DNA of 64,000 nucleotides from Schmidtea polychroa. Its lineage: Eukaryota. Both the position numbers and the translations under genes were made by a program. Position 1 is the stretch's first letter. Every line of letters starts with the position of its first letter. Positions 1 to 64,000 of this stretch are shown piece after piece. The DNA lies in the NCBI GenBank assembly GCA_044892525.1, contig CM097885.1, positions 28,832,001 through 28,896,000 of the forward strand, read 5' to 3'. The notes beneath the pieces were generated by a model. That model saw nothing but the letters and a program-made list of their open reading frames with translations. It had not been told where the DNA came from and did not search any database.

Positions 1-2464
1 TCAGCCCTTGTCAAAACATTTCCCAATTCTTCGTCGGTCACATCTGCACTTGTCAGTATGGCATTCATAGCTCGCTTTGCCGATTTGATCATGGACTCAA
101 AAACTCCCCCAAAATGCGGTGCTGATGGAGGATTGAAGATCCAACTACATTGATGCTTCGACAACTCTCTTTGAGTTTTATAGTTGTCGATTACAAAATT
201 CTTTACTGTAGAAGTGGCGCCTATGAAATTTGTGCCATTGTCTGAGATCATCAATTTTGGCATCCCCCGCCTCGCTGCAAACCTCATAAACGCTCGAATG
301 AATGAGTCTGTGTCCAACCCATATGCCATTTCAATATGCACCGCCCGTGACTTTAAACATACGAATAGGCAAATGTACCTTTTATTTCTCACCTTTCCTC
401 TGCCTACTTTAGTTTCAAACGGTCCTGCAAAATCTCCTGCCGAGTGAACCAAGGCTCTAAAAGGTTCTGAAACCCTGAACGCCGGTAACGGTGCCATTAT
501 TTGACTCATTCCTTTAGCTTTTCTTTTTCTACACATTCCGCAATCTGTCTCACACTGTTTGATCATTACTTTGGCCTTCAAAATCCAATATTTTTCGTTC
601 AACACACTTAAGACATGTTGAGTTCCTGCATAATGGCTCAAACTTTCATGGCAATCTTTGATGATTAGTCTGGTGACCCAACTCTTGTCCGATAGAATTA
701 TTGGATATTTTGTCTCCCATGGTAAATTCTTTGCATGAATTATGCGGCTATTACTTCGTAACACAGTCATCTCATCTAAAACTGGTGTCAACTTTAACAA
801 ACGGCTTCTGATATCTACCCTTTCATTCTTGATAAGTCGTGCCAGGTCCTCAGAGAAAAACTTCGCCTGCTCTCCTTTAATTACATTGAGTTCCATTCTT
901 TTAAGCTCCTCAGTTGTAAGTTGTCCTGTGGTTCTTTGGGACTGTGTCGTTCTCGTGTTCAAAATAAATCGCTCCACCCAGGCCCGCACCCTGATCAATC
1001 TCTGCCATGAGGAAAAGGTTTCTACTTTGAAACAGTCCGTGTTCCCTATTCGTCTTTGCCCCTCTACACACGCCATCATTGTTATTCCCTTTCGCAACTC
1101 CTTTGTTACACTGGATTGGTTTAACTCCGTCGCTGGCCAATTTCTAGTAGAAATTTCGGTCCCTCCCACCACATGGTGCTGTTTATCAAATCCGATGCCG
1201 ATAATCCTCTTGTGATCAAATCCGATGGATTTTCACTTGTTGGAACATAATGCCATTGCCCAGGTTTGGTCATTTCTTGAATGAACCCAATTCGATTAGC
1301 TACGAATGGCTTGAATAGTCTCGAATAATTTCGAACCCAATGTATTACGTCTTTACTATCGGACCAGAACCATATCTCACTCATCGGTTTCCCGAGCACT
1401 TCTGAAACCCGTCTTGCTAATTTAACTCCAGTACACGCGGCCATTAATTCCAACCTTGGTATACTTATAATTTGCACTGGAGCTACCTTTGCCCTTGACG
1501 CAATTAACACACTTTTAGGTCCCACCATAGTTTCTTCCCGTAGATATATAGCTGACCCATATGCGGTGCTTGACGCATCGGAGAAGACATGTAATTGCCA
1601 TTCATTTTTCATTTGAGTCCTTAAACATCTCGCAATTCGCAGATCTCCGAGATTATTTGTGTCCTCTACCCACTTGTGTATTTCTTTATTCAACTTTGGA
1701 GGTAGCTTTTCGTCCCAATCAAGCCCTGACAACCACAACTTCTGAATAATCTTTTTCCCTATGATTATGAATGGGCCTAACAGTCCCAATGGATCAAAGA
1801 TTCTTGCCACTATGCTCAATACCTTTCTTTTCGATAAACATTCCTCATTCGGCAGATCTACTTGAAAACTAAATTCATCGTCTTCCGAGTACCATTTCAA
1901 ACCTAGGGTCTTGACGGCCATTGTCGTTTCCTTTTCAATATTCAGTGTTTTAGCTCGTTCTTCAATTGGGATTGTTGCCATAATTCTTTCCGAGTTGGAC
2001 AGCTATTTTCTAGGCCGCATTCCGGCATTGCCCCAAACTGTTTCTAGCCCCTCTTTCAGCCTCATTCCTTCTTCTTCAGAATCAACAGAGTCCATGGTGT
2101 CGTCCATATACGTAGACTTGCAAATAGATTCTGTCACTTTTGGGTAGTCCTTTTCAAATTTCTTTGCATTCTCTTGCGCGACTAGCTGGGCAAGGAATGG
2201 AGATGCATTAAGACCAAACACTAATCGATTAAACTCATACTTAATAATTTTCCCCCCAGTTGACCATAAAAACCGATGATATTTCCTGTCTTCAAGAGCC
2301 ATTCTTATTTGCAGATACATTTCTGCTATATCACAAACAACAGCTACGGAAAATCGACGAAAACGAATTAAAATATCAAAAACTTCATTTTGTAATTTTG
2401 GGCCAACTTCCACCATATCATTAAGTCCCACCCCATTACACCTGGCTGGCCGCATCAAACACAA
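1..2464 (-). pseudogene. BEL pol remainder (RT, RNase H, integrase), broken by frameshifts and stops
   Basis: ORFs 2003-2464 and 1121-1981, plus integrase motifs below 1140 in other frames. Confidence 0.9.
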
Positions 2465-5027
2465 TACGCACTTTCGTGGTGTCCTTATCTCTTCTAACCA
2501 CGGGAAAGTGTGGTAATATCCATTCCGAATCTCCAGGCATCATTTTCTCTTTTACAATACTTATATAATCTTTTTTCAGGTAACCATTCAAAATATCCTG
2601 ATACTCAGTTCGTAAGTCTTCCTTTACAAGCCTCTTGTTCAAACTTCGCAGTCGACTTTCTGCCATTTTTTCACTATTGGGCAAAGCTGTTGGTGACTCT
2701 TTCCATGGCACTTTTACCTCGAAATGTCCATCTACTTTCTTCATCTCAGATTTGGTTTTCTCATAAATCGCTTGGTCTTTCGCTGCAAATATATTTTCCT
2801 TTAAGCCGCTATCATCAATTTCCCAAAGTCGCTCCATCTGTCGTTGCAAATCCTCGCCATTACCGAAGAACGTTCGTATGAAATTGCTTTGATGGTTCCA
2901 AGTTCTTCCCACCGAGGTTCTTCCCACACATGTCCAGCCAAGTGGCGTTAAACGGGCAATCGGTTCATCCAACTTACCATCGATTTCTTTGAGTGCTCGT
3001 TGAAGCGTTAAATAATCCGCGCCAATTAACACTTCAACTGCCTGTCTCTCGTCTAGCATCGAAAAATGGATGCCCTTCAGGTGAGTCCACTTATGTTTTT
3101 CTCTGGCCCAATTTACTACCTTCATTTCTCCCGTGATATTTGTTACGGCCAGTGCGTTGAAGTTTTTCGTCAATCGGCCGTCATTACTAATTAACTTCAT
3201 GGTCACTGGAGTAGCCATCATTTGTTGGACATTACCTCCGATAACCCCTATCGGTGTCCTCTTTTCCACCCCTTTTAACCCAAGCTCCTTTAAAATTCTT
3301 AGATTGATGTAGCTTACTGAGCTTGCATCATCTAACAGTGCATTGACTTTTATTTTCTTGTTCCCATTTTCCAGGTAGATTGGAATTGTTCTTAAACTAA
3401 GGTAAGGTCTTAGGTTTTTCTCGTTCATCCCTTTCTGGGTCAGCATCGTGTTGTTACCTTTTTCACTCTCCTCACTAATTTGTCTTTCATGTAATAATTC
3501 GTTGTGCCTTTGCTTACATCCGGTAACCTTGCAGAAAGATTCTTTACGACATTCCTTGGCCATGTGATTTCTTTTGAAGCAATTCCTGCACAGTTTCTTT
3601 TCTTCGATGACTTTCTTCCTTTTAGGAATTGTGAGTTGCTTGAACTTGTCACATTGGTCTAGGTAATGTTGACCACCACAGTGTACACACTCTGATCTAT
3701 AGCCGTTAGAGTTATTCACCTGTATAACTGTTCCACTTTTAACTCTGCCATCTGGTTGCCCCGTAAAATACGTCCGACCTCCAGGATTGAATCTTTCTCT
3801 TCCCCTAGACACCCCTTCTACTCTTGACCCATCATAAGCCCTGGTGCTTGGTTTAGTCCCATACACAACCTCGTTAGTGGACCTTAGGATCTCCGCTTCT
3901 TGTTGTATCCATCTTCTCAAATCCTCTATCGTCTCCCGCAATTCCTTTTCTATTTTGTCTTTTTTCCATTTATACACAAGATTCGTCGTTAACTTGCCCA
4001 AACACTTTTGAAAAAGATAGCCAGTCTTTAACTCGGATTCTTTCCCAGTGGATTTAAATCGCACGGTGACCGTTTCTAATAATCCAACAAATGAGTCTAG
4101 ATCCTTCAAATCTCCTTCTCGAATTGGCCTGAACTGTTCCATCTCCTCTAACATTGATAAATATATCCTTTCATCCCTACCATATCGCCTATCCAACTTC
4201 TCTTTTGCCATTTGATAAGCCTCTGCCGAATATCCAAGATTTTCAATTAACTTTAATGGCTCTCCGTGAAGGTACTTGTGCAGGTGAAACATCTTTTCAA
4301 CCTCATCACCTTCCGCTTCGTCAACATATGCAGTAAAAGCTGCTTTCCATGGTTCGTACTCTTTCATCTTGCCTTCAAAAACAATGATTGTAATTTTCTG
4401 TAGACTTTCCAGTTTTCTTTTATGCCCGGAATTATTCTTCTTGATGGTATCCTCATTCACATTTTCCTTCTCTTCCATAAAAGATTGATTTGCTTTTCTT
4501 TCCATCAATGCCCCAATTATTTGATATTTTTCCTCGGTCTCTTGCAGGTCTTTATCTAAGATTGCAGTGATGTCCAATCTTTGCAGTTTTTTACTGATTG
4601 TTCTCAGATCCCCTAATTCTTCATCTAGACTCTCCTTTTGATCTTCATATTCCGCCAACCATTCGCTAACATCCTTCCCATTTATATCATTGAGAATCTT
4701 GTTTCTTAATCTCGTTAATTTTCCTTTTTTCATTCTCTTTTTCCACAGTCCGTCTTCTAAAATCTCTTCGTCATTGCCGCCGCACAGCCTGAGTGACAAA
4801 TGAAGTGTCGACCCTACTTGTATCCTATAATCATTCAATCTTCTTTTATTTTCTAACTGCTTTCCTGCGTATACTAACATTTGATAATTTTTCGGAATTC
4901 CTTCTTTGTCCTGGATTTTTCCTTTTATCTTTTCAATTGTGTCCTTCCATTTAACGTCCAGAGTAATTGTCTTACCAGTAAGAGTTTTGACAAATATTTG
5001 ACTTTCCCATCGCAACTCAAAACCCAT
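2436..5027 (-). CDS. Ubiquitin-Gag-protease-RT(N) part of the BEL polyprotein
   Basis: First in-frame ATG next to the ubiquitin is at 5027 ([16 protein letters not shown]). Ubiquitin spans 4776-5000, followed by Gag, the three-knuckle cluster and the aspartic protease. Confidence 0.85.
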
Positions 5028-5358
5028 TACCCCGCTCGCCCTCACCCTTGACTCAGCTCTGTTCTTTACCCTGTTCCCCTGGCTTCCCCCTTTAAAAGAG
5101 TGCTGGGGCCCATAGCAGCACTTTCCCACGCTCGGTAGGGAAGGGAGGATGTTTAATTTTACAAAAGTATTATAATATATACATAATATGCGTGACCACA
5201 AACAAGATTTTTTATAATACATATTAAATACCAAAATATTATTAATTACAAAAATATTATTAAACACATAATAAACATAATATTTACATAATATATATAA
5301 AACCAAAAAAGACATTTTATAATACATATTAATTACCTTGTTCCGGCTGGCTAGCCGG

Positions 5359-5376
5359 AACCACGCTCTGCTACCA
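5359..5376 (-). promoter_or_regulatory. Primer-binding site, initiator tRNA-Met type
   Basis: Minus strand reads TTCA|TGGTAGCAGAGCGTGGTT, which is complementary to the animal tRNAi-Met 3' end and follows an LTR-type CA. Confidence 0.85.
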
Positions 5377-5449
5377 TGAATTAACCGAATTGAACGAATA
5401 ACAATTTTATTTGAAATAGACTCGATGGAGTCGGCTCTATGTGGCAACA

Positions 5450-5972
5450 AAATTTCACAGCATTGAATGATCTGTTCGAAATCATAATTTACATAAACAT
5501 CATCACTTAAGTCATAATCCGATTTCATAAAGTCTAAGTTTGATTTTATCACATCGCTCGTTATAGTAGAAGAAATTCTTCCTGTAGCCACAATGCATAA
5601 ATATCTCGTTTCCTTTGCTAATTGAACTCCTGATGGATTGAGACTCGCAATATTGCGTAACTTGTAAATCATAGATCCGTCAACATCAACCATAGATGAG
5701 GCAATATATTGAATTTTGTTATCATCTAATAAATTCCAAAACAATTTTGTATTAGAAGGCATTTCTACAGAAGATTGTAGTAGATTACATTTGACCACGA
5801 GGAGCGCAAACTCACAATTTGCTGTCCGATTATTTGACAATACAGAAGGGTAATTAATATTTGATGGAATTTTTCTTAAAAACATCTCAAAATCTTCAGG
5901 ATTGGCACAAATCTCAATTTTGCTATCAGAATCATCACTAAAATGATATTTCATCCATGAAATAAACGCCAT
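5450..5972 (-). other. Unidentified coding-like segment upstream of the BEL element
   Basis: About 175 codons of protein-like composition, in frame with gag. No family recognised. Confidence 0.35.
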
Positions 5973-7035
5973 TTTAACAAAGGAACTTGTTCCAGAACCG
6001 AAAGCCCTTTTTAAACTTCCACCAATAACAAACCAATTTAAAACAAATCAATTCGAATTAAAAATCCAGAATTTCTGCCAAAAACCATTTATCATATAAA
6101 AAATTAACAATTAATCAAAACCTACTTCTCGCGTCTGTGTGCGCACACCAACAAGAATCGGTCTAACCAGACCGCGCACACAGACGCGATAGAAAAAAGC
6201 CAAACCACACCCACAACTATATGCGTCTGTGTGCGCCCACAGCCAACAACACAAGGATAGTAAAAGGCGCACACAGACCTTTCCATTCATACTGGAAACT
6301 TTATTTGGACAATTACTTTCTCTTCTGCAACGATTTTCTTTAATTTTGCCATTTATTCTACATTTCTTATCGTATATCTTTCATCTGTGACAGACAAAAC
6401 ACTTGTTCACCCAGATAAAAAAATACTTTAGCTATTTGCATATAATATACTTCCTTAAGTAGGATGTCTCATAAATACGTTTCATTACGACGTTGATTAA
6501 TTTATTTCTTGTTGGTCTCATTTTTAAAAAATATAAACTCCTCATCTATTTAATAAAGGTTTGACTGTCTTAGCAGGCAAAAAAAAACTCCTTTATTTAC
6601 TGTAGACATTTCCTATCTTTAAGGACCTTTCCTCAAATCATATCCAAATATCAGTTAGATGTTCACCTGATACGTACATGAATTTATAAGTAATATTTAC
6701 AAATTATTATTAGAAAACCCCAAAATTTAAATGGGAAATCCAGACGGTAACTCATCAAAACTGACAGGCCCATTGTCAAAAAGATAAGATACTGTTTAAA
6801 AATATTTCACAAAAGAAATAAATTGTTGTAAGAATTATTTTATTTGCAATCTACTGAAAACTTGCTAAAAACGAAATAATTGGATCGAGTGCGTTGAATT
6901 TATCCAAGGACTACTCAATAAATTAAACAATTTTTCGAGTTTGCCCTGAAATTCTAATTACAATTAAATTATTAGATTCCTACATACTAAAGAATAAAAG
7001 CCTAAGAAACATTTCTAAATTAATTTAAATAAAAT

Positions 7036-7068
7036 TAATAAAAATTTAAAAGATATAATAATAATAAT

Positions 7069-7126
<58 letters not shown>

Positions 7127-7132
7127 TTAATG

Positions 7133-7188
<56 letters not shown>

Positions 7189-7211
7189 TTTTATTATTAT
7201 TATTATTATTA
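7036..7211. repeat. (AAT)n/(TTA)n microsatellite
   Basis: Visible triplet repeat. Confidence 0.95.
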
Positions 7212-7333
7212 GTATAAAGTGATGATTTCTTAGAAGCAGCATTTATTATTTAAAACAATAAAATGATAATTTAAGCCTTTTGCTGCAAATAATGTATTTA
7301 ATGAAAAAAATTTCGACTATAAGATAGTCCTTG

Positions 7334-7511
<178 letters not shown>

Positions 7512-8906
7512 AAAACTCATGTTAAAAATTCATCGAAGAAAAGAAAGTGTTTAAAGGAAATTGTCCATCCATTTCAGATTTCTATACCAACAAGATACAA
7601 CTTTTGACTTGTAAAGTAAAATGATTTCCCAACAGTTCCAAAGATTTGTCAAGAAAAGAAGTATAGTTAGAAAATCATGTTCTAAATTTACAGATGCTTA
7701 ATAAAATATTAATAAAACTTAATATAATTAAAAGAATGGTGGATGCTTACTTCAAAAATAATACATTAGAAAAAAGGATTTAAATAAATATCAGAAACTG
7801 TCACATGTTTTTTGTATGATAAATAATTTGCAATGAATGATTCTGACCATTGGTGCTCAGTTGGTCTCCACACATCGAGAGGTCTATAAAGTCTCTAGGA
7901 ATGGAAAAATTATGTTAAGAGTTAAAGAATCTGCTTTTTATCTTATTATTATTATTATTAGAGCAGTGAAATATTTTGTGAGTTAATTTGTCAATAACCG
8001 AATTAAAAGTCATACGTAAATTGGCGGCTCTGTAATTTCAAAAACCTTTTAATAAATGATTAGTTGCTTAATAAAACTCTGTTAAAAAGTCTGTTTACGG
8101 TGTTTCAATGTTTAAACAAAATATTAATATTAATATTAGTATTTATTAATAACAATAATTCCATATTTAATCTAAAAAACTAAGTTTTAATTTTTTTCTC
8201 GTGAAGTTTGATGAAATAAATTATTTTAATTAATTAAATAGTTTTGTTTTTTTATGCCTACTTAAATTAGAAACGAACTCTCTTTAATTTGAATTTATAT
8301 ACTGTGTTTAAATTTAAAAGGATTAAAAAATTAAAAGAAAAATAAGAAAGATTAAGAAGAAAAGATAAAAAGAAAAGAAAATCTAATTTTATGAAATGTT
8401 TAAATTTCAAATAGGTTCACAAATTAATATTATTTTATTGTGAAGTACGTATGAGATTATTGTTTCCTCATCAAATGACATTAATTTCTTATTATATAAC
8501 TCATATGACTTTAAAATCCAAAATTTGTTTAACTATTCATTCATTAAACAAAATAAACCTGACATAAAAATTTTAAATTAAATAAAAAATTAAATTTTAA
8601 ATCCGTAAAATTTATTTTTAACTGAAAGAATATAAAAATCTTTAACAAAAATCTAAATATTAAAATAAATAATTCTTATTAAAACAAAGTAAGATTAAGC
8701 ATTATAATTTTTCCATCCAACACATTTTCATTTAAACGCGAAATGAGTACGAGGAAAATTTGAAGATCTGCCAAATTTTCGATATGCATAATTCGATAAA
8801 CATAAGAAATGTGAATTAATTTATTATTCAATTTAAAATATAGTTTTAAATATTATCATGGAAATTTAAACATATTATTTATTATATATTTATATTATAT
8901 ATAAAC

Positions 8907-11863
<2,957 letters not shown>

Positions 11864-13239
11864 TCCATCTATATGTCGAATCAGACAAGAAAACATAAAT
11901 TTTCTGAACAAATCCGAAAAATGCAACTGCCTCAGTGCAAGCGTCATCAGCTGCAACCCCAGACAGATTCAGTGAGTGTGCCATAGAAGGAATATAGGAC
12001 GCCCTTTTCATGATTGCTGGCATTGTCGTATGTCTGACCTCTGCGAAAAAGTTTCAACAATTGTATCGAAGAGATGAATACCGGTGTGTGACGAAATTTG
12101 AACAAATTTTAGAAAACGTTCAACAGGTTGGCCATTACTTTTCACATAGCTAACCGTGAAAGTTAGTTGATCTGTGTATGATATATCAGGCGTAGAATCA
12201 ACACTGAAGAAAAAATACTTTGTCCTTTTTAATTCATCAATAATAGCTTTGATGACTTTTCTGGCCATTAGTCCCACAAATTCTTCATAAGTGGTGGATG
12301 ATAGGTATGATACGATACCACGACCAGCATTTCCATATGTGTCAATATGTCCCGCAATAAATGAATCATATTTGGCTAAGTACTCCAAACAACCCAAAAG
12401 GTTTCCATTATCTGCACTTCCAAAGGTTTCTGAAGATCCTCCACGCAATGCGAGGAATTTTATTGTTGAAACAACTCTCTTTAAGTCTTCTCTCCAATAA
12501 TTGCTTTGCTTATCAGCGTGCTCCCAAATTGATTTGTCCAAAGTCTGAACATTGGATATACGCGTTGCATAAGTAGTTAGAGCGTATCTGTGATCAGCTG
12601 ATTTTTCGTGTTGTTTAAGTCGATTTATGGTACTCCAGCTGTCAAATCCTGTAGTCGCAAGAGCAGACGAACTGTTTATCGAAAACAGTTTACATACAAA
12701 ACAAAAACGCATCCAGATGATGACGAATACAAAAGCCAATGCCTTTGAATTTTTTCTCCATTGTGAGATTGTGAATAAAATGCTGAATTGTTCAGTTTTC
12801 TGTTACAATTGGCATATTTCCTTAACGAATTTGCATAAACTCCATCACGGTTTGCACACGCATTGGGCCCAGCGTGGAGTCAATAATTCACAAGATTACT
12901 ATCCAGTACATCCCACAAGGCTGGCTCAGTTACAGAAATAATATCATGTTTAGTAGTGTCAAACAAAGTTAGCGTATTTACGATTGATTCAGGCTGGATG
13001 ATATTTAGTTGTTCTGATGAAGAAGTTATTTCATTAAAATCGTTTTCTTGCGGCGAAAAATCTGTTGCAGATGAACTTTGTAGTAATTTCTCAGTATCAG
13101 CTAATTTTATTTCAACGGATTCACTATAAGTTTCAGATCTTTTAACAAACTTATCGATTCCGCCACGTTGCAGTTCTGCCGCCTTTTCAAAAAGACGTTT
13201 TCTTTAACGTTTTTGTGCACCAGATTCAAATTTTTTCAT
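11864..13239 (-). pseudogene. ZMYM1-like (DUF4371/TTF zinc finger) hAT transposase fragment
   Basis: MKKFESGAQKR start, FCFVCKLF, HEKSADH, LALRG, DNGN, SVDSTPDIS..DQL, ERFL, AHSLNL, STYRW. Frameshifted and cut off at the ATC array. Confidence 0.85.
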
Positions 13240-13588
13240 GGTTTAATAGTAAATGTTAATTATTGTTAATATTAGTGTTAATAATAATATTATTGATACT
13301 AATGTTTTTAAAAATAATTATAATATACTATTATGTAATTTTGTGTAACGGTCATATTTAACTTTTATAAATTGATTTTTTAAGGAAAATGTTTTATTTG
13401 ATTAAATTGTAATATCAAGGAACAATAAAAATTAGGTCGAACACAACTCAACTAATAAACACTTTGAAAATGGCTTACTTATTTATCTGAATTATATTTA
13501 CATAATTAACTTACAATATTATTCAGAGTTATAAATTTATAAATCAAGATTATATATTTTATTTTTTCGTTTAAAAAAATACCCATAT

Positions 13589-13725
13589 AATGGAACGAAA
13601 AAAACGCATTACAGTAACTGATGAAATTCACAATTTAGTCATTAATATGGCTAACTTTGCAAATAAGCCTTCGATTAAGGATATCGCTTTTGCACTTGGA
13701 TTAAGCATTTATTCGGTCAGCCGGG
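13589..13725 (+). pseudogene. N-terminal HTH fragment of a Tc1/IS630-like transposase
   Basis: MERKKRITVTDEI...IKDIAFALGLSIYSVSR resembles the N-terminus of the transposase at 42777-43686. Confidence 0.45.
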
Positions 13726-14028
13726 ATTGGCTATGTTTCATCAACTAAAAAAAGGAAAGAAATTTGGGATAGAAAAAACTCAATTAAAATTTTATGTTTA
13801 AATTTCACAGAATAATCCGTTACATAAAGACTGTTTGCCATTTTCTTAACAACAACTCACTTCTCTTGTTTCCCCGAAAAATATTTATTTTTAATTAATT
13901 AACTCCAAATTTTGAAAGAGGAATAAAACATTTATCTTATCTTGTGACATGATTGATTGTAAAAAGTGTATTTCCTATTGTCATAATTTAAATAAAAGTA
14001 TTTATTAACTTTATATAGGTGACAAATC

Positions 14029-15042
14029 TGTTGAGGTTTCAAAAATAAATTATTAAATTACATCAAATTGAATAGTTTCGAATAAAAAGAAAACCGAAAT
14101 TGAATGAAAAGGAATGGCGGGCAGGCAGAGTAGTAGTGGCAAAGAAAGATATGATAAAAACAGGACTATAAAAGGGTTCAATCAAACACGAAATGGAAAA
14201 ATGGACAAACCTGAGGAAGTGGAATAAAGTGAAATGTTATCGAAATTGAAGCTGGAAAACGGGAGAGGGGTATATTAGGGGATGGTGAAGAAGAAAGTTA
14301 GCAAGAAATTGTTAGAAAATGTTTAGAAAGGGTCGTAAAACAGGCAAATATGAAAAAACACAAAATATAAATTAATTAATTATTTGGCTAATGGGAAACC
14401 CGAGCTAATGGAAAGTCCGAGCCAATGGAGAACCCGAGCGATGAAGAAAACCCGAGAGCGGCAATTTGGAAGGATAAGCAAACTGGGAATCCAGAGGGCA
14501 ATTATCCAAACAGTCGGATAAACGAGGGTAAACAAAAGAAGGAGAATTACTAAGAGGGTCAACAAAAATAATTAATTAGAGAATGATAACTAAAGAAGTC
14601 AAAATAAATTAGGTCAAAAATGGAGCAATTACAACTATTATGGGAGTATATAAGGAAACTCCAAATTCAGATAATCGGCAGTAGCCTTTGGTAGTGAAGA
14701 AGAAACTGACAATAGGAATTTGAGGAACAAAGCCAAGAAAAAAAGGAATTATAAGAGGAACTAAAGAATTAGAAAAAGAGTATTAAAATAGTTTAAAACA
14801 GAGAGGGGAATCAAATAAAAAGGTGAAACTTATTTTTAAATCGCACAAGGTCGTGACTTTCCAGAGCAGAGTTCGATCGGAAATTGTGAGCAAAATCGTG
14901 GTAACTTTGAGTTGTAATTATTTATTGAGAATTTTAAATTTGCTATAAAAGAAATATAGGTTGGGAGTTGTGCTAATCAATTTTTGGAACACGTGGAGTC
15001 AGAGTAACCAACGGTTGATTTTTAGTATCATAAAACCCAACA
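14029..15042 (+). mobile_element. Solo LTR related to the Gypsy LTR at 30588-31405
   Basis: TGTTGAGG...AAAACCCAACA, internal AATGGxAAACCCGAG repeats, GGAACACGTGGAGTCAGAG motif, imperfect 4-bp TSD AATC/AATT. Confidence 0.8.
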
Positions 15043-15700
15043 AATTTTAACATAAAAAGTATGAAAAACTAAGGACACCCGAAATTTATTAGTTTAGAAC
15101 GCATACAGTGATCATTGGTCACATAGTTAACTATGTTACGTTATGATCTCTTGTAAGGCTATGAATTGTAAAATACTTAAAAATAAAGATAATATAATAA
15201 AAAATATATTTAATAAAATACAAAAATATATTATTATTGACAAACTTTTTCAGTGAATTTTGCATATTTTTTCAATTCATTCTCTACCAAATAAGGCTTC
15301 TTAAAACAGGATTTTAAGATCCCAGAGGCGAAATATTGGTTGAGAAATTGTCTTTATTACACTTTAAGGATTCTAATAAAAAGAAACTGGTTTAGCGGTA
15401 AAAATTGAACAAAATCTGTTATGTAATTTATTAATAATTTAATAAATAAATTAAATTTTTATATAAATTTTTAACATTATTATCTCCAGAGTTTCTGGTG
15501 GTAGTTGAATTCATTAAAATATTTATAATGCGTTTGGTGATAATATCAGGTTTATTTTAATATCATAATATATAAATATAATTTATTTATTCGAGAAGTT
15601 TCTAAATAGTTATTCATGTAATAATTAATAAATTAATTAATTTCAACATAAAATCATATTTGCGAACAAAATATAAATACAATAGAAGCATTACATAGAT

Positions 15701-17009
15701 CAAGGCTTCTTAAACTATGGGTCAAGCGAAATATTTGGGTAGCGAAATTTTTATATAAAATATCCAAATACATAAAATTGCATAATTGTCTTATGTTTTC
15801 CTAGTCATTGGGCAAATGGGAATTTGCTCGTAGCAGTGACGTAGCTATGGTTGGGCAGGGGGGCGCCCCTGGTGGCACTTGCTCTGGGACGGCATATTCG
15901 CGTTAAGATTGTCTGTATGTATATTTTCTTTATTGAAAGAAAAAGATTAATAAATTTCGTCGCTGCCGCAGCTATGCGAGACGAAACAGACATATTGAAA
16001 GAAAGCCCCTTTGAGCTTTTACAGTTCATTCAAAAATATAATCTTGGAAATTCCGTACCCAATATTGTCATTTTATCACGAATTTTCCTGACAATTGCTG
16101 TAAGTGTGGCTAGCTGTGAGAGAAGTTTTTCAAAATTAAAATTAATTAAGAATTACTTAAGATCTTCTATGCACAGTTTACGGTTGAGAAATCTTGCCAT
16201 ATTATCAATAGAACATCAATTAACGGAGTAAGCAGACTTCGATGATGTTATTAATGATTTTGCTAGACGAAAAACAAGAAGAGTAATTATGTAGATTGTA
16301 GAATATAGTTTATGGGTATTAATGTTCTAAGACAATTAAAATGTATCAGTTGATGATTGTTATATTATATTGTTTTTATTGTTATATTACATTAGTGTCC
16401 TTTTTTATTTTAATACCAATTTATATAAACAACTTTTGTATACAATATTTTTAGTTGTTGGCTAATTTTATAATTAATTTATTTTGTGTTTTTTACTCTG
16501 TAATGATATGTTAATTTTGTCTTGTTTTATACTATTTGATATATTGCATTCTATTGTATTATTTAAAAATTAAATATAATGATAATTTGACAATGCTTAA
16601 TTTATTATATGTTTTAATGTATTATAAAACACTTTATTTAAATAAGAAAAAAATATTTCATCCAAGAATAAATAGTATGTATATGTGAAGGGTATGTAGC
16701 GTATTTGGAAAGGGAGGCAAAATGGGCCGTCTGTTTTGGAAAGTTTTTATTTTAAAAAATGTACAGGGAGGGGGCGGCAATTTTAAGGATCGCCCCGGGC
16801 GGCACATACCCTAGCTACGCCATTGGCCTGTAGTGACCAATATAAAGTCAGTCACAAAATTAACGATCTATTTAGCAATTTCCAGCACTTAAATCTCATT
16901 AAAATATAATATAAAAATTTATATACCTTTATTTTAAATTATAAGGGGTCTCAAAAAAGGTTTACAGTCATAAATTGGATCGTGAATGAAAAACATCTAA
17001 GAAGCCCTG
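15701..17009. mobile_element. Non-autonomous hAT element hosting a nested insertion
   Basis: TIR CAAGGCTTCTTA / TAAGAAGCCCTG, 8-bp TSD ACATAGAT/GCATAGAT. Confidence 0.85.
15834..16825 (+). mobile_element. Internally deleted hAT element retaining the dimerization-domain fragment
   Basis: TIR CAGTGACGTAGCTA / TAGCTACGCCATTG, TSD GCTCGTAG/GCCTGTAG, coding remnant FLTIAVSVASCERSFSKLKLIKNYLRSSM..RL..LAILSIE. Confidence 0.88.
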
Positions 17010-19989
17010 GCATAGATGATCAAACTGAAAATGTCATTGAAGAAAATCATGTTTGAAAGTTGAAAATTTTCGGGTTTTCCATTTAACTCAGTAGAATTAT
17101 TAACCCTCCATACTCCTAGCATCCCTAGATGAACAAGACCCAACAAATTGTAAAGTATTATTTCCATCAAATAAGTGTATAATTATTCATACAATTTAAT
17201 TCTATTATAGCAAATAAATCTGTTTCAAATTTACATATACTAATACCGCGCTTACCACCTATTTCTAAATCAAATTAGCAAGCTTCATGTGCTTTCCATA
17301 GCTGGTTTTGTTTGACCAAACTGGTAGTTTCAATTATAAATAAGTTATTTGTAATCACTCGTTATAAATCATTGCTGGAGACCCCTTCATTTTTGCTATA
17401 TAAACACTATATAAACACTATAATCATCAAACATATCGATTTTTAATTCTAAAATTATCAAAAACTACTATTTTACTTTTTGATGATGATTGATGAGATT
17501 TTTTTAATTAATTATTAATTTAATATAAATTGTTACATTTACACCTCGTAGATAACTCCTTTTAATTTAAAAATATTTTATATATATTTAGTTTTTTAAT
17601 TATGTTGGGCTAGAACTGATTTTGAGACCAAGTGGTTGAGAGACGTCGGGATATAACACGCTAACATAACATCAAGTCGAGTCAAACTCAAACACATCCA
17701 AATATCAATTAAACAACTAAATAGAATTCAATCAACTCAAAAATAAAAGCAAGAAGTATTACAGGAAATAAACTCAAACACAACATAGATGCATAACAGA
17801 AGAAAGCAAATTTGAAAATATTACTATAGAAATGAACAAAAAACTAGAATGTTCTATAAAAATGGTGAAATCCATCATGACCTTAAAGTATTTTAGAGTA
17901 GTTAACTGAAAGATAAGAAATTTAAGAATTAGGTTAGCAAAAAACTAATCTGAAATAACAAATAAAATAATAAATAAAAAATGAAAAATAGAAAACATAA
18001 TAAGTAAATTATGAAAAATCACCATAAAAATTGATAGAATATTAAAATTCAAAGTTAAGTAGAATTAAAGTAATTTAAATTTTTCTTACTAAATCAATGC
18101 ACCACACATACTCGCACACCAAAATTAGGGTATATATACCGACGCATTCTAGTCACAATTTAACCAACTTGTGAATTGTAGTTACAATCTAATCTTTCTG
18201 TTTCTGTTAATCATTTTGTGAATTGTGGATCAAATTTGGATATACATCTTGTAGATAAAACTTACTATTTGTATTTTATTGATTTGGAAGTAAGGATTTT
18301 TTTTGTTTATTATATGATCATTACTAAATAGAGTTAGGTTCTAATCAAATGTTATTTACTATTCTTAGAACTAAATTTTTTTCAATAATGCATGATGCAA
18401 ACCATTTTCGGTCCACAGCCACTTTGCAAGCTGGAAGTCAGCAAAATCAAAATTATTTTCACTACGGGAAGTGGTAGTTGTACTACTCCATTTATTTGGA
18501 GTATTTGTAAGTAGGTAGATGTGAGCCCCATGAATCAGTATGAGTTATCGCGCATATATTGATTTTTAATTGCAAATTGTGCAAAGTGCAAAATGTGAAA
18601 ATGTGCAAAATGTAGTCAGAGGTGCTTTTCTTAGATTTAAAGATTTCACCCAGACATGGTCCACGAAAAAGATTTGTTATTTGTCGACACAGATTATTTT
18701 ATATGAAAATCAACGAAAAGATTTCTTTTCAATATAAATTTCACGTTTTTAAGGAATAAATTTGGAACATTGGGAACCAAGTATATTTAGTCAAGACATC
18801 CTTAACAGAAATGTTGTGTCTTGATTCAACTAAGAAAGTTCCGAAATAAAATCCTCGAAAAGTTTCTTGGTTCTCCCAGGAATTAAGAAAAGGTAAAAAC
18901 AATCGATAATTCTCAAAAATTCGGCTTTCCGGCGGACTGAAATATTTTCAACGCTTCTATTTATGACAGTGCATCGTATAATTTACATATTTTAATGGAT
19001 CTTTCTGCTTTCTATAGTAGTTATGAATGGAGATTTCAAATCTTTGTTCAAATGCATACTGTTATTGTGACAACTATGAATATTTGTTTAAATAAACTCA
19101 TTTGATTAATATATAGAGCCATTATAAATAGAGATATTAATACCAATGTTTTAGTTTTATATGTAATTTATATCAGAGATCTCGAATCTTTGTTTTAAAA
19201 ATTATTTTTCGCGCGCAATTTAAAAAATATTAACTATTTCTAATTAAATTTTCAAAACAATGAAACATTTATTAAAAACTATTTGAAATATTTATACAAT
19301 TCGTTAAGTAAAATGTTTACTGTTTGTTTTTTTTTGTAAGTAATACATTCTTAACATTGATATTAACAACATGAATCTTTTAGTAATTGAGTTTGCTTTT
19401 CATATCCATACATCATAAATTTATGGTGAAAATTAATGCGCTCTATGTTGATCCCAGTTGCCTGAAATATTTTGGCTAGTGCAATTTCCGGAGCCTAATT
19501 TATAATTTCATCTTTGTATACAATCTCTTTCCGTTTTACAGTAAATCCAAGATTGAATATACCAAGATGGAATCAGTATCAGAAATTGTTAAAGTGAAGA
19601 TAATTTAAGATAGCTATGAAATGATCAATCAAGCAAATAAAAATGTAATAATAATTGTTGACGATAGATATTTATTCTTTCAATGTTTGAGGCGACCATT
19701 TCAATTTTTATTTGAAACCTTAACTGATGCAAAACGCCTAGGATTTACTCTAATGCGCAACACTTTTGACGAAACGGTGAAATTTGATATTGATATTCTT
19801 CCAAAAACTGATACCATATTCAAATTTTAACTCTATATGGCATTTCAAGATGATTTTATATTACAGATATTGATCAATTACAAGTTTATTTATCAAAACA
19901 TTGTGCAAATATTTTCGCTGTTGTTGAATTAGACAAATTTAAAGAAAAATTTAAAGTAAAGATTCATCTTCATTTTATAAAAAACAAAT

Positions 19990-20460
19990 ATTTGGTGATA
20001 AACATTTGCCAAATTTTATTCTTGTAACTTTCCAATCAGAAGCACAATATAATGGTTCATATACAGAAACTAGCTCAAAATTCGCACATTTCAGTATAAC
20101 TTCTTTAACTTTATCGAAAAATTCTGATTATCGTGAAACATATACTCAAGATTTCGACAACGATAACTATGCTGCGACCTATATGCAATATATAGTTCGA
20201 AATATGGGTTAATTAGATAAGAATTTAAATTGTGGAATCAACATTGTAGATTTCAAGACCAAATATCCTTTCTTTACATTCATTTTGGCTCCAGATTTTG
20301 ATTGGAATCAAAGTCAATTGCCACAAAATGGAAATCTGAGACTTGATATCAAATTCAACAAGGCTTTAACATCTCCTGCATATGTAATTATTTATGGAGT
20401 TTTTGAAAGCGAAATACAGATTTCAGCAAATCGGTCAATTCTAGTTAAAACAAAGATGAA
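19990..20460 (+). pseudogene. Polinton/Maverick major capsid protein, C-terminal fragment
   Basis: PNFILVTFQSEAQYNGSY..KFAHFSITSL and GNLRLDIKFNKAL...VIIYGVFESEIQI match the Maverick MCP C-terminus. Internal stop present. Confidence 0.7.
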
Positions 20461-20496
20461 GTATGGAGTAAGTTTACTTTCTGATAAACGATTAAC

Positions 20497-20745
20497 TTGA
20501 TTAGTTATGTTCAGCTTAATTGTATTGCAACAAATCTGTTTGGAGACAAGTTTTTAGCAGTTTATCCGCTGGATAAAATCCCTTTTCTTGAAAGTAACAA
20601 TAATATAATAGTCAATACCCAATCCTCAAGTCTTGATGGTGAACATTGGCTAGATGTATTTGTTAAACCTGAAAAGATTAAAGTGTTTGATCCGATGGGT
20701 TACTGTTATCCGCCTCTGTTAGTGTCAAAGTTGTCGAAATTATCA
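20497..20745 (+). pseudogene. Polinton adenain-like cysteine protease, truncated
   Basis: IVNTQSSSLDGEHW...VFDPMG carries the catalytic His and Asp. The Cys-containing end is missing. Confidence 0.8.
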
Positions 20746-20754
20746 AAATTATTA

Positions 20755-21115
<361 letters not shown>

Positions 21116-22179
21116 TCCCTGATCAAAATTTAATAAAATCAATATTTTCTACAAATCAACAAAATATTTCACCTCATCTACCATCAAATACCTAATTAGA
21201 GATTATATTTTCTCATTTGATTGAAGAAAACTTTGATAAAATTATTCTGAGGTGCTAAGAATCTTCATTGAAATAGAATTATTAGTGAGAAAATAAATTG
21301 ATTGATCAAATTATTCATCGATTCCAACCAAATTTTATTATTCATTGAACTATATTATTCATAAAGGATGGAAATCTTAATTGAGATAGAATTAATGTCT
21401 ACTGGTATAATTGCTAAAGGAAAATACACTGACAAGTGGTATTGAAATGTTTTTAATGAAAAGTTGACGTATAAGATTGGAGATATATTAAGTATTTATT
21501 TAAAAAATATTTTACTAAAACATCACTTGAGTATTTAGTTCAATTTTACAGAAGAAATATTTGTGGGGTGAATATAAATCATTCAGTGATTATTAGTGTG
21601 AAAATAAATATTGTAAATCAGCGCATGTGTGTCTTTGTTATGTAATATGTCTTTGTTATGCAATATGTCTTTGTTATACAAAATTGAATGTAAAGATGGG
21701 GAAAGCTGGTTTGTAAATATTTCAATACAGAGATATAAAATGGATGAGAAAGATGTCACATCACCGATTTGGAAATTAGATAGTGCTCGAATTTCTCTGG
21801 GATTTTAATAAATGTTTAGTTTTTAATACATCTTTTAATATGTCTTTTATTATTTACTATCATAATGAGTTAAGTATAGATGAAAAATTTGTATTTTTTA
21901 AAAGTTGAAAATATGTGTGTATGTAAAAGTTGGCTGAAAAATGCATTGTTTAAGGTGTTATGATTATGAATTTGAAGTAAATAATGATGTCATTTTATAG
22001 AGATTAAAATTCTATCTATATATTGTTTGAGTGAAAATATCTCAATTTGTTTAAAAAGATGTGTAAATTCAAAAATTGGTGTACTAAAAATGAAATTTCA
22101 GAATTTTGATTACATCATAGTCTCATTTAATAGAGAATTAAATTTCAAGTATATTGAAATAAAAAATTCTTATAAAAAA

Positions 22180-22413
22180 TTAAAATTAATGATGTAATCA
22201 ATGATTAAAACAAAATTAAATTATTATGTAATCGATATTTAAAGCAAAAGTATTACGTAACCAATGGTTTAAACGAAAATTAGAAATTATTGCGTAATCG
22301 ATGATTAAAACAAAAAATTTAAATTAAAAAAATATTATGGGGTGGGGACATTTTAAAAATTTTTACAAAAAAAGTAGGGGGGCCTGGATCTGGACCCTAC
22401 ATAACTACCTACT
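22180..22413 (-). mobile_element. Probable Polinton terminus with subterminal repeats
   Basis: Minus strand begins AGTAGGTAG, followed by a C-rich block. Short tandem repeats resemble 59120-59245 in inverted orientation. Confidence 0.55.
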
Positions 22414-22419
22414 ATATAT

Positions 22420-22660
22420 ATATATATAACAAAATGATTGCATATTAAAAGAGGATTGTTCTGCAGGACTGAGAATGAAAAGCTGTTTGCCATTTCTCTG
22501 GTAATAATGATTTACTTTATTATCTGCTATTTCCTCTACATTCTTTAAAAAATCAAATATGCAATTTAACCCAATAAATTGAAAATATGAGGAAGCTCCG
22601 CTAAAATTGTTTGTCAGCAAAAGTCCAGCTGAAATCGGTATGTTTTTTTTCGGTAAGTTT
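22420..22660 (-). pseudogene. Fragment resembling the N-terminal region of Polinton pPolB
   Basis: YFQFIGLNCIFDFL...LSPAEQSSFNMQSFCYI parallels ISPEQFTEYENSTICWL at ~44250. Confidence 0.5.
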
Positions 22661-24810
22661 TTCCTGATCATCTTGTAATTTTTCGATATTATTTACCGTT
22701 TTAATTGCCATGAATATTGTATTTTCGCAATTTTTCTCATCTTGATCAACATTATTTTCTAAAGGTATTCTCGACATAGCATCCGCATTTGCATTTGACT
22801 TTCCTGTACGATACTTTATCTCGAAATCATATTCTTGCAACGCAATTGACCACCTAATTAATTTACTGGCCGAATCTCTGTGCTTCATTAGCCATTGTAA
22901 CGGATTGTGATCCGTAAAGACAACAAATTTTCTGCCTACTAGGTATTGTCGAAAAGTGGTTATCCCATATACCAATGCTAACGTTTCTTTTTCGATTGTC
23001 GAATAATTTTTTCATGAGGTTTCATTGATCTGCTGGCATAAGCAATTAAATGATCTTTTTCCCCTTCTACTTGCTGTCCTAATACCGCGCCTAATGCGAA
23101 ATTACTGGCATCTGTCATTAATGTAAACGGTTTTTTATAGTTCGGACATCTTAATATCGGCTGTTTTATTAAGCTTTCTTTGAGTTTATCAAACGCTTCC
23201 TGCTGAGCTGTTGTCCATTTAAATTTTGCTTGCTTTTTCAATAACATGTTCAAATGTTGTGCGACATGTGAGAAACTTTTAATAAACTTTCTGTAATAAC
23301 TAGCTAATCCCAGAAATTGTCGAACCTGATCTACATCCTTGGGACTAGGATATTTCTTAATTTTCTCTACATTTTCTGGATTTGGTTGCAAACCTCGACG
23401 CGAAATAATATGACCCACATAAACGACTTCAGATTTCCCCCATTCACATTTGGAGGGTTTTATTTTTAAGTTTGCTTCTAACAATCTCTTGAATACTGTT
23501 TCCACATCCTTCAAATGTTCCTGAAAACTATTCGAAAATATTATAATATCGTCAATATACACTAATGCATGTGGTATATCGCGCAAAACAAAATTCATAC
23601 CTCTCTGAAATGTAGCAGGTGCTCCTGTTAATCCGAATGGTAACACGTTAAACTCATATAGACCCTTCCCATCTGAAAATGCAGTTTTCCTTCTATCTTC
23701 CTCTTTGACTTTAAATTGATTGTATCCTTTATTAAGATCTATTACCGTAAAATATTGCACCTGCCCCATTTGATCGAACATTTCCTGTGGAACAGGAATA
23801 GGATATGTATCTTTTCTCGTAACTTGGTTCAATTTTCGATAGTCGACACAAAATCTTAAATCACCGTCCTTCTTTTTAACTACTACTATTGATGATGAGA
23901 ATGGTGAGGAACTTATTATATTGAATTCTTTCATTGCTTTGATTTGCCGATCACTTTCTTCCTGATGTATGTATGGTATTCTATACGGCCGTAATTTTAT
24001 TGGGGTTTCGTTGAGTAATAGTATTTCATGTTCAATCACCTGAGTGAGTCCCAGATCATACTCATGTTTTGCAAATACATTTCTATATTTCTTTAATAAT
24101 AAACCAAATTCTTGTTTTTGCAAATCCGTTAAATCTTTGCTTGTGATCTGAGGTTCTTTATAAATTTTTATATTTCTCGGTAACTTCTGAGCTTCCTCTG
24201 ATTTGATTTTTGTTAATTTTCCCAATTTGGTTTTGGGCTTTATTTCAACGGATCTTGCACTATAATTCGCTATTCTAACTGGTACTGACTTATTTTGGAC
24301 TTTCACTACTTCGTCACACATAGGCACATCGTATTTTTCAACCAGCTTTTGATTTGGCTCAAATATGTACTCCTCATCTGAGACCCTCAAAGTATATTAC
24401 TTCGCTTTTTGATGGTACTTCCAATGTTTGGTTTAGAAATACCTCTCCTACTTCAGGCACTATTTCACCCATTTGTCCTTTTATTAGTTTTCCAGTTCTC
24501 AGATCAAGAGAGATTCCATGTAGTTGCTCCATGACATCCATGCCAATAAGACATTTTACAGGACTTTTTCTCATCACTGATACCCAATGAATTATTTCTT
24601 GATCTCCAATTATCAGTTTAACTTCTAATTTTCCAACAATATTTAGTGCATTATGTGACATTGATTTAATAATGTGATTCGTTGGTTTTATTTTGGCTCT
24701 CTCCTGATACGTCAAGAAGCTTTCCGCTACTATAGTATGACTTGAGTTTGAGTCTAATAAAGCTTCCACTTTTCTCTTGTTAAACTGTATGTTTATTCGA
24801 GGTTGTTTTC
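22660..24810 (-). pseudogene. Gypsy pol: protease, RT, RNase H
   Basis: ALLDSNSSH (degenerate DSG), RFCVDYRKLN, LPFGLTGAPATFQ, YIDD, FLGLASYYRKFI, TDASNFALGAVL, FTDHNPL, NANADAMSR. Frameshifts near 24385 and 23000. Confidence 0.95.
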
Positions 24811-25229
24811 CTCCTACTACTGTTGTCATTAGTGCATAGCTGCATGGTAGACCAAGCATATTCTTTCTTTCAATTTCAGCACTCGTTGGTTCAATCTTCT
24901 CTAATTCTATTGTGATATTATCGACCGATTTCATCTCTTTTAGTTTTTCACTTGGATATACTGGTGCTGTTGGTCTAAATGTCGGGGTGTACCATCTACT
25001 AAAAGTATCAATACCGCTTAATTTTGGCATTGGTTCAAGCAAGAACCTAGACTCTGGCTCTACTTTACTCTTTATTACACTTTTTCGAAAGCATTTATGA
25101 TCCAATTCCCCGTTGTTGTTATCATCATTATGATCGTCGTTTTTATCTTCCGAGTGACACGTAGATTCCTCACTTTTCCGGCCATTTCTGAATTGTGCCC
25201 TTACTCTTGCCATTTCTTTAAATTGATGA

Positions 25230-27033
25230 TCTGTAATAAAGAATCTAGCCAACAATGGAATACAACCAATAATTTATTTCCATGACCATCCCGATATTGC
25301 ATATATTCGATGTACTGACAACATTTGCGACACTACCACCTTTGCCGTTATCACAATCACGTAAATTCCAATTAAACCTGCACATGCTTGTCCCAAAAAC
25401 ATGAACCTGCCCCAAATCTTTTCCATCGTTTTATATGTAGCTCGTTTGAAATGATCAGGTGTTAGCAAATTTCCGTAATTTACTGTTCCTTCTCCATTCG
25501 GTAATACTGTGTCAATCATTTCTGAAATTATCCGTTCCTTTTTGGATGGAAACAACAAATTCCTTTGAGCTTCTTCGATATCTTCGCTTGCATACAAGCC
25601 CATTTGTGCCATTTTGTTCAGTGATGTGAAATTTATCAGGTATTCTAAATTTGTTAATTCTAGTTTGTCTGGAGTCTTGACCCCACGATAGTCTGGTAAG
25701 GCTATCCATGAGTCGGTAGCTAATCGGTATAAAGGGGCAAATAATCGATTGCATTGCAAAAGTTTTGGTTTAGTTTGTTCATCAAGCAAGATTCTAGTTA
25801 TCGGTTCCATAAATCGTACCTTTCCCCCAAAGCTTACTGGTAATTCGTTCGTACATTTTTCGTATTTGGCAATTTTCACTGTGACTTCTTTGCATTTGTA
25901 ACTGTATAATGCTTCTCCAAATATTCTCGCAAACACTCCATTTTCTGATATTAGCATAGGTGCTACTAAATTTGGATTCGTAATTGCCATCGCCATCCGA
26001 TTTCGGAGAATCTCTTTATTCAACTTGCAATCGTTCAGAATCATTTCTCTATATACATTTTCCATGATGTTTTGACTAAAATGAAACAAATAATCAATTT
26101 TATTATTAAAATAATGAGTAAGTTTAATGTCATCTTTATGAATTTTAATTTTTGCTTCTTCCACAACATTTCTAGACACGTGAACACCTTTATAATTTGT
26201 CACATATACCATTCGACCACATTTATTTGTAATTTCCTTTTTTATAAATCGCATTCCATCTGCTGGTAACGTAGACATTAAAACTGTTCCCATTTATTTT
26301 GTCCATACTGGGGTTGATTTAATGGTATTATTTGGTCTATAATTCATATTGAAATTATCTGGTTTATCTCTAAACTGTTCTCCTACTAGTTCTTTAAAGT
26401 TCATAGTTTTTAAGTGCGCTAAATTACACTTATTTGTTTCTACATTATAAACAAGAATCGATTCCCCTGTTTGACAATGTGTTTGTTTCATATAACAGAA
26501 TGGATGAGTTTTCTTCTAGCACTACTGTTTGCTGAATAATTTTACCGTTCATTTTATATGGTTCACCTTCACAGTCGCCATTTGCTTTCATAACTCCCTT
26601 TACAATTATTGTTTCTCGTATCCTATGATTCAATTTTGCCTTTAAACGAATTTCTGGACTTATTTTTAATTCTCCTGTTTGAAATGCTGCTAGACAGTTT
26701 TCTGGAAGCACCTCGACTGGCCTAGGTATCGCATGCATTTTTATGAGTGACGTATGGCTCCATTTACCACAATAGAATACAAATGTTGTATGTTTGACAA
26801 TACACTCTCTCACTTGAGTTCTTCGCAAATCAAACTCTTGATACACATAATATTTTACGTCATTTTCTATTTTAAAAACTGCTCGGATACGCACCTGGGC
26901 ATTCCGACATATCTACTACCGAATAAACTTTTCCCATTTCAGTTTGGGAACAATCGTACGCAACTAAAGATGATATCTGTGTAATTATTGCACAAAACGT
27001 ATTCACCATAAACATCGCCCATGGAAATATCAT
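25230..27033 (-). pseudogene. Chuvirus-like (class III fusion) envelope glycoprotein
   Basis: Signal peptide then AYDC..YSVVDMSECP, FYCGKWSH, C.G, NDCKLNKEIL, GEALYSYKCKEVTV, CTNELPV, FMEPITRIL, C-terminal TM FMFLGQACAGLIGIYVIV and GWSW. Two frameshifts and two stops. Confidence 0.85.
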
Positions 27034-28947
27034 AGTTTTTCTTAGTTCTGGCTTAACTCTTTCATTTACTCGTCTTTGTGGTGGACTCATTTCTTGCTTC
27101 TCATTTTTCTTTTCTGTTAGAGATGAACACAGTGTTTTCCAACCACCTTTTTCGTTTACCCAGCTCATTAAATATTCGTTTACTAGCCGGGCAGCGATGT
27201 CTATCAAATTTTCTAACTTGTCTGACCTTGCGAAAGTATGCGTTCCAATTTCTAAAACAACATAAGTTAAAGCTATTATTATAACTTCCTTATTAATTTC
27301 ATTTTTTGTCAAATTTTCAATTACTGATCTCTCGCAAAATGTATTCTCTTCGCCAAATTTCTGCATCACTTCAGGAAGCCTATTCTTGATCTCTTTAACT
27401 ATTTCTTTCAGTTCATCATCTACCTCTATTTCTATGTCGAACATTGGATATACTGCTTTAACGAGGTGTTTCAACATTTGCTTAGTTTCGTCGACGTCTT
27501 GTTCCAGCCTCACTAAATATTTCTTTATTTCATATAAAGTTCTAACTTTCTTATTTTTGATTTCACCATTTATTTCGCCTTCGGGTACAAGTGGCTCTCC
27601 TTGTACGTCTGTTTCAGTGGACTGATCTTTGTTATCAAGATCTTTTTGCTCATCATCACTAACGATTTCATCAATTTCTTTATTTCCCTTAACTTTTTCA
27701 CCTTGTTCCTCTGTGTCAGGCTTGTTAGACTCAATATTTACTTCTAAACTCACTCCTTTTACTACTACTATATGGTTCACTAAATATCCCACTCGTCCAT
27801 CTCGGATCAAATATCCATTTTCATCCAGCTCTTGTGGTACACACCCACAATCATATAGGTATTCATCATCGTCAAGTTCTTCACCTTTGTACATTACTAT
27901 AATAATTCCATCTTTTCCCAGCGTTTCAGCCGCTCTCTTCCGCAATTTTCGGACCTTTGCACACCAATGCTCATCTACATATTCAGTTTTCCCATATCCC
28001 TCATAATCTAATGCTATAAAAAATGGCTTTAACTCTACTCTTGCCTTTCTAAGCTCCTTGCCCAATCTTTGCAATAAACTTCTTAATAACTTGGCATATC
28101 TGGTTTTCACATGTAAATATGGTCGTATTGCATTCACTATTTTTAGTTTATCGTTTTCCTCCATTTCTAATTTCTCAATAATCTGTAACTTCTCATTGAT
28201 TTCATCTTCATCTCCAATATATAACGTATCATTTAATTCCTCTAATATCTCTCTTGAATTCCTTTTGTCTATTATTTCACTACTCATTATTTCATCATTA
28301 GTAACTACATTTTCCATTTTTAATTCATTTGTACTTCCTGGTATAAATCCGCAATCTACCAAAAATTCGTCATTTTCTAACAATCTCTCATTAAATCTCA
28401 ACTCTATCATGCATCCTTCCTTTTTTTCTTTTAATTTATTCTTTAAATCATTTACACAATCATTTGCCTCACAACGACAACATAATACACTTTTATCAAT
28501 CTCGTTTACTACTTCCACAAAAATGAAATCTAACTCTGTTTTCTCTCTCAAAGTTTTTCCAAATATTTTCATTAATTTTTTAATTTCGTCTTTATACTTT
28601 GGATTCATATTATAATAGTTAACGCACAAGCTAATTACACTTTTTATCTTTCTCATACTCAAAGATATTTGACTTAATTCTCTTAACGATTTGATTACTT
28701 TAGCCGACTCTATTTCATTATTTCCAATTAGTTTTTCGATTCTTGTCATTATCATTGTTGCTTTTACACTTTCTAAATCATCTTTTATAACTCTCCTTTT
28801 CGATTGCTTTTCATTTAATTCCTCTTGCGACTCATACATCATGTGATTATTGTAGTCCTCTTCTGATTCAAACTTTGACATCAATCGATCCAAACGTCGA
28901 CCCATTTCTCTCACTTCGCTTTCAATTCTTTCATTAAAATTATCTGG
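27034..28947 (-). CDS. Accessory region: two helical+ubiquitin-like modules and a Bcl-2-like domain
   Basis: UBL-like LRFNERLLENDEFLVDCGF and MYKGEELDDDEYLYDCGC. BH1-like NEINKEVIIIAL and BH2 LMSWVNEKGGWKTL. Confidence 0.7.
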
Positions 28948-30212
28948 CTACATTATCCATCTGCGGTTTGTCACTCTGAAACCTAATCGATTTTGGAATT
29001 TATCCATATTTCTTGGACATGATCTGGCCATCTGTCCATAACTTCTGCATGAATGGCATTGAATTTGTCCTTGTAGATTTACTTTATCTCTCTGCGGTGA
29101 TGGTGATGTTGATGTTGATCTTGACCTGGCAAAACAATTTCGTGACACATGCCCTTTTCTTCTGCAATTAAAGCATTGCAAGTTATCATTAGTTCTCTGA
29201 TCATTAATGTTTGCTTTAGTGAAACTTTTCGCACCATTTCCTTTTAACCAATCGGGTCACATTTGCCTTGGACTACGTTGTACATTATTTTTGGACCAGC
29301 ATTGATTGCTGTCATGTCCCATTCTTTGGCAATTATCACACTGAATCGGAATTGGGCTTCTCTGTACTTTATTTTTAAACCAGCATTGGTTAACATGGTG
29401 TCCAATCCTTTAGCAATGACTGCATTGGATGGGACCTTCCTTTCTATCTATTTGAATATCTGTTGACTTGTTCGACTCAAATTTGGATCTAAATTTTGGT
29501 GATGGACTACTTGTTTGTTGAAAACGATTGTTTCTAATTGGGGTTATTGCTCTTTCGCTTGCGCCTGAGATGACTGCAAACGACTCTGATTTCGACTGTG
29601 TGCTTTTTAAATTTAGCTCAATTTTCATTGCCTTTTTGATCAATTCATCAAAGTCATTAAAATCAACATAGCATAAAGCCTTTTTAATTTCTTTCTTTAC
29701 TCCTGACAAGAATTGATCCTGCAGTAATTCTTTTACCTGCTTTGCCATCTCGGCCTGTTCTGGTTTCACTTCGAACGCTTTCTCTGCAAGAGTTGATAAA
29801 TGATAAGCAAACTCACTTACCGATTCCTCTGGCTTTTGTACGCGGTTATAGAATTTCTGTAGCATGACCTTTTTATATCCCCTCCGATTAATTTCGTGGC
29901 TAGCGCGTCTTTCAACTAGGTCCAGTCATTTGCTACTAATCTTTTATCAATTTGTTGCCACGTTTCTCTGGCTGCTCCTTTCAGGTATAGCGGTAATCTT
30001 TGCACCATTATCGATTGGCTCCATCCATAGGCTGTCGCATACATATAGAAATCTGCCATAAAATCGACAAATTCCAATGGATCTCCACCGTACTGATCTA
30101 CAGGTAGTTTTTGACAACTCGCATAATCATTGCCTTCCTTGCTGTTGCCCACCGTGGACACAGGTGTTTCATCATTGTTATTTGTATTATTGGTTAGTCT
30201 TTGGGTACTCAT
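28948..30212 (-). pseudogene. Gypsy gag with four CCHC-type zinc knuckles
   Basis: LPLYLKGAARE, RVQKPEESVSEFA, DQFLSG. Knuckles CSHC*RIGHHVNQC, CDNCQRMGHDSNQC, CFNCRRKGHVSRNC, CHSCRSYGQMARSC. Confidence 0.92.
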
Positions 30213-30565
30213 TAAATTCTCTATTAGTGTTTGGCTTCTCAATTTATAAAATGATCGGGTCAACCCAGGCTTTAAAGTGTTACAATTACAAAATTTACCT
30301 TTCGTTTTAATTTTGACTTTTCAACAATCAATCGCCACAAATTTTCCCACTTTGCTTCAATAATAAAATCACCACTTTAATAATTCTTGAATGATGTTCA
30401 CCACTTTCAAATAAACGTTTCACTTCAATATTTATTTATTTAATTATTATCTTTTTCCAAATTCTTCGATACTTTACCAATCTCAACAAATTTTCACCGA
30501 TCTTTTTTACTCCTCGGTATCACTCAAATATTATCACAATTTCAACAACTCTTCACCGACTTTTG

Positions 30566-30583
30566 ATCACGTCGGGCTCACCA
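30566..30583 (-). promoter_or_regulatory. Primer-binding site, tRNA-Trp type
   Basis: TGGTGAGCCCGACGTGAT, 4 nt after the LTR end. Confidence 0.85.
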
Positions 30584-30587
30584 AATA

Positions 30588-31405
30588 TGTTGGGTTTTTA
30601 ATGTAAGTCGGTACTACGGTCTGACTCCTTTGTGTTCTTTTCCAAATAAATAAATAAATAACCCAACACAAAATCTTTATTAACACTGATGCAGTTACAC
30701 TTTTACACTTTTTATTAGTTTACACACACTTGACACAATCCGGTTTGTCTGCACTTTTCAAATTGCCAACAAATCTCAACTTTAATATTTCCCTTTTCGC
30801 TCTCGTTACTTCGACTTTCTTTTCTTCGACCAACTGGCAGTTTTGTTTTCTTGCCAGTTGCTTTTATACCCACTTGGTAATTGACTTTATTTTTTGCCAA
30901 TTATTTTTGGTCTTACTTCCCCCCGGGCTTCCTCTTGGAGGTCTAATTCAATTTAAGGGAATTGGCTCATTTTCTTTGACGGCTCTTATTACTTTTATTT
31001 TATCCGGCTAAATAAATTGCCTTCCCAAAATTGGATTTCTCCGGCTGAATTAATTGCCTTCCCAAAATTGGATTTCTCAATTCGCTAGGGTTTTCCATTG
31101 TCTCGGGTTTCCCATTAGCTCGGGTTCTCCATTAGCTCGGGTTTTCCATTAGTTAATTAATTTTTAATTAATTTTTGTTTTTTTTGTAATTTATTCCTTT
31201 TAGGGACCCCATATTGATTTTATTTTATTATAGCTGAACTCGTCTCATTATTTAGCATCCGCCCATACCAGTTTCCCCCGGAAAATATTCATTTTTTAAA
31301 ATTTTTGATTTTTAAATAATATTTTGTACTTTAAATTTTATTTTGAATTTGGTGTTTTTATCAATTTTCACCTCATTTTTGTGCCTCTCTTGTTGAACCC
31401 CAACA
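30588..31405 (-). repeat. 5' LTR of the Gypsy element
   Basis: TGTTGGGG...CCCAACA inverted termini, adjacent PBS, similarity to the two solo LTRs. Confidence 0.88.
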
Positions 31406-34121
31406 CTTACATGAATAAAATAAGGCCAGATCCCTGCCAAATTTTTCTAAAGTCAATTTTAACTTTACTTTCGAGGAAACCCGAATCTCAGGGTGCTCAA
31501 ACTATTCCTGATTCACATGACTGACAGTCATTATAGCACTGTGTGGATATAGTAATAAAATAGTGTATTGTGTGTTCACGCTTTCAATTTGAGTGCATTC
31601 GTGAAAGATTTACAGCTGGTTGATATCGACTCACACCATGCATGAGAGTAGTTCATAAGGAAGCAGATCTTCCAAGGTTTGCGTCATTGGAGCATAGAGT
31701 AATGGGACATAACTGACGTCGGGCAAAGGTTCTCTATCGGCAGGGGTACACTCACTTTTCTCGAGTAATCCCCATTCAACACATTACCAACGTTGATCAA
31801 TCAACAGGTGTCGGATGGTTAAGCAAGTCATTGTATCTTGGGTTCCGTCGGAAACAACACCAACGGGCCAAATGTGGATTACCAGCGACATACCAATTAC
31901 AAACTGTTTTCAGTTCTCCGTTAATATATGTTAATATTTAGATTTTAATTCAATTAATCACATTTTAATTAATTTTTGATTAATTAATGATATTATTTAA
32001 GAATCTTTTTAATTCTTGATTATTCAACATTACATTAATTTTATGCAACTTTAATTAAATTTATTGTTAAAAGAAAATTTCAATTAGCCAATCCAAAAAA
32101 GTAACTTTTTACGAGAAAAACTGAAGGTTTATTATCCTAAAATGGACAAAATGCGTGTATTGATGTGAGGGATGTCAGAGATCGAAAGAGATATATTTGG
32201 AGTTCATATACAAATATATAAATTCTATACGATCCGCCATCGTCAAATTCAAAATTTTATGAAGCCCGGAGCATTGTGAAACCTCTGGGTTAATGCAAAG
32301 TTTAAGATTGTATCTAATTCATCCATAATAACGTAACAAGTTTGCTAATAAAACTCATAAACCGGATGCTTTATGTTCAGATTTTTTTAATCAGTTTTCT
32401 TGTAATGGCTATAGTGTCACATCCACTGCTCGATATCTCATTAATTGGTGTCAAGAACATTGTAGACCTAACAGAATGAGTAATATTTGTGAATATATTA
32501 AAGTTTGCTGAACAGAATTTGATATTGTTTTAGTATCTATTTAACGAAGTCAATTGTTATTAGATAATATTTTTATTAATTTAATTAGCGTTAGAAATAT
32601 CTTTATTATTATTTGTTTACATATTATTAAATGGTTTTGTTTACCTGGATGAAGGTCAAAAATTGAATTGAGAAATTCTTAAAACTAATCTAAACAACAC
32701 AGCAACAAATGTAAGCAACATTTTATTTCAAAAAGATTATATTCTGTTTTCAATGTAGGGCCTCTGACATTAAAATTAATAAATATATTAATTTAATAAT
32801 TAAATTTCAAATACATTGTTAAATTAATTACATTAAATTAGAATATTGTTTTAATATTCATATAATTTCAATCTTCTTCTTTCGAACAACGCCACCTTTA
32901 TTCAAAAAATGTATACAAAACATTGGAATTTTATCAATTTACTTGAAGTCTGTTTCCTCCGAAAATACGTCATTCCAAACAACCAATATTGCAACAAACG
33001 AAAGTTCAACTCGTCAAACAAACCACTGGATCGCTTCTATATGGAATTCATTATGGTAACAGCATCAATATTCCTATTCTTCATATGCTCGCACGCTGTC
33101 AAGAATGGGAGTTATATTAATTAAAATACCAGACACTTTATAGGAAGATGTAACATTCAATAAATATAGTGTTCCATTTAGTTTTATGTTCCTACAGTCA
33201 AAAGTAAATATTTGAGTGAGAATCAAAATGCCAGAGACCAGAAGTTGATGAAAGGAACTAATATGATTTTACAAACATGCATATTAATTGCGGTTTGACA
33301 ATTAATCGTAAGAGTTGAATTATATATAATCAGATTTTGTGAATTGTAATATCGATAATAAACTATTCTTTTGTTGAGTTTGCATTTAAATTTCTTAAAC
33401 ACACAGAATCAGATAGTAAACAAAAAATCAACAATTAGATTGAACAAATTTCATCTCTGACTTTTATAGAAATATTCAAAAGGCTCTCACCACAACTATT
33501 TGAAATATTTTCATTAAATTGACAGTTATGATTTCAATCTGTTAGATCCTAGCCAACTAAGAAACAGATGAAAGAAAATAAAAGTTGGTAGAAACAGCAT
33601 TTTAACGAATATGTTTGTAGTTTTTTCACCAATCAGAACCATGTTTCACAGGCTTGTTAAGTCTTACCAACAAATTAAGTTTCTAAATATTTTGTTTTAA
33701 TTTTCAAAAGCACAGAATCCTGATTTAGAGAAATAAAATCCACAAAACTCCTTAACTTTTAATTATATAAGTATTTCTGTCAGAGAAGTATGTCAAACCA
33801 AAATTAAAGGGGTCAGGGAAATATTTTCAAATGTTTTAATTTCAGTGTAAAGTTTAAATCACAACTTTTAAGTTAGTGCATTAAAACAAACATGAAATAT
33901 TTTAAATTTAGAAACATGTATTGATAAACAATTAGGTTTGATAAAGCATTTCATTTGTATTCTGCACGAGGAACTTTATTAATTAATACTTCATCAAATA
34001 AAAATTACATAAAATTATGCGATATTAGCTTAAATATCACTATAGAAATCATTCTTCAATAGTGAAATATATATATATATATTTCCTAGACTTTTCATCT
34101 GTATTTACATAAAATATAACT

Positions 34122-34203
34122 TTATTCTACAATTGGATTTTGCTCTGTAATTTTTAATTTTCTATCAAGTTGCATCAGATAGATATCCGGTATTCCAGCT
34201 TTT
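34122..34203 (-). CDS. CFAP45: CFAP45 (CCDC19) terminal coding exon
   Basis: ttttatag acceptor. Phase matches the exon ending at 53286, giving ELK|KAGIPDIYLMQLDRKL..stop, similar to the CFAP45 C-terminus (ELRATGLPEKY-type). Confidence 0.75.
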
Positions 34204-35019
34204 CTATAAAATAAATAAATTATACTGATAAAATTCACCTTTCTATCGTTAAAATATATTTAGAAATTATTTTGAAAAAGAATTTTTTTTGTTTTTTCCT
34301 TCATATTTGATTGGCTGTTGTAATCTTTTTTTCCAATTTTTCTTCAATATTTATTATTAATTAATATATTAATGTTAAATACGATAAATAAATAAAATAA
34401 ATTGATTACTTAACTCTTGATTGCTTAATTTTTAAATTTAACCTTAATTTATTAAAATTTAAAATTTACCCTTTTTAGTTACTTAATTTAGCCCTTATTC
34501 ACCAAATATTAGTAGATACGGTTGACAAATAACAACGACTAATTTCAATTAGTGACAAATCCAATCTTCTCATTTTCTATACTGATTTATATTAATATTT
34601 GAGAAACGATGCCACATCTGGTGTTTTAAATTATTCATTTTTATATTTAATATTCCTATTAATTTCCAATACTTTCTTCGTTCAATTATAAATATCTCTT
34701 CAAAAAATCAGAAATGTCAAACGTTATAAGCTTTATAACGGAAAGAATCCCTATTTTTAAATATTTACTTAAATTTTTTCATTCTTAATGTTAAATTTAC
34801 TGTATTCTACAACTTTATCACACTTCGATATCCCTTCACCTTGATTTTTAGTATAATATTTTCGGATCATGTCCATTATCTGCAACCTACAAGATACATG
34901 GATATTATCTGCCACCTACACGATATAGTTAGAGTTTATCCGACAAACTATTTTGTCCCTCTATGGGTATTAGTCACAAGGGTACTACTCATACTCAACA
35001 TGTCGCAAGAGTAATGTCT

Positions 35020-35559
35020 AAAATGGGAACAGAATTTTATAACAAAGTTTTTAAAAAATTTTTGCAAGAAAATGATATTATATTATATTCAACAGCAAAT
35101 GAAGCAGTCGTAGTTGAAAGATTAAATAGAACATTAAAAAATAAAATGTGGAAATATTTTACTGCCATTTGAAAACAAAAATGGAATAATGAATTATTAC
35201 AAAGGATGGTAAATGAATATAATAATTATGTACATGGCTCTATAAAAGAAACACCTTTAAATGCTTCTACAATCCCTGAAAGAGTTAAAGAAATAAATAT
35301 TGAAAATGATGTAGAAAAAGGTTTTATGATTTTTGATACAACACTTATAAAACCAAAGTTTAAAATTGGTGATAGAGTAAGAATATTTAAATATAAAAAT
35401 AAATTTGGAAAAGGATTCACAGCAAAATGGACAAATGAAATTTTTATTATAAATAAAATAAATCATACAATTCCAATGACATATGGTATCATCGATTTAA
35501 ATAATGAAGAAATATTGGGTATATTTTACAATAATGAATTACTGAAATCAAGTTTTTAA
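35020..35559 (+). pseudogene. Polinton retroviral-type integrase, C-terminal half
   Basis: GTEFYNK, VVERLNRTLK, YNNYVH.SIKETP, KPKFKIGDRVRI, KGFTAKWTNEIF. Confidence 0.9.
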
Positions 35560-35588
35560 CATTTTTCCAAAATTTTAAAAACAAGTTT

Positions 35589-36340
35589 TTAAAACCAGCT
35601 TTTCTGCCTCTCATCCCTTTCTCTATCCAAATAAATATAATTTTTTTTCCAATGATTAGCAACAAACACATCAAACATGTACTTCTCAGGTTCAACATTT
35701 GAAAATAAATCACTATAAATCATATTCTTGTCACGCTTATCTAATTTAAAAAAGATTAAACAATTGGAGTTGTTTCTAATTGAATTTTTATCCAAGGCAT
35801 AATAAGTTTGAGAGATGTAAATCACATTACAATTATTATGACGTCCTCGAGTAAAATAACTTTTTTAAATTTCTTGATTTTTCATATTTACAACATCAAA
35901 TATAACTAGATTCTTTTTATCTTTGGAAAGAAAATCACAATGTACTACATTTTCAGGTTTGTTGGAAAATAAAACTTGTATTGATTCATCACTAATATAA
36001 TCATTTTTATTAATAATATCTGACTCGAAAATTTCTTCCTTATAGCAATCAACCATATCACATGGATGATATACTTCTTTAGAACATCTATATTGATTTT
36101 AAAAATATCAATCATTCCTTTTTTAGTTAATTTATTTTCAAATCCATATTTCAAAAGGTGTAATTCTGGTTGGTTTATAGTTGTAGAATAAAATATTAAA
36201 TTATTATAATCTAAAAAACCATCCCAAGTAACATTTTCAAAACAAAGTACATTCTTTCCACACCCTGAAGATCCAACAATTAACAATCTAAAATTATCAG
36301 GAAAAATTTTATTATTAAATTTACTTTTGTGTCTTTTCAA
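35589..36340 (-). pseudogene. Polinton A32-like packaging ATPase
   Basis: Walker A IVGSSGCGK, Walker B LVIFD, TRGRHNNC..YISQTYY, IRNNSN. Frameshifted. Confidence 0.9.
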
Positions 36341-36377
36341 AAATTGGTTTCCAACTAGCCATTTTTATTAATAAAAA

Positions 36378-36716
36378 ATGACGACTGAAGAATCTCTAAA
36401 AGAATTAATAAATTCAGACAAAAATAAATCTGTAGTAATTGATGGCAAGAAATATTTTGTTACAAAAGACATCAAGGAGAAAGTTCGTGAGAAAATTAGA
36501 GAAGGTGGGATTTTACCGTTGGCTGCTTTAATACCAGCAATAATTGCAGGTTTATCTGGTGCTGCTGGAATAGCTGGAGGGATTGCAACTACAGTTCAAA
36601 AATCTAAAGAAGCTCAAAAAACTGAATTAGAAAAACAAAAATTACAACAGGAAATAAATCAAATAAAAGGTTCCAAGCTTGGAACAGGTTTATACCTTGG
36701 ATCCCTACAAAGGTAG
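36378..36716 (+). CDS. Adenovirus pX-like core/membrane-active protein
   Basis: EGG|ILPLAALIPAIIAGLSGAAGIA resembles adenovirus pX (GGILPLLIPLIAAAIGA). GxGLYL motifs follow. Confidence 0.7.
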   Translation: MTTEESLKELINSDKNKSVVIDGKKYFVTKDIKEKVREKIREGGILPLAALIPAIIAGLSGAAGIAGGIATTVQKSKEAQKTELEKQKLQQEINQIKGSKLGTGLYLGSLQR

Positions 36717-36938
36717 AGGTTTGAATGATTTTCTCAAAAATCAAATTTCATCACCTGAATTATCAACAAAAGAAAAAGATAGTTTAAAAAAAATATGCAA
36801 GTCTATGAAAAATGGTTGTATTTGTAAATCAAAAGATGGTAAAGGTTTATATTTGAAACCTTTTTCAATCATAAACCTGTTTATGACTGAAACCTTGAAA
36901 GAACTTTATTAGTAAAGTTTCTTTACTAATAAAGGAAC

Positions 36939-37840
36939 ATGTACCATAAAATGGTATATAAAATGGTATATAAAATGGTTAATGAAGAAAGGTTAGCTCT
37001 TTTAAAAAAATTACATGTTGAACAAGGCAAGTATAACAAAAATGATTTAAGTCAGCATACTGAATCCATAATTTTAAATGAATTAATGATGGAACAACAA
37101 CAACCAACTCTTAAAGCTTTGAAAGAATTAAAACCATCTTTATCCAACCACCCAAGAGAATTAGAACATAGATATTTAAAACCCAAAGAATTAGAATCAT
37201 CTAAAGATTTACAATTTTGAGATATGGAACCAATTGAATCAATTGAACAAGATGAACAAGCTATTAGTCCAATAGAAATTAATCGAGATATGAAACCATA
37301 TATTATTAACACAGAACCTAATAAAAATTAGACTGCAGAAACAATTAAACCAACTTTTTCCATTGAGAATGGATTTCAATTTATCACAATTAATAAACAA
37401 AGATTTCTATTGTATGATAATAATAGTGAACCATATATTCGTTCTAAAAATAGTTTTGAAGACCAACGTATAAATATAAAATACACAAAAGATTTGGATC
37501 AATTAATTAAAGGATATTCTTCAGATGATAAAAATGAAATTAAAATATATTTAGATTTAATAAAAATGGTGGGAGGTAAATCAAATGCAAAACATATACA
37601 GACTTTAAAGAATTATATAAATCAAAATGAAATGGGATATACTGTCAACGAAGGAAAAGAATGGATTCTATTAATGGAAAAGATTTTATTAATCTTTGTA
37701 TTCAACTAAGAAAATTATTAGCAGCAAAGAAAGCAGGTCATAATAATTTGAATGGTGATATTTTAAACATGTCTAAAAAATTATTAAAACATGGAATAAT
37801 TTCACAAGATAAATTTAATAAATATAAACGTAATTTAATA
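36939..37840 (+). pseudogene. Conserved Polinton protein ending in the LLAAKKAGHNN motif
   Basis: Fragmented ORFs. The same motif (LRKLLAATKVGH) occurs in the third Polinton at 57561-57803. Confidence 0.6.
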
Positions 37841-37997
37841 AATATACACTTAAAGTTTTTAAATTTTTTCCAAAATTTTAAAAACAAAACGACCGAGTAT
37901 TCAATATTGGATTTTTTAAAAACATTTAGAATTGATACAAAAACAAATTTTGATTTAAGACTATGCAAATTATTTAAATTCACCAATTAAAATATTA

Positions 37998-38330
37998 ATG
38001 AATGATGAATTGCACAAGATTGGTAAAACCAAGAAAAATAATATAATTATCAATTATCAAAACTCTAATGAAAAAGGATCTCCCTGGGTTGGGGTTTATA
38101 ATAAAATTATATATTTTGATTCTTATGGAATTAAACCAACACAAGAAGTTGAGGAATATTTGGGACAAGAATATATTTATAATACTTAACAAGTACAACC
38201 CGATAATACTAAAATATGTGGAATTTTGTGTTTATATGTTTTGTACAAATTAAATAATCTCGACAAACAAGAAAAAGAAAATATCAACAGAATTTTATAA
38301 ATATAATCCAAGAAATATATAATGATTTAA
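37998..38330 (+). pseudogene. Polinton adenain protease
   Basis: IINYQNSNEKGS.WV, YFDSYG, YNT*QVQ...ICGILCLY. Confidence 0.85.
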
Positions 38331-38403
38331 AAATATTATTTTGATTTATTTTGATATTAAAATCTATAAAAATGGAAGAAAGTTGAAAAAAATGGAAAAT
38401 ATA

Positions 38404-39149
38404 ATGTCTGATAAATATTCAAGAACCCTATTAATTAATTCTACCGAATCTGATTTTACAATAAATTTTGAAGGCTCCATAAATTTAAATCAGAATTTAA
38501 ATTATGAATTAGGATTATTATGATTTATTTGTTACAACACTGTTTTCAATATAAATATTAATAATAATAATTTTACTACAAGTAATGAAATAGGACAAAG
38601 AAAATTATAACAATTGAACCAGGGTCATATAAATTAATAGATTTAAATAAAAAAATTTTAAAGGAAACAAGTGGAAATGTAGAAATAAAAGCAGATTTTC
38701 CAACATCACAATGTATTTTGACAATAAAAAATATTACACTTAGTTTTGATAATTCTAGTTTCTTTCATACTATTTTGAGTTTTGAATCCAAAGAATATAG
38801 TGGTATTCCAAATATTGCAATTATAAAATCCACAAATATTATAAAAATAACAAATACAAATTCAATAAAGATAGAGTGTAATTGTATAACAAGATCATAC
38901 AATAATGGAAAACAAACAAACATTTTATATTCTTTTCCATCAAATACTGTTAGAGTGGGATACAAAATAATCGAAAGAATGAATCCTCCAAATTATTTAC
39001 ACTTGTGTAGAAAAAATATATGTAATATTAATTTTAAAATTGTTGATGAAAATGGACAAGTGATTGATTTTAATGGTGAAGAAATTTCATTTTATTTGCA
39101 TTTGAAACAGGTGTATATTTTATTTGCATTTGAAGCAAGTTTAAATTAA
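38404..39149 (+). pseudogene. Polinton minor capsid (penton)
   Basis: YELGL, YNTVFNI, IECNCITRSYNNG..ILYSFP, GYKIIE, IVDENGQVIDFNGEEISFYLHLK. Confidence 0.85.
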
Positions 39150-39166
39150 AAATTATTATTATAAAA

Positions 39167-40191
39167 ATGAATTATGCTCCTCATAATAAGTATGAAATAT
39201 ATAATGATGGATTAAATGTTGAACAAGTATTATCTCTTACAGAAAAGAAATATGTTAATGAAGGGGGTGATTCTATGAAGGGTGATTTAAAAATGAATGG
39301 ACACCAAATAAAAGAATTATCTTGGCCAATTAATGAAGGTGATGCAGTTAATAAAAAATATACTGATTTAACAACAACAAGAATTGAAAGTTCATTAACA
39401 ACAAAATTTGATTCAATGGGAACTACGGTTAATGCCTTGATAGAATCCAAAGTAAATTCTTTGATGGAATGCAAGCTTAATAATATTAATTCTTTGATGA
39501 AATATAAGCTTAATAATATCGAACAGCGATTTAATGAAAATTTATTAAGTTACAAAGTCAGTTAACTGAACAAGTTGTAAAATTAAATGCTGCCATATTA
39601 AATTCTACAGATAAACAAATTATGAATACTAAATTTAATACAATATATAAGACAATAAATGAGATAATTAGATCATTTAATAAAAGAGTTTCAAATTTAG
39701 AGTCTCACACAACACATATTAACCCTACACACATCATTAGAAAAAGAGCTGCTGAATTACAAGAGAATTATGTATCATTACCTAATACATATAAATATTT
39801 AACAGAGCCAATTTCAATAACAACAAATAGTAAAGAATGGTCTTGTTTAATGATTGTAAAAATTATTGATCCATATTTCTTTTTATTTACTGATGATGAC
39901 AATGATCAAACAATGAAATGGTTCGTGAAATGTGAGTATAATAGTAAGCTTAAAAATGATGATGTTATAATGACTAGTTATGATTTGTCACATGGGTATT
40001 GGCATGATAATACTGAATCGTATAAAACAAATAAAGTCAAAAATAAGAATATTAATTTTGCTAGTTCACTAGTACATTATATAGATTTAATATTTTATGA
40101 TAAAAGATTGATGCTAACGAGGTTCGTAAAGCGTTGTCCGAGTTGTATAAAGATGTGCTCACATCAAGACCATGTGATATACGAGTGTTGA
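39167..40191 (+). pseudogene. Putative Polinton fiber-like protein
   Basis: GGDSMKGDLKMNGHQIKEL..P....DAVNKKY tail-fiber-type motif, then a coiled coil. Located after penton. Confidence 0.55.
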
Positions 40192-40534
40192 TACCACACA
40201 GTAAAGTCTTATTTTAAGAGCGTTGATAAGATACTTGTACCAATAATTCTTGGAAGTATTTCAGCTGGAGATTTATTCTTGACTGAAGTTCTCTCTGATT
40301 CATACACTGCAAAAAAGAAAAGTTTATATCGTGAAGTATGTTCAACAATAGATATTGGAATAGCAAAATTAATTTTATTTCAATTAAAAGCTTTGGAAGA
40401 TGGAGTCTTGACGAATGATGAAATTTTAAAATCCAATAAAATAATTCAAGATATAAAAGATGCAAATCAAAAAAAATCAAAAAAAAAATGCACGAGAGAA
40501 ATGGTTAAAGAATAATTAAAACTTTTATATATAT

Positions 40535-43500
40535 CTAATGATATCTAATTCTAACTTTAGTAATTTGAACATCTGTTAAATCAAGTCCATATTTCGTATT
40601 ATATTTTTTTAATTTTTTAATGTGTGGAATTATATCACTTCCAAAAGGAATTGTATGAATTCCATTAGATAAAACATACCTTTTATCATCATAATTATCC
40701 AGCGAAGTTTTTAAAGATTCTTGTAGAAAGATGTCATGCTTATCAGATTTAATTTGGTGAACTATTTCTGCTTGTTTCTCAGATTCTGGTTTTAAACAAT
40801 CTATAAAATTTTGGTGTGTAATTTTTTTAGCTACACATTTTTGAATTCCTTAATTTCTATTTTCTTGACCTTGCTCTAATAAAAGAGAATATTGTTTTGG
40901 TCGAATAAATATTGCTTCACTTATTGGATTGTTGGGTTTCTCATCTTTAAAAGTAAATAATTTACCAGTTATATTTATTAATTTATTCAAGTTTTCATTT
41001 TCTAATATTTCCTTGTATATATCTGAAGAATAAATTCTTAAAAACATACTATCTGTATCCATTGCATGCATTGATATTCTATCTTGAAAATGTGGTTGTA
41101 ATACATCATAATAAGTTTCATACATTTGAAGTCTCGATAATTCTAAAATACTATATCCAATAAACATTGGCTTATTGTATGTTTTTTCATAATTTCCTAT
41201 TTCCACTGCAACTAAATTTCTTGAAAATATTTGTGTATTTTTAAATGTTGGTTTTGATATTATCCTATTATATTTTGCAAAATCCTTTTGACTGTTTGTT
41301 AATCAACTGAATCTTTGTATACTTCTCAATATTTTCCATTGTTTTTCCAAAGACTGAATTATTTAATAATTTAGACATGGTATCTCCAAATGCATCACCA
41401 GCTCTTTTATTCGCATTTCTCATTTCAATATTATGTTCAATATATTTTTTCATGAAAGGTTTCTGTTTAAAGCTTAAAATATTATGAACTTTGTCGAGTT
41501 TCATCCATGTCTGAGATAAAATTGTAAGAGTCTATAATGTACAAGATAATTTTGTTTATTTGTTTGATCACATAATAATTTTGTGCTAATAGCATGGAGA
41601 TTTTTCTTTTCCCATGGTGATAATTCATCTTCACTTATTTTTCTTTTTATTGGTGCAAATGGAAAATATTGTGTTTTGTGTTTTATATTATTTTGATATT
41701 CTAAATCAACTTCTAGAAAATATCCAATTTCGAATCCTTGAGTGTATTTAATATATTGTTTATTAATTCATTGGTTACTTCTTGCCATTCAAATGAGGAA
41801 ATTGGTAAATATTGTGTCATAATTCTTGAATACAAAGCTGTTGCATCAATGTATAAAATTTCACATGTATAAATTTTCACATGAAATAATATTAAAACAA
41901 TCTATTATTACATCAAATTCTTCTTTTGTTATTTATACGAAGGGTTCTGTTGCATCTTTCAACCATTTTGAATAAACATATTTTGAATTCAATGCAGTTA
42001 TGTATCTTTCACCCATTATGGAACTAATTCCACCACGAATACTATTTTTTGAACATGTTGAACATGTTGACATCAAATAATAATTCAATAGATTTGTTTG
42101 ATTCGGTTGTTTCACATTCCATACCATATAATATTATATCCCAAGCTAATGATGGTAATGTTATATAATTATAAGGTTTCAATGGAAATGTCTTTATAAA
42201 CTTTTCAAAACAATCTGAGAGAATATAAACATCTAGACTTAGATATACATCTGTATAATCACCCATGGTTTGAGAGTTAAATAATTCCCACATTTTTCTA
42301 GCCCGGGTATCTTCTTGTTCAGTTAAAATTGATTGGTTTAATATAGAATAACATTTTTCATGTGGGGGTAATTCAGTTTCTAAATATTTATCAAATGAAT
42401 CCATATAATCATATGGATATACTCCTTTTGCTAAACATGTTGGATATTCTTGTATTGGAATATTATATTTTATCAAAACATTTTCTGTTGTATATTTAAA
42501 ATCTTCACTTTTCATTGTTTTTGCTATCGAGTCTAAACTCATTTCAAAGAAATTTAGAGAATCTATGAATTTTAAACATCCATATTCTACACATTTATAT
42601 TTTTCTTTTGTTATGACGAAATTTTGAGCTATGACGAAATATATTTAAAATCTTGAAACAATATATGTAAAAACTTGAAACAATATATTTAAAATCTTGA
42701 AATAATATATTTAAAATCTTGAAATAATATATGTAAAAACTTGAAACAATATATTTAAAATCTTGAAATAATATATTTAAAATCTTGAAATAATATATTT
42801 AAAATCTTGACTAAAGTACTCTTCAATCGGATTTAACTGGGGGGAGTAAGGGGGTAAAAATCGAAAATTAATATTATTAGACTCCAACAGACTAATAACA
42901 GTTCTGGAATGGTGAAACCTATAGTTATCCATTATCAATACGTCATTCGGATTAGATCTAAAATGGCTCAACAACTTTTCCTCAATAAAACCACAAAAAC
43001 TTTCTCCGTTAAAAGCACCATCTTTGATTTCATAAGAAACTATTCCAGATTTCTTAATTGCCACCATACAACTGATATTAGTACCACGATTGCCTTTAAC
43101 GATTTTGTAGGCTTTTGAATTTTTGGGCGAGTAACCGTAGTTCCTGGTTTGATGCAAATTCAGTCCGGTTTCATCCGAAAAAACCAAATGATCATTCGAG
43201 ATAAAACTTGTTTCACGGGCGTATCTTTGCCTTAGATCGATATTTTTAGGGGTGTTTCGTTCCTTTGGAATTCTGACCAGTCGTTTCCGGGTATATTCCA
43301 TCTTTTTAAGTATTTTAGAAACAGCACTCGAGCACCCAGTTATTCCGGAGTGTTGCAACTCTTCGGATAGTTCGGGCTGGGTAAATGAGGCGTCTCTTTG
43401 TAAAATTTGGCTTATTTTGGATTTCACGACGGACAAATCTGCCATTTTCCTTCCTTTCTTCGGACCGCAGATTTCTTCGTCCGTTGCGCCGTCGCATAGT

Positions 43501-45982
43501 TTTCCGACCAGGTTATATGCGGTCTGCAGACTAATCTCTTGCTCGGAGGCGATTGTTTTTGTATCGGTATTTTTTTTCAACCGATTTTCGGACTCGTTTT
43601 ATGATTTCGAGCGTAACAGTTTGCCGCTTTTTTCGAACCCTGACATCTTGGTGCTCTTCGGAGGTTTGTTCAGTGCTGTTGGACATGGTTGAGGGATTTA
43701 GTTTTGAATGCATAAATTCCAGTCTTAAAATATATCGATGTAGGTTTTTAAAATTTCAATATAAGTTTTTAGATATATTGTTTCAAGATTTTAAATATAT
43801 TATTTAAAGATTTTAAATATATTGTTTCAAGTTTTTACATATATTGTTTCAAGATTTTAAATATATTATTTCAAGATTTTAAATATATTATTTCAAGATT
43901 TTAAATATATTATTTCAAGATTTTAAATATATTATTTCAAGATTTTAAATATATTTCGTCATAACCCTGTAAACCAATAACTTTAAAACTGTTTTTTGCA
44001 TTAATTGCTAAATGTTTTGGGGACAAATGTATATCATGTCCAAACAGATTATGAAATATAACTGGTATGAATTTCGGTTTTTTACAATTTAAATTACAAT
44101 TATTATGAGCTGCCCCTCTGAAATTATTTAATTTTTTAAAATGATCATTATCTAGAACTTTTGGATTATTAAAATTGTGGAAACCCCCGAATTCTTGTTT
44201 ATGCAACCAACAAATTGTAGAATTTTCATATTCTGTAAATTGTTCTGGTGAAATATTTAATAGAAAATCAGTTTTTAATTTTTTAAATAAGAATGATTCC
44301 AAGGAATTTATACTTGTAACAAAATGATCTAGGGTATCCCCTGGTGAAATTCCCCGATATACTATTTCGTGTGATTCAATTATTTCTGGATAATTACTTT
44401 TGATAAATAAATGATATGCTTATGGAACTTGTTTAGTTAATTTTACTGTAAAAGGTTTTTTGTTTAGTTTAAGAAAGTTTTTCATTTTTTCTATTTGGTT
44501 TGGTTGAGAATCTGTTTGTGTTCTTGTTCCTAAATCATATTCATACCAAGATTCTGATAATTTATTTTTTTCTATAACATTTAGGTATTCTTGTTCTAAA
44601 TTTTGTGGTATATTAATTGCTTCAAAATCTCCATAAATTGTAACAAGAAATTCTAATAAATTTGAATAATTTTTAAATTTCATTTCAAGATTCTCTGGCT
44701 TTTTAATTAATGCTGGTTCATTATATCGACATAATCTTTCATGTTTTATTCTGACAGCATCAGAAGTTGAATAATAAGTACATCTTTCACAAGTGTATCC
44801 TTGTACTCGATGAGAGGATGATGATCTAGATCTCATAAAACTTTGAAAATTTTTTATCCATACATAATGAGAAATTAAATCATTGTATCAGTTGAAATCT
44901 TTTCTAATATTAATAAACTTATTGTATCAAAAAGTACGGTTGAAGAATTCACACTTGATCTATAATATAAATTGGCATAACCTCGTCGCCATCTAATTCA
45001 TAAATATTAATTCTAAGTTGATTCAATCTTTCAAATTTTGACATGTGTTCTATTTTCATTGGGTTCTCAAAACCATCTCAGAATAAAATTTCATATTCAT
45101 ATTGTCGATATTTAGATACTCGATAAGAATGTTGTTCTTGAAGATGTAAAGCTGATAGTATTGCCCATAGGAAACATTTATTATCTTTATTTTGAACATT
45201 TATTATGTGTTTAGAAATAAAAAGCGTTGGAATATAGGATTTGGGAACTGAGGGATTTCTTTTCCAATAATCTATTTGAATATTTTCAAAGGAATCGAAA
45301 CGTAAATTTGATTCTCCTAATTCTTGTTCAGATTGTTCTTGGGATTCTCGCAACTCTCGAATAACTTCTTTGATTGTTTTTTTAAATCCTTTCATTGAAT
45401 ATAAATATTTATAATCAATTTGAATTCTAAATTTTAAAAGATTTTCTGATTGGTCTATGGATTGGTCAATCTGTCGACAATATTTTGCGTTTATTCCAAT
45501 TTTATATTTTATAATATTAAACCTTGCACCTTTGAATCTTTTTATATCTTTTTCCATTGATTCTTTTATTTCATCTGAATTTTTTTTAATATATGAAGAA
45601 ATTGTGGATGCTCCAATTTATTCACTACCAGATTCATCAACATGATTAAATTCATTCCAACCTTCATCTTCATCTTCATCTTCACATTCTTTAGAGTGTT
45701 CCTTTAATTCAAATTTACTTTTGAAGACTTCGTGACACTTGAGACATGAAAATGATTCTCTTATTTTTTTTATTTCAATACAATTTCTGAAATGTTTATC
45801 AAACCCTAAAAAAATATCTTTCTTTACACTTGGTACAAATTTTAGAGTTGTTATCATCTAATAAACTTGATTTCCTTAAATGATCTTTTGATTTTTTATG
45901 TGAAATTAATCCCGTTTTTGATTTGAAACTCCTATTACATGAATTACAAAAATAATCTTGGGAAGTTTTCTGAAGTATCCAT
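40535..45982 (-). pseudogene. Protein-primed DNA polymerase B, interrupted by a transposon
   Basis: NKDNKCFLWAI, YGDFEA, FRGAAHNNCNL, FHNL, KGVYPYDY, IRGGIS, YIDATALY, KLLNNSVFGK, MDTDSMF, YDDKRY. Confidence 0.93.
42610..43969 (-). mobile_element. Tc1/IS630-like DNA transposon with tandem ~24-bp repeats in its long TIRs
   Basis: Right end TA|CAGGGTTATGACGAAA. Transposase 42777-43686 has FSDETG, MDN..FH and LPPYSPQLNPIEE. C-terminus deleted, one frameshift. Confidence 0.92.
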
Positions 45983-46566
45983 TTTTTTATTTTTAGAAAA
46001 TGTTTTTAGTGGTTTATTTTTATAATATAAAATTTGACAACTTCATATTTTACATTGTTGGGTATTAGTAAATTTACTAATTCCCATAATTATTGAAATT
46101 TTCAAGAGGTAACTTGTTTCCAATTGAAATCATTGCATGTGTATAATATATATGAACAAAAACCTTATGATCCATATTTTCTACTAAAATATGAGTTTCA
46201 TTTTCTTTTCAATTATTATGCTGATCTGTCCTTTTCAGGTTCTCTGTTCAATTTTTGTGATCCACTTAACTATTTCGATATTTTTATAGAAAATTATTTC
46301 CATAAATTTTATAACAATAAAAACAAATAAAAATCATCAACTTACAGAAGCGATAATATAAGTTGACAACTTATTAATTATTTTATGATTTCAATATTAA
46401 TAGATCTAATTTATATGTTATAAGCAATAAACTTAAATTTCAGTTTTAATTTTTATATATAAATTAAACAAAAATACTATTTTAAGACGGGATAAATAAA
46501 ATATTGATTATGCAAAGAAAGTAATTGCTAACTTTTTATAAACACAGGATAAATGAAAAAACTTAC

Positions 46567-47558
46567 TATTGAGGTCAGTAAATTAAAATACATTTAAATA
46601 AAATGTAGGTCGAATAAAATTGTGGTCATGCACAGAATTGATAGCAAAGGAAATTATGATGGAAACAGTATAAGGAAATAGCAAAAGCAGTTACGAAAGG
46701 CAAAATTCCGAAAATCCGAAAAAATCAATAAATTGTAAATTTATCGAAATTGAATCGGAAAAACGGGACAGGTATAAATTAGCTAATGGTCAACAAGATG
46801 GTGATTAGGGATTTATCAGAAAATGGTTAAAAAGGGTCGAAAAGCATATGAATGTGTTAAAACAGAAAACGTTAATTAATTAATTAATTGGCTAATAGGA
46901 AACCCAACCCAATGGAGAACCCGAGAGATGAAGGAAACCCAAGCTCGATTAACATGGAAAATAAACAAAATGAGAATCTTGGAAGGCCATTATCATGACA
47001 GCATGATTAATGGAGACAAATAAAGTTTGGGCTACTACGAAGGATTAACAAAGGAAGGCAATTAATCACGATATGGTTCAAACAACGTTCGAGGAACCGG
47101 TTGTCAAACCATTGTCAGATAGAAGCAATCCAGTCAAAAAACCAATTAATCAAAGTGATTATTTTAGTATAAAAGCAAAGTCGAAATTCAAAATAATCGT
47201 CATTCTTCCTCAGCTAGGGACACGAAAAAACTGAGCTTAGAGTAATCAGGAAGTTAGGGAAACGAACGGATAGAGTTAGGAAATATTTGAGACGTGAGAA
47301 GAAAATTGAATTGAAAGCGAACCAGATCAAATAGTAAAAGTTCGATTGAAAGGTGAATATTGACAAAGATTTTGACAAAGCATCAGCGCGGAGCGGAGAT
47401 AAAATTAATCTGGAAAAACTCTGTCGTTTATTGTATCATTGGATTTTGAGAGATTTGTGTGATTCAAATATACGTTGGGTAGTTTATTGTTTTGTTTTTT
47501 ACGATTAAAGGAACACGTGGAGTCAGAGGTTACCGACTTGAATTAATAAAACCCAACA
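46567..47558 (+). mobile_element. Solo LTR of the same Gypsy lineage
   Basis: T(A)TTGAGG...AAAACCCAACA, perfect 4-bp TSD TTAC, shared internal motifs. Confidence 0.88.
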
Positions 47559-48079
47559 TTACTATAAGAACTTTTTTCAATTTTCACCCTTGATTTCTTT
47601 ATTTATTAAAAAACTTGACTATGAATCAGTAAATATATCGATGATTTTTTCGATATTCACGAATTTTCAACACTGTCTTTTTCAAGTGATTTTGAAACTT
47701 ACTGTTATAGATATTTACCAAAATGAAAATAGTTAAAAATTTTTATTTCTAATATAGATAATTTTTAGATAATAAAATAAATTCAATCAAACAAAAAGTA
47801 TTGATAAAAAATTATTTTAGGATGAAATAAATTCTTTACTTTGTAAAAAATTTATATTTGTAAATTTAACTGTTATATAAAAGTGCAAAAAAACTCTAAA
47901 CTGTATGCAATATTTAAATATCAAAATAATTTCTAATAAATGATATACACTTACTTTGGACAAATTTTTTTCAAATGTCATAACTGAATTATTTTCTTTT
48001 TTTAAAAATTAATTAAATAAAATTAATTAATTTAAAACTTTATTTTTTCAAATTTTAAATAATTTACTATACATAATTA

Positions 48080-48305
48080 CCGTATATACTCGTGTATAAG
48101 CCGAGAAATTTTGGGCAATTTTTTAAGCTAATTTTTAAGCTAACATGTCAAAAACAAGATTTTGTGATTATTTAAATAATTCGTCAGATTTTAGCTATTT
48201 TTTTTACCTCGGCTTATATACGGGTACTTGATTTTGGACAAAAAATTGACTATAAAAACTCACTTCGGCTTATATACGGATCGGCTTATACACGAGTATA
48301 TACGG
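48080..48305. mobile_element. Tc1/mariner-pogo-type MITE
   Basis: TIR CCGTATATACTCGTGTATAAGCCGA, TA TSD. Confidence 0.9.
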
Positions 48306-49066
48306 TACGCGTATTTAATAATATTAATTAACTTCAATGTATATAAAAAGAAACCTCTAAAATTTGTATAATTCATTTATATTTGTTAGATAATATAAAG
48401 TGACGATTTCTTGGATGATTAAATGATAATTAAGGGCTTTCGCTGCGAAAAAAATATATTTTAAAAATTATTTAGGAAATTGAAAAGAACTATTTTTATT
48501 GTTGAAAATTCTTTCATTTTATTAAATATATACTTCGCAGCAAAAAGCCTAAATAATCATTTAATTGTTTAATACTCGTTAAATAAATATTATTAAATTA
48601 AATAACTGTGTTAAAACAAATCGAAGCGCACATAATTTCCCGAAATTTTATGCAATATGTAAATATCAAGAGCATTTCTAGTAATTAATATACAATTATT
48701 TTGGACAAACTTTTTCAAATGTCATAACTGAATAATTTTCTCTTTTTAAATCAAATGGAACATGGTAATGTTAAATACGGATAAAATAATATTAAATAAA
48801 TTATTATTTACTAAAGTTCTCTTTAATTCAAAGCAGTTCCGGTGATCATTCATCAATTTAATATTTCAAATTCTTGAAAATATTAATAATAGTTTTTCAG
48901 ATTTTATCTAAATAAATTCAGAAATATTAAATATTTATTATATGCAAACATATTATAAATATTTAATTATGTACTGTTAATAGGGTTACCACCTTTTTCT
49001 CGACCGATATATGAACACTCAAAACAATTAAAAAATAATAATTTAAATAAAAAATCAATATATATA

Positions 49067-52000
49067 TTAGGGTGGGTCAAAAATTTTTTTTTTCTCCAAA
49101 CATGCCTAAAAAGTTGTGCTTATGCTAGAAAATGAAATATCCCTGCAAAAGACTGCTGTTTAAAAGGGTTTAAGGTCCCAACTTTTGTTTGTATGTATTA
49201 GTACTATCCCAGTAAAAATGCTCGCACACGTGCCATTGTAAATTCATCCTGCAAGCAGTCACACGCTTGCAGAAAGACCATTTTTGACATGCTCTATTCA
49301 CAAGTCCAAGCTAACGCGTGCATGTATAGAGAGGTTAATTCACGGAAGCACCTTCACACAAGCACTCACAAAGACAATTTCTTCTGAACAATACTAACAC
49401 ACACACTACAGTCAACACATAATCCACATGGATACTACTAGTCAGTCTAAACTCAGATAATTTAATTTGTTTCGATTGGATGTCAAGTGTTTGCTGGACC
49501 TAATTAAAAAAGTTAACTTGATGATTCACTTTTATTTTGCCAGAGCTGAGTACAGAAGAGCAGTTATGAAGGGACAGAGAAATAAGCAATTTCGCAAAAC
49601 AAGAAGTATATCACGTCATTGTCTGTTTGGTCAAACTTGTGAACTACCCAGAAACCAATTACCTACTTGTGAAGATGTGTTTCGTGATTACTGTTACAAT
49701 GAGAAATGTACGCAATTTCATACTGGCTTTAACGAACAAGCAACTCTTCTCGCAAATAAGGTGAAGGAAATTTATATGAAGGCAAGTATCCCAACTGTTG
49801 AGTTCAGTAGTATTGTGGTTCGTGTCAAGCGACTAATATCAAAAGTGCGTGAATTAGAGAAGTATCCAGAATGCAAGAGGTCATCTGCCAAATTTCAAGA
49901 TAAGTTAAGCTCGTTTTCCAAATTGTTTGACATATGTTGCTGCAAATGTTTTAATGATGGTGCTCGTGGAAGAAGTCAGTGTACATGCCGATTGGCCTTG
50001 AAAATTCCTACCTTAGAGTGGGAGTTCTGGATTGACCAACAAACTACCAGAAACATGAAAATCGGAAATACGGACAGACAGGAAACCTCAAAATTGAAGA
50101 GAAAACAAACGAAAAGCAGCCCTACAGGAAAAGGAAAACAAATGAAAAATGAAATAATGGACACTGAAGTTAACGATCTACATCCGACCTCAAGAAGTGA
50201 CACGGAGAGTGAAGCCGCTAGTGATGAAAGTAAAGATAAGTTAGACAATTCAACAGAAAGCTCAGAGTCAAGCGTAGAAGAATGTGATGAATATCAAAAT
50301 AGAAGACATTATCCTGAATTAAGTAAAGCTGTTGACAGATGTGGTGTGAGCAACAGAGACACGTGTTTGCTAGTAAACGCTTTTCTGAAAGATATGGAAC
50401 TGTTATCCTCTCAAACAATCATCGATCCCGCAAAATTACGGCGTCAGAGAAAGTACTGGAGGGAGAGAGAAATTGAACAGCATTCAGCAGAAGCGAAAAA
50501 CTTGATTTGCCTCGGTTTCGACGGGAAACAAGATTCCACCTTACTTCATAGAAGGATCCTAAAAGAGGAGCATTATGTGATTGTCGCCTTTCCAGGGGAT
50601 ACATATATCGATCATGTTGTACCTCAAAGTAGTAAAGCTGTGGATATTGGCAAAGAAATCATGTCAATCATCGTTAGCACGCAGTCCTCACTGACCGTTC
50701 AAGCAATTGTGTGCGATGGAACCAATACAAACACCGGAAAAAATAATGGAATAATCAGAAGACTCGAAAAAAGCCTAGGGCGACCTCTACAATAGCTGAT
50801 ATGCTTGTTGCATGCAAATGAATTGCCATTCAGGAAGTATTTTTCAGTCGTCGATGGTGGAGAAACAAAAGGTCCAAAAACGTCATGTGGTGAAATAGGA
50901 AGCGTTCTTGATTTTGATCCAAAAGACAAGCCCGTAGTAGCCTTTATGTCCCTTCCTGGAAAGGTCGTAGATATTAGTGAAAATGTCAAGAAAGAATTGA
51001 ACACTGATCAATTGTATTTCCTCAGAGTATGCTTGGCAGTCCAGAAAGGGTACCACAACAACAAGGATGTCCCTTTTCTACAAATGGCACAACCAGGAAA
51101 TTTGAATCACAGTCGCTGGCTAACGAAAGCTAATAGAATTCTGCGACTATATATGTCCGAAACTGCTCCATCTGAACCTCTCATGCGAATAGTGAAATTT
51201 ATTGTCAATTTCTATGGACCGTCATGGTTTTATATAAAGACTCACTCGTCATGCCAAGATGGTGCAAGAAATATTTTTTATATGCTCCAACTTCTGCAGG
51301 ATTTGGATCCATCAGACCATGAAATCATCTTTCCTGTCATTCAGAACAACAATTACTTCTCACATCCAGAAAATATACTCCTAGCTGCTGTTGGTGATGA
51401 TGATGAAGAAATCAGAAAGTTTGCAACAGAAAAAATCATAACTGCAAGACAAAATTTTCTCCCTTCCGAAGTGATTCGCACTATTGACAAGAATACTGTC
51501 TTTCTTCAGTCGTCTGCTACATCATATGTTGACATGATTGACTGGACAAAATGTAATTTGACGCCTCCCCCTCTTTTATCTCATATATTGGATCATGAAT
51601 TGAAGATGAATAAGAAAATTACATTAGAACAATTCCCCTGTCATTCTCAAGCCGTTGAAAGAGCCATCAAAGATGTTTCTTCTGCCAGTTGCAAAGTGTT
51701 TGGTCACAAGTCCAGACATGGTATGGTACTACTGTGTAAAAAATCAAGGAAGGAATTGCCCAAGGTGCAAAGCAAAGCTGATTTCATGTGACTTCTTTTT
51801 ATGCCCTCGCTAATACATTTCTAAACTTTTGGCTGGATGTTTTTAATAAAAAATAATTTCGAAAGTTGATTTTTGTCTTTGAAAAGGATAATTCAAATTT
51901 GGCCCTTCCTAATCATTGACGTTGTCAGGATATATTTCAATGCGGGATGAGGACACAGAATATACTATCTCAGCCCAAGAGAGTAAATAATATACTTATA

Positions 52001-52235
52001 AGCTCTTAAGAAAGCTACATCTAAATATGGACAAAGGCGCAAAACACATTCCGACACTAGCCAAATTACATTGTTTTCACACTTATGTTGAACTGCATTT
52101 TCGGAGAAAAGTTGGGAGCAGTAAATGTCCATAAATCTAAGTAAAATGGTTTGATTCGATTTTTCTATACCAAAATACAACTTTTTAACCATGTTTCCTT
52201 GAACTCAAAATTTATTAACATTCAACCCACCCTAA
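49067..52235 (+). mobile_element. hATm-like DDE transposon, nearly intact
   Basis: TIR TTAGGGTGGGT / ACCCACCCTAA, inserted in a TA run. Confidence 0.8.
49566..51791 (+). pseudogene. DDE transposase (hAT/Mutator clan, hATm-like) with one nonsense codon
   Basis: FDGKQD, CDGTNTNTG, CLLHANEL (CxxH), HSRWLT, PCHSQAVER. The two ORFs are in frame across TAG 50793-50795, where W is expected. Confidence 0.85.
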
Positions 52236-52613
52236 TATATATATATACAAGTTATACAATATAATAACAAAATAAATAAATTTAACGTCAAAATTTACAA
52301 AATTTGACAACACCTAACCTACTGAAAATTTTTAAGAGTACAATATTTACCCTTCAGACAAGTTGAAGAAAACTCGTTACAAAAACTTAACTTTAACTTT
52401 ATTAACAAACAGGTAGTAGCATTAAGTTAACGTAAAACAATATTTTTAAGATAAAAAAAATTTTTTTAATTTTTTTACATGGAATTTAATTATTTGATAC
52501 AATAGCCGAACATTTTAATGTTCGGTCTGGGTGCCAAACGAACAACGAAGAATTCATTTGATTACCGAACTGTTCGTGCGAAAACCGAACGGGTGGTAAG
52601 CCTAACTGTTAAT

Positions 52614-52702
<89 letters not shown>

Positions 52703-53285
52703 GAATGACACATGAACTATGAGTATCAGCAATATCAATATGTGATAGTTTTTAAAATTTCATTTATTTTCATTACGCCAGTGGATCAACTTTTTTTCAA
52801 GTGGAAATATATGAAAATTAGTTAAATTTTAAAATGATCAAATTCACTTGAAAAGGCAGTGCCCAAAATTCGTGAGAATCAACAAACATCGATATATTAC
52901 TGATTTATAGTCTTCAAGCTCTCTTTTTAATAAATTCAATAGAAAAAATAATCAGTGGTGAAATTGGAAGAAATAAAATTTTTTATAATAATAAATTTTA
53001 AAAGTAAATAAAAGCAGAACACAGATGAATCAAAAACAATTTATCAGCAAACAGTTTGTAATTAATAAATCTAATCTTTATTTTAAGTTCTCTGTTTTAT
53101 AATTAATTTGTGAACTGGTTCAATAAATTTTATTATAATTTTTATTAATTCGATTTGTAATTATTTCAATTAATTTATTATTTTTTTGTTATTTTGTTAA
53201 TTTTATAGAATTATTTTGTTTAAATATTAACATAAAGGATTATAAAATCGTTTTAGTAAAAGTTCAATAAAAACTACAAAAATAC

Positions 53286-53510
53286 TTCAGTTCGTTAAAT
53301 TTTCGGTTTTTAGCGGCTTCAAGTCTCAGTTTTCGCAATCGAGATTCTTCTTGAATTCGGACACCTTCCAGAAAAAATTCATGTCTTTCCAAGATTAATT
53401 GTCTTTCTTTATCTTGAATTTGTTTTTTAATATCTTGAGTGTACTGGGCAATTTTGCCAAACTTTTTATCGTGTTCTAGTTTTTCTTTTTCAATAGCTTG
53501 TAATTGAACT
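53286..53510 (-). CDS. CFAP45: CFAP45 penultimate exon
   Basis: AG/GT boundaries. Encodes VQLQAIEKEK...IKKQIQDKE...FFLEGVRIQEE...KFNELK. Confidence 0.85.
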
Positions 53511-53558
53511 CTACATATCAAATGTATTAGTAGTTGAGGGGAGTTTGAGAAAAGTTAC

Positions 53559-53725
53559 TTAACCATTCTGTCGAAATCAACTTTATCAATACCAGCTTGA
53601 ATAGCAACTTGTTTTGCTTTATACATCATTTGTTCATTTCGAGCATCTTTCAAAATTCTTTCGGTTTCAGCTTTTTTAAAAGCTTCTGCTTTTTCTTTTC
53701 TTCTCCATTCTCGCTCACTGTCTTC
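53559..53725 (-). CDS. CFAP45: CFAP45 internal exon
   Basis: EDSEREWRRKEKAEAFKKAETERILKDARNEQ contains the REWRRKEK signature. A 48-nt GT-AG intron joins it in phase to the next exon. Confidence 0.88.
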
Positions 53726-54881
53726 CTATATTGAATATTGTTCAATTTTGTACACAACTATATAAATTCCTTATTGAATTTGTTAAATATTTACTAAAAA
53801 GAGTTACAATAACAAACCTGTTAGAAAACAAATTAATATTAAACAGTTTATGGTCACTGTCAATTTCCTGTTTTGTGAAATTATAAGAAATGAAATAGAA
53901 ATAAATAATATTTTGAAAATGAATATTTATTGGACAAAAAGGAGAATTTTGACCTTAGACAACCTTTCAAGGACATCGTAAGGACACAAAAAGTATGCAG
54001 TGCAAAATATTGTTTTAATCAATAAAATGTTTTATTTAAATTACTACAATTACTAATTTCTGTTTTATGTCGTGGAATTTTCTTTAAATTTAGATTTATT
54101 AATTGAATTATTATACTAAATGAATTATTATTATAAAATGGTTGTTTCTTGGTATCAGCATAAATTAAATGTTAACTCTGTTTAGCCACGTCTTGTCTAT
54201 TCGCGTATGTATTGTTTTAATGTTATTTAACCCTAAAGATTGTACATATACAGTTTATATCCTTAAATTAAAGCTGATCTGTCAACATCGTTGCCCATAA
54301 TATTGTCTGTTATAATTGACCAATGAGAAGTAAGAAAAAGTAAATAAATGAGAAGATCAAAGAGAATTTTAGAAAATAGAAGAAGCTAAACTCCATGAAA
54401 TTGACAAGGATTATCTTAAAGTCGAAACTTTTTCATTTGTATTAAATATATTATTCACAGCAAAGGGCTTAAAGTATCATTTAATTGTTTTTAAATTTAA
54501 TTAATGCTGCTAACAAGTAATCATCACTTTATATTGGTTTATATTTAAGGAAATATTTCGAATATTTTTATAAACACAACCACTTCTATTAAGTTCTTCA
54601 ATTCATGTTGTTAATATTTCAACTTGTTTGATAAAAGAAATTGAAGCTGTATAAAATCTTTCTATTTTATTATGACTTTTTCTGCAATTCTTTTTATTTT
54701 TTTCATTCTTCTTCTGTGTACTACTTGTAATCTTTTTCGTGGTTTATTTCTATGGATTTTAACAGGATTTATATTTAAAGATTTTGTATAAACAACATGT
54801 ACCAATATAAAATTTTACAGGACATTTAAAATGTTTATAATAAACATTTTAAATTTCAGAGAACCCTTTAATATTTATTTT

Positions 54882-55115
54882 CAGTGCTTTTTTTCTGGAA
54901 AAAAAGGTGCTGGAACGTATCTGTACTATCCTTTATATGCAAATAAATGACGCTGAAATTAGCTAACAAATAAAATAATTATGCAGGATACAAAATATAC
55001 ACTTATTAGTTAATAGTAACTTATTACCAAAACACATGACAATTTTTTAAAATCATTCAGCGAAAAAAGGTGCCGGAACGCCGTTCCGGAGCGTTCCGTC
55101 AGAAAGAAAGCACTG
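54882..55115. mobile_element. hAT MITE
   Basis: TIR CAGTGCTTT / AAAGCACTG, perfect 8-bp TSD TTTATTTT. Confidence 0.9.
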
Positions 55116-55949
55116 TTTATTTTCCTTGTTATTTTATATCTGGCAAACTTGATGGCTGTTGAATATTTAAAACTTTCAAGTTGAATTATTCCAGGGTAAT
55201 AATATTTAAAAGTATTAGAGATTTCTTCAGGTTCTTCTTATTTTGTTGTATCTTTAATTTTTTAATGTAATTTGGTTTCCATGTGAAATTTCACATATGT
55301 ATTTTTATAATATTTATTGCAAAACTCACAAAAAGTTTCAATTTTTTGGCTTTGGGTCATCATTTTATTATTTTTTATTTGGTAATCTTTATTCCAAGAT
55401 TGTCTACTTTGATTATTCTGAGTCTTAGAAGTCTGATAAATCTCAGGAGCATATTTCCAATCAAATAAGTCTTTATATTTTTTACTATCCTCAGAGGATG
55501 AAAAATCATCAACGATATCATTCATGATTTCATCAACACAAAAAGCTTCAATTTTTTGGCTTTGGATAATTATTTTTAATATTTTTTATTTGCTAACCTT
55601 TATATTTATGATTTAATAAAAAAACTTGAATTTTGGGAGGGAGAATAAATTGAGGTGTAAATACTGTCTAATATGATCATATGATTTGACTATAATTTCT
55701 TTATCTTCATATGATTTCATTACATTTTTCAAATCCACATTTTTAAATTGCTGCATGAGATGGATAAGCTGATGATTTATGCAAAGATTTTTGTCCACAT
55801 GATATCATTTTTATTTATTCTTTTTTATGTTTTCACTTTTCCTCACACTTTGTCACACTCGTATTTTTAGAGATATAAAAATTAAAGATTTGGATTCTTA
55901 TGATTCTTATGATTCTTAGGTAGCATAAAACCAATGATTATTAGACCGA

Positions 55950-58220
55950 TTCCTGTGATTCTTACAGGAAATATGGGCTAGGAATCATTAGAATCTAAAA
56001 TACAGAAACATATTACTATAAAAAGATTTATTCTAGCAGTAGGAAGATCTATTTTAAAATCTATAGGATATGAAATTTATTTTTTATTTACAATTATAAC
56101 TTTTTTACACCACAATATATCTTGTTTTGATTGATCTGGAAAGCTAACTCTATTAGCCGTCAACGCATCTTGTACTAGGGTTTTAATTGTTGAAAATAAA
56201 GAATTTAATTCACATGCTCCAGGAGGTATAATTATATCAGAAGAAGTTATTGGAAATTTGGTTGTAAATTCTGAAGATTTACTATTAAATGAAAAAGTTG
56301 TTGAATATTTTGTTGATAATATATTAACTGTTGTTTCAAAATTTTCATCCATTTATTTTATGTTATATTAATCATTTGCCCATTTTCAACTCGTTATTCT
56401 TTTTAATAACATTTATTCCAATCAAAGATAATTTTTCATCTTTATCTGAAACATCAAAACAAAATATTGAATACAAATTTTAATTGTGGATCTACTTTAA
56501 AAGCATTACATGCATCAACATATGATGAATATAGTTTTGGTTGATCTTTTAAACTAAAAGTCATTGGATCTAGGGAATAATAAGTTGTATTATTTTGAAC
56601 ACGCAAAAATTTTATTTCTTTATCTCCTCCAAGTAATTGTATAAATTTGTAATTGTTTTTTTTAATTCAATAGATTCATCTTTAAATACTATAAAAATAT
56701 ATCGAGGTCTTGAATTTAAAACTGTTGCTTTCCAACTGAATATTGTTTCTGTCGGTATGTCAATATTAGTTGTTATTCTTTGAAGATATCTTACTTTAAT
56801 TGGTTTATCCATATTCATTCTATCCATTATAATAGTTTCTAATTTCGGATTTAATGAGTAAGAGACTCTAAATTTATTTTAAATGAATCATTTACAACTG
56901 TTTCAAATAAATAATTTTTAAAATCAATATTTTTTGTGATTGAAAGTTCAAATGGTATCAAGTAAATTAATTTACTATAATTTTGAAAAAATCTAAATAA
57001 AGTTTCTAAAGAATACATTCCTTCAAATGAAAATGTATATAAACTATCTCGTTCTTTATAACCTTCATTTGTTGCTGTTCCATCACCGACATCTGGAATC
57101 AGACAACTTAATTCTCTATGTTGATTTTTAAAATCAGAATCTGTCATGATAAGATTTAAAATAGAAAAAAATAGGACCAGGCCGTTCTATTCTTTCCAAT
57201 TCTCAAGGACCTAATTTTATAGCCATATCAGTAAATAAATTTAATAACCAGTTATGTTCGAATGCAAATCTATAAGCTGTTATATTTCCACTTATTTTAC
57301 TTTTAGAATATAATCTTGAATTAAAAATACCTAAAGAATTTGATGATTGATTAATACTAAAATATATTTTACCAATATTGTTTAATGCTTCAATACTTGT
57401 TGTAGGAAATACTTCCATAAAATATTTTTCGCAAACATCATGATTAAAACCAAGAGTTTTGTCAAAATCAAAACTTGTTGTCATTTTTAATATAGATCTT
57501 ATTTGAAATATTTCTCAAGGATTTTCTTATACTTGATACTTGTAATTAATTTTGATTTCATCAATCTTGAAAGAATAGCATTAACTTGAATATATGTCCC
57601 ACTTTTGTTGCAGCTAATAATTTCCTCAAATATTCGAACAGTGAAATTGGAATATCTGGGAAATAAAATACATCTAATCCTTTACCTTTTGATTTCTTAG
57701 ATGATTTCCATGATGAAGTCTCAGATGACCCCAATGAGAAGATTTCAGAATCTGTTGTTGTAGATGATGCTTCAGGCTTTTCAGGAAGATGTATTTTAAT
57801 CACTAAAGCTTCATAATAATTTAATTTATCAAAATTAAGTACACCTTGTACTAAATTTATATATTCGAGAACTGTATTTTTATCAACTTGTAAGTTTCAT
57901 TCATCATCGCTTGTCGTTCCTTCAAAAGCGTTTATTTCAATGCATATTAACAACTCAGGTGTTAGTTTATATTTTCATTTGTACTTACATTAAAAATCCA
58001 AAATTCATCATTTTCTAATGTAATTATATATTTATCTTTATTCATCCATAATTCTCTTCCTGTTTCATCTCCTTTCTATAAGAACTACTTCAACTAATCT
58101 TGAACGATTTAGAGCATCAGGGTATGATTTTAAATTTACATTTAATCTAAGTGTTTTCATCTTTGAAGTTATTGGAATTGGTTGGTTTTCATTATTTAAT
58201 ATAGCATCAAAAATTGATCT
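55950..58220 (-). mobile_element. Third Polinton remnant (LLAAxKxGH protein, major capsid, penton fragment)
   Basis: Collinear decayed ORFs 57561-57803, 56355-57484 and 56077-56352. Confidence 0.75.
56355..57484 (-). pseudogene. Polinton major capsid protein
   Basis: LNNIGKIYFSI..NSRLY, LFRFFQNYSKLIY...ELSITK, FSWK....RPRYIFIVF, YSIFCFDVS. Confidence 0.75.
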
Positions 58221-58221
58221 G

Positions 58222-58720
58222 AGTAGTAGGATGTGAGCTCCCCAGACCATGTCCCCTCCAGATCACATATACCCCCTCCCCCCCCGGGAAAAAATTTTAT
58301 TTTTTTTTTTAGAACGATGCCTAATATTTTTAGAACTATTACGTAATTTTTTTTAAATTAAGTGATCCAGCGGGGACCTACTTTTTTTCTTCCCAAAAGT
58401 AATGTTCCCGCCAACAAATTTTATTAACCGATACCTCATCTTCAAGCTCAGTCCAAGACCTTTCGAATGAGCTATAGGTATCTTATATATCTTTAATAGT
58501 TTTAATGTTATTAACAATTGATGACCACCATCTTTTCAACGTTAAATTATTATTATTTTTCAAAATATTATTAAGTGATCCAGCGGGGACCTACTTTTTT
58601 TCATCCCAAAAATTATTGTTCCCGCCAACATATTATATTGATCGATAGCTTATTTTAAAGCTCTGTGCAAGAACTTTCTAATGAGATATAGATTTTTTAT
58701 CATACGATGACTCATCACAT
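58222..58720 (+). mobile_element. Probable Polinton terminus with a duplicated subterminal block
   Basis: Begins AGTAGTAGGATGTGAG, then a C-rich run. Block repeated at 58358 and 58571. Confidence 0.6.
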
Positions 58721-58724
58721 TTTT

Positions 58725-59120
58725 AGAACAAAGACAATGACTCATCACATTTTTAGAATGATGTCTAATATTTTAGAATGATGCCTAATATTTTTAGAAC
58801 GATGCCTAATATTTTTAGAATGATTACGTCATATTTTTAGAACGATGCCTAATATTTTTAGAACGATTACGTCATACTTTTAGAACGATGCCTAATATTT
58901 TTAGAACGATGCCTAATATTTTTAGAACGATTACATCATAATTTTAGAACGATGCCTAATATTTTTAGAATGATTACGTAATACTTTTAGAACGATGCCT
59001 AATATTTTTAGAACGATTACGTCATACTTTTAGAACGAAGCCAAATATTTTTAGAACGATGCCAAATATTTTTAGAATGATTACATCATACTTTTAGAAC
59101 GATGCCTAATATTTTTAGAA
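58725..59120 (+). repeat. Tandem 21-22 bp minisatellite with two alternating unit types
   Basis: TTTTTAGAACGATGCCTAATA and TTTTAGAAYGATTACGTCATA units. Confidence 0.92.
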
Positions 59121-59259
59121 TTAATAATTTTGTTTTAATTATCGATGATTATATAATTTTGTTTAAATCATTGATTATATAATTCTTTTGTTTTAATTAT
59201 AGAATACGTAATAATATAATTTTGTTTAAATCGTTGATTACATATTATTATTTTCTAAG

Positions 59260-59337
<78 letters not shown>

Positions 59338-59488
59338 CATATATACACCGAGTCTATCCGACAAAATATTCTGTCCCCCTATGGGTACTGCTCACAAATG
59401 TACTACTCACATTCAACAAGTCACAAGGGTACTGGTCACACTCAACATGTCGTAAATTATTATTATTATTATTTCAAATACAAGTTCA

Positions 59489-59563
<75 letters not shown>

Positions 59564-59916
59564 GCGCACGGGGAATATTATTATCATATATACTCTTAAT
59601 CTATCCGACAAAATATTCTATCCCTTTATGGGTATTGCTCATATGGGTAATGGTCAAAGGTGTACTACTCACATTCAACATGTCTCAAAGGGTATAATAT
59701 AATTATTATTAAATTCTGACCAACTTAAATCAATGAAGGGGTAGAACAAAAATATATTAAGTTGCGGTATTTTAAATTTAAAAATATTTTAAAAACTTAT
59801 TTTGACACTAAAGTTTACTTAATTAACAAAGACATAATTATTGCACATGCTTTGCATAAATATTATTATTTTTTAAATTTTCAATATTTTCTTTTAAAGT
59901 ATTAACACGCGCGGGA

Positions 59917-59982
<66 letters not shown>

Positions 59983-60282
59983 GTTAATGAAAAATCTAAA
60001 ATATGGTTTACACACACAACCCCTCAACCATTATTATTATTATCAATATTAAAAACCTAAAATATTTTCTACACACACACACACATGCACAACTCATTAA
60101 CCATTATTATTATCATTATTAGTGAAAACCTAAAATATTTTTTACACACACACACAACCCATTAACCATTATTATTATTGCAAATATTAGTCAAAAACAT
60201 AAAAACACTCATAAACCATTATTATTATCAATATTCGTGAACACCTCAAATATTTTTTACACACATATACAACCCATTAAAC

Positions 60283-60345
<63 letters not shown>

Positions 60346-61541
60346 ATTAGTCAAAAACCTAAAATAATTTTTACACACTAAGTTATGGGGTAGAGAATTA
60401 TTATATGTTTGCAATATTCTGTGTTTGCCTTCACGGGAAGTTGACAATAATTTTATACATACATTCCATATACACATACCTTGTTTAACATGGGTGTATA
60501 TAGTCAGAGTTTATCCGACAAAATATTCTGTCCCCCTATGGGTATTGCTCACAAAGGTACTACTCACACTCAACATGTCGCAAGGGTTTTCGAGTTTAAA
60601 GCATATTATGGTTTATTAAGGTTAGTAAATAAAACTTATAACACCTACTATTTTTAATAATATTTAAACGATAAAAATCAAGACAAGAGAGGACAAGGCA
60701 AAGTTTATGCATTTAGTATTGCCAGGCCTAATGAGCAGTGACTAAATATCTGTGCCTGAAAGACACGGTGGATATTTGTTCGCGTCCACAAGGGTCGTCT
60801 GTGCCTCCCCCAAGTGGGGTCAGAAGAACCTGGGCATTATAGCTTTCCGTACGGAACATTACGCCTAGCATGGGTAGTCAACTACCAGCACATTCGAAAC
60901 GTATAATTTCAAAATACATGCGTCATTGGCACTATAACCAAATTAATTAATGTTTTCACTAACACAAATATATATTTACAGAGGCCTCCCACTAGTTAGA
61001 TTACAACCGCCCACCACGACGATCAGCTTGTAAATATATATTAATTAAGGGATAAAGAGGACCCACCCAACCCTATTATATTTAATTTACAAATTTTTCT
61101 CGCTCTTCTGCTGGTAATCTATCTCAAAATTATCATCTCCATCAGGCCATTTGGAATACATTTTGCAAATTGGACATATTTCTTAGTTTCTGATGCGGTG
61201 TCAACTATCATTGCTAAAATTTATATTGATTTAAAAGCAATTAACTTACATTATCTAGCATTTTATCGTCACAGGCTTGATAAATTAGGCAACTGTTATT
61301 TGTGGTATACTTTTTCAATGACATTTCCCACCATAAAACACAGATACCTAAATATAATATATTTATTTTAAAGAATTAATTCATGTCTTACATTAATAAT
61401 AATATTCTTCAGGTAGTACTTTACAATATCTAATTGTTAAAACATCGGTTTTCCCATTTTTCTTGACATTCGTTGAAAGTTTACATAATTTAAGTCTGAT
61501 AATTCATGTTGAAGGACACCTACAATCAGCTAATTCATTTA

Positions 61542-61790
61542 AAAAATCCAGAACATAACTCCTTTAGTGTTTCACCATTTAGTTCATCTTCCTCATAATC
61601 ATATAATTCATGTTTTAATAAGAAATCTCTAAATCTAAAAACTATAACTCCTTTAGTGTTTCACCATTTTGTCTGGTTCATTTTCTTCTATAATTCATGT
61701 TTTAATAAGAAATCTCTAAATCCAGAACATAAGTCTTTTAGTGTTTCACCATTTTGTTCATCTTCTTCATAATCATATAATTCATTTTCT
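61542..61790 (+). repeat. Three tandem ~90-bp units
   Basis: Repeated ataactcctttagtgtttcaccatttt...ataattcatgttttaataagaaatctctaaatc. Confidence 0.85.
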
Positions 61791-64000
61791 TCATTACTAA
61801 GTAAAATAATTAAAATATTGTAGTAAATTCTTTATTTACTTACTTTATGGATACTAAAACGAAAGAAATAAAGTTATATCATAATTATATTTAATTAATT
61901 TAAATTTTAATAATTTAAATTTAGTATTTAATCATATTTAAACAATTTAGTTATTTAAGCATATTTAAACATTAACATTATTATATAGTATTTATAAAAT
62001 ATTATAATATTATAATTTTATGTATTCTAAATTTATTAATAAATACAGTATAATTTTATATAATATTATAATATTATGTACACTTATATATCCTTCATTT
62101 AATTTTTTAAATTCAAAATTTATAATGAAGATTCTTTGAATTAAAAAATATTCTGTTAGTATTTCCAGGCAGTAAACAACGAATTCAATAATTAAAATCT
62201 TAATTTTCATGTTGTTAGGGTTATGGCCAGAATTTAATCGCCATCTAATCGTTTGTTCTCAATTTCGCTCATTTTTGTTCAAAACATTCAGGTGAGTTGT
62301 TATCTGGAAAGTTTCTTTGAGCTCAGTTTTGTTAAAACACTCACGGTATTTTTGAGGGACGTGACACTGGGAATAAATTAACAATGGGTGGTCTTGCATA
62401 CATGTTGTTGGTTTGAACTGTTGATTTATTTTAGAAATATGTATATTAAAAACATTTAAGGTATCATTCAGTAAAATAATATAGTATTTTTGAGTATTTT
62501 TAGTTGATTTATAAATAACAGTATTTTGATATATCAATAAAGACCATATACTCCTAGTTTATCCGACAAAATATTCTGTCCCCCTATGGGTATTGCTAGC
62601 AAGGGTACTGGTCACATTCAACATGTCGCAATATTAATCATTTAGAAATTCTTAGGTAATTTAGTGAGATGATCAGAAATTCGTGAATATTTTAAATGTA
62701 ACTTTACACTTATGTCGAGCGACTAATTTATTGGTTAACTTTGTAGTCATTTAAAGCAAAAATTAATTTATTCATCTAATGTTCGTTACAATAGTTAATA
62801 ATATGAGAAAAACATGGTCATTATTCATTGATAATTTTAAATTCTTTATCATTTGGAGTAAATTTGTTTGAGGCAAAAATAATTAAAGGAGTCATAATAG
62901 AAATATGGTTATCATTTATCCAATTAAGGTGCTTATTAGTTAAAAATATATATTATAAAGTAACAATTCTTTTCTAATTTAATTAGATGATCATTAGACG
63001 TAATATATCTTTGCGAGAAATTTAAGATGTTTGAGTAACCAAAACATTGATATTTTGGGTCATCAATTTATGAATAGTGCTTAATTTTCTCATTTTTAGT
63101 GATTTAAAATAATATTTAGCAAAGGTAATTTGGCAAAATATCACTTATCCATCCGATAACAATATTCCTTCAATAGATATTCAACCGATTTAATTTCTAA
63201 TTAAAATCATAAAATTCCTTCAATAAAGATCAATTTTCTTTAGCCGTTGTCGATTTCCAACTTTTAAGTCAATATTTCTCAAGTTTTGTCACTGATGTCC
63301 CCACAATGAATAAAATAACTTCTTAAGTAAAATAATTTAAAGCAATAACCTTTGATATCAATCCCAATTAATTCTAAAGATTTCAAATATTTCATTGTGA
63401 AAACCAAGTAAATTGATCATTAACCCTAAACGACTTAATAAAACAGTGGATAATTAATATAAAACTGGTTCTAAAACATAAATCTAAATTACTGTGCAAT
63501 AACATTCATCACAACCTAATAAACCTCTAAAACGATATAATTTCACAGGAACTATTATTAATTCATAGCTAAATACTGACTATTTCCCTTTAAAATTTAC
63601 CAATAAGAACATTGTCGATTTAAATAGAGATTTTAAACATTTCCACCAAATATTTCTATCATTTTAATCACCTTAAAAATCATATATTACCATCTTAACC
63701 AACCGACTTTAATATATCAGACCTTTAATATATCAATTCTCTTAAAATCCATAGAAAATTCTTCAAAATATGAATTTTATTTATTTGTTACAGACATCCT
63801 TCCATTGAAATAATTTAGTATCTAAATTCAAAGAGTCCACTAAAAGATCAAAATTTACTAAAATCAATATTTTCTACAAATATTTCACCACATTTACCAT
63901 CAAATACCTAACTAGAAATGAAATATATCGATTGATCATAATTCTTCATCGATTCAGCTAATTATATAGCAATTATAACGTGATATATCTTTCAAAATCA

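Follow-up and report, generated by a model that had tools for sequence, protein, structure and literature searches.

The usual view of LTR elements is that Gag begins downstream of a non-coding leader and is processed by the protease that the element itself encodes. What, then, is a ubiquitin-family domain ending in Gly-Gly doing immediately ahead of the Gag of a BEL/Pao-type LTR retrotransposon? This study analyzed such an element, which lies on the minus strand at the beginning of a 64-kb stretch of DNA (hereafter, the window) and is truncated by the window start (position 1). A preliminary description had read the domain as a near-canonical ubiquitin at the N-terminus of Gag. The features of the element are listed below; L127 is a related metagenome locus.

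5377..6392, minus strand: putative 5' LTR, with CA right before the primer-binding site (PBS; CA/TGG junction) and TG at 6392
6085..6320, minus strand: LTR core with two long hairpins, common to many other contigs (folding, contig comparison)
6075..6125, minus strand: candidate GT-AG intron of 51 nt within the 5' untranslated part, skipped by one X2 contig
5379..5972, minus strand: LTR-borne "cargo" frame, 198 codons from the ATG at 5972, in frame with ubiquitin and Gag
5359..5376, minus strand: PBS of 18 nt, initiator-type tRNA-Met, read through in frame (18/18 complementarity)
5151..5336, minus strand: AT-rich leader with a 105-nt duplication (repeat D20), encoding a hydrophobic stretch if translated
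5099..5122, minus strand: hairpin whose 10-nt loop ends in the palindrome GGGCCC, a candidate genome-dimerisation signal (comparison with L127)
4776..5003, minus strand: ubiquitin-derived domain of 76 residues with C-terminal RLCGG (Pfam, residue alignment, structure model)
3490..4775, minus strand: BEL/Pao Gag with N-terminal helices, DUF1759 capsid region, and zinc knuckles
2436..3489, minus strand: aspartic protease region and start of RT (DUF1758 and Asp_protease_2, both below cut-off; alignment with L127)
1..2539, minus strand: RT, RNase H (Peptidase_A17), and integrase (Pfam and ORF lists), running past the window edge

A ubiquitin-derived domain in a BEL/Pao element

By its DUF1759 Gag (Pfam E 4.7e-14, in the same frame as the ubiquitin domain) and its Peptidase_A17 region (E 1e-46 to 1.1e-46), the element is of the BEL/Pao type. 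Pfam further matched RVT_1 (E 2e-11) and an Integrase_H2C2 zinc finger (E 1.8e-4), with the protease and integrase models under their cut-offs; the zinc knuckle match is weak and lies in frame with ubiquitin, DUF1759, and the weak protease models. The order of pol (protease, RT, RNase H, integrase) is that of BEL/Pao elements, and all 55 relatives found by a sequence search with the Gag region carry at least one of PF03564 and PF05380. The window copy is decayed, with three pol breaks near 2440, 2004, and 1130, which look private to this copy because contigs of other copies differ from the window at or beside these sites.

Compared with the ICTV Belpaoviridae profile (PMC8742986), the element is alike in its DUF1759 Gag, its zinc knuckles, its order of protease, RT, Peptidase_A17/RNase H, and integrase, and its 18-nt PBS after the LTR. 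In the profile, however, the stretch after the 5' LTR is non-coding, the primers are tRNA-Arg or tRNA-Gly, and no such ubiquitin-like domain (UBL) is described, whereas in the window element the frame after the LTR is open (as it also is in L127), the primer is an initiator tRNA-Met, and a UBL precedes Gag. We treat the primer type as descriptive because the UBL-less BEL relatives L139 and L149/L110 share the tRNA-Met PBS.

Positions 5003-4776 matched the Pfam ubiquitin family with an E of 2.9e-22, which bears out the earlier claim that a ubiquitin-family domain is fused in frame to a BEL/Pao Gag (beginning NDEE...) and lies inside the element, downstream of the PBS at 5376-5359. The span first proposed for it, 4776..5027, holds at its lower end; position 5027 is a Met eight codons upstream of the domain. 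Identity to canonical ubiquitin is 53/76 (70%), the references being three intact units, in P0185, P0113, and P0081, after two other proteins with broken units had been set aside. The domain keeps K48, K29, K11, K6, Q49, R72, L73, and Gly-Gly, and its 23 changes include M1S, R42M, I44V, K63V, V70S, and R74C; retention of Gly-Gly and K48 and the changes at 44, 63, and 74 had been noted previously, and the residue alignment agrees. Each of the six named changes was found in 0/80 ubiquitins from viral contigs (56 distinct, pairwise median identity 92%), and 19 of the 22 differences from the commonest residue were absent from all 80. The net charge of the domain is +8, compared with 0 in 77/80 of that set; the coding strand contains 41% A, and Lys and Asn are therefore favoured in any case. 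Core positions were changed in 2/18 cases, both conservatively (p 0.06).

An AlphaFold model gave a UBL fold at pLDDT of approximately 86-93, followed from Gly-Gly onward by a low-confidence linker and then by long helices; L73, G75, and G76 sit beyond the last strand of the fold, and the junction after Gly-Gly is predicted to be flexible. Foldseek superposed the domain on ubiquitin chains at approximately 1 A rmsd. The hallmark of NEDD8/Rub1 is Ala at 72; the domain has R72, and its best 60 sequence matches and best 50 fold matches were ubiquitin or engineered variants thereof. Among the 8000 matches of a database search with the domain, the best 120 were polyubiquitins. The domain thus shares with canonical ubiquitin a beta-grasp fold, as predicted, and the C-terminal Gly-Gly, and it departs from canonical ubiquitin in the LRLRGG tail, R42, the I44-V70 patch, Met1, K63, and near-invariance. 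On this residue-level and model evidence, the domain is a UBL that derives from ubiquitin and keeps its fold but has changed binding surfaces, and the term "near-canonical" does not describe it. Two other origins were dismissed: the best of the 80 viral-contig ubiquitins reached 68-72% identity, no nearer than host-type ubiquitin, and a supposed remnant of a second ubiquitin upstream of the domain was identical at 3/49 positions.

No close counterpart of the fusion appeared in the searches. Among the 55 Gag relatives, none carried a listed ubiquitin domain, and the best identity was 32%; further searches for ubiquitin-Gag fusion proteins yielded 0/530 candidates, 0/53, 0/600, and 0, and a similarity search returned DUF1759 clusters only, at a score of 0.81.

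The open frame from LTR to Gag

The domain had been placed at the N-terminus of its frame, and this placement did not stand. A stop-free frame of 1203 codons (6047-2436, minus strand) runs through the putative LTR, PBS, leader, UBL, Gag, and protease, and 348 open codons precede the ubiquitin domain. In the 396 nt upstream of ubiquitin, the three frames contain 0, 9, and 14 stops, and this stretch was stop-free in 1/5000 dinucleotide shuffles, a test that the leader duplication makes somewhat generous. The Met at 5027, in good context, lies eight codons upstream of the domain start at 5003. Homology of Gag to a UBL-less relative, P0004, begins 13 residues past Gly-Gly, and the first Met downstream of Gly-Gly is only at +15, within the Gag helix homologous to P0004; Gag would therefore be translated from a start farther upstream.

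One putative LTR of approximately 1 kb was seen, the 3' LTR being beyond the window; BEL/Pao elements have two LTRs of 0.2-1.2 kb and a target-site duplication. The outer end of the LTR is uncertain (about 6300-6392), and contig cover is near zero past approximately 6320. The LTR core folds at -82.3 kcal/mol (z -5.1), and 0/200 shuffles were equally stable; no Rfam family matched the 64-kb window, LTR core included. Loose contig ends lie at 6117-6128 and 6196-6204, in runs X1, X2, or X7. The candidate intron 6075-6125 is skipped in one X2 contig and has CT..AC ends on the plus strand; the upstream ATGs at 6095 and 6088 lie within it, and splicing would drop both.

The cargo frame matched nothing in Pfam or PDB and has no credible homologue. 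Three matches among 1.84 billion proteins were rejected as summed repeats in unrelated repetitive proteins, as was an Atlas lead to an Mrr-like nuclease (scores 0.80-0.83, low recognition), and the structure model (pLDDT 34) is unusable.

The PBS is complementary at 18/18 positions to the 3' end of tRNA-Met(CAT) sequences in loci L119 and L180; the 64-kb window contains no tRNA genes, and no PBS-matching tRNA occurs in 47 viral loci. The leader (5151-5336) has 14.5% GC and was stop-free in 17/5000 shuffles. The stretch that it would encode has 0/66 acidic residues and a hydropathy of 1.28 (1.76 in L127); a transmembrane helix was considered, and the hydropathy is partly an effect of U-rich codons. 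Removal of the leader by splicing was also considered and rejected, since the donor-like site at 5336 and the in-frame acceptors at 5103 and 5079 were used by none of the joints inspected (15 of 28).

Other copies and a distant sister element

To compare copies, contigs from 4 of 24 listed runs were used, and contigs of 4/4 runs cover the ubiquitin bins. One of them, X2 record 23, aligns without gaps over 4692-4877, differs there at 24 letters (approximately 87% identical), and bridges the ubiquitin-Gag junction; by its sequence, it is a diverged copy with the same junction. Between 5000 and 5360, 3/3 indel events in other contigs were net multiples of three (12 of 20 indel rows). The region 5399-5957 recurs with 12 differences inside a 4726-nt X7 contig, the rest of which matches nothing here, and two X1 contigs depart from the window sequence at 5389; both observations fit an LTR with swappable content. 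Variants among close copies were taken from 40 of 469 rows, all at or below 4586, and the Gly-Gly tail is outside those rows.

Metagenome contigs were scanned for the PBS; the 20 of 64 parts covered yielded 117 loci, 52 of which had at least 1000 nt downstream. Eleven loci matched a Gag profile and one, L127, matched a UBL (Pfam ubiquitin E 1.2e-9). Its frame of 1141 codons contains no stop and extends from a 30-nt tandem repeat that precedes the PBS (a 10-residue repeat in the protein) through the leader, UBL, Gag, and protease, at 34-39% protein identity to the window element. The layout is therefore old, since a distant sister has it. The three frames of the L127 leader hold 0, 9, and 5 stops, and 0/5000 shuffles were stop-free; its duplication is 54 nt, compared with 105 nt in the window element. 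The leader hairpin has an identical 10-nt loop, and 7/7 stem pairs are kept, 4 of them through changes on both sides. For these two sequences only, the covariation score was reached by 35/500 shuffles, and the hairpin alone is not stabler than shuffles (z -0.8 in the window and -1.9 in L127).

The UBL of L127 is identical to ubiquitin at 18/76 positions (24%) and to the window domain at 22/76, and four substitutions relative to canonical ubiquitin are common to both (permutation p 0.02). It ends in Leu-Gln-Gly-Gly, and L73, G75, and G76 are among the 18 canonical residues left; it has G72, Q74, H36, and Gln at 48, lacks R72, R74, and K48, and has Gly after Gly-Gly, where the window element has Asn. 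The linkers after Gly-Gly are unrelated in the alignment of the two elements. Met in good context is found at residue 284 of L127, so that both elements have such a Met at the UBL or eight codons before it.

In a tree of 20 rows (the window, L127, and 18 of the 55 relatives; 19 were hand-picked and P0005 was lost by length), the window element and L127 are sisters with a support of 93/88, which is under the starred threshold and involves a window row of unusual letter make-up, along a path of 1.75 changes per site. The two group with the UBL-less P0001-P0004 at a support of 100/99. A ubiquitin-like match was found in 0/75 database relatives. The UBL-less L139 and L149/L110 share the PBS of the window element; there, a stop codon lying at the PBS or shortly downstream closes the Gag frame. 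From these sequences, the UBL was likely gained once, in an ancestor common to the window element and L127. Because the window domain is 70% and that of L127 24% identical to ubiquitin, a single capture would require either unequal rates or a subsequent refresh. The "recurrent capture in this genome" suggested initially is not needed for this lineage.

That suggestion had drawn on another LTR element of the window, at approximately 22.6-30.3 kb, which has a Burro-like order of UBL, Bcl-2-like domain, fusion glycoprotein, protease, and RT. Its UBLs are present, as stated, yet weak (Pfam E 0.0023, below cut-off) and without a terminal Gly-Gly. A Ubi2/SUMO-like motif had already been published for Burro-like elements, according to the available part of PMC6431247. 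Being weak, lacking Gly-Gly, and matching the published Burro layout, these UBLs are no sign of repeated capture. Together with the AT-rich DNA, this Burro-like neighbour would fit a planarian host. The Burro/GYPSM1 elements of planarians resemble the window element as LTR elements with a ubiquitin-like motif in the polyprotein; in the same portion of that source, however, they are Gypsy-type and their motif follows Gag.

A possible role for the domain before Gag

We give about even odds (a probability of roughly 0.5) to the reading that the UBL is an old spacer from a single capture, behind whose Gly-Gly a host deubiquitinase or ubiquitin-like protease would cut, giving Gag a fixed N-terminus. 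We infer that translation would run from inside the putative LTR through the PBS, leader, and UBL into Gag, which would otherwise be burdened with a long, variable N-terminal extension from the LTR frame. Cleavage behind Gly-Gly by the host enzyme would shed this extension and fix the N-terminus of Gag regardless of the sequence translated upstream. Since its capture, the UBL would have drifted, losing its conjugation and signalling surfaces and retaining its fold and tail, and the LTR would have been freed to carry changing coding pieces, such as the 198-codon frame in the window element and the 10-residue repeat in L127.

The cleavable-spacer reading is favoured because L73-x-G-G survives in L127 at an identity of 18/76, because the Gag frame of UBL-less relatives with the same PBS is closed by a stop, and because the leader is stop-free and its indels are multiples of three. 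In the alignments with P0004 and L127, Gly-Gly stands right before the proper N-terminus of Gag, as in a pestivirus-type ubiquitin signal. The retention of Gly-Gly is seen in two sequences, and at the 18/76 rate two residues both survive in approximately 6 of 100 cases. The original proposal of a processing leader defining the Gag N-terminus may thus be kept in part: as a processing signal, it is consistent with the start of P0004 homology 13 residues past Gly-Gly, the predicted flexible junction, and the survival of L73, G75, and G76 in L127; as the first domain of the protein, it does not agree with a frame open from the LTR.

Which enzyme might cut can be considered from host proteins. In the available text of PMC10611586, USP16/USP36 cut FUBI, whose identity to ubiquitin is 36%; USP36 grips R72, R74, R42, and I44 of ubiquitin, and the nonpolar residue 74 and hydrophobic residue 42 of FUBI exclude most USPs. 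Cleavage of FUBI requires its Gly-Gly (PMC8354635, in the part available). With C74 and M42 in the window element and G72, Q74, and H36 in L127, ordinary USPs may therefore fail to cut, and cleavage, if real, would probably be selective or partial.

The main rival holds that the UBL stays on as an N-terminal domain of Gag, as a folding aid or a basic, matrix-like surface, with Gly-Gly as a leftover and the adjacent Met as the start. We regard this as possible but on the unlikely side. The charge of +8 would suit it, as would the contact residues lost in both elements, the core being hit less than the surface (2/18, p 0.06), and the good-context Met at 5027 and at L127 residue 284; because such a Met stands at the UBL or eight codons before it, synthesis of Gag would not have to depend on the upstream frame. 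The UBL of L127 is only +2, however, the A-rich strand (41% A) gives Lys and Asn anyway, and an attached domain accounts neither for stop-free leaders in both elements nor for the survival of L73-x-G-G. The last point also bears on cleavage by the element's own aspartic protease within the flexible linker, with the UBL as a folded spacer. The protease region shares this frame, the model is of low confidence in the linker past Gly-Gly, self-processing is assumed for belpaovirid polyproteins (PMC8742986), and the L127 tail is a poor USP substrate; nevertheless, self-cleavage gives no reason to retain Gly-Gly, the two elements have unrelated linkers, and we consider it improbable.

To a role in setting the half-life of Gag, with fewer particles as a result, we likewise attach a low probability. 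Uncut ubiquitin fusions get degraded and N-terminal Asn is a destabilising residue, so that either the uncut fusion could serve as a degradation tag or the exposed Asn as a degron; the window domain keeps K48, K29, K11, and K6, and Asn follows its Gly-Gly. L127, however, has Gln at 48 and Gly after Gly-Gly, and the I44 patch, which proteasome receptors read, is altered. The release of a variant ubiquitin that disturbs host ubiquitin signalling, also proposed at the outset, appears very unlikely: the predicted fold is intact, the window domain has K48 without K63, and planarian Burro elements hold several ubiquitin- or apoptosis-related domains (PMC6431247, in its available part), but R42, I44, V70, and R74 are altered and Met1 is gone, L127 also lacks K48 and R72, and the UBL would remain tied to the upstream peptide unless translation began beside it. 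A passive passenger or one-off insertion, for which the decayed window copy with its three pol breaks might speak, has next to no likelihood. A one-off insertion in this copy is refuted by the coverage in 4/4 runs, the diverged contig bridging the junction, and L127, which has the layout at 34-39% protein identity.

Cleavable ubiquitin in front of a partner protein has precedents. According to the available portions of PMC8310069 and PMC13517609, cytopathic pestiviruses (BVDV Osloss, CP1, and CP Rit) carry ubiquitin in the polyprotein before the partner's N-terminus, the ubiquitin before NS3 being a processing signal cut by the host, and, as in the window element, other captured coding pieces lie upstream of it. 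Those insertions are repeated and independent, occur in single RNA-virus strains, and have been shown to be cleaved by host hydrolase, whereas the UBL of the window element is drifted, lineage-wide, old, and in a retroelement, and its cleavage is putative. FUBI-eS30 is likewise a drifted ubiquitin-derived domain with Gly-Gly kept, fused ahead of its partner (PMC10611586 and PMC8354635, as far as available), and FUBI shares with the window domain a nonpolar 74 and a hydrophobic 42. It differs as a host ribosomal fusion with known enzymes and Pro where the window domain has Q49 (PMC10611586, same portion); L127 differs from both, and the window UBL is internal to a longer frame. In LTR-mediated retroposition and Bs1, mRNA is captured by template switching, including in a Pao element and often in frame, and what is captured sits inside the element as a retrocopy with element sequence on either side (Tan et al. 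2016, PMC5131818, in the available part); in the window element, by contrast, the putative LTR itself holds coding sequence, which continues in frame through the PBS and UBL into Gag.

A ubiquitin-Gag BEL/Pao element was not described in the literature searched, including the available parts of PMC11354881 and bioRxiv 10.64898/2025.12.11.693146, with Repbase entries, Grohme 2018, and supplements outside this scope, and the word "ubiquitin" occurs 0 times in the available text of the BEL/Pao survey by de la Chaux and Wagner 2011 (PMC3118150). New in this analysis are the drift documented residue by residue, the statistics of the frame, and L127, a distant sister which shows that the layout is old.

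Two elements at 34-39% identity thus keep the frame open from LTR through PBS and place a UBL ending in Gly-Gly at the expected start of Gag. Should a host enzyme cut at this site, the pestivirus ubiquitin signal would have a stable counterpart in retroelements, a family that has been little studied would be seen to depend on its host, and LTRs could try new coding pieces without harm to capsid assembly. More speculatively, and in our view rather doubtful, the lineage may leave the opening step in Gag maturation to a UBL protease of the host, with the LTR as a swappable coding cassette, the hydrophobic leader tethering the precursor to a membrane, and a selective enzyme freeing the capsid protein; if so, the host cell type would determine where particles mature.

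Hairpins and repeats of the BEL/Pao-type element and its sister locus

The leader of the BEL/Pao-type element and that of L127, its distant metagenome sister, contain a common structure, and further repeats lie upstream:

Window 5099-5122 and L127 2591-2614: hairpin with a palindromic loop end, conserved between both
L127 3019-3425: 30-nt tandem repeat, upstream of the primer-binding site and in frame with Gag
Window 6085-6320: two long hairpins of a repeated GTCTGTGTGCGC word (z -5.1), in the LTR core

The conserved hairpin is a candidate kissing-loop dimer signal. The peptide CYGPQ occurs in both the window and L127 because this hairpin is conserved. The translated L127 repeat comprises approximately eight units of 10 residues, and the contig stops there. 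The LTR core was common to many other contigs, with flanks diverging at either side.

Contig depth at the pol/gag border

Summed contig depth, a measure that cannot rank the parts of the element, rose 3-7 fold from pol to gag at approximately 3485-3510 in three of the four sequencing runs, and a loose contig end was located beside this step, at 3485, in run X7. The step is no more than a hint that some copies may consist of gag alone or that an RNA of reduced length may exist.

Other elements of the window

35173-45617: fragments resembling a Polinton/Maverick-type element, with putative ATPase-, capsid-, and DNA-polymerase-like frames
49461-51791, plus strand: two long, putative DNA transposase-like frames
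22601-30320, minus strand: decayed Burro-like Gypsy element, with Gag knuckles, UBL-like stretches, a Bcl-2-like domain, a fusion glycoprotein, a protease, and RT

Another element, which has a transposase-like frame and inverted ends of 181 nt, splits the Polinton/Maverick-like fragments at 42630-43963. Approximately 1.5 kb of pure (CAT)n (10360-11865) is flanked by the second of two near-identical copies of a 266-nt block and by a hAT-like transposase fragment.

Ubiquitin-like sequences in the Burro-like element and viral contigs

The domain layout of the Burro-like element agrees with that published for Burro; its fusion glycoprotein is of the Monjiviricetes type, and both of its UBL-like stretches lack Gly-Gly. 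Among the ubiquitins from viral contigs (L001-L080), 78 of 80 exhibited a non-stop codon directly past position 76; therefore, most carry C-terminal extensions.

Follow-up and report, generated by a model that had tools for sequence, protein, structure and literature searches.

The element at the locus

The window, the 64,000-nucleotide stretch of Schmidtea polychroa DNA analysed here, carries a 3′-truncated and decayed member of a multicopy Ty3/Gypsy family, which lies wholly on the minus strand (Table 1). This copy is cut upstream of the integrase (IN) gene by a different abundant repeat, and IN, a second membrane protein, a separate ORF2 and the 3′ LTR are absent from it and were seen only in the sister copies L019, L029 and L030. 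An earlier note on this DNA had placed the end of the element at 22660; this position proved to be the site of the cut, and complete copies are approximately 16.7 kb long. At the other end, the LTR proposed in the note was confirmed, since its limits are exactly where genome-wide homology begins and solo-LTR-like matches end.

Table 1 Features of the element copy in the window (window positions)
Feature	Positions	Strand	Basis or state
5′ LTR, 818 bp, TG...CA	30588–31405	−	Genome-wide homology limits
Primer-binding site, complementary to tRNA-Trp 3′ end	30566–30583	−	Position, genome matches and tRNA genes
gag: start codon at 30212, capsid-like region at ~29593–30119, four CCHC knuckles at 29008–29430	29008–30212	−	Broken in window copy
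Accessory unit 1: helical (28528–28764) and ubiquitin-like (28324–28512)	28324–28764	−	Pfam and internal repeat
Accessory unit 2: second helical and ubiquitin-like	27790–28257	−	Similarity to unit 1 and to P0009
Bcl-2-like domain	27139–27411	−	Pfam PF00452, profile 1–100, E 1.6e-4, under cut-off
Putative internal signal peptide before glycoprotein	26962–27045	−	Hydropathy
Class III fusogen ectodomain (chuvirus G/herpes gB type)	25418–26961	−	Frameshifts, stops and internal deletion in window copy
Glycoprotein TM helix and following weaker hydrophobic stretch	25223–25417	−	Hydropathy, model; private stop at 25274–25276
Aspartic protease (PR)	24518–24808	−	Pfam RVP E 4e-5; catalytic motif altered in window copy
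Spacer at the place of Burro's dUTPase-like domain	24169–24460	−	Position only
Reverse transcriptase (RT), Ty3/Gypsy type	23404–23880	−	Pfam RVT_1 E 5e-34; best PDB match Ty3 RT, E 2e-74
RNase H (RH)	22829–23142	−	Profile and copy comparison; split by frameshift
Linker to 3′ truncation	22659–22828	−	Sister-copy comparison; truncation at 22659

The family has LTRs of 0.8–0.9 kb, and in the one full copy examined the terminal features of Ty3/Gypsy elements (Metaviridae) were all present: paired TG..CA LTRs, primer-binding site, polypurine tract and a short (4-nt) target-site duplication. The primer-binding site has 954 exact matches in the genome against 0 for the control, matches which are common to at least one sibling family, and tRNA-Trp genes with a matching 3′ part are present; full copies are primed by tRNA-Trp. 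The Pol order PR-RT-RH-IN, found in L019, L016 and L018, is likewise that of Ty3/Gypsy. Ranked by PDB matches, RT is nearest to Ty3/Gypsy, with the next entries at E 2e-41, 2e-30 and 5e-24, which we take to be caulimovirus-type, foamy and MLV-type RT; the accompanying Pol tree comprised 8 rows and had no outgroup. The examination of a further locus, L031, yielded nothing.

The window copy contains 14 breaks, 13 of which are absent from all other copies (20 copies compared). Break positions are private across the copies, except in two near-duplicates and for one stop common to the window and L013. Programmed readthrough or frameshifting at the gag/accessory or glycoprotein/PR border was therefore rejected.

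The reading frame and its domains

In the sister copies, a single frame encodes Gag, two successive helical plus ubiquitin-like units, a Bcl-2-like domain, a signal peptide, the class III glycoprotein, PR, RT, RH and IN, and then continues into a second signal peptide, an ectodomain, a TM segment and a short tail, followed by the separate ORF2. The earlier note had postulated one ancestral Gag-accessory-Env-Pol polyprotein and had asked for an uninterrupted ORF in sister copies. Such frames exist in many natural copies and are thus not just ancestral: 23 of 104 scored loci are open over at least 3,400 codons, 18 of them over exactly 3,437 codons from stop to stop, and these counts leave out frames of 3,334 codons elsewhere, because the latter belong to a second family lacking a Bcl-2 match. 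Among the 20 fetched copies, six stay open from gag as far as PR or RT (1,956–2,395 codons), and L019 is open from the accessory region through IN (2,417 codons). Read-through was found at the junctions from knuckles to accessory region in 13/14 cases, from Bcl-2 to glycoprotein in 17/19 and from glycoprotein TM to PR in 13/15; the lower counts for PR-RT (6/13), RT-RH (6/12) and IN to the second signal peptide (7/14) are attributed to private breaks over long spans.

The same continuity can be traced in the window copy itself. The ORF that encodes the final two zinc knuckles (28948–29256) is in frame with a 691-codon stop-to-stop ORF (26872–28947), as had been claimed; the claim of a single clean stop between them (28948–28950) did not stand, since the junction sits between two small private deletions of 16 and 11 nt. 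By translation and hydropathy, the last part of the long ORF does consist of a hydrophobic stretch resembling a signal peptide, followed by the beginning of the glycoprotein, and the ORF coordinates also agree with the note in that the glycoprotein C-terminal ORF (25274–26293) is in frame with the protease ORF (24374–25273) across one TAA (25274–25276). The order of glycoprotein followed by PR recurs in the relatives P0007–P0009 and in 10 of 12 long matches scanned.

The accessory domains were recognised with varying clarity. The ubiquitin-like part of unit 1 matched Pfam ubiquitin at E 0.0023, under the curated cut-off, and the unit is repeated internally and in P0007–P0009. Unit 2 on its own gave no Pfam match and is similar to unit 1 (E 2e-4) and to P0009 (E 4e-12). 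The accessory region produced no ESM Atlas match and, when searched whole, no PDB match. A TFIIS-N-like reading of the helical units received no support from any tool. For the Bcl-2-like domain, 60 of 60 PDB entries among the matches listed are of the Bcl-2 family, all of them weak (E 0.12–0.98). The Bcl-2-like and ubiquitin-like domains did not appear in the earlier note, and the 3′ half of the element was outside its reach. Downstream, the PR-RT spacer gave no Pfam match and no relevant PDB match; its size fits the dUTPase-like domain that the Burro account places between PR and RT (PMC6431247). No recurring protease-site motif emerged from a loose scan of the family.

The two membrane proteins and ORF2

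Profile and fold confirmed that the chuvirus-type glycoprotein (G) named in the earlier note belongs to the class III (gB/chuvirus-type) fusogens. The window pieces matched Pfam PF24664 (Monjiviricetes_fusion) at E 2.6e-60 and 7.7e-15, which provides the viral-glycoprotein profile match that had been called for, and the sister-copy protein matched it over the whole ectodomain at E ~1e-87. The AlphaFold model, which has a pLDDT of 92 and a central helix of 48 residues, retrieved herpes gB at E 5.8e-15 and a chu-like G at E 2.4e-42 in Foldseek. The ectodomain is retained in full, cysteines included, most relatives have a hydrophobic stretch at the site of the first signal peptide, and the ORF contains no R-x-K/R-R site. 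G is maintained by purifying selection as strong as that on RT: for variants common to at least two copies, which are few and not independent because the copies are close kin, the N/S ratio is 0.02 for G (2 N, 24 S) versus 0.04 for RT, and it is 0.89 for G singletons. Stand-alone G matches (approximately 21–29% identical) fell outside the polyprotein-embedded group in a quick tree of 16 polyprotein rows (two without a PR match in the record) and 40 of 98 stand-alone rows; the support of 91 is below the tool's threshold of 95, so that one origin of polyprotein-embedded G is not established by this tree.

By sequence and hydropathy in the sister copies, the segment past IN consists of a second signal peptide and a type I membrane protein. 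A homologue with 38% identity exists in a second family, the IN of which is 81% identical, and a signal peptide and TM segment follow IN in the database relatives P0011 and P0013 also. For its ectodomain, the ten best ESM Atlas matches with a family assignment share the FN3 family or clan at scores below 0.9, the single-sequence AlphaFold model has a pLDDT of 35, and Pfam, PDB and homologue searches for an FN3 fold were blank, so that an FN3-like nature is a lead only. ORF2, present in 86 of 86 scored loci at 96–100%, matched ISG20L2 at E 2.5e-11 and is a predicted ISG20-like DEDD exonuclease. The continuation of this ORF past IN into a membrane protein, with an ISG20-like exonuclease ORF behind it, seems to have gone unnoticed, as we found no published description: the words polyprotein, fused, Burro, Bcl, ubiquitin, fibronectin and exonuclease do not occur in the main text of PMC13524379, and neither such a protein nor an exonuclease ORF is mentioned in the section of the Burro text (as distinct from the figure) that was examined (PMC6431247).

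Topology, alternatives and comparison with known systems

On the whole, and with the proposed mechanism included, we consider it probable that the window element is a decayed copy, truncated at its 3′ end, of a Ty3/Gypsy family that was amplified recently and belongs to the planarian Burro/GAG-ENV-POL errantivirus group. From hydropathy, we infer that its polyprotein is threaded through the ER membrane. Gag and the accessory domains would be made by the ribosome in the cytosol, and the first signal peptide would direct G to the ER lumen and, after the signal peptidase cut, would remain to anchor the Bcl-2-like domain by its tail. The chain would return to the cytosol through the G TM, so that PR-RT-RH-IN would hang between this TM and the second signal peptide; if the second, weaker hydrophobic stretch indicated by hydropathy after the G TM also crossed the membrane, Pol would be luminal. 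Signal peptidase would release the second membrane protein and the element's own protease the cytosolic domains. Gag, Env and Pol would thus be produced 1:1:1 without a frameshift, and Pol would get into the particle through membrane tethering, not as a Gag-Pol fusion. Enveloped particles bearing G trimers would then bud and enter further cells of the same animal by fusion, with the Bcl-2-like domain and the exonuclease probably dampening cell-death and RNA defences.

That the env segment was inserted secondarily as a nested element, or is peculiar to this locus by accident, has practically no probability left. The 20 copies fetched (all chosen by this segment) have it in the same position and colinear with the window, the frame is open through it in loci chosen by the far 3′ end, and the window copy contains no second LTR inside. 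It is also quite improbable that the products are separated at the RNA level, with splicing or internal starts giving separate Gag-Pol and Env and the chain never whole across the ER. Such a route would explain Pol packaging without a Gag fusion, and splicing is used by Cer1 according to PMC10309623; however, nearly all copies preserve the frame on either side of G, and even relatives just 26–43% identical in G have G ahead of PR without a change of frame, an arrangement that separate messages would not need. Among 15 joints listed in contig sets, 0 have canonical intron ends, and the four sets guessed to be RNA cover 30, 22, 9 and 30 of 30 bins and are uninformative on expression either way.

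A more serious competitor, which we nevertheless regard as unlikely, accepts the polyprotein and gives G an intracellular role (ER anchoring of assembly, crossing of internal membranes or receptor blocking), with retrotransposition within stem cells and no cell-to-cell spread. The 1:1:1 output of Gag and Env, unlike that of retroviruses, counts in its favour. So does the statement in the Discussion of PMC13524379 that it is not known how gB-type elements achieve entry. Intracellular anchoring alone is disfavoured, since it would need only hydrophobic stretches, yet the whole ectodomain with its cysteines is kept and G is as constrained as RT.

The threading model can be extended to true enveloped flatworm viruses, a tentative proposal with clearly less than even chances, whose two-protein entry apparatus would be cut from one chain. 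In this proposal, the gB-type fusogen before Pol would be joined by the fast-evolving FN3-like type I protein after IN, acting as an attachment or trigger protein (the role of gD/gH for herpes gB) or as a receptor decoy, and Pol would be packaged strung between both membrane anchors. The post-integrase protein is a concrete candidate for the missing partner of gB-type envelopes in entry, a gap that PMC13524379 points out, and the two-protein reading, if true, would supply this partner for gB-type errantiviruses together with a new route of Pol packaging. If the topology itself is true, Gag and Pol end on separate chains, and Pol packaging must therefore differ from that of other LTR elements. 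Spread between cells, if real, would bear on transposon movement among planarian stem cells. The family is a good test object, being half the size of Burro1 and very abundant (as judged by the matches to its primer-binding site, which at least one sibling family also has), with a fusogen under selection.

The new lineage suggested by the earlier note was not upheld, because the layout had already been published. Planarian Burro elements with env placed in frame between gag and pol were reported in 2019 (Arkhipova and Yushenova, PMC6431247), and GAG-ENV-POL errantiviruses of Platyhelminthes, Nematoda and Bryozoa, which are not monophyletic across phyla, were catalogued in 2026 (Chary and Hayashi, PMC13524379). 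The latter include a close sister family, Smed_errantivirus_1, with 45 copies listed, which resembles the window family in its Ty3/Gypsy Pol, its gB-type ENV between GAG and POL and its multicopy state; G domain I/II differs from that of P0001 at 52 of 251 positions (approximately 79% identity, counted by eye). The present analysis defines the LTRs, the priming by tRNA-Trp, the single ORF, the membrane protein after IN and ORF2 of the window family, whereas no LTR or tRNA is listed for the six Smed elements (PMC13524379).

The giant Gypsy elements Burro/GYPSM1 of planarians share with the window family one ORF with env in frame between gag and pol, and Burro also has Ub/SUMO-like and BCL2-like domains before env, with which the weak window matches are consistent. 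However, the window family (~16.7 kb, ORF ~3,400) is below giant size (over 30 kb, with an ORF of ~4,900 aa or more), whereas Burro exceeds 30 kb with an ORF of 4,873 aa, and the MATH/TRAF, BIR and ankyrin cargo of Burro1 found no Pfam match in it. It is probably a separate sequence family; L032, a longer element of Burro layout in the same genome, shows 52% identity to it in RT-RH and 38% over the initial portion of G. Mosquito BEL-Pao elements, presumably those named Anakin, carry a glycoprotein of the same fusogen family on a Pao, not a Gypsy, backbone. This chuvirus glycoprotein is reported by Dezordi et al. (PMC7642597) and in PMC13524379. Atlas virus of hookworm, as described in PMC9094657, encodes a single Gag-Pol-Env polyprotein in which one ORF continues from Pol into the envelope proteins, and it thereby sets a precedent for membrane proteins located behind IN; unlike the window family, it belongs to Belpaoviridae, has a class II phlebovirus-like envelope and carries nothing between gag and pol. 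Finally, the rotifer Juno/Vesta LTR elements likewise have a 3′ accessory DEDD-family exonuclease ORF (ORF3), which is described as DEDDy/RNase D-like (PMC5408684), whereas ORF2 of the window family is nearest to ISG20L2/ISG20.

Glycoprotein G in the window copy

The ORFs, frames and two stops described in the earlier note were correctly placed, all on the - strand, and the Pfam domain order in the window was zinc knuckles, PF24664, aspartic protease (PR), reverse transcriptase (RT) and RNase H (RH). The 691-codon ORF gave weak ubiquitin and weak Bcl-2 matches in Pfam. The chuvirus-type envelope claimed earlier was borne out both by profile, with Monjiviricetes_fusion PF24664 matching both pieces of the glycoprotein (G; E 2.6e-60 and 7.7e-15), and by fold: an AlphaFold model of G built with 98 relatives reached pLDDT 92, and Foldseek matched it to herpesvirus gB as the best solved structure (E 5.8e-15, TM ~0.4) and to chu-like glycoproteins as the best viral models (E 2.4e-42, TM 0.67), that is, to the class III fold. 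With a natural copy as reference, the window copy contains 14 breaks.

Variants were counted in 20 copies including the window, with one near-duplicate excluded. For variants common to at least two copies, the N/S ratio was 0.02 in G (2 N, 24 S), 0.04 in RT and 0.0 in RH, compared with 0.15 in the accessory region between Gag and G and 0.13 over the 168 codons that directly follow the integrase (IN), these being small counts from copies that are kin. The singleton ratio in G was 0.89, whereas the shared ratio was 0.02; thus, selection acts on G during replication of the element, and G decays once a copy has inserted.

The window also carries several other mobile-element features (see the table). 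Elsewhere in the genome, tRNA-Trp genes are arrayed in tandem with a repeat period of 284 bp (L036, G000:C4, from ~55,022,400); this tRNA-Trp is the primer of these elements, and most of the 856 tRNA-Trp pattern matches probably lie inside the array.

Features of the window and their coordinates
Feature	Position	Strand	Remarks
BEL/Pao-type element	1-6047	-	Gag ORF 2436-6047; well-conserved ubiquitin domain (Pfam E 2.9e-22) immediately before DUF1759, a ubiquitin-Gag fusion
Trinucleotide repeat and hAT-like transposase piece	10301-12053; 12008-12802		~1.5 kb of pure repeat adjoining the piece (DUF4371, E 2.7e-7)
Probable LTR remnants	14353-14456; 46859-46943		Short; match the repeated portion of the LTR
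Polinton/adintovirus-like fragments	19955-20760; 38589-40191; 42042-42644; 45078-45617		By eye (capsid, protease, DNA polymerase B); none of the four scanned gave an informative Pfam match
Abundant repeat	~21700-22658		2,131 candidates; starts exactly at the element cut-off
Element cut-off	22659	-	Another repeat begins there
Stop	25274	-	Window copy only, in none of the other copies compared
Stop	28948	-	Present, but not the single lesion noted earlier: flanked by two small deletions
Primer-binding site	30566-30583	-	Fits tRNA-Trp
LTR	30588-31405	-	As proposed earlier: genome homology starts at 31405, many matches stop at 30588
Tc1/mariner-like element	42594-43977		DDE transposase 42777-43598 (Pfam DDE_3 E 7e-30); long inverted arms of 22-bp repeats on both sides
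Transposase-like ORFs (by eye)	49461-51791	+	444 and 331 aa, in frame across one stop; no Pfam match

Sister copies and relatives

A genome search with the G segment yielded 922 candidates; of these, 40 were scored, mostly at 93-95% identity, and 20 of the scored loci were taken as 10-kb stretches. All 20 were colinear with the window across G; since they were chosen by this segment, colinearity alone is no proof that G-less copies are absent. The frame was open from gag to PR or RT in six of the 20 (1,956-2,395 codons) and from the accessory region to beyond the integrase in one (2,417 codons). With one natural copy as the ruler, breaks were private to copies, except that two near-duplicates share theirs and one stop is common to the window and locus L013. 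Among copies with both marker peptides, the frame was open from knuckle to accessory region in 13/14, Bcl-2 to G in 17/19, G transmembrane segment (TM) to PR in 13/15, PR to RT in 6/13, RT to RH in 6/12, RH to IN in 10/13 and IN to the second signal peptide in 7/14. Additionally, a search started from the 3' extremity found 1,979 candidates, and at 23 of the 104 loci scored the frame extended over 3,400 codons or more (exactly 3,437 at 18), a proportion among best matches that is no genome-wide rate. A single polyprotein thus exists in natural copies, and the uninterrupted ORF that the earlier note proposed for the ancestor is found in them.

G had 1,495 representative relatives at E ≤0.001, and among the best 150 of these, which were listed, the closest were long proteins. 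A protease domain follows G in P0007-P0009 and in 10 of the 12 long matches scanned, several of them with RT-RH-IN, the remaining two matches stopping in or just beyond G. In a quick tree, the polyprotein-embedded G's were grouped apart by a branch with support 91; this support is insufficient to show a single origin. Locus L032 of the same genome holds a longer element that shares this layout, with identities of 52% in RT-RH and 38% in G; the accessory region of this element (L032:1-9998) is much longer, by eye with several helical and ubiquitin-like units, then a Bcl-2-like stretch and G. Relatives P0008, P0009, P0010, P0011 and P0018 have several tandem aspartic-protease-like domains after G, some also behind the integrase, and P0060 joins a stand-alone chu-like G straight to a Gypsy RNase H domain, as a chimera or another capture.

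The 3' half in sister copies

After the integrase, the same ORF continues in a sister copy with a second hydrophobic signal-like stretch, then ~330 residues with many N-glycosylation sequons; a strong TM helix leads on to a short tail. This second membrane segment is conserved: in a second family of the genome, the homologous post-integrase part is 38% identical, compared with 81% for the integrase, so it is old and fast-diverging. Among the relatives, P0011 and P0013 have a signal peptide and TM behind the integrase, P0021 a signal peptide and P0008 neither. For the fold of the post-integrase part, the ESM Atlas gave FN3 as a tentative lead, with scores below 0.9; W and L-x5-Y patterns, as in the FN3 motif, recur in the two-family alignment, and Pfam, PDB and AlphaFold gave no further support for the fold. 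The second family, likewise compact (L037:1-1995 and other loci), has a 3,334-codon ORF with G before PR and without a Bcl-2 match, and no ORF of at least 120 aa lies in the 2.2 kb behind that ORF.

ORF2 lies 436 nt downstream of the polyprotein ORF and encodes 489 aa from its first ATG; it has no Pfam match, but resembles ISG20L2 (E 2.5e-11) and ISG20, with recognisable acidic motifs, and occurred at 96-100% identity in 86/86 scored loci. Next come an untranslated stretch of 2.5 kb and then the 3' LTR. The full sister copy is ~16.7 kb long, with a polypurine tract and a 4-nt duplication, and its two LTRs, aligned over 909 columns, show 21 mismatches and 9 gaps; hence the family is young, yet some copies are not brand new.

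Proposed topology and known elements

Hydropathy, together with what is generally known of signal peptidase and retroviral proteases, suggests that Gag and the accessory domains would be cytosolic, G luminal, Pol cytosolic and suspended from the G TM at one end and the second signal peptide at the other, and the second ectodomain luminal. The first signal peptide may remain as a tail anchor of the Bcl-2-like domain. Under such a topology, Gag and Pol would be produced in equal amounts and would separate at the ER, so that Pol would probably be packaged through the membrane. Budding, fusion and cell-to-cell spread can be hypothesised, as can roles for the Bcl-2-like domain and the putative exonuclease of ORF2; that the second membrane protein is a partner of the fusogen seems rather unlikely.

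In the portions of PMC13524379 and PMC6431247 available to us, and in the other literature searched, no account was found of a post-integrase membrane protein or ISG20-like ORF in such elements, although Lee et al. 2026, Grohme et al. 2018, Repbase entries, figures or the eLife authors' sequence files may hold one. The finding draws its weight from this so far unreported 3' half, from the result on selection and from the question of how Pol is packaged. Further background is given in PMC8532177, PMC11410931, PMC5408684, PMC9094657 and PMC10309623.

The feature described earlier is real, but of a known kind and not a new lineage. PMC13524379 describes GAG-ENV-POL elements whose ENV is of the gB type from Nematoda, Bryozoa and Platyhelminthes, and it lists six from Schmidtea mediterranea; its Smed_errantivirus_1 G row differs from protein P0001 at 52/251 positions, counted by eye. 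This closeness suggests that the host is probably a related planarian. The element is a Ty3/Gypsy GAG-ENV-POL errantivirus in this published operational sense. The planarian giant Burro elements, of which Burro1 carries an IAP (PMC13465017), work alike, but the window family lies outside the size and cargo criteria of Burro and was therefore not filed as Burro1-4.
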